This document shows, piece after piece, positions 1 through 64,000 of a stretch of DNA of 64,000 nt. Position numbers and translations under genes: made by a program. The notes under the pieces were generated by a model. It ran no database searches and was not told the DNA's origin. It was given only the letters and a program-made list of their open reading frames with translations. Location of the stretch: positions 434,001 through 498,000 of the forward strand of contig NIVC01001811.1 of the NCBI GenBank assembly GCA_002269645.1, read 5' to 3'. Each line of letters opens with the position of its first letter. Within the stretch, counting starts at the first letter, position 1. The stretch is from Macrostomum lignano. Taxonomy: Eukaryota.

Positions 1-517
1 TCAGCCCATCTGTGTGCGTTAAGTTCTCCTCTATTGGTCTGACTGAGACCCTATTAAAACAAACCCCAAGTCTACGAGAGGCTAACTCAGCCCTCCCTGT
101 ACCAACCAAGCCCGGCAGGTGCTGCTGACGAGACGCCTTGTACGTTGAACTGCAAATCTGCACCCGGTGCTGAGTTCGTTGACTTCGTTATTTCGTTCCA
201 ACGGGAAGCTCACCTCATCGAAGGCCGAGACCTGAAGGAACTGGTGGCAGCACTACCTACGCTACTAAGAGTTAAGAAGGCTCCTGAGTGAGAAGACGGA
301 GAGCCCAAGTCACTGTGCTAGACAGCCGGAGAAGCACAGGTACAACACTTAATTAACTCTCACTGCTTATCATAGGCATCGTTTATTTTAATTTTCGATT
401 TTGGAGAAAAGATTTTATAATATCGGAAAACCAAACTTATCTTCAAGCGAATCAAACGAAATTTTATGAACTTATTCCTTCAGATATTGGCACCTTTCAC
501 ACAAATTTTCAGCCAGT

Positions 518-1714
518 TTGGCCAAAATGTTGCGACGCAGTGGCCGAAGAAGTGATGAAACCCCCGCTCCAGTGCTGCGCCTGACTGAGCGCGACAGGCG
601 AGTCGCAATTCTGGTCCAATTCCGGCTTGGCCTGTCTGCCTCCGAATGCTTGCAGACGCTTCAAAAGGCCCTTGAGAGTGAAGCCCCATCCCAGACGATG
701 GTGTAGAAGTGGTTTGGTCGATTCCGCTCCGGCTGTCTGGAGCTGGACGATGATGAACGTGAAGGCCGTCCAAATTCGTCCATCTCGGACACGACTGTGG
801 CCAGTGTCCGAAAGCTGCTCGATGCAGACCGCCGAGTGACGATTCGGGAAATCGAAAAACATGTCGGGATTTCGGATTCAAGCGTCATTACTATCTTGCA
901 CGATCACCTCGGCATGAGGAAGGGGTCAGCTCGCTGGGTCCCTCATCAACTGAAGCCGGCTCAGATGCAGGCCCGCGTGGATTTTGCGAACTTCATGCTC
1001 GACAAGTTCGACGCAGGCGCCTCAAATTTGGTGGACGGCATCCTCACAGGTGATGAAACGTGGGTGTACTTTTATGATCCCGAGACAAAAGTACAGAGCA
1101 AGCAGTGGGTCGCCTTTGAGGAGGATTCGCCCTTGAAATTTCGTCGCGAGCGAAGCGTCGGCAAAGTGAGGGCTGCGGTGTTTTTCCGTCGGTGCGGAAT
1201 TCTGCCGCCCGTTCTGCTCGAGGAGGGAGCCACAGCGACTGGCAGCTGGTACTCCAGTGTCTGCCTGCCGCAGGTGCTGGAATTCCTGCGTCGAGAGCGG
1301 CCAAAGACCAGAGATCGCGGCATTTTCCTGCACCACGATCCAACGCGCCCGCTCACAGAGCCAGTGTCACGCAGCAGTTCTTGGCATCAACTGAGCTGAC
1401 TCTGCTGCCGCATCCGGCCTACTCGCCCGACCTCGACTTCTTTCTCTTTCCGAAGATCAAGAAAAATCTGAAGGGGAAGCGCTTCGACACTCGTGAGGAG
1501 CTGGAACAGGCGTTGAATGTGGAGCTGGAAGCTGTCACAAAGGCGGAATTGAGGGACTGCTTTGCGGCGTGGTTTCATCGGATGAAGAAATGCATTGATC
1601 TGGCTGGGGACTATGTTGAGAAGTGCCATTAGGTTGGGCTAAGTGTGTGTAAATTTCACGACTGTGCGATAACTATAAGTATGTTTTTCCGCGAACTTAT
1701 TAAGCAGCCTGGTA
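518..1714 (+). mobile_element. Mariner (Tc1/mariner) element, degenerate transposase
   Basis: ORFs 518-706 and 797-1399 are in one frame, split by TAG at 704-706. A frameshift near 1338 leads into the 1192-1632 frame. Motifs: WVPHQL, GDETW, HHD/NAPAH, YSPDL-DFFLF (3 codons short of D,D34D spacing). Mariner-like right end AACTTATTAAGCAGCCTGG+TA at 1694-1714; matching left TIR not found. Confidence 0.9.
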
Positions 1715-2932
1715 TGTGCAGCCTATTTAATTTTTATAGTAGCTGTACAAATTATTTTTACTAAAAATTTGTCTTACTTGACTTCAATAGTCCCAGTTGC
1801 AATTTTTGTTTTTGTTTTCTTTTTAGTTTTTTCACATTGTATTTATTCTATTTTTGTTTCCTTTTACTTTTGTGGCAGCAGGATTGCTACTAGTGAAAGC
1901 TTTTTTTCCATGTTCAAACTAGCATTAATTTTGTGAGCATTGATTGCTTTGATTCACTTCTTTCCCTATCTTTTGTAACTTTCTGCTGCGCCTATTAATG
2001 CTACTAAAACAACCTTCCTACTCGTATTTTATGATTAACTGATTAGCTTTCAAGTTTCAAATAGCTGAGTTAATTCTTTTACCATATGCTTACTTTTAGT
2101 AGTGTTATACGTACATTTTTTTATTATTATTTATTACCTTTTAGCTTGCAAATTGCTTAGATGACCTCTGTATTTTGCTAAAAAGGTGAAAAAGCAAAGA
2201 CAGTGCATTTTGAGGTCTGCTTTGGAAATTAGTGCAAGATTTCTGTATTTTCTGTGTTGACTTTATTTATCAATAATTCTTCCTTCCCAAACTGTCTCTA
2301 TCTCACTTTTTTTCTTTTTTTTTACTTTGGCTTTGCTCTTTTGATATAATCTATGATTTTTGCTCATTTTGCTAAATATGTAGGTCATGAAAGAACATGC
2401 CAAAAAGTTTTGATAATTCCCTTAAATATATGCCTATAGTCTAGATATAGTTTCCTACAGATTTTCCAATCCTTATAGGAATTTGGATGCTTAAATAATA
2501 AATTTACATCTAAATAAAGTATATATTGCAAACAAGCTCTACAAAATACATGTTGTCAATAGTAATGAAAGTGATGAACAAGTAAACCCTTAAAAAGAAT
2601 GTTAAATATGTTCTAGCATTATAGAATGTAATATAATAAGTTACTTAAAGTTAATAAATACATTAAATATTAGAGATTTTTCTATCTTTTTATTAGAGTT
2701 ATTTTATTTGTAATTCAATTTAGCATTTTAACAAATTATTTTATTAAAACTAAGGCTATACGTGAATAATTTTTGCTTATATATATGTTTCTAACTTTTT
2801 GAAACTCAAATAAATTTATTTTACAGCTTTATTGATTTCAAATGGACAAAAAATGAATTTTCAAAAAACTTGCCCTTGATTTTTGGATTTTGCCTAATAG
2901 TATACTTATAAGTTTTTAATATGCCAAAAATA

Positions 2933-3386
2933 CCATAGTCTGGATCATGGCAGGGTGTACACCAAACTAAAACTTGATGGATCCACAGTTTGTACGCCAA
3001 TGTACATCAATTTTTTGGCTTCCCTAACTATGCCACTTTTACAGGTACAAATTTCCTACTTCAAAACTATTCAATGAAAAGTTGAATAGTTTCCAACTCC
3101 AAGATACCAATAGTACACTATATAGGCCCCTACTATATTTTGTTAAAGTGAATGTATTTCTAACATAAATTCCATTTTTTTAATTATCGTGCAAAATTCC
3201 TAAAAAATTGCTACCAATGTTTATGTACATTACATTGTAAGTTGCAACAGCAACAACATGTATGCCACTCATGCCAATAGGTAGGACCCAATTTTTTGGT
3301 TGTACGCCAATGTATGCCAATAGGGTTAGCAAGGGGTGACTGTAGGCCAAATTAATTTGGCATACAGGCCATGATCCGGACTATGG
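2933..3386. mobile_element. 454-bp non-autonomous TIR element (MITE) with 8-bp target-site duplication
   Basis: Inverted ends CCATAGTC(T/C)GGATCATGGC at 2933 and ending 3386. Identical CAAAAATA flanks at 2925-2932 and 3387-3394. No coding capacity. Confidence 0.85.
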
Positions 3387-6300
3387 CAAAAATACTTATG
3401 TATGAATCAACCAAATAATCAGGTTAGCCATTTCACATGTACTGTTATGCTCTACTTTCAACCAATATATATTGGAATAATATTATCTAAAATATTGAAG
3501 ACTCACAAAGCAAGAGCGAAGAGCTCATAGGTACAGGCCTAGCTATCTATATTATATGGCCATGGGATAGATAGGCCCATTAAATTTTTAAATCTTGAAG
3601 TCAAAAAGCATGCACATTTTGAAAATATTTTAGCAAGTAAAATATGTAACAAAATTGATTCTGACTTTTCCTAAATTGAGTTTTGACATTGACATTGAAA
3701 TTTATAAATCAGAAATGAGCCTACAGTACAGATTACAATGCCTTGTCTACTGCCTACTCTAGGCCTATTCTATCATTAAAATATATAGAAAATCACGAAT
3801 CATTATATCCAATATCCATATTCATACACCAATTAGCTAGCGATAAGTGTGAGTTAGTGCGTTAAAAATAGTCAACCGAATTAAAATTTTTAGATAATTT
3901 CTACCTTCTTGGCTGGCTTCACGATTCTATGAATATATGCTAATCGTTATACGAACGTTAGGTTAGCAGGAGCAGCCCATGAACACTGCGACTGCTGGCG
4001 CTGGCGCAACAGTCTGTACATATGAATACGAGTACACGTGTATGAAGCTTATCTGACTTTGATCTTTTAGACTCATATCTAATTGGACCAACATAACCTC
4101 AGGCCTCTCTTCCTGAGACCTCGTCTATCTATCTAACAACACAAGGCTTGACCCTCGAGCCTGGACCAATTGAAAAGTATAATCTTTAATTTTGCTTCAA
4201 AAATAGCATATGAAACAAATAAAATCGCACTACTTTATCAGTTAATAATAATTTATTCACAAAAAAATAGTTCCTAACTTAAAATATTTTAAAACTGAAT
4301 TTAACATTGAGATGAAATCTGTAAATTTAATTTTTTTGTTATAGCTTATAAAAATCCGGTATAGGTTGATAATGTACGCAATTCACAATTCAAAAACAAT
4401 TTACTCGTTTTTTCGTATCCCCGTTAATCCTAATATCCTCATAGATTATCTCGAAGGTCAGTCTTCGAGTCTTTTTCAGCTCTCTTTCGTCTGCATTGGC
4501 TCACATATTATGTAGATCCACCAAAAAATTAACCTACATGTATAGTTGCTGCACTCCTCCGGGTTGGTCGTCGGTCTCGAGTGTGCTCGCTCCTCCTCCG
4601 CACCTCCCCCCCCCCCCGCGGATTCCGGCCCGGCCACGTGCTGAGCTCATTAATATTTCTAGCTCCGGATTGAATGGCCTCTCGCCTGCCGAATTGATGG
4701 TATATAGCTACTATATAATACTGTAGTTTTGTCAACACTTAAGTTGCTTTTTACAGTGGGCTTCCGTTGTTTCATTTATTCGCTCTATATTTCTTCAATT
4801 GTGCCACTTTTTATATTTGAGCCGGCCTCTTCTAACATTGTGTGTTAATTTTGCTTGGCTTGGCTACATGTAATTTTGCTTCGTGGCCCTTTCGTATGAC
4901 TTTTTAATTATACGGATATACGGATATATGCATGAATTTAGAGTTACTTAAAGCGGCTTGTTTTAGCGGGGGCAATGTTTCTAAGAGCTGACAGAAACTT
5001 GCACAGGTAAAAACATTGATAAGTTCATCAGCTAAGGTTTGTTGAGTTTTGTTTGAACTGCGAGATACATGTCGTAGTTGTTAGGTCAATCCTATTTTTC
5101 ATCCTTTTATTCTGTATTATTTTCGTACGAAGTTACATGTATATTGTAGGGAGCTGACAGAATTCCAGATGCAGTTCTCTGAAGAAAAACTTGTAACAAA
5201 ACGTGTGGCTAGCGTTTGAAAAAAGTGATAGAATTGCCTTCTAAAATTTCGCTGTCGGTTTCAATATTGATATTTGATTATATGGACCTGAAATATGAGC
5301 GTATGCATGCGGTTTTCAGCTTTCAGTTTGTATAGTGTTAGAGAATCAGTGCCGCACCCGAACAAAACCAGACTACTCATCATCACCGAGATTAAAGAAA
5401 ATCTTTAAATCCTGAACTCTCAGCTCTTAGGTAGGAAATCAAAATGACACATTGCGAGCCAATTCAGACAGAACTGTCTCGGGTTGAAGTCATTCCTGAG
5501 GCCGTTTTCTATGCGCTTAAGCCTTGACACATTTGATGCAAAAAATTATCCTGGGTGATGGCATGGACTCGGCTTGTATTCTTAAATTAGGCATGCTCTG
5601 TCCAATAGGCCAGCGCGTGCACAAACTGCAAACGATAGCACAGCTTTTACAAAAAATAGCTTTTTTGTTAGTTAAGGTCATTTGTCAATTAGTTAAACAG
5701 AAACTCACGCACGCAGTAGCAGATAACAAATTTAGTTTATCGCGCATTTGTTATGGTAGTTTAGTTTGCGAGTAGCCAACGAACGTCCCAGGTAAAGAAA
5801 AAAGAAGGAGATATATCCCACTAGGCATCAATCTCACTATATTTAATAATAGCTCAGCTGCATGTTTAGGTCAAGTGCGAATGTACGGCAGGATGAGGTG
5901 CGAGGTGGGGTGATCAATGTCAGAGGGGGTGGGCAGACTGGGAGGGTTGGGGTAATGGCGCCAGAGAAAAAGGGCCGATAGCACAATACCCCTCCCAAAG
6001 TCATAAAAACAAAGACTGAATGAAATCGACAAAAATGCATTTAATGGAGTTCGTAATACGAAAATAAGAGAAAAGGATGCGGTTACTGAAAACGCAAGAA
6101 CAAGGATGAAGAGCGCTACGCAAAAAAATAGCAAAAATGTTCTTATTGAACGACACAAACTTGTTATAAAAGTAAACTAAAAATAAATATTTTGTAGTTC
6201 AGGTCTTCCGGGCTGCGCCAGACTCCCGCTTGACACCACACCGGCACTCTTGGAACCCGAAGTCACACTCACTGACGCTGAAAAAATGATGTCGCTTTCG

Positions 6301-7459
6301 ACATCATCGCTGTGGTCATCGATCAGCCTCCTGCCGGTCTCCGATGCTCGACACCTTGTCCTTTGTGTCCTTTCAGCCTGGCCCTCCTCACAACTCCCGA
6401 GGAACGAGTGAAAAGTTTGCTTTAGCACACCTGAGAGAGTGAGAACACACGGATAACACTACTAGAAGCTGTACTCAGGGACTGGGTGATAGTTCAATGG
6501 CATTGTTGGGCACAACGATTGATCATTTACCGTGTTGGAAAGCTCATGAGTATTCTTCCATTCCATCTCAACTTTTTTAAACTTACAAACACATGCATGG
6601 CCATCAATTAATCATGATTGAGTTTCAGATCTAGCTCATATTAAACATGTTTTAATCCGTACATCAAATCAATGTACGGGTAGGTACCAGGAAATAGAGC
6701 ATGTTTTTATTCAAATGGTTTCTTAGAAAATCTGTATCATACTTCGCCTTATAAAGTAAAATTTTATGTTTCTTTTCATGTATGCGCTAGTACATTATAT
6801 TAATCGTACGCAACTTCTAAATTATGCAGTAAACAGCTACAGGCTACGATACCCACTGATGAAGAGAGTAATGTCTAATTAAAAATCGACCTCCACTTGA
6901 GGCTGAAACACTTGTACAGTGAGCTAGTTCAATTCTCGATACAATTAATTTATAACATTTCTCCAGAATAATTTAAGCGATCGGAGTCAAAAACAAATGC
7001 AGCCTAATTGCAGATGTAGCAGAATTTCTTACTTCATACTTACCAACTAGCTACTTTTACATGTATATACCTTCAACCCGGGAGTAAAAAGTCATTATAA
7101 ACCAAGGACTAAAGCTGAGAGCTATCCAATTACAACTATATAGGCGAAATAAACCCTATACTAGATTTTGTCATTGATTCCATATATAAGCTTGCTGCAC
7201 ATTCCATCGCATGTGGACGATAAGGTGTAATTATTAAGACTGCAGTATAAAGGTGCTAAGTGTGCCGATGTCAACACGTCAACTATTCGATTCCGAGAGC
7301 ACGTGCCTTGGAATTTACACGTCCTTCCGCCAATATCGTGACTGAGGTTCTTTTTGGTCCACATGGTACCAGCAGACGTCATGCAAGCTCGGCCTATAAT
7401 AAGCCTTAATAGCACGCAAGTCAAAAACAATTTCGGTACACATTGTTGGGGACATTAGC

Positions 7460-21211
<13,752 letters not shown>

Positions 21212-21239
21212 CTGACCTTATTAGGAATGAGAGGCCCGT

Positions 21240-22535
<1,296 letters not shown>

Positions 22536-22896
22536 TAATTCATGGAAAGAGACGCACATATTATACAGAATTATTATTTCTCTGCTTATGCAGAGCTTTT
22601 ACAAAGTTATATTATTACAAAGCAAATAATTTATAGTTAATTATTATCTTTTTTCACTTCTTAAGTAGTAGCAGTTTATTCACGTTGTCATTTAAGCAAC
22701 ATTTTTAGCTATTCCCATCCTATCTGTGGCCATCATTTTCTGTTTTTCAATTAACATTGCAATAAAATTCCAGTAGCTATTTGTACGCTGATTAAGTATC
22801 GAAATTTATATACTCGTAGCTATATAAGTATAAAAACTCTAAGGCTTTGCTTAATACTCACTGTAGCTACACCTTTTCGCGTTCAATTTTGATCAA

Positions 22897-24175
22897 AGTC
22901 CAGTTATAAAAAAACTAGCGGAAATTCAATTCAGACAATTCAGACTGGGGCAACGCTTACGGAAAATCAATAGAAGCAAACCCCAGTTTAAAACACTATG
23001 CCACTGAAGCAAGGTTTAGCCATAGACAAAATCATCCCCAGTCTGAATTGTCTGAATTGAATTTCCGCTACACCATTTTACCCTCGAATTTGAACAAGGA
23101 GAACTTCGAAACCGACAAACTACTCTTCAATATTGACACTCTATGGTCGGGAACTCAAAATCTACAATCGATATTGACAGATCAAGCTTCAATTTTGACC
23201 AACTCTTAGGGCATAAATTTCGTATGCCGTGGTCCTCCTGATCCTCTTTATCCCCAACTGATTCGCCAGGTGCACAAAGTCGTCTCGGTTCTCATGAGCA
23301 GAAATCAGGCGCTGTCGGTCCTGGAAGGACACAGACCGATTTTTCGGCGGCCAGCTAGGCTGTTTCTGCTCCTCTTAAAAAACCTTCTGTGGCGATTAGC
23401 GATTAAAAGTCACAAACACGAGCAGAGCAAGAGCTGCTGTTTTCATGCTCTTTTGAATTCCTCCGTGACAAGATGTGCATTCGTTGGTCTGACCAACCAT
23501 CTATGATAAAAACTGAAGCAGTAGCCAATTAGATTCGAGGCGCAGGCTGCCTCAAGACATGGACAAAAAATAAACTGCCTTAGACAAATGACTGCCTCGA
23601 AATTTCCAAGCTTAACGATTCTTTGTCAAAATTGTCAAAATCTTAGTCAAAAAGTCTTAGTCAAAATTGATTGTAAACTGTTCAATATTGATTAGGAGTT
23701 GTCAAAAATGAAGCGGACTTTTTGGGTACACAAACCATAGAGTGTCAGTTTTGAAGCAACTCTGTCAAAATAGAATCGGACTTTGCGGCCCAACCAGTCA
23801 GGCTATTTTAGTCTGTGTATGTAAAAAGATGGAGAAAATTTTTTTATTAATACTTGTAGATCCCGAAAGAAAGGTCAGAATGAGCTGATTTTGCACAGAT
23901 AACTTCAGCCCCGTTCAGGTTTTCATTGGATTACTTTGTTACCGAATTCTCCAAAGACAAGTTGACTAAACGTGCATTGTCAAAATTTGATTAGTTGGTC
24001 AAAATTGAAGCTTGATCTGTCAATATTGATTGTAGATTTTGAGTGCCTGACCATAGAGTGTCAATATTGAGGAGGAGTTTGTCGGTTTCGAAGTTCTCCT
24101 TGTTCAAAATCGAGGTTAATACTCGTATTGACCAACTACACCAACTAAAATGGTGTAGTTTTTGAGAACTGGACT
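22897..24175. mobile_element. Three nested non-autonomous inverted-repeat elements
   Basis: Inner 1: 22918-23068 with 33-bp perfect TIRs (GCGGAAATTCAATTCAGACAATTCAGACTGGGG) between TA dinucleotides. Inner 2: 23081-24116 with about 120-bp TIRs (CCCTCGAATTTGAACAAGGAG...) between TA dinucleotides. Removing both restores an outer hairpin, AGTCCAGTT..AAAAACTACACCATTTTA / TAAAATGGTGTAGTTTTT..AACTGGACT. Confidence 0.8.
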
Positions 24176-24841
24176 GGACTAGGTGTACTAGAATTAATAT
24201 AGTAAAGCGAATTTATAAATTGTCTATGGTCGCACTTGATTTCGCAAGCTTGTACAGAAGAGTTGTCTATGGCCGCAACTGCAGTCATCAGCTAGTATAT
24301 CTAGTTTCTGAAAAAACGAAAGGACTCCCGTCCGCTAGAGTTTTGGATTAGCCTACGCTCGTATTTTTCATGTTTTAAAGTTGAAATAAATATTTGCTCC
24401 TGAACGCATACAATTATGTTCTTTGCACTTTCTATTTAGTTTGTTACTTATTCTGACATCGAATTAGTAAATTATGTTATAGCTAGTAATTACTTTTAAA
24501 TAGTTTTCACTTTTGTAAGAAGTTATTATTGAGATGCTAATGCAAAATATATGGAATCGACTTTCGTGTATAAGTTAGATGAAGATAAGTTTATTAGAAT
24601 TAAACATAAGCTTATTTGTAGCTATATATTTATTTAGTCAGCCGGCTACCCATAGAAAGCCCTAATATACCTGCTATATGCTACAGCAACAAAAATATTT
24701 TTTTACTAAATTGGAGCAAAATTTCAATTAGATTGCCCAGAAACTTCCTTTTTTAATGATAATTTTTAATGATGCTAGCCACCGGCATCGGATTAAAATT
24801 AAAATTAACTATACAATATACTTGGATAGAATTCTATCTAA

Positions 24842-25627
24842 CATAAACCTACGGTGATTACTGCTAGTAGATAGATCCATATCTACCATAGACCTTCGGT
24901 GATAGATGCTGGTAGATAGATCCATGTCTACCATATACTTCATAGACCTTCGGTGAGATGCTGCTAGATAGATCCATATCTACCATATACTTCATAGACC
25001 TTCGGTGATAGATGCTGGTAGATAGATCCATATCTACCATATACTTCATAGACCTTCGGTGATAGATGCTGGTAGATAGATCCATATCTACCGTAAACCT
25101 TCGATGATAGATGCTGGTAGATAGATCCATATCTACCGTAAACCTTCGGTGATAGATGCTGGTAGAAAGATCCATATCTACCGTAAACCTTCGGTGATAG
25201 ATGCTGGTAGATAGATCCATATTTACCGTAAACCTTCGATGATAGATGCTGGTAGATAGATTCATATTTACCGTAAACCTTCGATGATAGATGCTGGTAG
25301 ATAGATCCATATCTACCATATACTTCATAGACCTTCGGTGATAGATGCTGGTAGATAGATCCATATCTACCGTAAACCTTCGGTGATAGATGCTGGTAGA
25401 TAGATCCATATCTACCGTAAACCTTCGATGATAGATGCTGGTAGAAAGATCCATATCTACCGTAAACCTTCGGTGATAGATGCTGGTAGATAGATCCATA
25501 TTTACCGTAAACCTTCGATGATAGATGCTGGTAGATAGATCCATATTTACCGTAAACCTTCGATGATAGATGCTGGTAGATAGATCCATCTCTACCATAA
25601 AGCCATATGATAGATTCTGGTAGATAA
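24842..25627. repeat. 45/54-bp minisatellite (GATAGATCCATATCTACCGTAAACCTTCGGTGATAGATGCTGGTA)
   Basis: Tandem 45-bp units with 54-bp variants; explains ORF 24864-25667. Confidence 0.95.
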
Positions 25628-26163
25628 GGCTGTTGTTATCTAACGAAAACAACAAAAACAGATCCATTTTTAGTCAGTCGACGAAATGTCAGTCAATCAA
25701 CAAATAGTTAAAGAAAGATGAACAGTTTTACGCCATCTTTCTCCATTACAACTGTTGGTTGTTTACTCTCATTCGAAGTTGGTTGTTCAATTCTGCCATT
25801 CTCCAATTCGATCCCAATCTTCTTGGTAACGAAGCAGGATGTAGAAACCCCAAATGGTAGACTCGATGTACTTGCGATTTACAATTGTTGATCAGTCTCT
25901 CGGTGCATGCCATCGGAGATTATGTTGCTAAGCGAACGAAACTCTGTCCAAGAGTAAGAGCCTTAGTGTAGCGCTGCACCGACACAGGCTTCTTATGTCC
26001 AGTGACGACCTTCTTTTATTTTCTTAACTGTGACAAAATTATTCTTGATGAAAATTTGTCTATAGTCAGAATGTAGATTGCTGGCTTCCACACCCCCCAG
26101 CAGGGACTCCGTCCCCGCACCCCCGCTTGATGAGAATTTGTCTGGTCTATGGTAAAAAGCCCA

Positions 26164-26560
26164 CTAACAATATACAATCGTGTTAGTATGGACATCCGGG
26201 TTGTTAGGGTCCACGAAGTGCAGCCGGTGGTTTACCGTCAAATTGTTGGGCAGTTGGTTGTACGCCTGCCACTGGTCTGTGATGATGCGCGTCCCGGGCA
26301 GCACGTACCACTGCGCAAGGCGCAGGATGTTGGCCGCCTGCGATCCGGTATGGCCACCAACATGCAGCGTTAGAACCCCGTTCAAACATTCCTAGAACCC
26401 ACTGGCCTGGCCAATACTGGCCTTGGTGGTACTTGCGGCGGAAGAAGTAGCTTTCATCGATTTCAGCGTCGACACCAGGCCCTCCAAGCTGCAGTGGATG
26501 GTCCTGCAGGTACTGGCCCCAGATGTCCCGGATGAAGTTTTGCCAATCCACGATGGTCTG
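26164..26560 (-). pseudogene. Merlin / IS1016(IS1595)-family DDE transposase fragment
   Basis: VDWQNFIRD...EIDESYFFRRKYHQG...WVLGMFERG, then via frameshifts RCMLVAIPDR and YVLPGTRIITDQWQAYNQL...TVNHRLHFVDP...HTNTI; truncated before the final catalytic Glu. Confidence 0.85.
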
Positions 26561-26626
26561 GATGGCAATATTTCCGCACTGTTGCCGGGCGTCCTTCTGC
26601 TTGGCCTAAACTAGAGGACTGCCGGA

Positions 26627-26819
26627 GATAGATCCGTATCTACCATAAACCTACGGTGAAAGACGCTGATATATAGATTCATATCTACCATAGACCTTCG
26701 GTGATAGATGCTGGTAGATAGATCCGTATCTACCATAGACCTTCGATGATAGATGCTGGTAGATAGATCCGTATCTACCATAGACCTTCGGTGATAGATG
26801 CTGGTAGATAGATCCATAT
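26627..26819. repeat. Second array of the 45-bp minisatellite, same orientation as 24842-25627
   Basis: About 4 units of GATAGATCC[G/A]TATCTACCATAGACCTTCG... Confidence 0.93.
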
Positions 26820-27956
26820 TTTGAGTTAAAGCGCGGCCTGCATCTGCAAAGTTTAAAGTGTTGAGCCAGGACCGACGCCATTGTGATTGATGACTTAAGC
26901 GAAACAAAGGATTCGAAGCGCGCAATGAAGCTGGGAACAAGCCCCCAATCCAGATTTGTTTTATACAGCCAAAACTGTATAAAACCGTCAGCTGCAGTTA
27001 CTTATAATTGCAGAACTACTTCAGCACATAGACAGAGTTATGAAAATATACAAACGCAAACAGAAAAAATAGCATAGCCGATCAATTTCAGGGTCCGACG
27101 GCGATTTCATTGCGACACAAGGGCTTCAAGGGTTTCAAGTTGGAAATTCTTGCAGTCTCCCATTTCCCCGCATGCAATAATAAACTTTATTATTTATGGA
27201 ACTATATATGCTTTGGGTTTTGCACGAGACTGTTGATAACGAAATTTTATGTCGATTCTAATGCTTTTTTCTTCAAACACAAGGGAAAAGATTTTGACCA
27301 TGTGCAAGAAAGCCCCAGCATGATTAGCCCCCAAAAGTGGAACATTCCATTTTGGAAAATCTTTGCCAGTAAAAAGCTTCGCCTCATGGCGTGCACTAGC
27401 TATATGTTTCGGGTTGTGTGTGTCCGGGAAACTATTAAAGATGCAGCATGATTAGCCCCAAAAGTGGAATATTCCATTTTTCGCAAAAAATTACTCTGAA
27501 ATGTCCTCATACTGCTGTTGATGCTTCCGAATGCGCAAAACGCTGTGGGGCTGCGCATCCACGTCATAAAAGTCAACGTTGCAAATTTCTAAATAAGATG
27601 GGAAGACTGTGCATTACCAATTGTCTAATAATGCACTTACCAGGCATTAAATTTTTGAACCAGGCGCTAACTTATTCGTTTTATTTGGGCAGACTCATCT
27701 CGAAAACAGTAGCATAGTTTCTGCCGATCTTTGGCTATGCTGTTTAGTTAAATCCATTGGACAAAGAGACCCAACCTCTTGGCACAGAAACTTTTCTTGG
27801 CGGTACTGCATCAGATGGAGCAGGGTGCTGACAAGCCTGCATCTGATTGCACTGCATCTCCGCAGTCAGGAGTTTTGCCACCCAGCAAGCAAAAATGTGG
27901 GGGGGCTCAACAGCAAAAATGTTGTGTTCGGCAACAAATTAAGGAGTCACACAACC

Positions 27957-29514
27957 TTACTCAAAAAAGAATTCCACTACGTTGCTGGAACCGTTGGCTA
28001 CTATCCTCTTCTTCTTAGCCGGACCGGCAATTCGCAAATCGCAGGCGCCACTCGAAAATTGCTTGGCCGGTGCCTCAGTTGCGGTTGGATGTTTGTCGCT
28101 ACAGCCTCCCAGTGCTGGTGGCGCACGATCGGCGAGAGACTCGGTCAGCTGGCTGCTCAACTTGGCAAGAATGCTGTCTCTCTTTTTTCCCTGTCTGATG
28201 TACCGCTCCACTGAGGCGCTCGCCTGTTTCAAATATTTAAGAAGGATGCAAGAGAGAGTAGATAGAAAAAATCTCAAATATTTAAAGCATTTAATTATGC
28301 GGCTTATGATAGACAAGAAAATACAGAAAAAAGCACGTAGAAATTACCTTGTGTCCAGTCACCTTGGCGATAGTCTCTGTCGAATATCCAGCTTCGTGGA
28401 GCTCAGTGACTACAGTGGGTCGAACACAGTGCGCCGTATAGCTTCTCGACAGCCCGGCACTGGAAGATATCCGCTTAAGCATTGGTCCAAGCGTGTTGAT
28501 TCCGATTGCCTGTTTCGTATACCACAGGCCATTCGAGCCAACCAGCTGCTTCGGTCGCAGAAAAAAGTCCGAACCGTTCCATCCAGGCACTGCTTCGATC
28601 TTCCGCAAATACATGCGAAAGGCTTCAACGGGACACGATTTCTGATCGGACCCGGCCACCATGATCGCTTGCTTTGGGTCGTTGCTCTGCCTCAAATCCG
28701 TTGATCCATGGACAGTTTTACTGGTTCCAACTTGAAGCACAATGGCCACTCGTCCCTCAGCCAGACGCTTCTCAGAAAACGACTTTGCAGTCAGTCCTCT
28801 GAGCCAATCGCGGCCCCGGTTACCGAAATAATATAGAATACTGAAATACACTTTATCCTGAAGTTTGGTTGGACTGCTCCGATCGAAGTAGGTGTGCAGT
28901 TTAGACAGGTCGTCCGTTTCAATGGCCGAGAAATGATTGATTCTTCCTCCAAGACGCGGGAATTCGTTACAGGCATGTTTCAATGTCAGATTGACCGAAT
29001 GGAATTGCGGCAGAGAGATAATGTCCAAAGAGCGAAGCCTCATAAAGTGCCGATAAAGTCCGGCACGCATTCCCAACATTGTGTTGGGTGAATAGGATGA
29101 GCCGTCAGGCTTCTTTAGAGCGGCGTAAAAATAACGAAGAAATTTCGCAAGCTGCTCAGGAGTCACGGTCTCAAAGTCAAGGTGAATGTTGTTCTCCCGC
29201 AAAAAATCTTGAAACCGAAGACACGAAGCTTTCTCCTTGGCAACGCTTGACTCGCACTGATTTTCTCGTTCCAGCTTAGCGGCCAAGCTTTCAAGTTCAT
29301 CGATGTTGCACAAAGAATTCGGATCCACAGACATCTGCTCGTCCAAAAGTTTGCTTGTAACTCCTTCTTGCGAACAAGTGAGCTTGGTGATCTCGCGTTC
29401 GAATTTGCTGCTTACCGACTCGATAAACGTCTCCTCGGCGGACAATCCACAAACAGTCGCATACTGCATGTCGATTAGTGGAGCCGCCAAGTTTGAATTA
29501 ATTACACTCGCCAT
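27957..29514 (-). CDS. Crypton-type (DUF3504-like) tyrosine recombinase, two exons, about 477 aa, apparently intact
   Basis: Exon 1 29514-28348 (ATG GCG; 389 codons); GT-AG phase-0 intron 28347-28224 (124 bp); exon 2 28223-27957. Motifs: LAKFLRYFY...DGSSYSPNTM...RAGLYRH; catalytic R (FGNRGR), K (GTSKT), HCVR, TGHK and, across the splice, ASASVERY; also SCPVEAF, WYTKQAIGINTL, AGLSRSYT. An additional upstream exon cannot be excluded. Confidence 0.88.
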
Positions 29515-29952
29515 TTTTAAAAGCACGAACTTAAAAAGCAATTCTAAAGCTAAACTTTTTTCTTCCCAGTCTAATTTCTTGCGTGCAGGAATGACATTTT
29601 TTATTTATGAGCTGGTTACTTCGACATAGCCGCTGTCGAATAGATGGAATACTCTCCAAAAATAATCAGTGAAGGGGGAGAATGGCTCTAATAAGAATGA
29701 AATTCATGAACGCTTACTCGTGCGTCTGTGGCCAAAACACTCGTGCGCGAAGAATTATACATTGATGCACTCATAGCCATTGTCGGCTGATTTTCCATGC
29801 AGGAATGGCATTCTTGCACTGTTTTGCGTGCAGGAATGGATGTCTATGGTAAAATCTCACTGAAAAAGCATTAGGCGCAGAAATGCATTCCTGCACTGTT
29901 TTGTGCATTCCTGCACGATGAATAATCCGACAATGGGATTCCTTCACGTTCA

Positions 29953-30368
29953 CTCGTGCGTGAAGGACATCGTGAACTCGTGCGTGAAGGACATCGTGAA
30001 CTCGTGCGTGAAGGACATCGTGAACTCGTGCGTGAAGGACATCGTGAACTCGTGCGTGAAGGACATCGTGAACTCGTGCGTGAAGGACATCGTGAACTCG
30101 TGCGTGAAGGACATCGTGAACTCGTGCGTGAAGGACATCGTGAACTCGTGCGTGAAGGACATCGTGAACTCGTGCGTGAAGGACATCGTGAACTCGTGCG
30201 TGAAGGACATCGTGAACTCGTGCGTGAAGGACATCGTGAACTCGTGCGTGAAGGACATCGTGAACTCGTGCGTGAAGGACATCGTGAACTCGTGCGTGAA
30301 GGACATCGTGAACTCGTGCGTGAAGGACATCGTGAACTCGTGCGTGAAGGACATCGTGAACTCGTGCG
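29953..30368. repeat. Perfect 24-bp minisatellite (CTCGTGCGTGAAGGACATCGTGAA) x17
   Basis: 17 identical units from 29953 to 30360 plus a partial. Confidence 0.98.
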
Positions 30369-31139
30369 CTAGCGCGCACTCGTGCAGATGTCATTCCCGC
30401 ACTCGTGACCGTGCAGGAATCATTCATTCTCTACTACATCATTGCTAGTGGGACAAATTAACAAATAATGAACTAACACTTCATTATTTAGGCTTTAGGA
30501 ATCGTGCTACGATTATACCGGTACGAAACGCTCTAAATAGATCGTACACAACACGCACTAAATTAAAACGGCCCAATTGGGGGCCAATACACGCAAAAAT
30601 ACACAGAGAAAGTAGGAAATGATACGATTATTGTCATTTTAGTGCGTGTACACTAGGCCTTGGGCCTCCTTTGCAAACGATGACTTGTACAGCATGCAAG
30701 TAGTATACTGTATAGTAAATAATAATAATTTATTAACGATCTCTGTTCTTTTCTTGATCATCCAGATTCCAAACCATCGTAGCCGAGCGCATCTGGTCGA
30801 AGATGTGATGCAACAAAGCCTCGTGTTGGTAGAGATCTTTCAGATAAGTCAAACAATCCATGGGGAGACTTTACACCCTTAAAAGGGCATAGTCTTATGG
30901 CAAGGTGGGTGGCAAATCAGTAGCCAACATTAGGGAACAACGAAGTCACATCAAAGCTTGAAAGGACTGTGACCGCTTAAAGCCATTCAGGGCTTTAGGT
31001 TGAGTTGGACCTCAGAGTTAAACGGGACCGAGAATTCAAACCGAACCATCTGGGATACATGGTTTTATGCTACAGATAAATGACTTGCAACTTGATCAGC
31101 GGCCGTGAAGAAAGCTAATGAAAATTATTTGTTAAATTA

Positions 31140-31400
31140 TTCTGATGGAACACTGCATTACTGCCCATTAAGCAGACCCCTAAGCAGGCCCACATAGAAG
31201 TGTACAGCGGCCCTTACTTTATTTATCGTTCGGCATGTACACTTAGACTGTGCCTTGGGGGTTGGCCTTCAAGAGCGATAATTGCAGCCAAGCCGAGATT
31301 CCAATTGAGCCCCAAAACTAATGTGGCGGCTGCACTTGGAATCGAGCCTGGAGCGCCGGTAAATAAGAGCGCCGCGCTTAGACCACTGGGCTACGGCACC
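31140..31400 (-). mobile_element. tRNA-derived SINE
   Basis: Minus-strand head GGTGCCGTAGCCCAGTGGTCTAAG... with A-box TAGCCCAGTGG and B-box-like GGCTCGATTCC (31328-31400). Stems do not pair as a true tRNA; 3' boundary approximate. Confidence 0.6.
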
Positions 31401-32633
31401 CATTCCCCAACCTTAACAACAGGTTATTATAAATGTGGCCAGGACCACACACACTTACACAAATAGCGAGCTGGCTCGCTTCCCATGCATTTGAATATTT
31501 GCCCTGAGTTCACAAACATGTACCGTATGTTATTATTTTTACTATTTTTAACCGTTGACTACTTAAGTAGCATTATTACCTGAATTGCATGTAGCTGCAT
31601 TTTTCGCCAATTAGATAAATATTAATCCTTAAGGAGCGGTCTACTTCGACTAATGGCTTTTTCTAAGAAACTAATTACTTCCGTGAAGGGGATTATGCAG
31701 AGATGCGCGAGTGATCAATTAATTACCTGCAGGTCACAGTCGGCTTAGAAGATTATCTACGCGACAAGGAAATAATAGAAATTAGATAATTTGCTAATCC
31801 CCGCTCGCGTCAATGCGTGCTCAAGCATATTTCGAGCTGCAACAGCGTGCCACGGAAGATATTGCAGGGCAAAATTTTTTTTGTAATTTTCAAGACAAGG
31901 ACTGAGGCCTGCTTGACCATGGCCTCGTGTCAAAACAACACGTGCAAATGCTTCAAAAACAAGGCTGATAAAAAAACTGTAAACTATAATCAATTATACT
32001 GTACACCCGATCCAAGTTTCGCTTCGCGGTACATTAGGAGAATATGAACTTTTTAATGTTTTATTTTAGCACTCAAATTTTCGATTTTAATCTTCTAAAC
32101 TTCCATGGCTTTATTGCACGTAACTTTGGGTTGTTCGGTTAGATATTGAGCTCGCAAGTTTGTTAAGAAAACGTTTAAAAAACATTTTACATAGAATACA
32201 GTCGTACTTTTTAATCGGCAAATATCTGATTTTTGCATAGCACTGAATGGGGTTTTGCCAGAGACAAATTCAGCGCACCCGGAACAAAGCATCATTCTTG
32301 CTTCATAGGAAATTGGAAGTCCTTGAAATGGACTGGAACGTCTATGGCTAGACCACAGTATCGTTTGCATTGAGCGGATTCCCTCGGATCAGAATGCAAT
32401 CGAGCCAATATACGAGAGTAAACTTTATTGATGTATGCTCTATGTTATTTTCCTCGTTTCAGGGGATAAATTTAAATTGGGTTTCAGATGCACGATATTT
32501 TAACAGTGCCAAATCTAATAAAAATACCCCGTGATACCTTCTTAACTTAATTTTCCTAGTACAACTAGTTTTTGGCGAAGTAAAATTTATTTTAGTACGA
32601 TACTACTATATTACTATCGTTAAATTGTGTGTA

Positions 32634-33984
32634 CTTCGGCTGTCCGGAAAGTCGCGAGAATGTATTTTAAAAACCAGTCAGAACTATCAAAAAACACGAT
32701 AACAGCACTAGTTGGTAATGTAATCTCCCCTTGCATTGATTACAGCTTGGCAATGGTCAACGAGTCGCTGAACCTCTCTTTTTAAACAATCTTCGTCAAG
32801 GCCTCTTGCCCACTGCAACGCAGCTTCTCGAACTTCATTGTGGTCGCTGAATACTCGCCTGGAGAAATCATTCTTCATCCAACTGAACAAAAAACGGTCG
32901 CACAGATTGAAGTCTGGGCTGTAGGGACTCTGAAACACCAGCTGAACTCCACGGGACTCCATGTACTGCTGCACAGAACGGGCTACGTGAGGTCGCGCAT
33001 TGTCCCACTGCCAAAGAACATCCGACAGGTGAATTGGCTTTGACCTCAGAGTACGCCATAGGTCTCCCGTGTGCCGAATGAATTCAACTATGCCATCTGC
33101 ATCAACAGTTTGCTTCGGGGCTGTGGATTTAATGGAGAAGCGCTTGCTTGGAGTGAAAGCAACCAGAAGCATTGTCTTTGCATTCCCGACCGAGTGCCTG
33201 ACAACCTGGGGCCGATATCTCCTTGGCCAAGCCAGCACCTGTTGTTTTGCTTTGTGCCAGTGTTGTTCAGGTACACCCACGTCTCATCTTCCACCACGTA
33301 CTTGTCGCAAAAGTTTTCCACCCCCTCGTTGTAAAAAAGCCTGCGGATTTGCTTGGCACAATTGATGCGAGCAGTCTTGTTCTCCTCGGATAGAGCATGA
33401 GGAACCCAGACGGCAGAAACGTTTCGAAGGTGCAAATCCTCGGTCAAAATTTCGTGCACTGTTGTTTTACCAACTTCCAAAAAGTCAGCGAGGTCTCGGA
33501 CACCAACTTTTGAATCCTCTTCAACGAGAGCTCGGCAGGTTTCGATCAGTTCCGTTGTCCTTGTTGACCGTGGCCGGCCAGTCCGAGGAGCTGAGGCCAG
33601 GGGAAATGCTTTATCACGGAACTTTGAGTACCATCTATAAACCGTTGACTGACCTGGTGCGGCATCTCCATAAACTTTAAGTAGTTCGTCATAACAACTA
33701 ATAGCAGAGATTCCAAGACGGTATCTAGCGTAGGCATAAGCCTGGAAATCTTCCATTTTGACGAACTCGCTATTAAAATTTTCAAGCTTGATCACCGCGT
33801 TGCATTGGTTATTGAGCACTTTATGCTGAGCTCGCCCCTGCCCCCAATTTTGCTGCTAGAACAACAAAAACTTTCACTATAGACATATATAAGTCTATTA
33901 TTGAAATTTTATGTGTGCCATGTCATCAGCTTGCTGCTTTCTTGCTTGACTGACACATTCTCACGACTTTCCGGACAGGCGAAG
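32634..33984 (-). mobile_element. Full-length mariner element (1351 bp), D,D34D transposase with one frameshift
   Basis: 30-bp TIRs (28/30 identical) CTTCG[G/C]CTGTCCGGAAAGTCG[C/T]GAGAATGT; TA at 32632-32633 and 33985-33986. ORFs 33088-33819 and 32708-33280 join near 33215. Motifs WVPHAL, EDETW, WDNARPH, then 34 residues to D in SPDFNLCDRFLF. Confidence 0.96.
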
Positions 33985-34166
33985 TATTATTACGGTAAAT
34001 TCAAAGAAAGTGAAATATCAATAAAGTCTATCAATAAATAATTTCGTCAGATTGTATTTATATTTGATTGACATCTTTGCATTGCCTGGAACTTTTTCCC
34101 TGGTTTCTCAAAACGCTCTTTAGGTACACAGCGACTGAGGTTTGCCAAATTTTCTTCTTCTTTTGG

Positions 34167-34415
34167 TCAACCAAATCGAGGATCGGGCAGCCATCGAGGC
34201 CGTTGCCCCAGCCTCCCGCTCCATCGCATCCGACCCTCCGGATTGGGGTCGGGCAGCGGCCACCTGTACGACAGTTGAGAGGAGCGCAGAAAGTTGCCGT
34301 AAAATCGTTTACGAAGTTGCTGCAGCTGGTCATCCGGCGGGTCATCGGCTGGAGCCGCCGCAGCCGTGGCAGTCAGGACGACCAGAACGACGCTCGCTAA
34401 AGTGAGCGGTGACAT
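34167..34415 (-). CDS. Putative secreted neuropeptide precursor ending PRF-G (RFamide-like), 82 aa
   Basis: Signal peptide MSPLTLASVVLVVLTATAAA, acidic spacer, RKR cleavage site, internal G-R sites, C-terminal ...RPRWLPDPRFG-stop. Splice acceptor TTGCAG directly before G-ATG; candidate GTGAGT donors at 34501 and 34468. Confidence 0.62.
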   Translation of the reverse strand: MSPLTLASVVLVVLTATAAAAPADDPPDDQLQQLRKRFYGNFLRSSQLSYRWPLPDPNPEGRMRWSGRLGQRPRWLPDPRFG

Positions 34416-35046
34416 CCTGCAAATCGCGAGACAAGGATGTTACGACACTTTTACACTGCAATACTCACTGGCACAGGGCTAAGCACTTTAAATTGACTCA
34501 CCTTAGTAAGTCAGTGTTTTGACAGGTTAAGTAACTCAATTTTTCTTTTTCGTTCAGCTCGAAGTCAATTCTAGAAATTTCTAGCGGTGGCAAGTTTTCT
34601 CTGCACTAGCCGATATTTATAAATATTCCACCAGCCAATGGCCGCATCATTGAAGCTTGGCGCTTCCTCATTCGCTGGATTTAAAAAAAAACCGGCTATA
34701 TTTTACATGCATTGCCGAGTTCATGCTTGTCATAACCTATTTTTCAAGTCGACTCACAATCTTGTCTCTTGTATTTGAAGAATCGCCAATGCAATTCTTT
34801 GATATTGCCGCCAAAAGTTATAATCAAAGATAAGCTACGAATATTATCGAATACGAATATCGATAAGCTACAGATTAAGTGAATTCTTTAGTTCTAGCAA
34901 AAGTTTAAATTATTTTTTAGCTATCGAAAGTTTCTTCACGGAGAACTATTATAATAAAGCAGAAAAAGGCCACACTGGATGATTCGTGAAGATTTCGTTG
35001 GAGGCCGCGGTTATCACTGCAAAACGCATTGGCGAGTTTTCATTTT

Positions 35047-36480
35047 TTAGCGATAGTTTCCCACTATCTCACCTTCCGGACTTCCGAATTCCAAATGAAG
35101 CAAGTTTGAGGTGCACTCACAAGCTAAACTAGCTATTCTTTTGTAAACTGCTATCGCAGACCTGCAAGCAAGCAAAATTCGAGCGAACTTTCTAGAATGT
35201 TTTTTTCGATCGACTTTGTCTGTGGCAAAACCGCATTTAGCGCTGTGCAAAAATCTGTGCAATTTCTGTAATTGGAAACCACAACTGTCTTTCAAGCGTT
35301 GTGTCCTGGTGGTAATGGTGACCAAGTCTGCCGCATTTGCTGCATCGATTCTTTCGATGGGGAGAGTTTCTTGTCCAATGATTTCTGAAAGTATCCAGAC
35401 TAATTGCTTAGAGTCTTGCTTTGACTTCTGTAAGACTGCTGACAAGGTTGCTTCGCAGACTTGACGTTCTGGATTGCGCCAGTTGACGAAATTGTCTAAC
35501 AATTTTAGGGTGACTCACTTGCTAGGGTGCGTGCGTCCGGCAGGGTCAAGTTGTCTTCCTGGAGCAGTCATGGATGGATCAGACGATTTATGAAGCCAAC
35601 AACAGATCGGTCTCTTGCTGCCTCATCTAAAAATCTGTCGAAGTGACACGTGATAGCCAGCTTCCGTAGACTTGTGAGGAATTCACCGACGGATTCCAGC
35701 TTCCGTAGACTTGTGAGGAATTCACCGACGGATTCCAGCTTCCGTAGACTTGTGAGGAATTCACCGACGGATTCCAGCTTCCGTAGACTTGTGAGGAATT
35801 CACCGACGGATTCCAGCTTCCGTAGACTTGTGAGGAATTCACCGACGGATTCCAGCTTCTGTAGTCCTGCTGTGGAAGTTAAAACAATTGTTAAAATGGT
35901 CCCTAATGGTCCCTAAGTTCCTTGATCAGATTACTTAGGGATCATCATCCTTCAGCAGACAGCAGACTCTTCATCGCTTCATCTGCCCCTTAGTTCACGA
36001 CGAGGTACTGCTTGAGTCTTTCTGAAACTTCCCAGCGTTCCGGCTTGGTGACGTTGAACTCTGCTACTTTGCTTGACGTTATTGTTATGTCTTCTGCTCT
36101 GACCTTCTGGAGCTTCTACATTCAAGTAAGGAAGACTGTGCTTTGTATCTTTAGCATTACAGGCTAAGTCTTTATTGCTCCGCTTGCGCGTGTCCTCTTA
36201 ATATCCATGTCGCAGATACTTTATTAGAAAATAATAAGTTGCACCATAGACAACAAAATTATCCGCTTCACGTCTTTTGAGTCTTTGCCAGAACAGCGCA
36301 GATCATTATCCAATGAAGACTCTTTAGGCTTCCTTGAAGCCAGCAGAATGCTGATAAGTTTAAATGTGTCCTTTCTGCAGACATCGAGGAACACCGCACA
36401 CTTGCTCAATGCGGTCAATGTTTTGCAGCGATTCCTCACTCTCTCTCAAAGCAGCCTTCTCAAAATACATTGAAACTACA
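35047..36480 (-). pseudogene. Possible degenerate multi-exon gene of unknown function
   Basis: Protein-like segments (ORF 35047-35502, a stop-interrupted frame at about 35950-36120, ORF 36224-36439) with some splice-like boundaries; could not be joined into a clean model. Confidence 0.3.
35656..35857. repeat. 39-bp minisatellite x5 (CCAGCTTCCGTAGACTTGTGAGGAATTCACCGACGGATT)
   Basis: Five near-identical tandem units. Confidence 0.96.
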
Positions 36481-36803
36481 TTTAAGTTATTTCCATTTAT
36501 TTATTTCTTTGGTCTGAAGCAAAAGCTGGACTCGTTTCTTGGCCGAGGCGAAGCGAAGCGATGTTGACAGCGTCGGTTTTGAATCACTTTGCTGGAGTGG
36601 AAGCTGTCTTGAGTGACTTGCCATTGGCTCCCGCAACCGACTACGACGAATATAAGCAGAGACTCAACAAAATGATTGCGTCGGTTGCGCCAGAAACTAC
36701 AATAAAGAAGTGTAAGTGGATGGTAGGAATCTTAGGAGTAGGAGTTGATGGGCTAAGGCAGAACATGGACCGAATTTGGTGTTGACTTTTCTATCCGAGA
36801 TAA

Positions 36804-37112
36804 GCAAGCGCGATCTCAACTACGTTCTTAAGTTGGGTCTTAACATACGAAATAATCGCATGTGGAAAGCCATGGAGCCTCTGGAAGGACGAGGAATTCA
36901 AGGAGAGCCGACGTGCGCTGGATGCTTCAATAAAGCTGAGTATCCGTGACGGAAAGGGTAGTGAATTGCGTCGTGCAGGACCTGTTTCATCTGACATCAA
37001 AGAGAAGCTCCGGTCTCAAGGTTGTGTGCTTGGTAGTGATAGTCCACGACAACTGGTGAGTTCTGTTATGTGGAGTGTCGGTGTGGAGTCGTGCGGAAGA
37101 GCAATCGCGTGA
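36804..37112 (+). pseudogene. Second Crypton/DUF3504 tyrosine recombinase remnant (central region)
   Basis: ATG-less frame reads ...GKPWSLWKDEEFKESRRALDASIKLSIRDGKGSELRRAGPVSSDIKEKLRSQGCVLGSDSPRQLVSSVMWSVGV, matching the F..R..LD..MK.....G.G...RA..I....E..L...G.LG...P.QL...V pattern of this family. Confidence 0.65.
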
Positions 37113-38094
37113 TTGTCTACTCTTATTGAGCTGATCTTTTACGACCCTTTGACTCAATTTTTAACCGTCAAGCCGAAAAGGCCGTTCAACGAGTTAAAGG
37201 AATTTTTGTATCTGCATTTTTTCCATCTTAAACAACTTTTCGAGTTAAGAATCGTTAGCCAACTGAGGCATTGCTGCAAGTTTTACTGACTTTGCTGATG
37301 AGCAAGGTTGGCAGCATATTGTAGGACAGTGAAGGAAATAAGTTTTCGCTGCTTTCTATCAGAAATTCTTCTAGTCTAAATGATGAAGGATGTGCAGCCG
37401 TGCGGTCTGGAGCAGAGACTTTTCACAGTCCTACTCGTAGGAAGCCTTCCGTGACGACAAGCGGCAGGATTGACACCCAAAATTTGCACCATGTACTGTG
37501 CAAGACTACGTACTGTTTAAAAACCAGTAAGCTAAATTTGATTCGCGGTTTGTTGGGGTTGTACTTTGGTTTTCACGTTGTTTCACTGTCTCTTTCTCTC
37601 TCTCTCCCTCCCGTGACTGATCATTCTTGCGCGCTATCGTTTTACCCCTACCCGTTTGTACATTTGCGCTTGCCAGTGTGCATGGTTTTACCCCCAGCCA
37701 ATCAGATGGCGTTTGTCTATTAATGTACGTGGTTTCGTGTTATGAAGTCAAATACTTTCGTCACTTCGGTAGAGTTCTTTCAATGGTTTTCTCCTTCGCT
37801 TGCAAACATGACTTGACTCAGTTTTCCTAGACTAACACGGTTTACCTACATGTACATGTAAAATTCCTCCCCAACGGGGGGCAAAGATTGCTAGTCTAAT
37901 GTTCTAACTTTTCAGTGTCTCGGCTCGGCGAGTGGACATACGAAAAGGCGTTCAGCACTTCCGGAAATGAGCCAGTTTACATGGACTTTTGTAGTTTTGC
38001 GTTTCCAAGCGCCTTTTTACTTTCTCTCCGTATCATACGGGGACACTTGCACCCTGTAGTCATAGCAAAGTTTCATTAAAATTGCTTTAAAACT

Positions 38095-38310
38095 GCAGTA
38101 AGTGTATGGGGCGCCCGTGTTGTACAGCAGGAAGGTCTCGACCACCGCCTGTAACAACGCCACTATCTGGCGGGCAGACAGGGCCTCGGACTGCAGGAAC
38201 GCCCTCACTGATCGAAAGACAGTCCAGGTAGGCCCGCGGCGACGCTGCAGATCCTTTCTGCGTCTTCTGCAGCAAGCAATTAGCTTGTCTTCCGCTCCAT
38301 GGCCACTTTT
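38095..38310 (-). pseudogene. Non-LTR retrotransposon (RTE/LINE-like) RT C-terminal fragment
   Basis: WTVFRSVRAFLQSEALSARQIVALLQAVVETFLLYN resembles the W..F..L......L.......LF.A.VE..LLY motif downstream of LINE RT domains; frameshifted upstream. Confidence 0.5.
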
Positions 38311-39453
38311 AGGTTCCGCTTGATGCGTTTATTTTCTGTCCGTTTGTCCTTGCAGCAGCAATCAGCATTTTACTAATTATAATTGCCTGCCGCTGCAGCA
38401 ACAGCACCTGAACACGTGTGAACAACAGCTACTCGTCCCGTGTTTAATTATTGTGACGCATCTGCTAATGAAAAGACGATTAAATCAGCATTGGCCAATT
38501 AAAAATCCATAAAAATCTTTCGTCTTTAAGAAACCCCTGGCTAATCTTGAAAATAATTTTATCGGAAAAATCATGAGCCAATTTTGTTGCACGTCTGCTT
38601 TCTTTGCTAAAGCGTTCAGCAGCTGAGCTCAAGAAAGCAATTTCGAGAATTTGCTCGAAAATTTTTGCAACGCTTTTTGAGAGGCTTTGTAAAAACTTTT
38701 TTGAAGCGTTCTAAAATATTCTGCATGGAAAATTCTAGAATATTATAATCTTTCGTCGGTAACTCTAGAATTTTCATTGAGACAGAAGAGAGGACACAAA
38801 GGGGGAGACAGAACAGAGTAGGCAAAAAAGAAAATAGGTCTACGAGAACTGGTAAGTGAGAAATTGTCTTAAGTTTCTTAATTTCTGTACGGGTTTTGAG
38901 GGAATACTTAATTCCAATGCAAACCTTCTTGACCTAGAATTTTCCTCTGATCAGTCGCATATCAGTTGCTTAGGCAGGTGAAAAGCCATCTTTCCAAGCC
39001 TGTTGTTCACTTTACTAGCTTTTCATCCGATTAACGGAACTTTTGTTTGTTTGAAGGATAGATAGAGATAGAGACTTGTTTAATGCTACTTGAAGTAGCC
39101 ACCCAAGCATTTACACTGTCCCCTTGATATCAGCGAACGTTTTTGCACGTGTATAAGACGAATCGAAAAAATAAACTTGAGTAGGTAATTAACGGATTGA
39201 CTCGCAGAAATCTCGTAGAATATTAAGCGTCTGTTTTTGCAAGGCTAAACTCTTCTTTGATCGTTATTAGAAAGTTGAATAATACTCGTATCATATTTAG
39301 TTAAAGTTGCTCTACTTGGAAAATTACAAACAGTTTTTCATTAGACTAATGACTCTGCCTTTGAAGAAGCTTTGCAAGTTCCGTTTCTCGACAGCCTAAA
39401 AATTTGCTTGCCCATGCCACATTCATAAGAAGTCCTTCCCGGCGACCCCTTTG

Positions 39454-41518
39454 CTAGGCGAGATCGCGGGTCAGAAGCTGACGTCTCCGATGCCGCAACA
39501 ATTTTCTGCCGCCTCTACGACCGTCGAGAGCCGACAGTGAGGCCACTGAGGCAGCCGAGCGACAGCTGCTCGGCTCAGACGACGACGAAGTCTCCGCTGA
39601 CGATGACGTCACGAATCCGTCCAGCTCTGCAGCGCCAGAACCGCCGCCGCCACTGCTCAAGACGCTCGAACTGGACTGGTGACGACTGAGTGGCGAGGAA
39701 GGCACCTGAAGCTGCTGCTGACGTTGCTGGTTGAAACTGTTCAAGCTTCCTGGGCTCCTGTGGGTGAAGAAAGATTGATACCATTCTAATTCAAACCATT
39801 CAAAAGCATCCCAAGACCTTCGATATGGTTAAGTTTCAGATTATTTACTCTCTTCAAAAATTCACAGTCATATTCGCTGTTTTACTTCAAGCAAACCCCT
39901 TAAAAAACCCAACTTCAAGTAGCGGCGTTAGGTCACTTCAGGCAGGTGACCTACCTAGCAGATGACGTCAGCTGCCTCTGGGTTGGCAACGGTCGCTGCT
40001 GTTGCTGCTGCTGATGCTGCCGACGAAAAAAGCTGAACCGACCGACCAGTCGACGAGGCGACGCGACTGGCGACGGAGTGGGCGACTGCGAAGCGGCGAT
40101 CGCAGGACGATTGGATGCCGACCGAGGCCGGTGAACGTTGAACGAAGCTTCGCGTTTCGGCCACCGTCCAGCCCCGGTAGATTCGACGGCCGTGGCTTTC
40201 TTCACCAGGCAGGGCTCGCTTGGCCAGCGCCTGCGCCCGAAGCTGAGCCCCATGAGTCGCTGGAAGAGCTGCAACAGCTGACTGGATCGAGCGCACTGCA
40301 TCGCCAAGTAGCCGCCTTCAACGTCGTAGCAGGCGTCCTGATCGAGGCTACCAACGAACTGGACGAAGAACCAACCGTTCAGACTGGAGCAGCTGGCCAC
40401 CCAACTCATTTTGCAGGTGATAATGCACGCCTTGAGAATTAGCATTGCGTTGTAATGCGTGTTAGACTAGACATCTATTCTGTCCTAAGTGGCTTTACTA
40501 GATCGATGCAGTAGGAATGTTAGTGTCCTGCACACGACAGGGTCTAATTGATTTTTTTCGACAGGCTAGCAAACACGAACTACTTAAACGCGCCCATGAA
40601 CTTTTGCTTCAAGCAAAAAAATCTTTATGAGTCTTTTCCAGGCCTAGATTTGATTGATTTAGAAAAAACGAGCGGGACACCTGATCCAACAAGCTCAAAT
40701 ACGCTTTCAATACCGAAGTCAAAATTTGATCTGCTAGTACTCGTATATTGAAGTCTAGACACGGCTGTGAAGTCAATTGGATTTTCTTCTCGTATCGATT
40801 ATTGAAATCCACGAGCTTCTAATGAACTCCTGTGTGCGCCTTTGCATCTTGTGTGTGCAGCCCTTACCTGATTAACGTCCTGCAGTTCGAATGCCTCTTG
40901 AGTGACGCGCAGCACGTACAAATAGTCAGAGCAGAGACCCAATGATTGCACCGTTAGGTTGTTCAACAGTCGAACAATCCATCCATTGTCAATGAAGTCA
41001 TTTTCAGTGCTGCTTTTGCTCTCCTGACACTGCAGATCAATGAACGTGCACAAAGGCTGTCTCAAAGCTGTCAGACAACTGTAGATCTTGTCAATTTCTA
41101 GTTGATTCTCCTGGTAGAGATTGACAACCGAACCGCCGAGTAGCGAATTCGTCTGGCGTCGCAGAGTCAAGCAGTGCACCAGTACCGAGTTGTTCTCGCC
41201 CCGCATTCTTGAGGCCAGAGCGGTCTCGCGTAGCGAACCCAACGGAATTGAGCGTCGCAGCGTTGGCCTGTCAAATAATGACGAATTAGCCGAGATTAAG
41301 TCTGCCGCGATTGACAAAGTGGCCGATAGTTTGTTGCGACAAGTTTTCACTGCAACCCGGACTCGACAGTAGTTCGCGTCCAGCGGCCAACTGATCAAGC
41401 AGTCGTTGGCTCGACGGAAATAGCTCTTGTTGATGTACACTGTGGCGCTGTTCATGCTCCAGTTGGTCGTCAGCTTCGCAAGGTAGCCCTCTCTTTGAAC
41501 TATTGCGGTCAGTATTGA
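39454..41518 (-). CDS. PH + PTB domain adaptor protein (IRS/DOK/FRS2-like), at least 3 exons, 5' end unresolved
   Basis: Phase-consistent exons 41518-40868, 40430-39955, 39757-39454. PH-like start IVQREGYLAKL...; IRS-type PTB pattern WIVRL...LGL..DYLYVLRVT..AFEL|...WVASC..LNGWFFVQF.G......EGGYLAMQC.....LL.LFQ..M; Ser/Gln-rich tail. Confidence 0.68.
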
Positions 41519-42599
41519 CTATAATACAGTAAAGGTTGCTGTCAGCTTTGAGACTGTTGCAACGGTTAATCTCCTCTTAATACGGAGCGTTTAACGAGAC
41601 CAAAACAGTTTTATAACGCCGTTAGGAAGTCGCTTATTTACTACCAGTTCTCTTGCATACTAATTATAAATTTGACGATAGGCAGCAGTTTAGCAGGCTG
41701 AAGCGTACGCGCAGACAGGAAAGGCTCTGAACACAATATGTGAATAGGGAGTCGCTGTGTACGCTGCAGAAGTTTATGTGCTTATATTCCAGGCTATCAA
41801 TGTGCATGTGGACTGCCAGAGCCAATGGCAGTATGGCATGCAACAGACCCACTCATCATAAATGCCTAAAAAGCATAGGAACCAATTGCCCATTGCCCAT
41901 TGCCCATTGGCCCAAGCCCTGCTCCTCATTGTATTTGCTATTCTGGGTATTTTTGCTTCTAAAAGTCTAAAACTATGCAAACGCGCGCAGATGTGTCAAC
42001 TAAAACTTCCAATCAACACGCAATCCTAACTTGTAGGTGCTTTGAAGCTTGAACCAATCAATCCAGTTTGCTCAAATCAGTTTTAAAATAATTCTGAATC
42101 CCTGGTTGAAGCAAAGACCACTAGACCAGGAAGGACATTGCGAGGAACTGGTTAACATAAATTTATGCTTCCTCGTCTTGGGCTTCGGGCTTCGAGAAAT
42201 GTTACTCGTTCATCATTATCCCCGTGTCAGCAAATCCTGAGACATCCGGCATCTCCCTCTGGGTGTTGAGAAGTCCCGGGGACCGTATCAATTCCTCATT
42301 CAGCAGCTCGCAGCGCTTGCCGGGACTGCGACACGTTCGAGACGCGAGCAGCGATGGGAACGGACCGATACAGACAGCCGGGCCTGTCATGCCACTCGGG
42401 CTGCTGAAAGCTTGATGAATTTTTTAAGAACCCCCGCCAACTCAAGCAGCCCGGCCATGCATCATGGGGCAGACAGGGAGAGAGGGAGGAGAAGGGAAAG
42501 AGTCAACAACGAATTATGCGTGATCCGTTTCTCGATGCTGGATCTGCGTAGTCCTCTCCTACCATCTTCGTTGTGTATTTCTGACAAAAGTGCAGCGAA

Positions 42600-43250
<651 letters not shown>

Positions 43251-43477
43251 CTCAAGCAGTTCGGAGAATCCATATGAAACTGAAGAAGCATTGCGATTTA
43301 AAATTCTACTCAAACATTCGAAACCCTGGAGACTGGGATTACAAATCTGTCAAGCCAACAAAAGACAGCAGATCCTGGAGCCAATCCATATAGCCTCAAA
43401 GCAGGACTCAAACAGCTGCTCAGATTAACCTAATCCCACTGGCGCTCTGATAAGCAGCTCAGGTTTCCAAAGTTGGT

Positions 43478-45960
43478 ATGAAATTCCTGTCGCTGGGCTG
43501 GCTCTTCCTCCTGTCGTCCTTCCTAAATCCCATATCTGGGATTCCAGGAACAGCACTACCCCCCCCCCAGCCAAGGGAAGAGGCGGAGGAGCCGCTGCGA
43601 ATCCAAAAATATGCGCGAACATGTGACACAATTTTGCGTAAGCAGCAAACAGTTTGCAACATCAATATTTTGCCTGTACAGTGCGGCACTCCCTGACCCT
43701 GACCCCTGACTCTCCCTCTGACTCTCCCTCTGACTCTCCCCCTGACTCTCCCTCTGACTCTCCCTCTGACTCTCCCTTTGACTCTCCCTCTGACTCTCCC
43801 TCTGACTCTCCCTTTGACTCTCCCTCTGACTCTCCCTCTGACTCTCCCTCTGACTCTCCCTCTGACTCTCCCTCTGACTCTCCCTCTGACTCTCCCTCTG
43901 ACTCTCCCTTTGACTCTCCCTCTGACCCTCCCTCTGACTCTCCCTTTGACTCTCCCTCTGACTCTCCCTCTGACTCCCTCTGACTCTCCCTCTGACTCTC
44001 CCTCTGACTCTCCCTCTGACTCTCCCTCTGACTCTCCCTCTGACTCTCCCTTTGACTCTCCCTCTGACTCTCCCTCTGACTCCCTCTGACTCTCCCTCTG
44101 ACTCTCCCTCTGACTCTCCCTCTGTCTCTCCCTCTGACTCTCCCCCTGACTCTCCCTCTGACTCTCCCTCTGACTCTCCCTTTGACTCTCCCTCTGACTC
44201 TCCCTCTGACTCCCTCTGACTCTCCCTGTGACTCTCCCTCTGACTCTCCCTCTGACTCTCCCTCTGACTCCCTGTGACTCTCCCTCTGACTCCCTGTGAC
44301 TCTCCCTCTGGCTCTCCCTCTGATTCTCCCTCTGACTCTCCCTCTGACTCCCTCTGACTCTCCCTCTGACTCTCCCTCTGACTCTCCCTCTGACTCTCCC
44401 TCTGACTCCCTGTGACTCTCCTTCTGACTCTCCCTCTGGCTCTCCCTCTGACTCTCCCTCTGACTCCCTATAACTCACAGCCCAAATCATTGTCACTCAT
44501 TGCTTCTGGATCAGCTTATTGTATTTTTCAAATCTGCAACAACACGATGACCAAAGCCTCTTAATTTAATGTCTTAATCCATTTTCTGCCTTTACCTTCG
44601 TCTTCTTTGCGATGATTATTTTTTCAGTCAAGAGTAGCCCAAACCCGCAGCTTGAAAAAGCAAACTATGCAGTTATTTCAAAATTACGATATTACTGCGT
44701 GGCGCTGCAAATGCCAAACCGCCCCCTGATTAAATCCCAATTTTGCGCAGTTCAGCAAAAGGCGGAGCCATCGGATCAGAGGGAACAGAGGGAGAGGAAA
44801 TATTCGCGTAAGGATATTGATCAGAAAGAATGGGGATAATGTATGGCTGAATAAATTAGGCATGAATGTAGGGCTATATGCACTGCGATCATTTTTAGTC
44901 ATTGAATATTCGTTTTCAACGTGTATGCTTAATGCTCTCTGCACCCCTATTTCAGGCTTTAGCTCGATTAGAACCCTGCTTGGCCTGACAACTGGCTGAC
45001 CCTTGCTAAGCGCAACCGTTGTGTGTAACTGGTTAAACGATTGTGTCTAACAGGTGACAGATTGTGTCTAACATGTGAGAGATTGTGTCTAACATGTGAG
45101 AGATTGTCTAACAGGTGAGAGATTGTGTCTAACATGTGAGAGATTGTGTCTAACATGTGAGAGATTGTCTAACAGGTGAGAGATTGTGTCTAACATGTGA
45201 GAGATTGTCTAACAGGTGAGAGATTGTGTCTAACATGTGAGAGATTGTCTAACAGGTGAGAGATTGTGTCTAACATGTGAGAGATTGTCTAACAGGTGAG
45301 AGATTGTGTCTAACATGTGAGATATTGTGTCTAACATGTGAGAGATTGTGTCTAACATGTGAGAGATTGTCTAACAGGTGAGAGATTGTGTCTAACATGT
45401 GAGAGATTGTGTCTAGCAGGTGAGAGATTGTGTCTAACATGTGAGAGATTGTGTCTAGCAGGTGAGAGATTGTGTCTAACATGTGAGATATTGTGTCTAA
45501 CATGTGAGAGATTGTGTCTAACATGTGAGAGATTGTCTAACATGTGAGAGATTGTGTCTAACATGTGAGATATTGTGTCTAACAGGTGAGAGATTTGTTT
45601 AACATGTGAGAGATTGTGTCTATCAGGTGAGCAATAATATTTCTGCGATTGTCAGCTTTCATTAGCAGATTCATAACAAGATTTTGCTGGGGAAAGGATC
45701 CGGGAAGTAAACAGGATGCTAGCTTAATCAAGTGAGCCCTCAAATCCTGAAGTATGCAAGACAAAAAATATTAAAGAAAAGATTTTCGAGTAAAAAGGAA
45801 GAGTTTTCTTTTCCTTAACGAACTGGACTCGATACTTGCTTTTAATTTCCTGTCCTGCATCGAAGCAGCTGACTTCGTGGAGAAAGCATTGGCTTACGGA
45901 TCCAATCCATCTACCATTTCCAAGAAAACTGCATGGCACAATGAAACGAAAATAACGTAA
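43478..45960 (+). CDS. Tentative small secreted orphan protein (2-3 coding exons)
   Basis: 43478-43637: signal peptide MKFLSLGWLFLLSSFLNPISG, donor GTAAGC, phase 1. 44628-44807: acceptor TTTTCAG, 180 nt open, donor GTAAGG, phase 1-1. Possible terminal exon 45869-45960. No family recognised. Confidence 0.42.
43704..44467. repeat. 12-bp minisatellite (TGACTCTCCCTC)n
   Basis: Pyrimidine-rich tandem array with 10-bp variants. Confidence 0.97.
45038..45622. repeat. 21/19-bp minisatellite (GAGATTGTGTCTAACATGTGA)
   Basis: Alternating 21- and 19-bp units. Confidence 0.96.
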
Positions 45961-46524
45961 AATTTGCTCTTATCATAAGTGGCGTAGGATTTTTTTCCGC
46001 AGATTTACGATCAACATCTGGATCCCGTTCACTTCCTGGTCTTAAAAAGCAATAAAATTTTATCTTTCCACATTTCAATCTCTCTTTTCTCGGCGCTTGT
46101 TATTTCTAGGCGTAAAATGTCTATATTTCTACTTATAAGAGCAGCTGTTAGTAGTATAAAATGACTGATATGCTACAAACTTATTTCTATGGTCAAAAAA
46201 TTTACAGAAACTTGTCAAAAAATCCCCCATGAATCACGGGACAAAATGGTACGCGGATACTTGCGTGCTGGACCAATTATCGGATCAAGATTAAGCTGTT
46301 TCCGTCTGTCGCCAGGCGGATATGCACTTTTTCGGAATGACACTTTACTGCTAGATTAGGTGCAGTTGTTGGTGACTAAAGTTTGACTGACACCGGCATG
46401 TGCGATTCTGTTGCAGAAGCTGCAAGAATTCTGTTGATATGAATCTGCATGAGGTGAATTGCCTGCCCTGCTGACCACAGCACTCAAAGTGACTGCTATC
46501 GAAGTTTGGACGTTACCACTCCGG

Positions 46525-47035
46525 CGCCATATCACTCATTTATTGCGTGGCGCCATATCGCTCATTTATTGCGTGGCGCCAGGTCATTCATTTATTGCGT
46601 GGCGCCAGGTCACTTATTTATTGCGTGGTGCCATATCGCTCATTTAATGCATGGCGCCAGGTCACTCATTTAATGCGTGGCGCCAGGTCACTCATTTAAT
46701 GCGTGGCGCCAGGTCACTTATTTAATGCATGGCGCCAGGTCACTCATTTAATGCGTGGCGCCAGGTCACTCATTTATTGCGTGGCGCCAGGTCACTCATT
46801 TATTGCGTGGCGCCAGGTCACTCATTCATTGCGAGGCGCCAGGTCACTCATTTATTGCGTGGCGCCAGGTCACTCATTTATTGTGTGGCCACCATGTCAC
46901 TCATTTTAGCGCCATGTCTCTCATTTATTGCGTGGCACCGCATTCATCGCTCATTTATTGTGTGGCGCCATGTCACTCATTTTGGCGTTATTTCACTTAT
47001 TTTGGCGCCATGTCACTCATTTTTGCGTTATGTTA
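46525..47035. repeat. 26-bp minisatellite (TGCGTGGCGCCAGGTCACTCATTTAT)
   Basis: Tandem units degenerating toward the 3' end. Confidence 0.94.
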
Positions 47036-47626
47036 CAAAATAATTTTGCGGTCCTAGAATTCCAAATTTATTTTAAATACCTGATGTATGTCTTTACTTA
47101 TTTTGCACAAAAAATTCAATTCTATCCTTAACTTTCTACAACTCTTTGTTTAAGTGACCTTGCAGTGAACTCTCTACCATACACTTTTTCTAGGAATGCA
47201 CCTCCAAGATCATTCTGACAACTGTGCCAGATGACCCTGGCAGATAAAATTCAAGTGTGAAATACGGTTTTACAACTCCAGTGTGTGATAAATATGAATT
47301 TGTTTATCTACCCTCATCGCACAAAGACTCACCGCACAAAGCTTGATACAGATTCCCAGAGTCGGCATCAATTTCTGCAATTAAAGATGCATTTTTAAAG
47401 CAGGAAATGTGTCAAAATTATTTAAACAAAACTGCCAGACAAGGGAAGGGGTGCTGCCAGTGTGACCTCAAGATTGGCTTTTTAGGAGACGGGATCAATT
47501 TACCTGTGAGCCACGCCTACCTTACTGGCATGCCATTGTGTTCAATAGGTTCGTTTTCTCATTCACTAGCTCGGTTCCTTTGTAATTAAACCGTTTCCTT
47601 AAAGTCTTCTGCGCTTCTTGTCTCAC

Positions 47627-48070
47627 TCTCTCACTTCTTTCTCTCCCATCTCTCTCCCATCTCTCTCCCATCTCTCTCCCATCTCTCTCCCATCTCTCTC
47701 CCATCTCTCTCCCATCTCTCTCCCCATCACTCTCCCATCTCTCTCCCATCACTCTCCCCATCTCTCTCTCCCATCTCTCTCTCATCTCTCTCCCATCTCT
47801 CTCCCATCACTCTCCCCATCTCTCTCCCATCTCTCTCCCATCTCTCTCTCATCTCTCTCCCATCTCTCTCTCATCTCTCTCCCATCTCTCTCCCATCACT
47901 CTCCCCATTTCTCTCCGCATCTCTCTCCCATCTCTCTCTCTCATCTCTCTCCCATCTCTCTCCCATCTCTCTCCCATCTCTCTCCTCATCTCTCTCCCAC
48001 CTATCTCTCATCTCTCTCCAATCTCTCTCCCATCTCTCTCCCATCTCTCTCCATCTCTCTCCCATCTCTC
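47627..48070. repeat. CT-rich about 11-bp repeat (CCATCTCTCTC)n
   Basis: Polypyrimidine tandem tract. Confidence 0.95.
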
Positions 48071-48743
48071 TTTAATCCATGAAATCTTTTAAGAATAAAA
48101 AATGCAAAATATCAACGAAAGTGTCGACACTGAAATGAATATTTTTGCGAAAAAAAAACAATTTTTCCTTGCGCTAGAAATTCCCCAAAACCGCTGAGCA
48201 TAAAGTTGATCAGCCATCCTTGATTGCGCAGTTTAAGAGTTAGAACTGACAAAATAACCAGCCATGTTTCCTTTCAAAACAAGAAAAAGAATCAGGGAAT
48301 TGTGAATTTCTGCAACTGCACCGGAACAACTGCATGTGGCCTGCCTGCCGGTTTGAAGACTTTAATAAAAATTGACGATTCACTCAGAGGTACAGAGCCA
48401 CAATTCCCTGCGGATTTTTAGCAACCAAGCAAAAAGTTAAGAACAAAAAAATCAATTCTCATCAGTTCGTAAATTTGCCAACTTTTTTGCTGCTTCTCTG
48501 TGTCGAAATGCCGACACAATCCGCTCCGCAGATTGGTGCCTGTGCCGGAAAACTTCACTGTGCGGCTCTTCAGTGGGGAAATAAAAAAGCAAAAGCATTT
48601 GCTAACAGGCACTAAAATGAATTGCAAATTTTCATGCCCATGTAGCAAACAAGGTTTTATGAGGCCTAAAATCAAGGATGTTAGTTGGTGAGACGTATGA
48701 AATATGAATTTCAACTTTTCATTACAAAAAGAGGCACTAAGAC

Positions 48744-49316
<573 letters not shown>

Positions 49317-50388
49317 CTCTTACGACTGTCTGTGTGTTTAGCGGGACCTGAGTTATGTTAATGCGTTACGTGGACCACGCAATTCCGGTTAAAAAATAGA
49401 GTCTGTTTTGACAACGCGAAAGGCTAGCTAGGGTTATCTTTTTGTTAACTTGACGGAATAGCCAGTTCGGGGAAACTGTGGTGGTTCACTAACTACGTTT
49501 TGGGGACCGGGTTAGGTGGACCGCAAAAAAACAGTTGGTTTAGTTAGACCTCTTTCGTTGTAGAAAATTTATTGCTTTAAACTGTTCTTTTGAACTATTA
49601 AAACAGAAATTCTCAAAAAAGAACAGATAAAAGGGTTACGACGTCATTTAATGAAAATATCCCAAGTTCAAACCAATTTATTTAGCATTATTAATCGGGT
49701 TAATCGGGTTAAACAAATGTACGATCGCATTAGTTAGTTGCGTCGCGTGAATACAAGAAGGTGAATGAAAATAAAGCATTTTGAAAATAAATACAGAATC
49801 ATATCAAATACTAACTGTAAACTCATTAAAACTAATTTAAGTCAAAATGTATGCTTCAAATACATGTTAACAAACGTAAGATTCCATTAGTTAAAAAAGG
49901 TCATCCGAGTACGAGCCTACAAGAAGTTGAAGGGCATTTTTAATAACGACAAAAGTTACTAAAACTGAAATTAAATTGATTTGACTACATCAGTCCTATT
50001 ATACTGAATGAGTTGGTGAGCAATCATATGATAAGCCAATCATTTTACCGACTTTCATCTTTTCGTTCACGCAGATGATGGCTTAATCTTCTTATTTTTC
50101 TACGAAATATTCTCCTGGACCTTCCCTGCCTCCGTGGTCCGAGACCGCTTCTGTTATTGATCTGTCATTGCCTCTCTCACGAATTTCAGCTTACTCAGCA
50201 ATCGAATCCGCTTTCGTCAGCTCAGCTCTATGATGAACCTTTCTATATTTCTCGTCAATTAGTGGTTTGAATCTTCTTTTACAGTTCGTTTTAACCTTCA
50301 TCTCGGTGAAACGCAGTCAGTCTCGTCGAGCTCAGGCGAACAAAATCAACCACAGGCTCCTACAAAGGTAGATAATAAAATAAACTGA

Positions 50389-53300
50389 CAATCAAACAGA
50401 CACAGAAATCTGTTCCAGTTGTGTCTGTAGGTTATGTGGACCACCTGAGAGCCAGAGCCTCAAACAGACAGAGAAATCTGTTCGAGTTGTGTCTGTAGGT
50501 GAGGTGAACCACCTTCTGAGAGCCAAAGCTCAAACAGACTGAGAGAGCTGCTTCAGTTGTGTCTATAGGTTATGTGGACCACCTAAGAGCCAGAGCCTCA
50601 AACAGACAGAGAAATCTGTTCGAGTTGTGTCTGTAGGTTAGGTGGACCACCTTCTGAGAGCCAAAGCCTCAAACAGACTGAGAGAGCTGCTTCAGTTGTG
50701 TCTGTAGGTTATGTGGACCACCTAAGAGCCAGAGCCTCAAACAGACAGAGAAATCTGTTCGAGTTGTGTCTGTAGGTTAGGTGGACCAGCTACTCCAAAG
50801 CACTTCTAGGCGATAATCTGAGCCAGGAGTCTCCGAGAGCCTCTCGTTACACATCCAGATGTTCTGCCTTGATGCTGGACTAGCTCACTTTCTAGGAATC
50901 TGTTCTGATTGCATTCTAACAAACTGAAGCATTCTCGCACTAAACTTTCTCGGCGGCTCTGAGAGCCAGAGCCTCAAACAGACAGAGAAATCTGTTCGAG
51001 TTGTGTCTGTAGGTTAGGTGGACCAGCTACTCCAAAGCACTTCTAGGCGATAATCTGAGCCAGGAATCTCCGAGAGCCTCTCGTTACACATCCAGATGTT
51101 CTACCTTGATGCTGGACTAGCTCACTTTCTAGGAATCTGTTCTGATTGCATTCTAACAAACTGAAGCATTCTCGGCACTAAACTTTCTCGGCGGCTCTGA
51201 GAGCCAGAGCCTCAAACAGACAGAGAAATCTGTTCGAGTTGTGTCTGTAGGTTAGGTGGACCAGCTACTCCACAGCACTTCTAGGCGATAATCTGAGCCA
51301 GGAATCTCCGAGAGCCTCTCGTTACACATACAGATGTTCTACCTTGATGCTGGACTAGCTCACTTTCTAGGAATCTGTTCTGATTGCATTCTAAAAAACT
51401 GAAGCATTCTCGGCACTAAACTTTCTCGGCGGCTCTGGGATCCACAGCCTCAAACAGACAGAAATCTGTTCGAGTTGTGTCTGTAGGTTAGGTGGACCAG
51501 ATACTCCAAAGCACTTCTAGGCGATAATCTGAGCCAGGAGTCTCCGAGAGACTTTCGTTACACATCCAGATGTTCTACCTTGATGCTGGACTAGCTCACT
51601 TTCTAGGAATCTGTTCTGATTGCATTCTAACAAACTGAAGCATTTTCTGCACTAAACTTTCTCGGCGGCTCTAAGAGCCAGAGCCTAAACAGACAGAGAA
51701 ATCTGTTCGAGTTGTGTCTGTAGGTTAGGTGGACCACCTTCTGAGAGCCAAAGCCTCAAACAGACTGAGAGAGCTGCTTCAGTTGTGTCTGTAGGTTATG
51801 TGGACCACCTAAGAGCCAGAGCCTCAAACAGACAGAGAAATCTGTTCGAGTTGTGTCTGTAGGTTAGGTGGACCAGCTACTCCACAGCACTTCTAGGCGA
51901 TAATCTGAGCCAGGAATCTCCGAGAGCCTCTCGTTACACATCCAGATGTTCTGCCTTGATGCTGGACTAGCTCACTTTCTAGGAATCTGTTCTGATTGCA
52001 TTCTAACAAACTGAAGCATTCTCGGCACTAAACTTTCTCGGCGGCTCTGAGATCCAGAGCCTCAAACAGACAGAGAAATCTGTTCGAGTTGTGTCTGTAG
52101 GTTAGATGGACCAGCTACTCCACAGCACTTCTAGGCGATAATCCGAGCCAGGAATCTCCGAGAGCCTCTCGTTACACATCCAGATGTTCTGCCTTGATGC
52201 TGGACTAGCTCACTTTCTAGGAATCTGTTCTGATTGCATTCTAACAAACTGAAGAATTTTCTGCACTAAACTTTCTCGGCGGCTCTGAGAGCCAGAGCCT
52301 CAAACAGACAGAGAAATCTGTTCGAGTTGTGTCTGTAGGTTAGGTGGACCAGATACTCCAAAGAACTTCTAGGCGATAATCTGAGCCAGGAGTCTCCGAG
52401 AGACTTTCGTTACACATCCAGATGTTCTGCCTTGATGCTGGACTAGCTCACTTTCTAGGAATCTGTTCTGATTGCATTCTAACAAACTGAAGCATTTTCT
52501 GCACTAAACTTTCTCGGCGGCTCTAAGAGCCAGAGCCTAAACAGACAGAGAAATCTGTTCGAGTTGTGTCTGTAGGTTAGGTGGACCACCTTCTGAGAGC
52601 CAAAGCCTCAAACAGACTGAGAGAGCTGCTTCAGTTGTGTCTGTAGGTTATGTGGACCACCTAAGAGCCAGAGCCTCAAACAGACAGAGAAATCTGTTCG
52701 AGTTGTGTCTGTAGGTTAGGTGGACCAGCTACTCCAAAGCACTTCTAGGCGATAATCTGAGCCAGGAGTCTCCGAGAGACTTTCGTTACACATCCAGATG
52801 TTCTGCCTTGATGCTGGACTAGCTCACTTTCTAGGAATCTGTTCTGATTGCATTCTAACAAACTGAAGCATTCTCGGCACTAAACTTTCTCGGCGGCTCT
52901 GAGAGCCAGAGCCCCAAACAGACAGAGAAATCTGTTCGAGTTGTGTCTGTAGGTTAGGTGGACCAGCTATTCTACAGCACTTCTAGGCGATAATCTGAGC
53001 CAGGAGTCTCCGAGAGCCTCTCGTTACACATCCAGATGTTCTGCCTTGATGCTGGACTAGCTCACTTTCTAGGAATCTGTTCTGATTGCATTCTAACAAA
53101 CTGAAGCATTCTCGGCACTAAACTTTCTCGGCGGCTCTGAGAGCCAGAGCCTCAAACAGACAGAGAAATCTGTTCGAGTTGTGTCTGTAGGTTAGGTGGA
53201 CCAGCTACTCCAAAGCACTTCTAGGCGATAATCTGAGCCAGGAGTCTCCGAGAGCCTCTCGTTACACATCCAGATGTTCTGCCTTGATGCTGGACTAGCT

Positions 53301-56300
53301 CACTTTCTAGGAATCTGTTCTGATTGCATTCTAACAAACTGAAGCATTCTCGGCACTAAACTTTCTCGGCGGCTCTGAGAGCCAGAGCCTCAAACAGACA
53401 GAGAAATCTGTTCGAGTTGTGTCTGTAGGTTAGGTGGACCAGCTACTCCAAAGCACTTCTAGGCGATAATCCGAGCCAGGAATCTCCGAGAGCCTCTCGT
53501 TACACATCCAGATGTTCTACCTTGATGCTGGACTAGCTCACTTTCTAGGAATCTGTTCTGATTGCATTCTAACAAACTGAAGCATTATCGGCACTAAACT
53601 TTCTCGGCGGCTCTGAGAGCCAGAGCCTCAAACAGACAGAGAAATCTGTTCGAGTTGTGTCTGTAGGTTAGGTGGACCAGCTACTCCAAAGCACTTCTAG
53701 GCGATAATCCGAGCCAGGAATCTCCGAGAGCCTCTCGTTACACATCCAGATGTTCTACCTTGATGCTGGACTAGCTCACTTTCTAGGAATCTGTTCTGAT
53801 TGCATTCTAAAAAACTGAAGCATTCTCGGCACTAAACTTTCTCGGCGGCTCTGAGAGCCAGAGCCTCAAACAGACAGAGAAATCTGTTCGAGTTGTGTCT
53901 GTAGGTTAGGTGGACCAGCTACTCCAAAGCACTTCTAGGCGATAATCTGAGCCAGGAGTCTCCGAGAGACTTTCGTTACACATCCAGATGTTCTGCCTTG
54001 ATGCTGGACTAGCTCACTTTCTAGGAATCTGTTCTGATTGCATTCTAACAAACTGAAGCATTTTCTGCACTAAACTTTCTCGGCGGCTCTAAGAGCCAGA
54101 GCCTAAACAGACAGAGAAATCTGTTCGAGTTGTGTCTGTAGGTTAGGTGGACCACCTTCTGAGAGCCAAAGCCTCAAACAGACTGAGAGAGCTGCTTCAG
54201 TTGTGTCTGTAGGTTATGTGGACCACCTAAGAGCCAGAGCCTCAAACAGACAGAGAAATCTGTTCGAGTTGTGTCTGTAGGTTAGGTGGACCAGCTACTC
54301 CACAGCACTTCTAGGCGATAATCTGAGCCAGGAATCTCCGAGAGCCTCTCGTTACACATCCAGATGTTCTGCCTTGATGCTGGACTAGCTCACTTTCTAG
54401 GAATCTGTTCTGATTGCATTCTAACAAACTGAAGCATTCTCGGCACTAAACTTTCTCGGCGGCTCTGAGATCCAGAGCCTCAAACAGACAGAGAAATCTG
54501 TTCGAGTTGTGTCTGTAGGTTAGATGGACCAGCTACTCCACAGCACTTCTAGGCGATAATCCGAGCCAGGAATCTCCGAGAGCCTCTCGTTACACATCCA
54601 GATGTTCTGCCTTGATGCTGGACTAGCTCACTTTCTAGGAATCTGTTCTGATTGCATTCTAACAAACTGAAGAATTTCTGCACTAAACTTTCTCGGCGGC
54701 TCTGAGAGCCAGAGCCTCAAACAGACAGAGAAATCTGTTCGAGTTGTGTCTGTAGGTTAGGTGGACCAGATACTCCAAAGAACTTCTAGGCGATAATCTG
54801 AGCCAGGAGTCTCCGAGAGACTTTCGTTACACATCCAGATGTTCTGCCTTGATGCTGGACTAGCTCACTTTCTAGGAATCTGTTCTGATTGCATTCTAAC
54901 AAACTGAAGCATTTTCTGCACTAAACTTTCTCGGCGGCTCTAAGAGCCAGAGCCTAAACAGACAGAGAAATCTGTTCGAGTTGTGTCTGTAGGTTAGGTG
55001 GACCACCTTCTGAGAGCCAAAGCCTCAAACAGACTGAGAGAGCTGCTTCAGTTGTGTCTGTAGGTTATGTGGACCACCTAAGAGCCAGAGCCTCAAACAG
55101 ACAGAGAAATCTGTTCGAGTTGTGTCTGTAGGTTAGGTGGACCAGCTACTCCAAAGCACTTCTAGGCGATAATCTGAGCCAGGAGTCTCCGAGAGACTTT
55201 CGTTACACATCCAGATGTTCTGCCTTGATGCTGGACTAGCTCACTTTCTAGGAATCTGTTCTGATTGCATTCTAACAAACTGAAGCATTCTCGGCACTAA
55301 ACTTTCTCGGCGGCTCTGAGAGCCAGAGCCCCAAACAGACAGAGAAATCTGTTCGAGTTGTGTCTGTAGGTTAGGTGGACCAGCTATTCTACAGCACTTC
55401 TAGGCGATAATCTGAGCCAGGAGTCTCCGAGAGCCTCTCGTTACACATCCAGATGTTCTGCCTTGATGCTGGACTAGCTCACTTTCTAGGAATCTGTTCT
55501 GATTGCATTCTAACAAACTGAAGCATTCTCGGCACTAAACTTTCTCGGCGGCTCTGAGAGCCAGAGCCTCAAACAGACAGAGAAATCTGTTCGAGTTGTG
55601 TCTGTAGGTTAGGTGGACCAGCTACTCCAAAGCACTTCTAGGCGATAATCTGAGCCAGGAGTCTCCGAGAGCCTCTCGTTACACATCCAGATGTTCTGCC
55701 TTGATGCTGGACTAGCTCACTTTCTAGGAATCTGTTCTGATTGCATTCTAACAAACTGAAGCATTCTCGGCACTAAACTTTCTCGGCGGCTCTGAGAGCC
55801 AGAGCCTCAAACAGACAGAGAAATCTGTTCGAGTTGTGTCTGTAGGTTAGGTGGACCAGCTACTCCAAAGCACTTCTAGGCGATAATCCGAGCCAGGAAT
55901 CTCCGAGAGCCTCTCGTTACACATCCAGATGTTCTACCTTGATGCTGGACTAGCTCACTTTCTAGGAATCTGTTCTGATTGCATTCTAACAAACTGAAGC
56001 ATTATCGGCACTAAACTTTCTCGGCGGCTCTGAGAGCCAGAGCCTCAAACAGACAGAGAAATCTGTTCGAGTTGTGTCTGTAGGTTAGGTGGACCAGCTA
56101 CTCCAAAGCACTTCTAGGCGATAATCCGAGCCAGGAATCTCCGAGAGCCTCTCGTTACACATCCAGATGTTCTACCTTGATGCTGGACTAGCTCACTTTC
56201 TAGGAATCTGTTCTGATTGCATTCTAAAAAACTGAAGCATTCTCGGCACTAAACTTTCTCGGCGGCTCTGAGAGCCAGAGCCTCAAACAGACAGAGAAAT

Positions 56301-57135
56301 CTGTTCGAGTTGTGTCTGTAGGTTAGGTGGACCAGCTATTCTACAGCACTTCTAGGCGATAATCTGAGCCAGGAGTCTCCGAGAGCCTCTCGTTACACAT
56401 CCAGATGTTCTGCCTTGATGCTGGACTAGCTCACTTTCTAGGAATCTGTTCTGATTGCATTCTAACAAACTGAAGCATTCTCGGCACTAAACTTTCTCGG
56501 CGGCTCTGAGAGCCAGAGCCTCAAACAGACAGAGAAATCTGTTCGAGTTGTGTCTGTAGGTTAGGTGGACCAGCTACTCCAAAGCACTTCTAGGCGATAA
56601 TCTGAGCCAGGAGTCTCCGAGAGCCTCTCGTTACACATCCAGATGTTCTGCCTTGATGCTGGACTAGCTCACTTTCTAGGAATCTGTTCTGATTGCATTC
56701 TAACAAACTGAAGCATTCTCGGCACTAAACTTTCTCGGCGGCTCTGAGAGCCAGAGCCTCAAACAGACAGAGAAATCTGTTCGAGTTGTGTCTGTAGGTT
56801 AGGTGGACCAGCTACTCCAAAGCACTTCTAGGCGATAATCTGAGCCAGGAGTCTCCGAGAGACTTTCGTTACACATCCAGATGTTCTGCCTTGATGCTGG
56901 ACTAGCTCACTTTCTAGGAATCTGTTCTGATTGCATTCTAACAAACTGAAGCATTTTCTGCACTAAACTTTCTCGGCGGCTCTGAGATCCAGAGCCTCAA
57001 ACAGACAGAGAAATCTGTTCGAGTTGTGTCTGTAGGTTAGGTGGACCACCTTCTGAGAGCCAAAGCCTCAAACAGACTGAGAGAGCTGATTCAGTTGTGT
57101 CTGTAGGTTAGGTGGACCAGCTTCTCTACAGCAAT
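50389..57135. repeat. 238-bp satellite array with interspersed about 65-70-bp submonomers and a 2.4-kb higher-order duplication
   Basis: Monomer spacing 53141, 53379, 53617 (238 bp). The diagnostic variant CTAAGAGCCAGAGCCTAAAC at 51671/52523 recurs at 54089/54940 (offset 2417-2418). Confidence 0.97.
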
Positions 57136-57712
57136 TGAGTTGCAGGCCTTGCAGCTAGCTACTTTGAGATCATCAAACGAAACTCACTTTTCTGGACTCG
57201 GTGTCGACGGATTTGCGAGCAGACTGATGATTTTCACCAGGCGATGCGGCTTCTTCGATTTCGCAGTGGCTTTTTGCGACGGTGTTTTTTTAGTTTTTAT
57301 TTTAGGCTTGGCGTCCTTTTTTGCGGGTCATCATATCTTGGTTGTAGATTACAGTTTTTGGCACAATAAATTTATATATGGATGAAACTTGGAGTAAGGA
57401 TTAACATTAGACCTATTAAGTATAAAAAACCGTTCTAATCTATACAATTGCAATCCTTTAGAGTTGTATAGTATGGATTATAAGTACTTTCTTTTAAACT
57501 GTCTGTGTCTGGTCTCACTACGCCATGGTTTACGTGGACCACCCGCTTAGACATTATATATCCCTCTCTCCACTGTCTTACCTTCAGAACGCTTGCGGGT
57601 TTCCTATTGGCTGCGGTCGGTCCCATTGTTGGGGTGGATCTATCCTCCTAAGTGTTAACCAGCCAATTATAGAAAGGGAGGTCTGTCTGTCTGTCTGTTC
57701 CAACCCTATACT

Positions 57713-58878
57713 CCTGCACATGTGTTTACGTGGACCAAACAGACAGTGAGTGTTAGGCTGACTGTTAATGCGTTCTTAGTTTTACTGGGACCGCAATCAA
57801 GTCGACCTTTTGCTAGAGAGTCAGAGACCCGATCGCTAGTTAAAAGGCCCTTCTTAATTGCGTCCTCTTGATCAAATCTTTTGCATGTACATGTATGAAT
57901 TGTCCTTTTCAATTAGGTAAATTGCATCTTCAACTTTGCACTTGAAAGGCTGCAGCTTAGGATCTTCTTCTTCCAAAATTGGAGGAGGATAGAACAGGAT
58001 ATCCCATAGTGTTTAGGATAGAATTGGCAAGCACTTAATTCATGAAGTTGCTATTTTCTTCTTGTGTAATGGTAGAGCCTCAGAAATTCGCATTTACACA
58101 GTGTGGCTATCAAGGACCACTGGGAGTTCTTGAGAAGTCATTGAAGAATACTATTTAGGCTTCACTTAAATATCTTTCTTGTCTCGGAGTCTTTATCGTT
58201 TGATCTGGTTAGCGAATTGGATTTCTTTACGTTGGTGTCTTACTCTGTGAGTCTGTGCTCAGAGTACGATACCGGAATTGCTGGAACTGAGCTAATTAAA
58301 TGGAGTTTAAAGTTTACTGTATCAAATTCATTTCGCATACGAGGTTTCAGAATTTTTAATTAACCTGCGCACCTACTTGAATGTCAAAGAACTGAACGCA
58401 TATTGTTTTAAAGCCAGTAGCGGTCATAATATGATGCCAACATAGCCCTTTGTTCGTAAGGTAATGATCTGTAAAAAATTCAGTTTTGCATTGAATCTAT
58501 GCTTAATAACTGCTATACACAAACAGACACAAACAGACACAAACAGACACAAACAGACACAAACAGACGATTTTCGAAAAATTTTCTAAAATTTTTCGGT
58601 TTACGTGGACCAGACTCGCTCGGTTTAGGTAGACCAGGCTGGAGGTCCAGCTAAACTGAAATGCAAATAACTTTGGCAAAAACCATGCTAGACATCCCAA
58701 AATTGCTTAAGCCTTTCTTGACCCGCCTGACATTAATGTGAGATCCTCATCAACGTCTTAACCCCACCAGAGACAAAATTATTTGGTGGTCCACCTAAGT
58801 GGTCTACCTACACCGGTTGGTCCAGCTAACGAGGCTACTGAACTTCCAAAAAGTCCACGTAAACACACAGACAGTAGA

Positions 58879-58921
<43 letters not shown>

Positions 58922-58929
58922 TGTGCAGG
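57713..58929. mobile_element. Possible non-autonomous inverted-repeat element with a microsatellite-expanded right arm
   Basis: Left CCTGCACATGTGTTTACGTGGAC; right GTCCACGTAAACACA-(CAGA)n-CATGTGCAGG. Confidence 0.5.
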
Positions 58930-59702
58930 CAGGATCAGTGAGGCACAGGTTGCAAACTTCCAGACCCGCATCGCTCTCAGCTGGCATGAATAAACATGAA
59001 CAGCATGCCCGATCCAGAGCTATACTAGAGTTTTTGTCACTAAGGGAACAGCGGGGATCAAACTTAGTGCCCCCAACGGCTCCAAGTTAATCCCTATGAC
59101 TAAATGTTTTTCTTCATTTGTCCATCAATAATACGCTGAATTATCATCATTTTATTATACGACAATATACCTGCTTCAGCGATTGTTGATATCTACTGGA
59201 TAATAATCAATAATCTGCGATAAAGATCCTTGTGAATTTGAGGTTTTCTTCTAATCCGTACGTCAGTCATTGCTATAAAATATAGCAATTGGCTAGCGTT
59301 GCTATGGGATAGCTTGATCAGCTGATTTTGTTTTCTGGCTGAATTAGATGGACTTGTGATCTAAGAGATTGTGGCGCCAACAATCTGGATTACACCCGTT
59401 TATCTTTTCAATTTTTGCAATCCCATTTTCCAGCTGGGCAATATAACGTCAAAATCCCAACGGAGCAATTGTCCCATTTTGATGCCCCCTCCTTCAAAGT
59501 TTTCCACCAGCGGGGGGATTTGGCGGCGGTTGAAGGGGCCGCACAGCGGGGGATGCGAGCTTCTGGTTGGCTGGCTTGAAAGGCGGGCAGATGAGCGACC
59601 CCTGGCTATGTTTTGGGGTTGAAGGTTCTGCTTGGCCGGGTTCTAAGTCGCATGGAGTGCTAAAATAAGCTATCTGGAAAGGAAAGCGTCAGGTTCTGTG
59701 AG

Positions 59703-60058
59703 TGCTAAAAACCCTCACAATTCGGCGCTAAAAAACCTCACAATTTGGCGCTAAAAAAACCCACAATTTGGCGCCAAAAACACCCACAATTCGGCGCCAA
59801 AAACACCCACAATTCGGCGCTAAAAACACCCACAATTTGGCGCCAAAAATACCCACAATTCGGCGCTAAAAACCCTCACAATTTGGCGCCAAAAACACCG
59901 ACAATTCGGCGCCAAAAACACCCACAATTTGGCGCCAAAACACCCACAATTTGGCGCCAAAAACACCCACAATTCGGCGCCAAAAACACCCACAATTGGG
60001 CGCCAAAAACACCCACAATTTGGCGCTAAAAACCCTCACAATTTGACGCTAAAAACAT
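59703..60058. repeat. About 23-bp minisatellite (AATTTGGCGCCAAAAACACCCAC) upstream of FoxC
   Basis: Tandem units about 450 bp 5' of the FoxC ATG. Confidence 0.93.
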
Positions 60059-60499
60059 CAAAAAACTTTTGTTAAAGCGCTCAAAAGATTTGAAATCGAA
60101 TTGTCAAAAGTCATTGTAGAAGTGGCATGAAACAGTTATGTGTTGTATTTATTTTCAATCTTGGCAAAGGCCATTTGAGAGTGAGTTCCTAATGCTCCTT
60201 GAACACAGGAATCCAAGGCACTGTCGAAAAAGACCAAACTTTCGGGGGGAGGTTGGTGCAGCGGAAGCAATAGTCGCGAACAAAGGCGACTTCCCCTACT
60301 TACGGTACGCCTCCCAATGGGAGTTGGACCGCGCCTCTAACTCTCCTACTCCCCTAACCCCCCCCCCCCCCCGGTGTCCCGGCTATGCCTTCAAAGCAGA
60401 AATCTAAGCGGCAGCGGCTGACAAGCGGAATTGTTTTTTAAGAAAACTTGAGAGACACCCTCGGAGCTGTTTGGTATATTTGGATAACTTTGCGGACAC

Positions 60500-63400
60500 A
60501 TGCAGTCAGCCGAGCTGTATCGAGAGAATGTCAGCGCTTGCTGGCATCAGCAGAGCCCAGGCGATTATAACTATCCCAATCAGCGGGGAATAATTCATCG
60601 AGGCGATTTCTGGGACACCAGAGGGACGTTTTACACCCGCGACGAGCAGCCTGCAGCTATAAATTACCCAACAGAAATGCAGCAGCAGCAGAGTCTGCAA
60701 CAAATTGACAGCTATACTCACTGCCACCCCGGCCCAGGTGGCGACAGCCTGCCGTCAGCAGCTCACGGCAAAGAGCTGGTCAAGCCGCCCTACTCTTATA
60801 TTGCACTGATCACCATGGCGATCACAGCCCAGATTGATAAGAAGATTACCTTGAATGGCATCTATCAGTTCATTATGGACAGGTGAGCTGCATGTAGACT
60901 TGTTTAAATGGTTGCATGGGTTTTCAAATAAATCTGGGGCAATTGCAATTGCCCTTCTTTTCTCTATGGGATGTATCTTATTTTTTAGCGCCACAGGCAC
61001 TCATTTTAGCGCCACAAGCACTCATTTTAGCGCCGCAGGCACTCATTTTAGCGCCACAGACACTCATTTTAGCGCCACAGGCACTCATTTTAGCGCCACA
61101 GGCACTCATTTTAGCGCCACAGGCACTCATTTTAGCGCCACAAGCACTCATTTTAGCGCCGCAGGCACTCATTTTAGCGCCACAAGCACTCATTTTAGCG
61201 CCACAGGCACTCATTTTAGCGCCACAGGCACTCATTTTAGCGCCACAGGCACTCATTTTAGCGCCACAGGCACTCATTTTAGCGCCACAGGCACTCATTT
61301 TAGCGCCACAGGCACTCATTTTAGCGCCACAGGCACTCATTTTAGCGCCACAAGCACTCATTTTAGCGCCACAGGCACTCATTTTAGCGCCACAGGCACT
61401 CATTTTAGCGCCACAGGCACTCATTTTAGCGCCACAGGCACTCATTTTAGCGCCGCAGGCACTCATTTTAGCGCCACAAGCACTCATTTTAGCGCCACAG
61501 GCACTCATTTTAGCGCCACAGGCACTCATTTTAGCGCCACAAGCACTCATTTTAGCGCCACAGGCACTCATTTTAGCGCCACAGGCACTCATTTTAGCGC
61601 CACAGGCACTCATTTTAGCGCCACAGGCACTCATTTTAGCGCCACAAGCACTCATTTTAGCGCCACAGGCACTCATTTTAGCGCCACAGGCACTCATTTT
61701 AGCGCCACAGGCACTCATTTTAGCGCCACAGGCACTCATTTTAGCGCCGCAGGCACTCATTTTAGCGCCACAGGCACTCATTTTAGCGCCACAAGCACTC
61801 ATTTTAGCGCCACAGGCACTCATTTTAGCGCCACAGGCACTCATTTTAGCGCCACAGGCACTCATTTTAGCGCCACAGGCACTCATTTTAGCGCCACAGG
61901 CACTCATTTTAGCGCCACAGGCACTCATTTTAGCGCCACAGGCACTCATTTTAGCGCCACAGGCACTCATTTTAGCGCCACAGGCACTCATTTTAGCGCC
62001 ACAGGCACTCATTTTAGCGCCACAGGCGCTATATTTTGGTGCCCTGAAGAAAAATGATTGATTTTCATAACGGGTCACAAGGTGGTGGGGGGGGGGGACA
62101 AAACATTGGCATGTCCCCCCAGAGCTTTTACTGGGGGTGAGGACATGTCCCCCCTTGTCCCCCCTGTCCCCCTCCCGGAGCGACGCCCCTGCCTGCCCCT
62201 CGGTTCACAAAAATTGATGTCTGCAAAAAAGAGCTTTAGACCTTCGCTGGTGGCTTTGGTAAAAAGGCCTGTCTGATGAAAATACGTATAATATGGACTT
62301 GTTAATCCTGAGGAGGGCTGTAGCCTAGTGGTTGGAGCGCGCGGACTCATGACTTGAAGATCGGGGGTTCGATTACCGATCCCACTAAGAACAATGTGTG
62401 TCCCTGAGCAAGACACTTATCTCTGCATTGCTTCAGTTCACCCAGCTGTAAAATGGGTCAATCTTTACAAATGATGAATTTAACAATTTAATCGGGAGTT
62501 AGAAAAATATGAAAAAAAGCTTTGTATTTTTTCCCATCAAACTGTGAAGTGAATTTGAAAAAAATGGAAGTCAAGATGACACCAACCGATCATAAAAAAC
62601 CAATATATTTCATTTGGTTAGAGCTATAAACAAAGAGTTTAACAAAGATAAAAAGAATATGCAGATGACAGATTCAAGATAAAGTTGGATAATATTGGTG
62701 GCTGATCTGTCAGTCTAGAAGCTGGATCAGCTGGGAACATTATAGTTTCCATGGGCAATAATGCCTTCGACATGATGGCTAAAATCAGAGCTGTCTGTCA
62801 ATGCGCCCCATGGGTTGATTTGTTTTTTAGAGATTATAGGCGCTTAGGGGTATTGAGAGAGGCGCTTAGGGGTATTAAGAGAGGCGCTTAGGGGTATTGA
62901 GAGAGGGGTATTGAGAGAGGTATTGAGATTGAGAGAGGGGTATTGAGAGAGGCGCTTAGGGGTATTAAGAGAGGCGCTTAGGGGTATTGAGAAGGGCGCT
63001 AAGGGGTATTGAGAGAGGCGCTTAGGGGTATTAAGAGAGGCGCTTAGGGGTATTGAGAGAGGGGTATTGAGAGAGGTATTGAGATTGAGAGAGGGGTATT
63101 GAGAGAGGCGCTTAGGGGTATTAAGAGAGGCGCTTAGGGGTATTGAGAAGGGCGCTAAGGGGTATTGAGAGAGGCGCTTGGGGGTATTGAGAAGGGCACT
63201 AAGGGGTATTGAGAGAGGGGTATTGAGAGAGGGGTATTGAGAGAGGGGTATTGAGAGAGGGGTATTGAGAGAGGGGTATTGAGAGAGGGGTATTGAGAGA
63301 GGGGTATTGAGAGAGGGGATTGAGAGAGGGGTATTGAGAGAGGGGTATTGAGAGAGGGGTATTGAGAGAGGGGTATTGAGAGAGGCGCTAAGGGGTATTG

Positions 63401-63847
63401 AGAGAGGCGCTTAGGGGTATTAAGAGAGGCGCTAAGGGGTATTGAGAGAGGCGCTTAGGGGTATTGAGAGATTCGCATATAGATAGTGAGATTACTTCAT
63501 TAAGTCATTTTGTTTGATTCCGATTTCCTATTCTTATCACACTACTGCCAACCAACCCATTGTAAGTAGCAAGTTAACCTAAAAAATATATAAAAGAAGA
63601 AAATCTGAATTTTCCCAGGTTCCCCTACTATCGGGAGAACAAGCAGGGCTGGCAGAACTCCATCCGCCACAATCTGTCACTCAACGAGTGCTTCGTCAAG
63701 ATCGCACGCGAGGACAATCGGCCAGGCAAGGGCAGCTTCTGGACGCTGCACCCCGAGGCCTACAACATGTTTGACAACGGCAGCTACTTGAGGCGGAGGC
63801 GCCGTTTCAAACGGAGGCGCCACTCTGCGGACAATCAGAGCAAAAAG
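60500..63847 (+). CDS. FoxC: Forkhead box transcription factor, FoxC subfamily (C-terminus probably continues beyond the window)
   Basis: Exon 60500-60882 ([17 protein letters not shown]...[15 protein letters not shown]) is spliced in phase 2 to the exon starting at 63619 ([27 protein letters not shown]...PGKGSFWTL...[17 protein letters not shown]). Candidate donor at 63848; otherwise the frame reads to a stop at 63973. Confidence 0.92.
60983..62026. repeat. 21-bp minisatellite, about 50 copies (TTTTAGCGCCACAGGCACTCA), in the FoxC intron
   Basis: Highly homogeneous tandem array; all three long ORFs here are repeat artefacts. Confidence 0.98.
62312..62458 (+). mobile_element. tRNA-derived SINE with a CORE/Meta-like central domain
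   Basis: A-box TAGCCTAGTGG (62321), B-box GGTTCGATTACC (about 62366), then GTGTCCCTGAGCAAGACACTT...CAGTTCACCCAGCTGTAAAATGGG resembling the conserved CORE-type SINE domain. Confidence 0.75.
62838..63470. repeat. G-rich compound minisatellite (GGCGCTTAGGGGTATTGAGAGA / GGGGTATTGAGAGA)
   Basis: 22-bp and 14-bp units with duplicated higher-order blocks. Confidence 0.95.
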
Positions 63848-63934
63848 GTGCAAATTATGGATTTTTATTGTTTTCTACACATATCGGTGGGGAATTTATT
63901 TGAAGATCCATCTCACAGCCGAAGCCATGAAGAT

Positions 63935-64000
63935 AAAGTGAGACTTGCTCAAGATGCCATGGACTCAAAGTGAGACTTGCTCAAGATGCCATGGACTCAA
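63935..64000. repeat. 32-bp tandem repeat running off the window end
   Basis: AAAGTGAGACTTGCTCAAGATGCCATGGACTC twice (63935, 63967). Confidence 0.85.

What the first reader, a model, noticed from the sequence alone, without database searches (positions are those of the whole stretch)
27957..29514. Apparently intact, intron-containing Crypton tyrosine recombinase with its catalytic Tyr on a separate exon
Seen: the ORF track ends the protein after TGHK, but a phase-0 GT-AG intron (28347-28224) joins it to ASASVERY, completing an R-K-H-R-H-Y set with no stops or frameshifts over about 477 aa. Established: Cryptons are rare tyrosine-recombinase DNA transposons that lack TIRs, and DUF3504 recombinase domains were domesticated in animal genes (ZMYM2/3/4, QRICH1, KCTD1/15), usually with degenerate catalytic sites. 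Inference: this is either a still-active animal Crypton (a possible genome-engineering recombinase) or a catalytically competent domesticated recombinase.
Basis: partly seen in the sequence, partly recalled or inferred. Interest (0 to 1): 0.82.

Follow-up and report, generated by a model that had tools for sequence, protein, structure and literature searches.

The report
Intact flatworm Crypton recombinase gene
The window holds an unbroken, one-intron gene for a Cre-like tyrosine recombinase of the Crypton family of DNA transposons, probably in a Macrostomum flatworm genome. It is a new member of a known kind, but its near-identical, clearly mobile 2-kb relatives in M. lignano could make Crypton transposition testable in the laboratory.

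Summary
On the minus strand, exon 1 (29514-28348), a 124-nt GT-AG phase-0 intron (28347-28224) and exon 2 (28223-27957) encode a 477-aa protein with a complete tyrosine-recombinase active site: R233, D236, K266, H362, R365, H388 and Y397. The Tyr lies alone on exon 2.

The protein passes Pfam thresholds for Phage_integrase and DUF3504. Its model superposes on DNA-bound Cre.

The closest relatives are two multi-copy Macrostomum lignano families (54-58% identity). One has an intron at the identical codon. These relatives are about 2-kb single-gene elements, 99.2-99.6% identical between copies, with different flanks. They have no TIRs or LTRs, a short (A/T)(A/T)TG repeat at the junctions, and subterminal arrays of CATTCCTGCACG.

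The window copy keeps a homologous 5' end (29759). It lies 18 bp from a 643-bp non-autonomous mini-Crypton (30420-29778). A 222-bp version of that mini-element has a filled site and empty sites in M. lignano.

No 3' terminal region follows the stop codon, so this copy is probably stranded, though it may still supply recombinase.

Verdict: a CryptonA/DUF3504-clade transposon gene and a new member of a known kind. Domestication is unlikely but not excluded.

The parts
28348..29514 (-). Exon 1 of the Crypton recombinase gene (codons 1-389). It carries the N-terminal core-binding domain and most of the catalytic domain: R233, D236, K266, H362, R365, H388.
   Evidence: Searches give the sequence and translation. 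Searches give the domains and conserved residues.
28224..28347 (-). Spliceosomal intron of 124 nt, GT...AG, phase 0, between K389 and A390. If retained, it gives a 407-aa product that lacks the Tyr nucleophile.
   Evidence: One search shows the same position and phase in the M. lignano P0001 gene. One search gives GC 0.28 and stops in all frames. One search gives the retention product.
27957..28223 (-). Exon 2 (codons 390-477 plus the stop at 27959-27957). It carries the catalytic Y397, a low-complexity linker with a KKKR stretch, and the conserved C-terminal RIVANGSSNVVEFFFE.
   Evidence: predicts a C-terminal beta-hairpin.
29515..29759 (-). 5' non-coding region of the gene-bearing copy. The inferred 5' terminus is AATG|TATAATTCTTCGCGCACGAGTG at 29759. 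It contains two GCACGAGT repeats (29716-29723, 29739-29746) and one CATTCCTGCACG motif (29582-29593, 68-79 nt before the ATG). Relative to the P0002-type it lacks about 50 nt, including half of the GC palindrome.
   Evidence: (29687-29748 is 86% identical to the L002 5' region).
29760..29777 (-). 18-bp spacer (GCTATGAGTGCATCAATG) between the mini-Crypton 3' end and the 5' end of the gene-bearing copy. It ends in the AATG core.
29778..30420 (-). Non-autonomous mini-Crypton of 643 bp. It has a 5' terminal part (30420-30369) with ATTCCTGCACG and the palindrome GAGTGCGCGCTAGCGCACGAGT. It has a 24-bp x 17.4 perfect tandem array (29952-30368). Its 3' terminal region (29951-29778) has two inverted and two direct copies of the 12-nt motif, ACCATAGAC, and the end ...GCCGACAATG.
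   Evidence: One search shows 95.4% identity to L003 9678-9896. One search shows the 3' architecture aligned with the P0001 and P0002 types. Searches show a 222-bp version inserted at ATTG^TC in L003/L004, a site that is empty in L001 and L005-L007.
13857..14182 (+). A second, decayed Crypton remnant of a different lineage: the C-terminal ~105 codons (...LDEAGLQRPDIFRVTGHSSSALERYVG...KKMRIEVSGNDSTVVITME*). It has no intron between GH and Y and is truncated upstream next to a mariner-like fragment. It lies within the span of the A2M/CD109-like host gene (the Pfam-positive ORFs at 8.9-18.5 kb), presumably in an intron; no gene model was built.
   Evidence: (tblastn E 7.5e-5, 31% identity to aa 354-477), and for the host gene domains.

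Best explanation
This is one copy of a compact, single-gene DNA transposon of the Crypton order (CryptonA/DUF3504 clade). The genome is most likely that of a Macrostomum flatworm.

The gene is transcribed and one intron is removed. The product is a 477-aa, two-domain, Cre-like tyrosine recombinase with a complete active site.

The proposed mechanism rests on the standard Crypton model and on the anatomy of the relatives. Recombinase molecules bind the 12-nt CATTCCTGCACG motifs arrayed inside both ends and bring the ends together. They exchange strands within the short (A/T)(A/T)TG core, which is present both at the 5' flank and as the last bases of the element. This releases a circle. The circle then integrates at another xxTG site by the reverse reaction, with no target-site duplication beyond the core.

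Shown here:
- the gene structure, the catalytic residues and the fold;
- the intron position shared with a transcribed relative;
- sharply bounded ~2-kb units at 99.2-99.6% identity in different flanks in M. lignano;
- the TG/AATG junction rule in 11 of 11 junctions;
- one filled site and four empty sites for the mini-element;
- conservation of the cis architecture in families whose proteins are only ~34% identical.

Inferred:
- that the motif is the binding site;
- the circular intermediate;
- present-day activity.

The window copy itself keeps a 5' end but has no recognisable 3' terminal region. It is most likely a stranded copy that cannot move. It could still supply recombinase in trans, for example to mini-Cryptons such as the one 18 bp upstream.
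For: - Gene and splice.
- Pfam: Phage_integrase 33.9 bits (cutoff 27.1) and DUF3504 34.0 bits (cutoff 29.7). 63 of 69 relatives hit DUF3504 and 61 of 69 hit Phage_integrase.
- Catalytic residues are conserved.
- The AF2 model has pLDDT 84.6. Foldseek matches DNA-bound Cre at E 9e-11, target-normalised TM 0.66-0.71 and rmsd ~5 A over ~350 columns. XerH, IntI4, Tn1549 Int, XerA and QRICH1 also match.
- A profile built from relatives matches QRICH1 at 2e-6 and XerA at 6e-6.
- The best homologues come from M. lignano only, at 54-58% identity over the full length.
- The P0001 cluster has 14 members with locus names up to g20. Five independent insertions share 2020-2074 bp at 99.4-99.6% identity, with unrelated flanks and neighbouring genes.
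- The P0002 family has three insertions of 1916-1981 bp at 99.2% identity.
- The 12-nt motif occurs 6 times in the window against 0.23 expected, always just upstream of the gene.
- The mini-element has filled and empty sites.
- The AATG core and near-identical motifs occur in the P0010 family. The P0005 and P0008 families have the same layout.
- No RT, TIR or LTR is present.
- pN is 0.29-0.33 while pS is saturated at 0.78-0.82 between families, indicating long-term purifying selection.
Against: - No 3' terminal motif cluster, ACCATAGAC box or similarity to any relative's 3' region was found in the ~1 kb compared with relatives' 3' regions or in the ~1.4 kb read by eye; in the whole window, the 8-mer motif core has no same-strand copy downstream of the stop codon.
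- The 5' region lacks half of the palindrome.
- Only one gene-bearing copy could be examined. The source genome could not be searched, so copy number, age and the true 3' end of this family are unknown.
- There is no RNA evidence for the window's own splice junction.
- Neither binding of the motif nor a circular form has been demonstrated for any Crypton (PMC10104507).
- The source organism is not established. An exon of the neighbouring A2M-like gene found no close protein in a database that includes the M. lignano proteome.
Confidence: 0.65

Rival explanations
1. Domesticated recombinase. The gene is a stationary host gene derived from a Crypton and kept by selection for a host function, either a catalytically competent recombinase or a DNA-binding regulator.
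For: - The ORF is intact although the copy lacks a recognisable 3' end and part of the 5' palindrome.
- The intron is maintained.
- There is a precedent for repeated DUF3504 domestication in animals (PMC3212892).
Against: - No fused host domain such as zf-MYM or BTB is present.
- The catalytic residues are all retained, whereas the known domesticates have mostly lost them (PMC3212892, PMC13465315).
- The gene lies among satellites, mariner fragments and a mini-Crypton.
- The 5' terminus is still homologous to the ends of mobile relatives.
- All close relatives are multi-copy mobile units.
Confidence: 0.1
2. A fully autonomous, mobile copy whose 3' end simply differs from those of the M. lignano families. 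One candidate end is GTCCAATG at 27762-27755, about 200 nt after the stop, with GATGCAG repeats in place of the CATTCCTGCACG motif.
For: - The distance from the stop to an AATG matches the P0002 type, which is 198 nt.
- Motifs are family-specific in more distant relatives.
Against: - The copy's own 5' region and the adjacent mini-element use CATTCCTGCACG, so a different 3' motif would be inconsistent within one element.
- AATG occurs often by chance.
- No ACCATAGAC box and no inverted motif pair were found downstream.
Confidence: 0.15
3. A dead relic. The ORF is open only because the copy is young. It is not expressed or not spliced, and it makes no functional recombinase.
For: - There is no expression data for this locus.
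- The cis ends are damaged.
- A perfect 24-bp x 17 array nearby shows that the region is in rapid flux.
Against: - 477 codons and both splice sites are intact, and every catalytic residue is kept.
- The homologous M. lignano genes are in a transcript-based annotation.
Confidence: 0.15
4. A fragment of a tyrosine-recombinase retrotransposon (DIRS, Ngaro or PAT), or a prokaryotic or viral integrase.
For: A Phage_integrase Pfam hit. One database protein (P0028) fuses a related YR to gag, endonuclease and RT domains, which is probably a chimeric gene model.
Against: - The relatives' whole mobile unit is ~2 kb and has room for the YR gene only.
- There is no RT/RNase H ORF nearby and no split or inverted long repeats.
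- The gene has a spliceosomal intron and a DUF3504/QRICH1-type N-domain.
Confidence: 0.01

Closest known systems
CryptonA elements of animals (Kojima & Jurka 2011, PMC3212892; for example CryptonA-1_OL of medaka and elements of Nematostella, sea urchin and Lottia)
   Same: - A single ORF encodes a tyrosine recombinase related to DUF3504.
- There is no C-terminal GCR1_C domain.
- There are no TIRs or LTRs.
- Non-autonomous derivatives keep both ends.
- The elements are multi-copy.
   Different: - The host phylum: flatworms are not in the 2011 host list, and no paper in the library links Crypton with Macrostomum.
- Kojima & Jurka found no terminal repeats in animal Cryptons. Here the relatives show a 2-4 bp (A/T)(A/T)TG junction repeat, or ACAAT(G) in the P0005 family, together with subterminal motif arrays and a 5' GC palindrome.
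- Placement relative to Repbase CryptonA sequences was not tested.
Unnamed multi-copy genes of Macrostomum lignano (BOX15_Mlig005367 g1-g20 = P0001 family; BOX15_Mlig018289 g1-g4 = P0002 family; annotated 'hypothetical protein' / 'ZMYM2-like/QRICH1 C-terminal domain-containing')
   Same: - Full-length collinear proteins at 54-58% identity.
- The same N- and C-terminal motifs.
- The same intron position in the P0001 family.
- Homologous 5' regions, the same 12-nt motif and the same AATG core.
   Different: - The window gene belongs to a third family, about equidistant from both, and was not found in the protein collection.
- The M. lignano copies have both ends and are 99.2-99.6% identical. The window copy lacks the 3' end.
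- The P0002 family has no intron.
Glomhoppers (DUF3504-encoding CryptonA elements of Glomeromycota fungi, PMC13465315)
   Same: A DUF3504 recombinase with retained catalytic residues. Intron-containing and intronless copies coexist. The elements lie in repeat-rich compartments.
   Different: The hosts are fungi. That paper reports no consistent intron positions across copies, whereas here one position is shared by two diverged families. The ends and target core are defined here.
Cre/loxP and other simple tyrosine recombinases (XerH, IntI4, Tn1549 Int)
   Same: A two-domain C-clamp fold (target-normalised TM ~0.7 to DNA-bound Cre) and an R-K-H-R-H/W-Y active site with the Tyr near the C-terminus.
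   Different: - About 16% sequence identity.
- An extra ~90-aa N-terminal region and a C-terminal tail.
- No 13-bp inverted arms around a 6-8 bp spacer at the element junction. Motifs are instead arrayed subterminally in both orientations.
- The only lox-like pair, CGTGCAGGAATG-AAGT-CATTCCTGCACG, is internal, in the 3' region of the P0001-type relatives.
- The shared core is only 2-4 bp.
Domesticated DUF3504 genes (QRICH1, ZMYM2/3/4, WOC, KCTD1, KIAA1958)
   Same: A homologous N-domain and the DUF3504 part of the catalytic domain. A profile of relatives matches QRICH1 chain 9hjt_H at 2e-6 over ~245 residues.
   Different: The domesticated genes are single-copy host genes with added domains, and most have lost the R-H-R-Y tetrad (PMC3212892). 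The window protein has none of the added domains and keeps every catalytic residue.

Membership tests
Tyrosine recombinase superfamily | Catalytic residues Arg I, (Glu/Asp), Lys, His, Arg II, His/Trp and the Tyr nucleophile, in order | tested here: met
   R233, D236, K266, H362, R365, H388 and Y397 are present. They are invariant or at least 90% conserved in 69 relatives. HxxR, GH and Y align with those of XerA.
Tyrosine recombinase superfamily | Two-domain fold: a helical core-binding domain plus a catalytic domain, forming a C-clamp | tested here: met
   The AF2 model has pLDDT 84.6 and pTM 0.71. Foldseek matches Cre-DNA complexes at E 9e-11, TM 0.66-0.71 and rmsd ~5 A over ~350 columns.
Tyrosine recombinase superfamily | Pfam Phage_integrase (PF00589) above the gathering score | tested here: met
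   33.9 bits against a cutoff of 27.1, aa 341-402.
Tyrosine recombinase superfamily | Recombinase activity (DNA cleavage and rejoining through a 3'-phosphotyrosine) | not testable with these tools
   This needs expression and assay, with Y397F as the control.
Crypton (order of YR DNA transposons) | The YR is the only enzyme encoded, with no reverse transcriptase, RNase H or gag | tested here: met
   The whole shared unit of the relatives is 1.8-2.1 kb and holds only the YR gene. No other coding ORF lies next to the window gene.
Crypton (order of YR DNA transposons) | No terminal inverted repeats and no long direct repeats | tested here: met
   The repeat finder on window 27000-30700 and on the L001 element finds only the short subterminal motifs and the tandem array.
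Crypton (order of YR DNA transposons) | Short direct repeats at the two termini (substrate of recombination) and no conventional target-site duplication | tested here: inconclusive
   Met for the relatives and the mini-element. All 11 of 11 5' flanks end in TG (AATG x6, ATTG x4, ACTG x1) and every 3' end is AATG. A filled site and empty sites show no duplication beyond TG. For the window's gene-bearing copy only the 5' side (AATG|TATAATTC) is visible. The 3' end was not found.
Crypton (order of YR DNA transposons) | Multiple dispersed copies with unrelated flanks (mobility) | tested here: inconclusive
   Met for the P0001, P0002, P0010 and P0005 families and for the mini-element, which is present in the window and in L003. 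The window's own gene family could not be counted because the source genome is not searchable. No second full copy is in the window, and none was found in metagenomes.
Crypton (order of YR DNA transposons) | Excision as a circle and reintegration | not testable with these tools
   This is hypothesised but not demonstrated for any Crypton (PMC10104507).
CryptonA group / DUF3504 clade | The YR is recognisably DUF3504-like (PF12012), with a QRICH1-type N-domain | tested here: met
   DUF3504 scores 34.0 bits against a cutoff of 29.7, and 63 of 69 relatives hit it. The QRICH1 domain is below cutoff in the window protein (16.3 against 30.8), but 31 of 69 relatives hit it. The profile of relatives matches the QRICH1 structure at 2e-6.
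CryptonA group / DUF3504 clade | No C-terminal GCR1_C DNA-binding domain (unlike CryptonF) and no C48 peptidase | tested here: met
   Only the three Pfam families above are found.
CryptonA group / DUF3504 clade | Phylogenetic placement among Repbase CryptonA recombinases | not tested
Domesticated DUF3504 host genes (ZMYM/WOC, QRICH1, KCTD1, KIAA1958) | Degenerate catalytic tetrad | tested here: not met
   All catalytic residues are retained.
Domesticated DUF3504 host genes (ZMYM/WOC, QRICH1, KCTD1, KIAA1958) | Fusion to host domains (zf-MYM, BTB, Q-rich region) | tested here: not met
   No such Pfam domains were found. The protein is collinear end to end with the transposon-encoded relatives.
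Domesticated DUF3504 host genes (ZMYM/WOC, QRICH1, KCTD1, KIAA1958) | Single copy in conserved synteny across species | not testable with these tools
   No eukaryotic genome collection is available. The source genome is unknown.
DIRS/Ngaro/PAT YR retrotransposons | RT/RNase H (and gag) adjacent to the YR, with split direct or inverted terminal repeats | tested here: not met

The most novel reading that the evidence does not exclude
The Macrostomum Cryptons are a currently active, minimal (2-kb, one-gene) metazoan tyrosine-recombinase transposon system. They have definable recombination sites: a TG/AATG core, CATTCCTGCACG arrays and a 5' GC palindrome. They also have natural mini-elements. On this reading, recombinase output is gated by splicing. 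The conserved intron separates the Tyr nucleophile from the rest of the active site. Intron retention therefore yields a Tyr-less protein (407 aa in the window; 408 aa in M. lignano), predicted here to remain competent to bind DNA, which would act as a built-in repressor, as with the third intron of the Drosophila P element. The window locus, with an intact gene, crippled ends and a mini-element alongside, would then be a stationary recombinase source driving non-autonomous elements.
Probability: 0.12. Interest if true: 0.7.

Novelty: new member of a known kind. Interest (0 to 1): 0.5.

Why it matters
Cryptons are the least understood order of eukaryotic DNA transposons. Their circular intermediate is still 'hypothesized, but not yet demonstrated' (PMC10104507), and animal Cryptons were reported to have no detectable terminal repeats (PMC3212892).

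The window gene by itself adds a flatworm family to a known group. Following it up exposed something more useful:
- 2-kb elements with base-exact ends and a TG/AATG junction rule;
- conserved subterminal motif arrays;
- a mini-element with filled and empty sites;
- copies 99.2-99.6% identical in M. lignano, a laboratory animal with working transgenesis (PMC5730564).

That combination would allow direct tests of Crypton excision, circle formation and site choice. It would also allow evaluation of a small, eukaryote-native, Cre-like recombinase with a defined DNA motif as a tool.

For genome annotation, these genes are currently labelled 'hypothetical' or 'ZMYM2-like' host genes in M. lignano. 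They should be treated as transposon genes.

Tried and rejected
1. Species identification. The 532-aa TED-domain exon of the neighbouring A2M/CD109-like gene found no protein at E <= 1e-20. The organism therefore stays 'Macrostomum-like', based on protein best hits and on 95% identical repeat fragments.
2. Reaching named distant relatives with a 9-sequence profile returned only the same 11 proteins.
3. A scan of JGI metagenome contigs for close relatives of the window protein found nothing. No second copy of this family was obtained, and its 3' end could not be defined.
4. The search for the 3' terminus covered exact 8-mers, a reading of 1.4 kb downstream and short-word BLAST against the 3' regions of the P0001 type, the P0002 type, the mini-element and the remnant. 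Only chance-level matches appeared, while the positive control (the P0001 3' region against the mini-element) gave many 12-14-nt matches.
5. The idea that the upstream block (30420-29778) is part of the gene-bearing element, or a circularly permuted or tandem junction, was rejected. The same unit is a discrete insertion in L003/L004 with identical 3' boundary and an empty site in four other copies. An 18-bp non-element spacer also separates it from the 5' end at 29759.
6. The first AF2 model, from 9 sequences, was poor (pLDDT 58.9) and gave TM 0.27-0.40. It was replaced by the 69-sequence model.
7. The guess that the repeat at 31155-31405 is a tRNA-derived SINE was not confirmed. ARAGORN finds no tRNA there.
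8. dN/dS between families is uninformative beyond 'constrained', because pS is saturated.
Full report
**1. The observation**

The gene lies on the minus strand. An ATG at 29514 opens a frame that runs to ...GTG ACT GGA CAC AAG at 28348. It is followed by GTAATT...AAACAG (28347-28224, 124 nt). The frame then resumes with GCG AGC GCC TCA GTG GAG CGG TAC and runs to TAA at 27959-27957. The spliced product is 477 aa with no stops or frameshifts.

An open frame after removal of a GT-AG segment is not evidence in itself. 49 alternative GT..AG pairs in this stretch also preserve the frame. The junction is supported by other facts:
- Only this junction aligns without a gap to homologues across KVTGHK|ASASVERYIR.
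- The closest intron-containing homologue has a 76-nt GT-AG intron at exactly the same codon and phase. This is the P0001 family of Macrostomum lignano, whose GenBank annotation derives from an RNA-seq-guided transcriptome (PMC5730564).
- GC drops from 0.49 and 0.55 in the exons to 0.28 in the intron, and the intron has stops in all frames.

The one thing missing is RNA evidence for this locus.

**2. The protein**

Pfam gives Phage_integrase (33.9 bits, cutoff 27.1, aa 341-402) and DUF3504 (34.0 bits, cutoff 29.7, aa 211-350). It also gives a sub-threshold QRICH1 N-domain.

In an alignment of 69 relatives, R233, K266 and Y359 are invariant. E/D236, H362, R365, H388 and Y397 are at least 90% conserved. 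The order R...D...K...HxxR...GH...Y is that of the tyrosine recombinases, and HxxR, GH and Y align with those of XerA. The intron falls between K389 and A390. The Tyr nucleophile is therefore alone on exon 2, as claimed.

A first AlphaFold model from 9 sequences was poor (pLDDT 58.9). A model from 69 sequences reached pLDDT 84.6 and pTM 0.71, with residues ~80-420 mostly above 90. Foldseek places it on DNA-bound Cre at E 9e-11, target-normalised TM 0.66-0.71 and rmsd about 5 A over ~350 columns. XerH, IntI4, Tn1549 integrase, XerA and human QRICH1 follow. A sequence profile of the relatives matches QRICH1 (2e-6) and XerA (6e-6) among solved structures.

The protein is a two-domain, Cre-like recombinase of the DUF3504 lineage. 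Kojima & Jurka showed that this lineage is the animal Crypton (CryptonA) recombinase lineage (PMC3212892).

**3. Relatives and what they show**

In the word-indexed protein search, the hits that carry an organism name are all from M. lignano: the P0001 cluster (58.5% identity in a global alignment) and the P0002 cluster (53.9%). The three are about equidistant. More distant relatives (25-39% identity in the 69-sequence alignment) come from ~2-kb metagenome contigs. An exhaustive HMMER search finds 4,552 clusters at 50% identity at E <= 1e-3 and 183 at E <= 1e-30, so the family is large.

The P0001 cluster has 14 members, with locus names up to Mlig005367g20, on many contigs. Five independent genomic copies (L001, L003, L005, L006, L007; L004 duplicates L003) share 2020-2074 bp at 99.4-99.6% identity. 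Their flanks and neighbouring genes are completely different. Three P0002 copies share 1916-1981 bp at ~99.2% identity. These are young, dispersed, sharply bounded units with room for one gene only. In other words, they are transposons.

Their ends follow a rule:
- Every 5' flank ends in TG (AATG x6, ATTG x4, ACTG x1 across 11 junctions).
- Every element ends ...AATG.
- There are no TIRs or LTRs.

Inside both ends lie three to six copies, direct and inverted, of a 12-nt motif. The motif is CATTCCTGCACG in the P0001 type and CAATCCTGCACG or CAATTCTGCACG in the P0002 type. An ACCATAGAC box is also present. The 5' region holds a GC palindrome, GCACGAGTGCGCG-N-CGCGCACGAGTGC, with a variable repeat number.

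The same layout recurs in families whose proteins are only ~34% identical:
- The P0010 family is a 1.82-kb unit at 99.8-99.9% identity in at least four flanks. Its ends are AATGGAG... and ...TACAAT|G. Its motif is ATTGCTGCACG, and it has the palindrome GAGTGCGCGTTAGCGCACG.
- The P0008 family has the motif CCCATTACGGCAC and the same palindrome.
- The P0005 family has an ACAAT(G) terminal repeat and the motif ACTGCAATG.

Conservation of cis elements across such protein divergence argues that they are functional sites. That the recombinase binds them is an inference.

**4. The window locus in that light**

The 12-nt motif occurs six times in the window, against 0.23 expected. All six lie between 29582 and 30421, just upstream of the gene. 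Two units can be separated.

(a) Window 30420-29778 (minus strand) is a 643-bp non-autonomous mini-Crypton. It has three parts:
- a 5' terminal part, AATG|ATTCCTGCACGGTCACGAGTGCG... with the palindrome;
- a perfect 24-bp x 17.4 tandem array (29952-30368);
- a 3' terminal region with the same order of elements as the P0001 and P0002 3' ends, finishing ...GCCGACAATG.

Its 29775-29991 segment is 95.4% identical to L003 9678-9896. In L003/L004 a 222-bp version of the same unit, with a single 24-bp unit, is inserted in the 5' region of a P0001-type element at GGAAAATCATTG^TCTTTTGACC. That site is uninterrupted in L001, L005, L006 and L007. This is a clean filled-versus-empty comparison, with no duplication beyond the TG. 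It is the signature expected of strand exchange within a short common core, not of a DDE transposase.

(b) Eighteen base pairs further on (spacer GCTATGAGTGCATCAATG), the gene-bearing copy begins. Its start is AATG|TATAATTCTTCGCGCACGAGTG... at 29759. This is homologous to the P0002-type 5' region (29687-29748 is 86% identical to L002). A CATTCCTGCACG motif lies 68-79 nt before the ATG, at the same distance as in the P0001 type. Compared with the P0002 type, about 50 nt are missing, including half of the palindrome.

Downstream of the stop codon, nothing resembles a Crypton 3' end:
- There is no motif cluster.
- There is no ACCATAGAC box in the right orientation.
- Short-word BLAST against four different Crypton 3' regions gives only chance matches, while the control comparison gives many.

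In the relatives the 3' end lies 198-261 nt after the stop. The most economical reading is that this copy has lost its 3' end. It would then be a stranded copy with an intact gene.

A further, decayed Crypton C-terminus of another lineage lies at 13857-14182 on the plus strand. It has no intron at the GH|Y position. It sits among the Pfam-positive ORFs of an A2M/CD109-like gene (presumably in an intron; no gene model was built), truncated next to a mariner-like fragment. Cryptons are therefore long-term residents of this genome.

**5. Source organism**

The source is not given and was not established. Three things point to Macrostomum (M. lignano or a congener):
- The organism-named protein hits are all from M. 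lignano.
- A 219-nt mini-element segment and an 84-nt MITE segment are 95% identical to M. lignano DNA.
- Several other repeats are shared at 70-86% identity.

Against M. lignano itself, neither the window protein nor the neighbouring TED-domain exon finds a near-identical protein in a collection that includes its proteome.

**6. Mechanism**

Shown:
- the gene structure, active-site residues and fold;
- mobility and youth of the relatives;
- the junction rule, and the filled and empty sites;
- the conserved cis architecture.

Established elsewhere: the Crypton model of excision as a circle by recombination between short terminal direct repeats, followed by reintegration (Goodwin et al. 2003, as summarised in PMC3212892). 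The circle has not been demonstrated (PMC10104507).

Inferred here:
- The recombinase binds the 12-nt arrays.
- It synapses the two ends and exchanges strands within (A/T)(A/T)TG.
- The window gene, if spliced, makes an active enzyme that could act in trans on mini-elements.

If the intron is retained, translation stops after 407 aa, before the Tyr (408 aa in the P0001 type). Such a product would lack the nucleophile. By the domain layout it should keep the DNA-binding parts, although this was not tested. This suggests, but does not show, a P-element-like splicing control.

**7. Comparison, novelty and scores**

Intact CryptonA recombinases, non-autonomous Crypton derivatives and intron-containing Cryptons are all on record (PMC3212892; PMC13465315). 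The finding is therefore a new member of a known kind.

What appears to be new, within the library searched, is the following:
- the host group (flatworms);
- exact ends and a junction rule for an animal Crypton clade, where the 2011 survey found no terminal repeats in animal Cryptons;
- conserved motif arrays;
- the very recent activity of 2-kb elements in a transgenesis-capable model animal.

That makes an old open question, how Cryptons actually move, directly testable. I score interest 0.5.

Domestication of this particular copy remains possible (about 0.1). It needs synteny data to settle.

Noticed in passing
window 29952-30368: A perfect (100% match) 24-bp x 17.4 tandem array (unit TCACGATGTCCTTCACGCACGAGT on the minus strand) lies inside the mini-Crypton. 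The M. lignano version of the element has a single unit, so the expansion is very recent. The unit contains the GCACGAGT repeat of Crypton 5' regions. It produces spurious 130-220-aa ORFs in several frames.
   Followed up: partly
window, 15 sites (e.g. 14358, 23020, 24886, 26145, 26688-26778, 29842); loci L001-L009: The 8-mer CCATAGAC (usually ACCATAGAC) occurs 15 times against 1.39 expected. It is found in Crypton 5' and 3' subterminal regions, in the 45-bp satellite (24835-25601, 26626-26819), in a TIR-bearing MITE (22926-23060) and beside a G-rich hairpin mini-repeat (26075-26160). It is also common in M. lignano loci outside Cryptons. It may be a shared host-factor or promoter site. This is unexplained.
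   Followed up: partly
window 13857-14182 (+), with possible 3' region to ~14440: A decayed C-terminal remnant of a different Crypton lineage (GH...ERY contiguous, no intron). It is followed by its own repeated motif (CGTCCCGGACAA / GACCGGGACAAG), ACCATAGAC and ...GCAAATG / AGCAATG. It is truncated upstream next to a mariner-like fragment (13317-13601, minus strand).
   Followed up: partly
window ~8900-18530 (+): A multi-exon alpha-2-macroglobulin/CD109-like thioester-protein gene (Pfam MG2, A2M_BRD, TED; a possible LDLa exon at 15160-15651). Transposon debris lies between its ORFs, presumably in introns. The 532-aa TED exon found no close protein in the large protein collection.
   Followed up: partly
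window 797-1632 (+) and 32708-33819 (-): Two frameshifted mariner/Tc1-like transposase pseudogenes (HTH_48, HTH_Tnp_Tc3_2, Transposase_1 and DDE_3 hits). A third fragment of the same kind lies at 13317-13601.
   Followed up: no
window 31155-31405: A ~250-bp repeat shared at 71-77% identity with L001, L002, L003 and L004 of M. lignano, in varying positions relative to the Cryptons. It looked tRNA-like by eye, but ARAGORN finds no tRNA. It is probably a separate SINE or MITE.
   Followed up: partly
window 7644-8213, 19206-19685, 20510-20785, 21242-22535, 35657-35864, 42462-44496, 47618-49317, 60855-62078: A very high density of micro- and minisatellite arrays: (GACA)n of 1.3 kb, (TAG)n, a 39-bp x 5 array, and long arrays that give repetitive pseudo-ORFs. 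This is consistent with the unusually repeat-rich genomes reported for M. lignano.
   Followed up: no
L003 9497-9671 (and L004): The 5' region of this P0001-type copy is rearranged. After the normal 43-nt terminus comes ~80 nt of unrelated sequence and then an inverted copy of the terminus, before the mini-Crypton insertion. This suggests recombinase-mediated inversion or rearrangement between motif copies.
   Followed up: no
L010-L015, L016-L021, L022-L023 (metagenome contigs): Three distant Crypton families are assembled as stand-alone ~1.8-2.3-kb contigs from marine and other metagenomes (including TARA samples). Copies are 98.2-99.9% identical, in differing flanks where contigs extend beyond the shared unit (P0010 and P0005 families), so these are recently active compact Cryptons in unidentified small eukaryotes. 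JGI labels one of them 'site-specific recombinase XerD'.
   Followed up: partly
P0004 (JGI contig, 1773 bp): This 50%-identical relative has a 64-aa in-frame insert that begins VS... and ends ...LLQ between FFLKPRRTYK and NGQWYTKQ. It looks like a translated, stop-free intron at a different position from the window's intron.
   Followed up: no
P0028 (2114 aa, representative library): A protein model fuses a 57%-identical Crypton recombinase N-terminal part with gag, an endonuclease/exonuclease/phosphatase domain and reverse-transcriptase domains. It is most likely a chimeric gene prediction across a Crypton and a LINE-like element.
   Followed up: no

What the first reader, a model, noticed from the sequence alone, without database searches (positions are those of the whole stretch)
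34167..34501. Candidate novel RFamide neuropeptide precursor beside a mariner insertion
Seen: 82-aa ORF with a signal peptide, RKR site, potential amidation signals (PNPE-G-R, MRWS-G-R) and a terminal PRF-G-stop; LPDP occurs twice; acceptor immediately before the ATG and GTGAGT donors giving an 85- or 52-bp 5'UTR intron. Established: a C-terminal Gly is the amidation donor, and RPRF/PRF-amide ends typify NPF/NPY-type and other RFamide peptides. Inference: a small neuropeptide gene easily missed by annotation. A full-length mariner sits about 180 bp past its stop codon.
Basis: partly seen in the sequence, partly recalled or inferred. Interest (0 to 1): 0.72.

Follow-up and report, generated by a model that had tools for sequence, protein, structure and literature searches.

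The report
Orphan PRF-amide peptide precursor candidate
A small, unannotated 82-codon gene candidate in what looks like a Macrostomum flatworm genome has the layout of a secreted, amidated peptide-hormone precursor and probably is one. It has no known relatives and no expression evidence yet, and it is not an NPF/NPY-type peptide.

Summary
An 82-aa ATG ORF sits at 34167-34415 (-) with a signal-peptide-like N-terminus, an acidic spacer, an RKR site, Gly-Arg sites and a PRF-Gly-stop end. GTGAGT donors and a TTGCAG acceptor lie one base before the ATG, and a mariner lies 181 bp past the stop.

- The ORF lies on a sharp 62% GC island (flanks 32% and 41%). Most other such islands outside tandem repeats in this window are exons or transposase ORFs.
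- Its codon usage ranks 2nd of 38 free ORFs under a model trained on independent M. lignano exons.
- The 232 nt upstream contain no ATG.
- TATAAATA occurs three times in 64 kb, all at this locus. One copy is about 200 nt upstream of the ATG on the correct strand.
- RW(P)LPDP occurs twice, and every nucleotide difference between the copies is synonymous.

The window is probably from a Macrostomum flatworm.

Evidence against: no homologue or paralogue was found anywhere I could search, there is no expression data, and no canonical poly(A) signal lies before the mariner. The C-terminus is DPRF, not RxRF, so it is not NPF/NPY-type. The mariner transposase is frameshifted.

Verdict: probably a real, orphan, prohormone-like gene (about 0.55). 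Neuronal function is unproven.

The parts
34614..34621 (-). TATAAATA, candidate TATA box, 199-206 nt upstream of the ATG
   Evidence: Only 3 matches in the 64-kb window on both strands, all at this locus; 1.4 expected for the whole window. A promoter role is inferred.
34502..34590 (-). Putative non-coding first exon. The 5' end is inferred as about 30 nt past the TATA box; the 3' end is at the AAG|GTGAGT donor.
   Evidence: No ATG anywhere from 34647 down to the start codon, a 232-nt gap that only 4-5% of ATG-to-ATG gaps on this strand reach. Donor read. The start site is inferred, not shown.
34417..34501 (-). Putative 85-nt 5'UTR intron (GTGAGT...TTGCAG). An alternative GTGAGT donor at 34468 gives 52 nt. 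The same acceptor could instead take the spliced leader.
   Evidence: Sequence. Motifs match the M. lignano cis donor GT[G/A]AG and trans-splice acceptor [T/C]TNCAG (PMC8629364).
34167..34415 (-). 82-codon ORF plus stop: the candidate prepropeptide
   Evidence: GC is 62% against 32% and 41% in the flanks. Best of six frames. Codon usage ranks 2nd of 38 with an independent training set.
34356..34415 (-). Signal-peptide-like segment, aa 1-20 (MSP / LTLASVVLVVL / TATAAA). Predicted cleavage is AAA|AP.
   Evidence: Rule-based check only: uncharged hydrophobic core, small residues at -3 and -1, no Pro at +1. About 3% of random ORFs in GC-island-like DNA and about 6% in window-like DNA pass the same heuristic. 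SignalP was not available.
34305..34355 (-). Acidic spacer APADDPPDDQLQQL followed by the tribasic site R35-K36-R37 (34305-34313)
   Evidence: Read from the translation. Convertase cleavage is inferred from general prohormone knowledge.
34230..34262 (-). Paracopy 1: W52-PLPDPNPE-G-R62, preceded by R51
34170..34193 (-). Paracopy 2: W75-LPDPRF-G82 then stop, preceded by R74. Predicted product WLPDPRF-NH2, [M+H]+ 929.50.
   Evidence: A repeat like RW(P)LPDP arose in 272 of 200,000 residue shuffles. The copies differ by 4 substitutions, all synonymous, and one whole-codon indel.
34053..34064 (-). AATATAAATACA, the only poly(A)-signal-like variants between the stop and the mariner, 102-108 nt past the stop
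   Evidence: There is no AATAAA or ATTAAA in this 181-nt stretch.
32632..33986 (-). Mariner element: 1351 bp (32634-33984) plus TA target-site duplications. It has 32-nt terminal inverted repeats and a transposase split by one frameshift.
   Evidence: repeats 94% complementary; TA on both sides; ORFs 33088-33819 and 32708-33280 overlap in different frames; HTH_48, HTH_32, DDE_3.
32586..32591 (-). First canonical AATAAA on this strand outside the mariner. It would lie about 220 nt past the stop if the mariner were absent.
   Evidence: Its use as the original poly(A) signal is inferred.

Best explanation
A real but unannotated small gene on the minus strand encodes an 82-aa secreted prepropeptide with the layout of an animal prohormone. 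The genome is probably a Macrostomum flatworm.

Proposed mechanism, all steps inferred from general prohormone biology:
1. Transcription starts about 30 nt past the TATAAATA at 34621-34614.
2. A short non-coding exon is cis-spliced (85-nt or 52-nt intron) to the acceptor one base before the ATG.
3. The first 20 residues direct the product into the ER and are removed.
4. A PC2-type convertase cuts after R35-K36-R37 and releases the acidic spacer.
5. The C-terminal Gly82 is converted to an amide. This yields a 44-residue, +5 charged, Pro/Arg/Trp-rich peptide ending in PRF-NH2.
6. If the single Arg sites are also used, the products are WLPDPRF-NH2 and WPLPDPNPE-NH2, from two paracopies each of the form R|W..G|R.

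What is shown is the sequence anatomy and its statistical support. The processing, the amidation and the producing cell type are inferred. The peptide is an orphan: it ends in RF-amide by chemistry but belongs to no described family.
For:
- GC island: GC is 62% on the ORF and drops to 32% and 41% in the flanks. Of the 12 stretches of at least 58% GC that do not overlap a tandem repeat, most fall on A2M exons or transposase ORFs.
- Codon usage: with a model trained on M. lignano exons from another contig, the ORF ranks 2nd of 38 unmasked ATG-ORFs. Its scores (syn -0.08, full -0.04 per codon) lie inside the range of true A2M exon chunks (-0.14 to +0.18) and above the off-frame mean of -0.33 +/- 0.15. 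Two other top ORFs (13393-13641 and 16162-16488, +) lie inside the A2M-family gene span on its strand and are probably its exons. It is also the best of the six frames.
- ATG-free leader: 232 nt, reached by about 4% of gaps.
- TATA: TATAAATA occurs 3 times in the window, all here, one on the right strand about 200 nt upstream of the ATG.
- Splice signals: donor GTGAGT and acceptor TTGCAG fit the published M. lignano splice motifs (PMC8629364).
- Internal repeat: RW(P)LPDP arose in 0.14% of shuffles. The copies differ by four synonymous changes and one codon indel.
- Precedent: planarian prohormones are similarly short, for example Smed-npy-1 at 67 aa and the similarly short Smed-npp-8, which ends in Gly-Arg (PMC2953531 supplement).
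- Machinery: a PC2 homologue exists in M. lignano and its knock-down is lethal (PMC4490696).
Against: - No homologue: the word-index search gave 0 hits. phmmer against 1.84 billion representatives gave only three repeat or low-complexity hits. The best-looking one rests on an 18/21-nt match repeated in a tandem array.
- No exact gene is on record, there is no relative in JGI metagenome contigs, and no paralogue in the window.
- No Pfam family matches any of the six frames.
- No expression data could be consulted.
- GC3 (0.63) equals the ORF's overall GC and is below the neighbouring A2M exons (0.68-0.91). A codon model trained on those exons did not separate the ORF from off-frame controls.
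- Four of six frames are open, so ORF length carries no weight.
- No AATAAA or ATTAAA lies between the stop and the mariner.
- The signal peptide was judged with a crude rule, not a trained predictor.
- Several supporting tests were chosen after looking at the sequence.
Confidence: 0.55

Rival explanations
1. It is not a gene. A GC-rich, non-coding stretch (for example a decayed exon or repeat relic) happens to be open in several frames. One frame happens to start with a hydrophobic run and end in RFG.
For: - Four of six frames are open across the island.
- There is no GC3 excess (0.63 against 0.62 overall), and one codon test was neutral.
- No homologue, paralogue or annotated gene was found.
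- No canonical poly(A) signal lies before the mariner.
- A genome of hundreds of Mb is expected to hold roughly ten chance ORFs with this feature set, at about 1e-3 per 64 kb.
- The window is 27.6% tandem repeats, so local duplications are common.
Against: Chance must also supply all of the following:
- the TATAAATA at promoter distance;
- the 232-nt ATG-free leader;
- splice motifs at the right places;
- host-like codon usage, rank 2 of 38;
- a peptide-level repeat whose DNA differences are all synonymous.
The island boundaries coincide with the start and stop codons.
Confidence: 0.3
2. It is a real secreted peptide gene, but the product is not a neuropeptide. It would be a cationic Pro/Arg/Trp-rich peptide from a gland or epithelium, such as an antimicrobial-type peptide or a fast-evolving reproductive or adhesive secretion. 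The acidic propiece, RKR cleavage and C-terminal amidation would serve maturation, as in many animal host-defence peptides.
For: - The post-RKR peptide has 8 Arg, 7 Pro and 3 Trp in 44 residues, net charge +5, and is preceded by an anionic spacer. From my own knowledge, that layout is typical of pro-antimicrobial peptides.
- The absence of any homologue fits a fast-evolving secreted product.
Against: - The two R|W...G|R paracopies and the RF-Gly end are more typical of multi-copy neuropeptide precursors.
- There are no PRP-type repeats or Cys framework of a described antimicrobial family, and no Pfam match.
- No expression site is known either way.
Confidence: 0.12
3. The ORF is the last coding exon of a larger minus-strand gene whose upstream exons lie in the GC-rich stretch at 39.4-40.5 kb. 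The hydrophobic run would then be an internal membrane segment rather than a signal peptide.
For: - The acceptor lies one base before the ATG, and the frame could continue from an upstream exon.
- Minus-strand ORFs with the best codon scores in the window lie 5.5 kb upstream, at 39954-40445.
Against: - ORF 39951-40445 ends in its own stop.
- The TATA box, the ATG-free leader and an ATG in good context (A at -3) directly after the acceptor fit a separate transcription unit.
- An acidic stretch, rather than basic residues, follows the hydrophobic run.
Confidence: 0.03

Closest known systems
Flatworm NPF / NPY-like prohormones (e.g. Smed-npy-1 to npy-11)
   Same: Both are small precursors: 82 aa here and 67 aa for Smed-npy-1. 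Both have an N-terminal signal peptide and a C-terminal Pro-Arg-Phe-Gly amidation signal (PMC2953531 supplement).
   Different: - The known members end in G-R-P-R-F-amide, while this one ends in P-D-P-R-F, with Asp where the family has Arg.
- In the family the peptide follows the signal peptide directly and is followed by KR plus a short tail. Here an acidic spacer and RKR precede it and the stop follows the Gly.
- From memory, flatworm NPFs carry Tyr at -10 and -17. Those positions here are Arg and Trp.
- The preceding segment is Pro/Gly-rich, not helical.
- phmmer found no similarity.
FMRFamide-like peptides of flatworms (YIRFamide, GNFFRFamide; Smed spp-11, npp-4)
   Same: The peptide ends in RF-amide. 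Short peptides are flanked by basic residues, and there is more than one related copy per precursor (PMC2953531).
   Different: Known flatworm members have an aromatic or aliphatic residue before RF (YIRF, FFRF). Here it is D-P-R-F. Only one of the two paracopies ends in RF, and the other ends in NPE-Gly. No sequence similarity was detected.
IPRFamide precursor of the polyclad flatworm Prostheceraeus crozieri
   Same: It is a flatworm neuropeptide named for a PRF-amide end and expressed in a few apical neurons (PMC10396302; PMC13551398).
   Different: Only the name could be compared, because its sequence is not in the text or the held supplement. The residue before PRF is Ile there and Asp here. 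Relatedness is untested.
Vertebrate LPXRFamide (GnIH/RFRP) peptides
   Same: Leu-Pro lies shortly before a C-terminal RF-amide.
   Different: The motif is L-P-x-R-F in that family and L-P-D-P-R-F here, one residue longer. The phylum and the precursor layout differ. I treat this as a coincidental resemblance, based on my own knowledge and the abstract of PMC6200920.
Prohormone-4 / IDLSRF-like peptide precursor
   Same: The sequence right after the cleavage site, RFYGNF, resembles IDLSRFYGHFNT.
   Different: [quoted passage not shown] This ORF has no Cys and is 82 aa. Rejected.

Membership tests
NPF/NPY family | C-terminal R-x-R-F/Y-amide (flatworms: G-R-P-R-F-Gly) | tested here: not met
   The C-terminus is L-P-D-P-R-F-G-stop, with Asp at the position of the first Arg. 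Compare Smed-npy-1 ...VGRPRFGKR.
NPF/NPY family | A peptide of about 36-40 residues directly after the signal peptide, followed by Gly plus basic residues and a C-terminal flanking peptide | tested here: not met
   An acidic spacer and RKR separate the signal peptide from the 44-residue peptide, and the stop codon follows the Gly.
NPF/NPY family | Tyr at -10 and -17 from the C-terminus with a helical segment before it (flatworm NPF signature, from my own knowledge) | tested here: not met
   Positions -10 and -17 are Arg and Trp. The last 30 residues hold 7 Pro and 4 Gly.
NPF/NPY family | Detectable sequence similarity to family members | tested here: not met
   phmmer against 1.84 billion representatives returned no neuropeptide precursor. 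Pfam found nothing.
RFamide-type neuropeptides (chemical class, not a homology family) | Precursor encodes ...Arg-Phe-Gly followed by a basic site or stop | tested here: met
   PRF-G-TGA at 34178-34167.
RFamide-type neuropeptides (chemical class, not a homology family) | The peptide is actually made, amidated and released by neurons | not testable with these tools
   This needs RNA-seq, in situ hybridisation and mass spectrometry.
Secretory prohormone (general) | N-terminal signal peptide | tested here: inconclusive
   It passes a rule-based test (n/h/c regions, A at -3 and -1) that about 3% of random GC-rich ORFs and about 6% of window-like random ORFs also pass. No trained predictor was available.
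Secretory prohormone (general) | Basic cleavage sites flanking repeated or related peptide copies | tested here: met
   RKR at aa 35-37. There are two R|W(P)LPDP...G|R/stop units, with repeat p about 0.001 in shuffles.
Prohormone-4 (IDLSRF-like) | LDL-receptor class A domain with six conserved Cys after the N-terminal peptide | tested here: not met
   The ORF contains no Cys. Family description from PMC8398477.
mariner (Tc1/mariner superfamily), for the neighbouring element | Element of about 1.3 kb with terminal inverted repeats, TA target duplication, and HTH plus DDE/D transposase | tested here: met
   The element is 1351 bp with 32-nt repeats 94% complementary, TA on both sides, and HTH_48 and DDE_3 hits. 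The reading frame is broken once.

The most novel reading that the evidence does not exclude
A lineage-restricted (Macrostomum-only, possibly recently arisen) amidated-peptide gene with two paracopies (WPLPDPNPE-NH2 and WLPDPRF-NH2) founds a new flatworm neuropeptide family with its own receptor. In this genome a mariner has landed in its 3'UTR, between the stop codon and the original AATAAA, giving a natural regulatory variant of a neuropeptide gene.
Probability: 0.2. Interest if true: 0.5.

Novelty: new member of a known kind. Interest (0 to 1): 0.35.

Why it matters
Flatworm peptide hormones control germline development, regeneration and muscle. Their precursors are short, diverge quickly and are often dropped by annotation pipelines that discard ORFs below 100 codons. 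Macrostomum is a transgenic, RNAi-amenable model, so a confirmed orphan PRF-amide precursor would add a testable ligand to its peptide repertoire. It would also show that sequence-only scanning can recover such genes. If the candidate turns out to be untranscribed, it shows how convincing a chance prohormone look-alike can be in GC-rich patches.

Tried and rejected
1. Homology searches led nowhere:
   - The word-index protein search gave 0 hits.
   - Exhaustive phmmer gave 3 hits, all tandem-repeat or low-complexity proteins.
   - I fetched the contig of the one with WPLPDPN x7. The DNA match is 18/21 nt repeated in an array, which is chance.
   - The exact-product look-up and the JGI metagenome scan found nothing.
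   - The protein collection seems to hold Macrostomum only as NCBI/UniRef annotated proteins and not as run assemblies (sources). These negatives therefore say little about Macrostomum transcripts.
2. Prohormone-4/IDLSRF resemblance (RFYGxF) was rejected, because that family has an LDLa domain with six Cys.
3. The 'DPRFa' literature hit in Haemonchus is internal to nlp-7 peptides and irrelevant.
4. I first guessed an arthropod, from the thioester-less A2M gene with a weak LDLa match. I withdrew this after the Crypton-like ORF and the shared repeats pointed to Macrostomum.
5. One protein search on the A2M exon was run with too strict a cut-off (1e-10) and returned nothing.
6. The first codon models, trained on the three neighbouring A2M exons, were self-referential. 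The synonymous-codon version was neutral. I replaced them with an independent M. lignano training set.
7. Rfam and tRNA scans of the window were empty.
8. McVeigh et al. 2009 (flatworm npp families, including M. lignano ESTs) is not held in the library. The IPRFamide sequence is not in the held supplement.

Full report
**1. The observation**

The minus strand carries an ATG-to-TGA ORF of 82 codons at 34415-34167. Its translation is MSPLTLASVVLVVLTATAAAAPADDPPDDQLQQLRKRFYGNFLRSSQLSYRWPLPDPNPEGRMRWSGRLGQRPRWLPDPRFG.

- RKR at aa 35-37, two Gly-Arg sites, a PRF-Gly-stop end, and LPDP twice.
- A TTGCAG acceptor ending one base before the ATG.
- Two GTGAGT donors, at 34501 and 34468, giving introns of 85 and 52 nt.
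- A mariner whose edge is 181 nt beyond the stop.

An in-frame TAA lies 27 nt upstream of the ATG. The ATG has A at -3, both in the genomic sequence and after either splice.

They cannot be stand-alone eukaryotic genes.

**2. What organism this is**

- The window is 27.6% tandem repeats: 36 TRF rows, including kb-long (GACA)n, (AGAT)n and (AGAC)n arrays and a 6.3-kb array of a 238-bp unit.
- An intact 407-aa Crypton-like tyrosine-recombinase ORF (28291-29514, -) has its best relatives in Macrostomum lignano at 61, 57 and 56% identity. The next hit is at 50% (a JGI metagenome contig) and the rest are at 34-38%.
- A 21.6-kb M. lignano locus fetched through one of those proteins shares several non-coding interspersed repeats with the window at 76-95% nucleotide identity. 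Its GC is 48.7%, against about 45% for the window.

I conclude that the window comes from Macrostomum, either M. lignano or a congener. My earlier guess of an arthropod, based on a thioester-less A2M-family gene, is withdrawn.

**3. Is it more than chance?**

ORF length is not evidence, because four of six frames are open across this GC-rich patch. The feature combination, however, is rare.

- In 300 Markov-simulated 64-kb windows, ORFs with a signal-like start, a dibasic site and a C-terminal amidation signal appeared 0.13 times per window. None ended in R[FYW]-Gly.
- In 6 Mb of random DNA with the composition of the window's GC islands, 0 of 17,130 ORFs had the full set. The product of the separate frequencies is about 1e-5 per ORF.
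- That amounts to roughly one chance case per thousand windows. A genome of several hundred Mb would hold about ten, so more evidence was needed.

**4. Independent evidence for a gene**

(a) GC island. GC is 62% over the ORF and falls to 32% past the stop and 41% before the ATG. Of the 12 stretches of at least 58% GC that do not overlap a tandem repeat, most fall on A2M exons or transposase ORFs.

(b) Codon usage.
- A model trained on the neighbouring A2M exons put the ORF frame first of six. Its synonymous-codon version did not separate the ORF from off-frame controls.
- I then trained on 1,483 codons of M. lignano exons from the unrelated contig. The ORF scored -0.08 (synonymous) and -0.04 (full) bits per codon.
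- True A2M chunks scored -0.14 to +0.18, and the off-frame mean was -0.33 +/- 0.15.
- The ORF ranks 2nd of 38 unmasked ATG-ORFs of at least 60 aa. Among the other top scorers, 13393-13641 and 16162-16488 (+) lie inside the A2M-family gene span on its strand, so they are probably its exons, and 39954-40445 (-) also looks coding.

(c) ATG-free leader. The 232 nt upstream contain no ATG in any frame. Only about 4% of ATG-to-ATG gaps on this strand are that long.

(d) TATA box. TATAAATA occurs three times in the whole window on both strands, all at this locus:
- 34614-34621 on the minus strand, 199-206 nt upstream of the ATG;
- its palindromic partner on the plus strand (34618-34625);
- 34055-34062 on the minus strand, about 105 nt past the stop.

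(e) Splice signals. The donors and the acceptor match the published M. lignano motifs GT[G/A]AG and [T/C]TNCAG (PMC8629364).

(f) Internal repeat.
- The peptide holds two units of the form R|W(P)LPDP...G|R-or-stop: AGG TGG CCG CTG CCC GAC CCC ... GGT CGG, and CGA TGG CTG CCC GAT CCT ... GGT TGA.
- They differ by four nucleotide substitutions, all synonymous in this frame, and by one whole-codon indel.
- A repeat of this kind arose in 272 of 200,000 residue shuffles.
- A third, minimal R-W-S-G-R unit lies between them.

These tests were partly chosen after looking at the sequence, so I do not multiply their p-values. Together they make pure chance the less likely reading.

**5. Evidence against**

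- No homologue was found by the word-index search or by phmmer against 1.84 billion representatives.
- The three phmmer hits are repeat proteins. The WPLPDPN x7 hit rests on an 18/21-nt match in a tandem array.
- No identical gene product is on record, there is no relative in JGI metagenome contigs, and no paralogue in the window. No Pfam family matches any frame of 33986-35520.
- These negatives are weak. All Macrostomum hits came from NCBI/UniRef annotation, none from run assemblies, and a self-hit was also absent for the 533-aa A2M exon. The source genome and its transcriptomes therefore appear not to be in the collections.
- GC3 (0.63) is no higher than the ORF's overall GC.
- No AATAAA or ATTAAA lies between the stop and the mariner. 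Only AATATAAATACA is present, at 102-108 nt past the stop.

**6. The mariner**

- The element spans 32634-33984 (1351 bp) with TA duplications on both sides and 32-nt terminal inverted repeats that are 94% complementary.
- Its transposase is in two overlapping frames. ORF 33088-33819 carries HTH_48/HTH_32 and ORF 32708-33280 carries DDE_3. There is a single frameshift, so the element is full length but not intact.
- The first canonical AATAAA on the minus strand outside the element is at 32591, about 40 nt beyond the insertion.
- With the element removed, that signal would lie about 220 nt past the stop. The mariner may therefore sit inside the gene's original 3'UTR. This is inference.

**7. 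Mechanism**

The best reading is a secretory prepropeptide.

- The signal peptide is aa 1-20, with a core of LTLASVVLVVL and Ala at -3 and -1.
- An acidic spacer, APADDPPDDQLQQL, follows.
- Cleavage comes after RKR, basic residues are trimmed, and amidation uses Gly82.
- The minimal product is a 44-residue amide with 8 Arg, 7 Pro and 3 Trp, net charge +5, and [M+H]+ 5387.76.
- Use of the single-Arg sites would give WLPDPRF-NH2 (929.50) and WPLPDPNPE-NH2 (1063.52).
- Neither internal Gly-Arg site has a basic residue at P4, P6 or P8. By the usual rules (my own knowledge) their use is uncertain.
- M. lignano has a PC2 homologue that is nervous-system expressed and lethal on knock-down (PMC4490696).

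On trans-splicing: 11-30% of Macrostomum genes are trans-spliced (PMC10468722, PMC8629364), and the acceptor fits the trans-splice motif. The 35-nt spliced leader ends in ATG, however. Joined at 34416, that ATG would be one base out of frame and would open a 25-codon overlapping ORF. The cis-spliced model starting from the TATA box fits the ORF better. RNA-seq would decide between them.

**8. Comparison with known families**

- It is an RF-amide only in the chemical sense.
- It fails the NPF/NPY tests. The end is D-P-R-F, not R-x-R-F. A spacer separates the peptide from the signal peptide. Tyr is absent at -10 and -17, there is no helical segment, and no sequence similarity. Compare Smed-npy-1 ...EYFAIVGRPRFGKR.
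- It differs from flatworm FMRFamide-like peptides such as YIRF-amide and FFRF-amide.
- The RFYGNF resemblance to prohormone-4 was rejected.
- A non-neuronal role fits the composition equally well and cannot be excluded without expression data. Examples are a cationic Pro/Arg/Trp-rich host-defence-type peptide or a gland secretion.

**9. Verdict**

| Reading | Probability |
|---|---|
| Real small secreted amidated-peptide precursor | about 0.55 |
| ...of which a neuron-made peptide specifically | about 0.4 overall |
| Chance ORF | about 0.3 |
| Secreted but non-neuronal | about 0.12 |
| Terminal exon of a larger gene | about 0.03 |

If real, it is a new, orphan member of a known kind of gene. 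It is useful to flatworm neurobiology but not surprising.

Noticed in passing
window 8909-18530 (+), with 17196-17210 and 15160-15651: A multi-exon alpha-2-macroglobulin/TEP-family gene. It has MG2, bait-region and TED domains, and human A2M and CD109 are its best solved relatives. The thioester motif GCGEQ is replaced by GSAES. One intervening ORF has a weak LDL-receptor class A match (E 0.0099, below the Pfam cut-off). This looks like a thioester-less, Mcr-like member in a flatworm.
   Followed up: partly
window 28291-29514 (-): An intact 407-aa Crypton-like ORF (DUF3504 plus tyrosine recombinase). It is 61% identical to M. lignano proteins and was the key clue to the source organism.
   Followed up: yes
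window 22867-23070 and 31155-31405; L002 12440-13684: Non-coding interspersed repeats shared with M. lignano contig NIVC01001476.1 at 76-95% nucleotide identity.
   Followed up: partly
window 797-1632 (+): A second Tc1/mariner-type transposase remnant (Transposase_1, HTH_Tnp_Tc3_2) in two overlapping frames, so it is also frameshifted.
   Followed up: no
window 50392-57125; 21242-22535; 42599-43250; 48740-49316; 60983-62027: An extreme tandem-repeat load, 27.6% of the window. It includes a 6.3-kb array of a 238-bp unit with an internal 68-bp sub-repeat, kb-scale (GACA)n, (AGAT)n and (AGAC)n arrays, and about 50 copies of a 21-bp unit.
   Followed up: no
window 39373-40461 (-): Two GC-rich stretches with Ser/Gln-rich minus-strand ORFs. 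ORF 39954-40445 has the best codon-usage score in the window. They are probably exons of an unannotated gene 5.5 kb upstream of the candidate. No Pfam match.
   Followed up: partly
window 26149-26546 (+) and 42207-42522: Further GC-rich islands outside repeats. ORF 26149-26370 (+) has an exon-like codon score. Their content is unidentified.
   Followed up: no
window 34055-34062 and 34614-34625: All three TATAAATA matches in the 64-kb window lie within 570 bp of each other and bracket the candidate ORF. The upstream one sits in a palindrome, ATATTTATAAATAT.
   Followed up: partly
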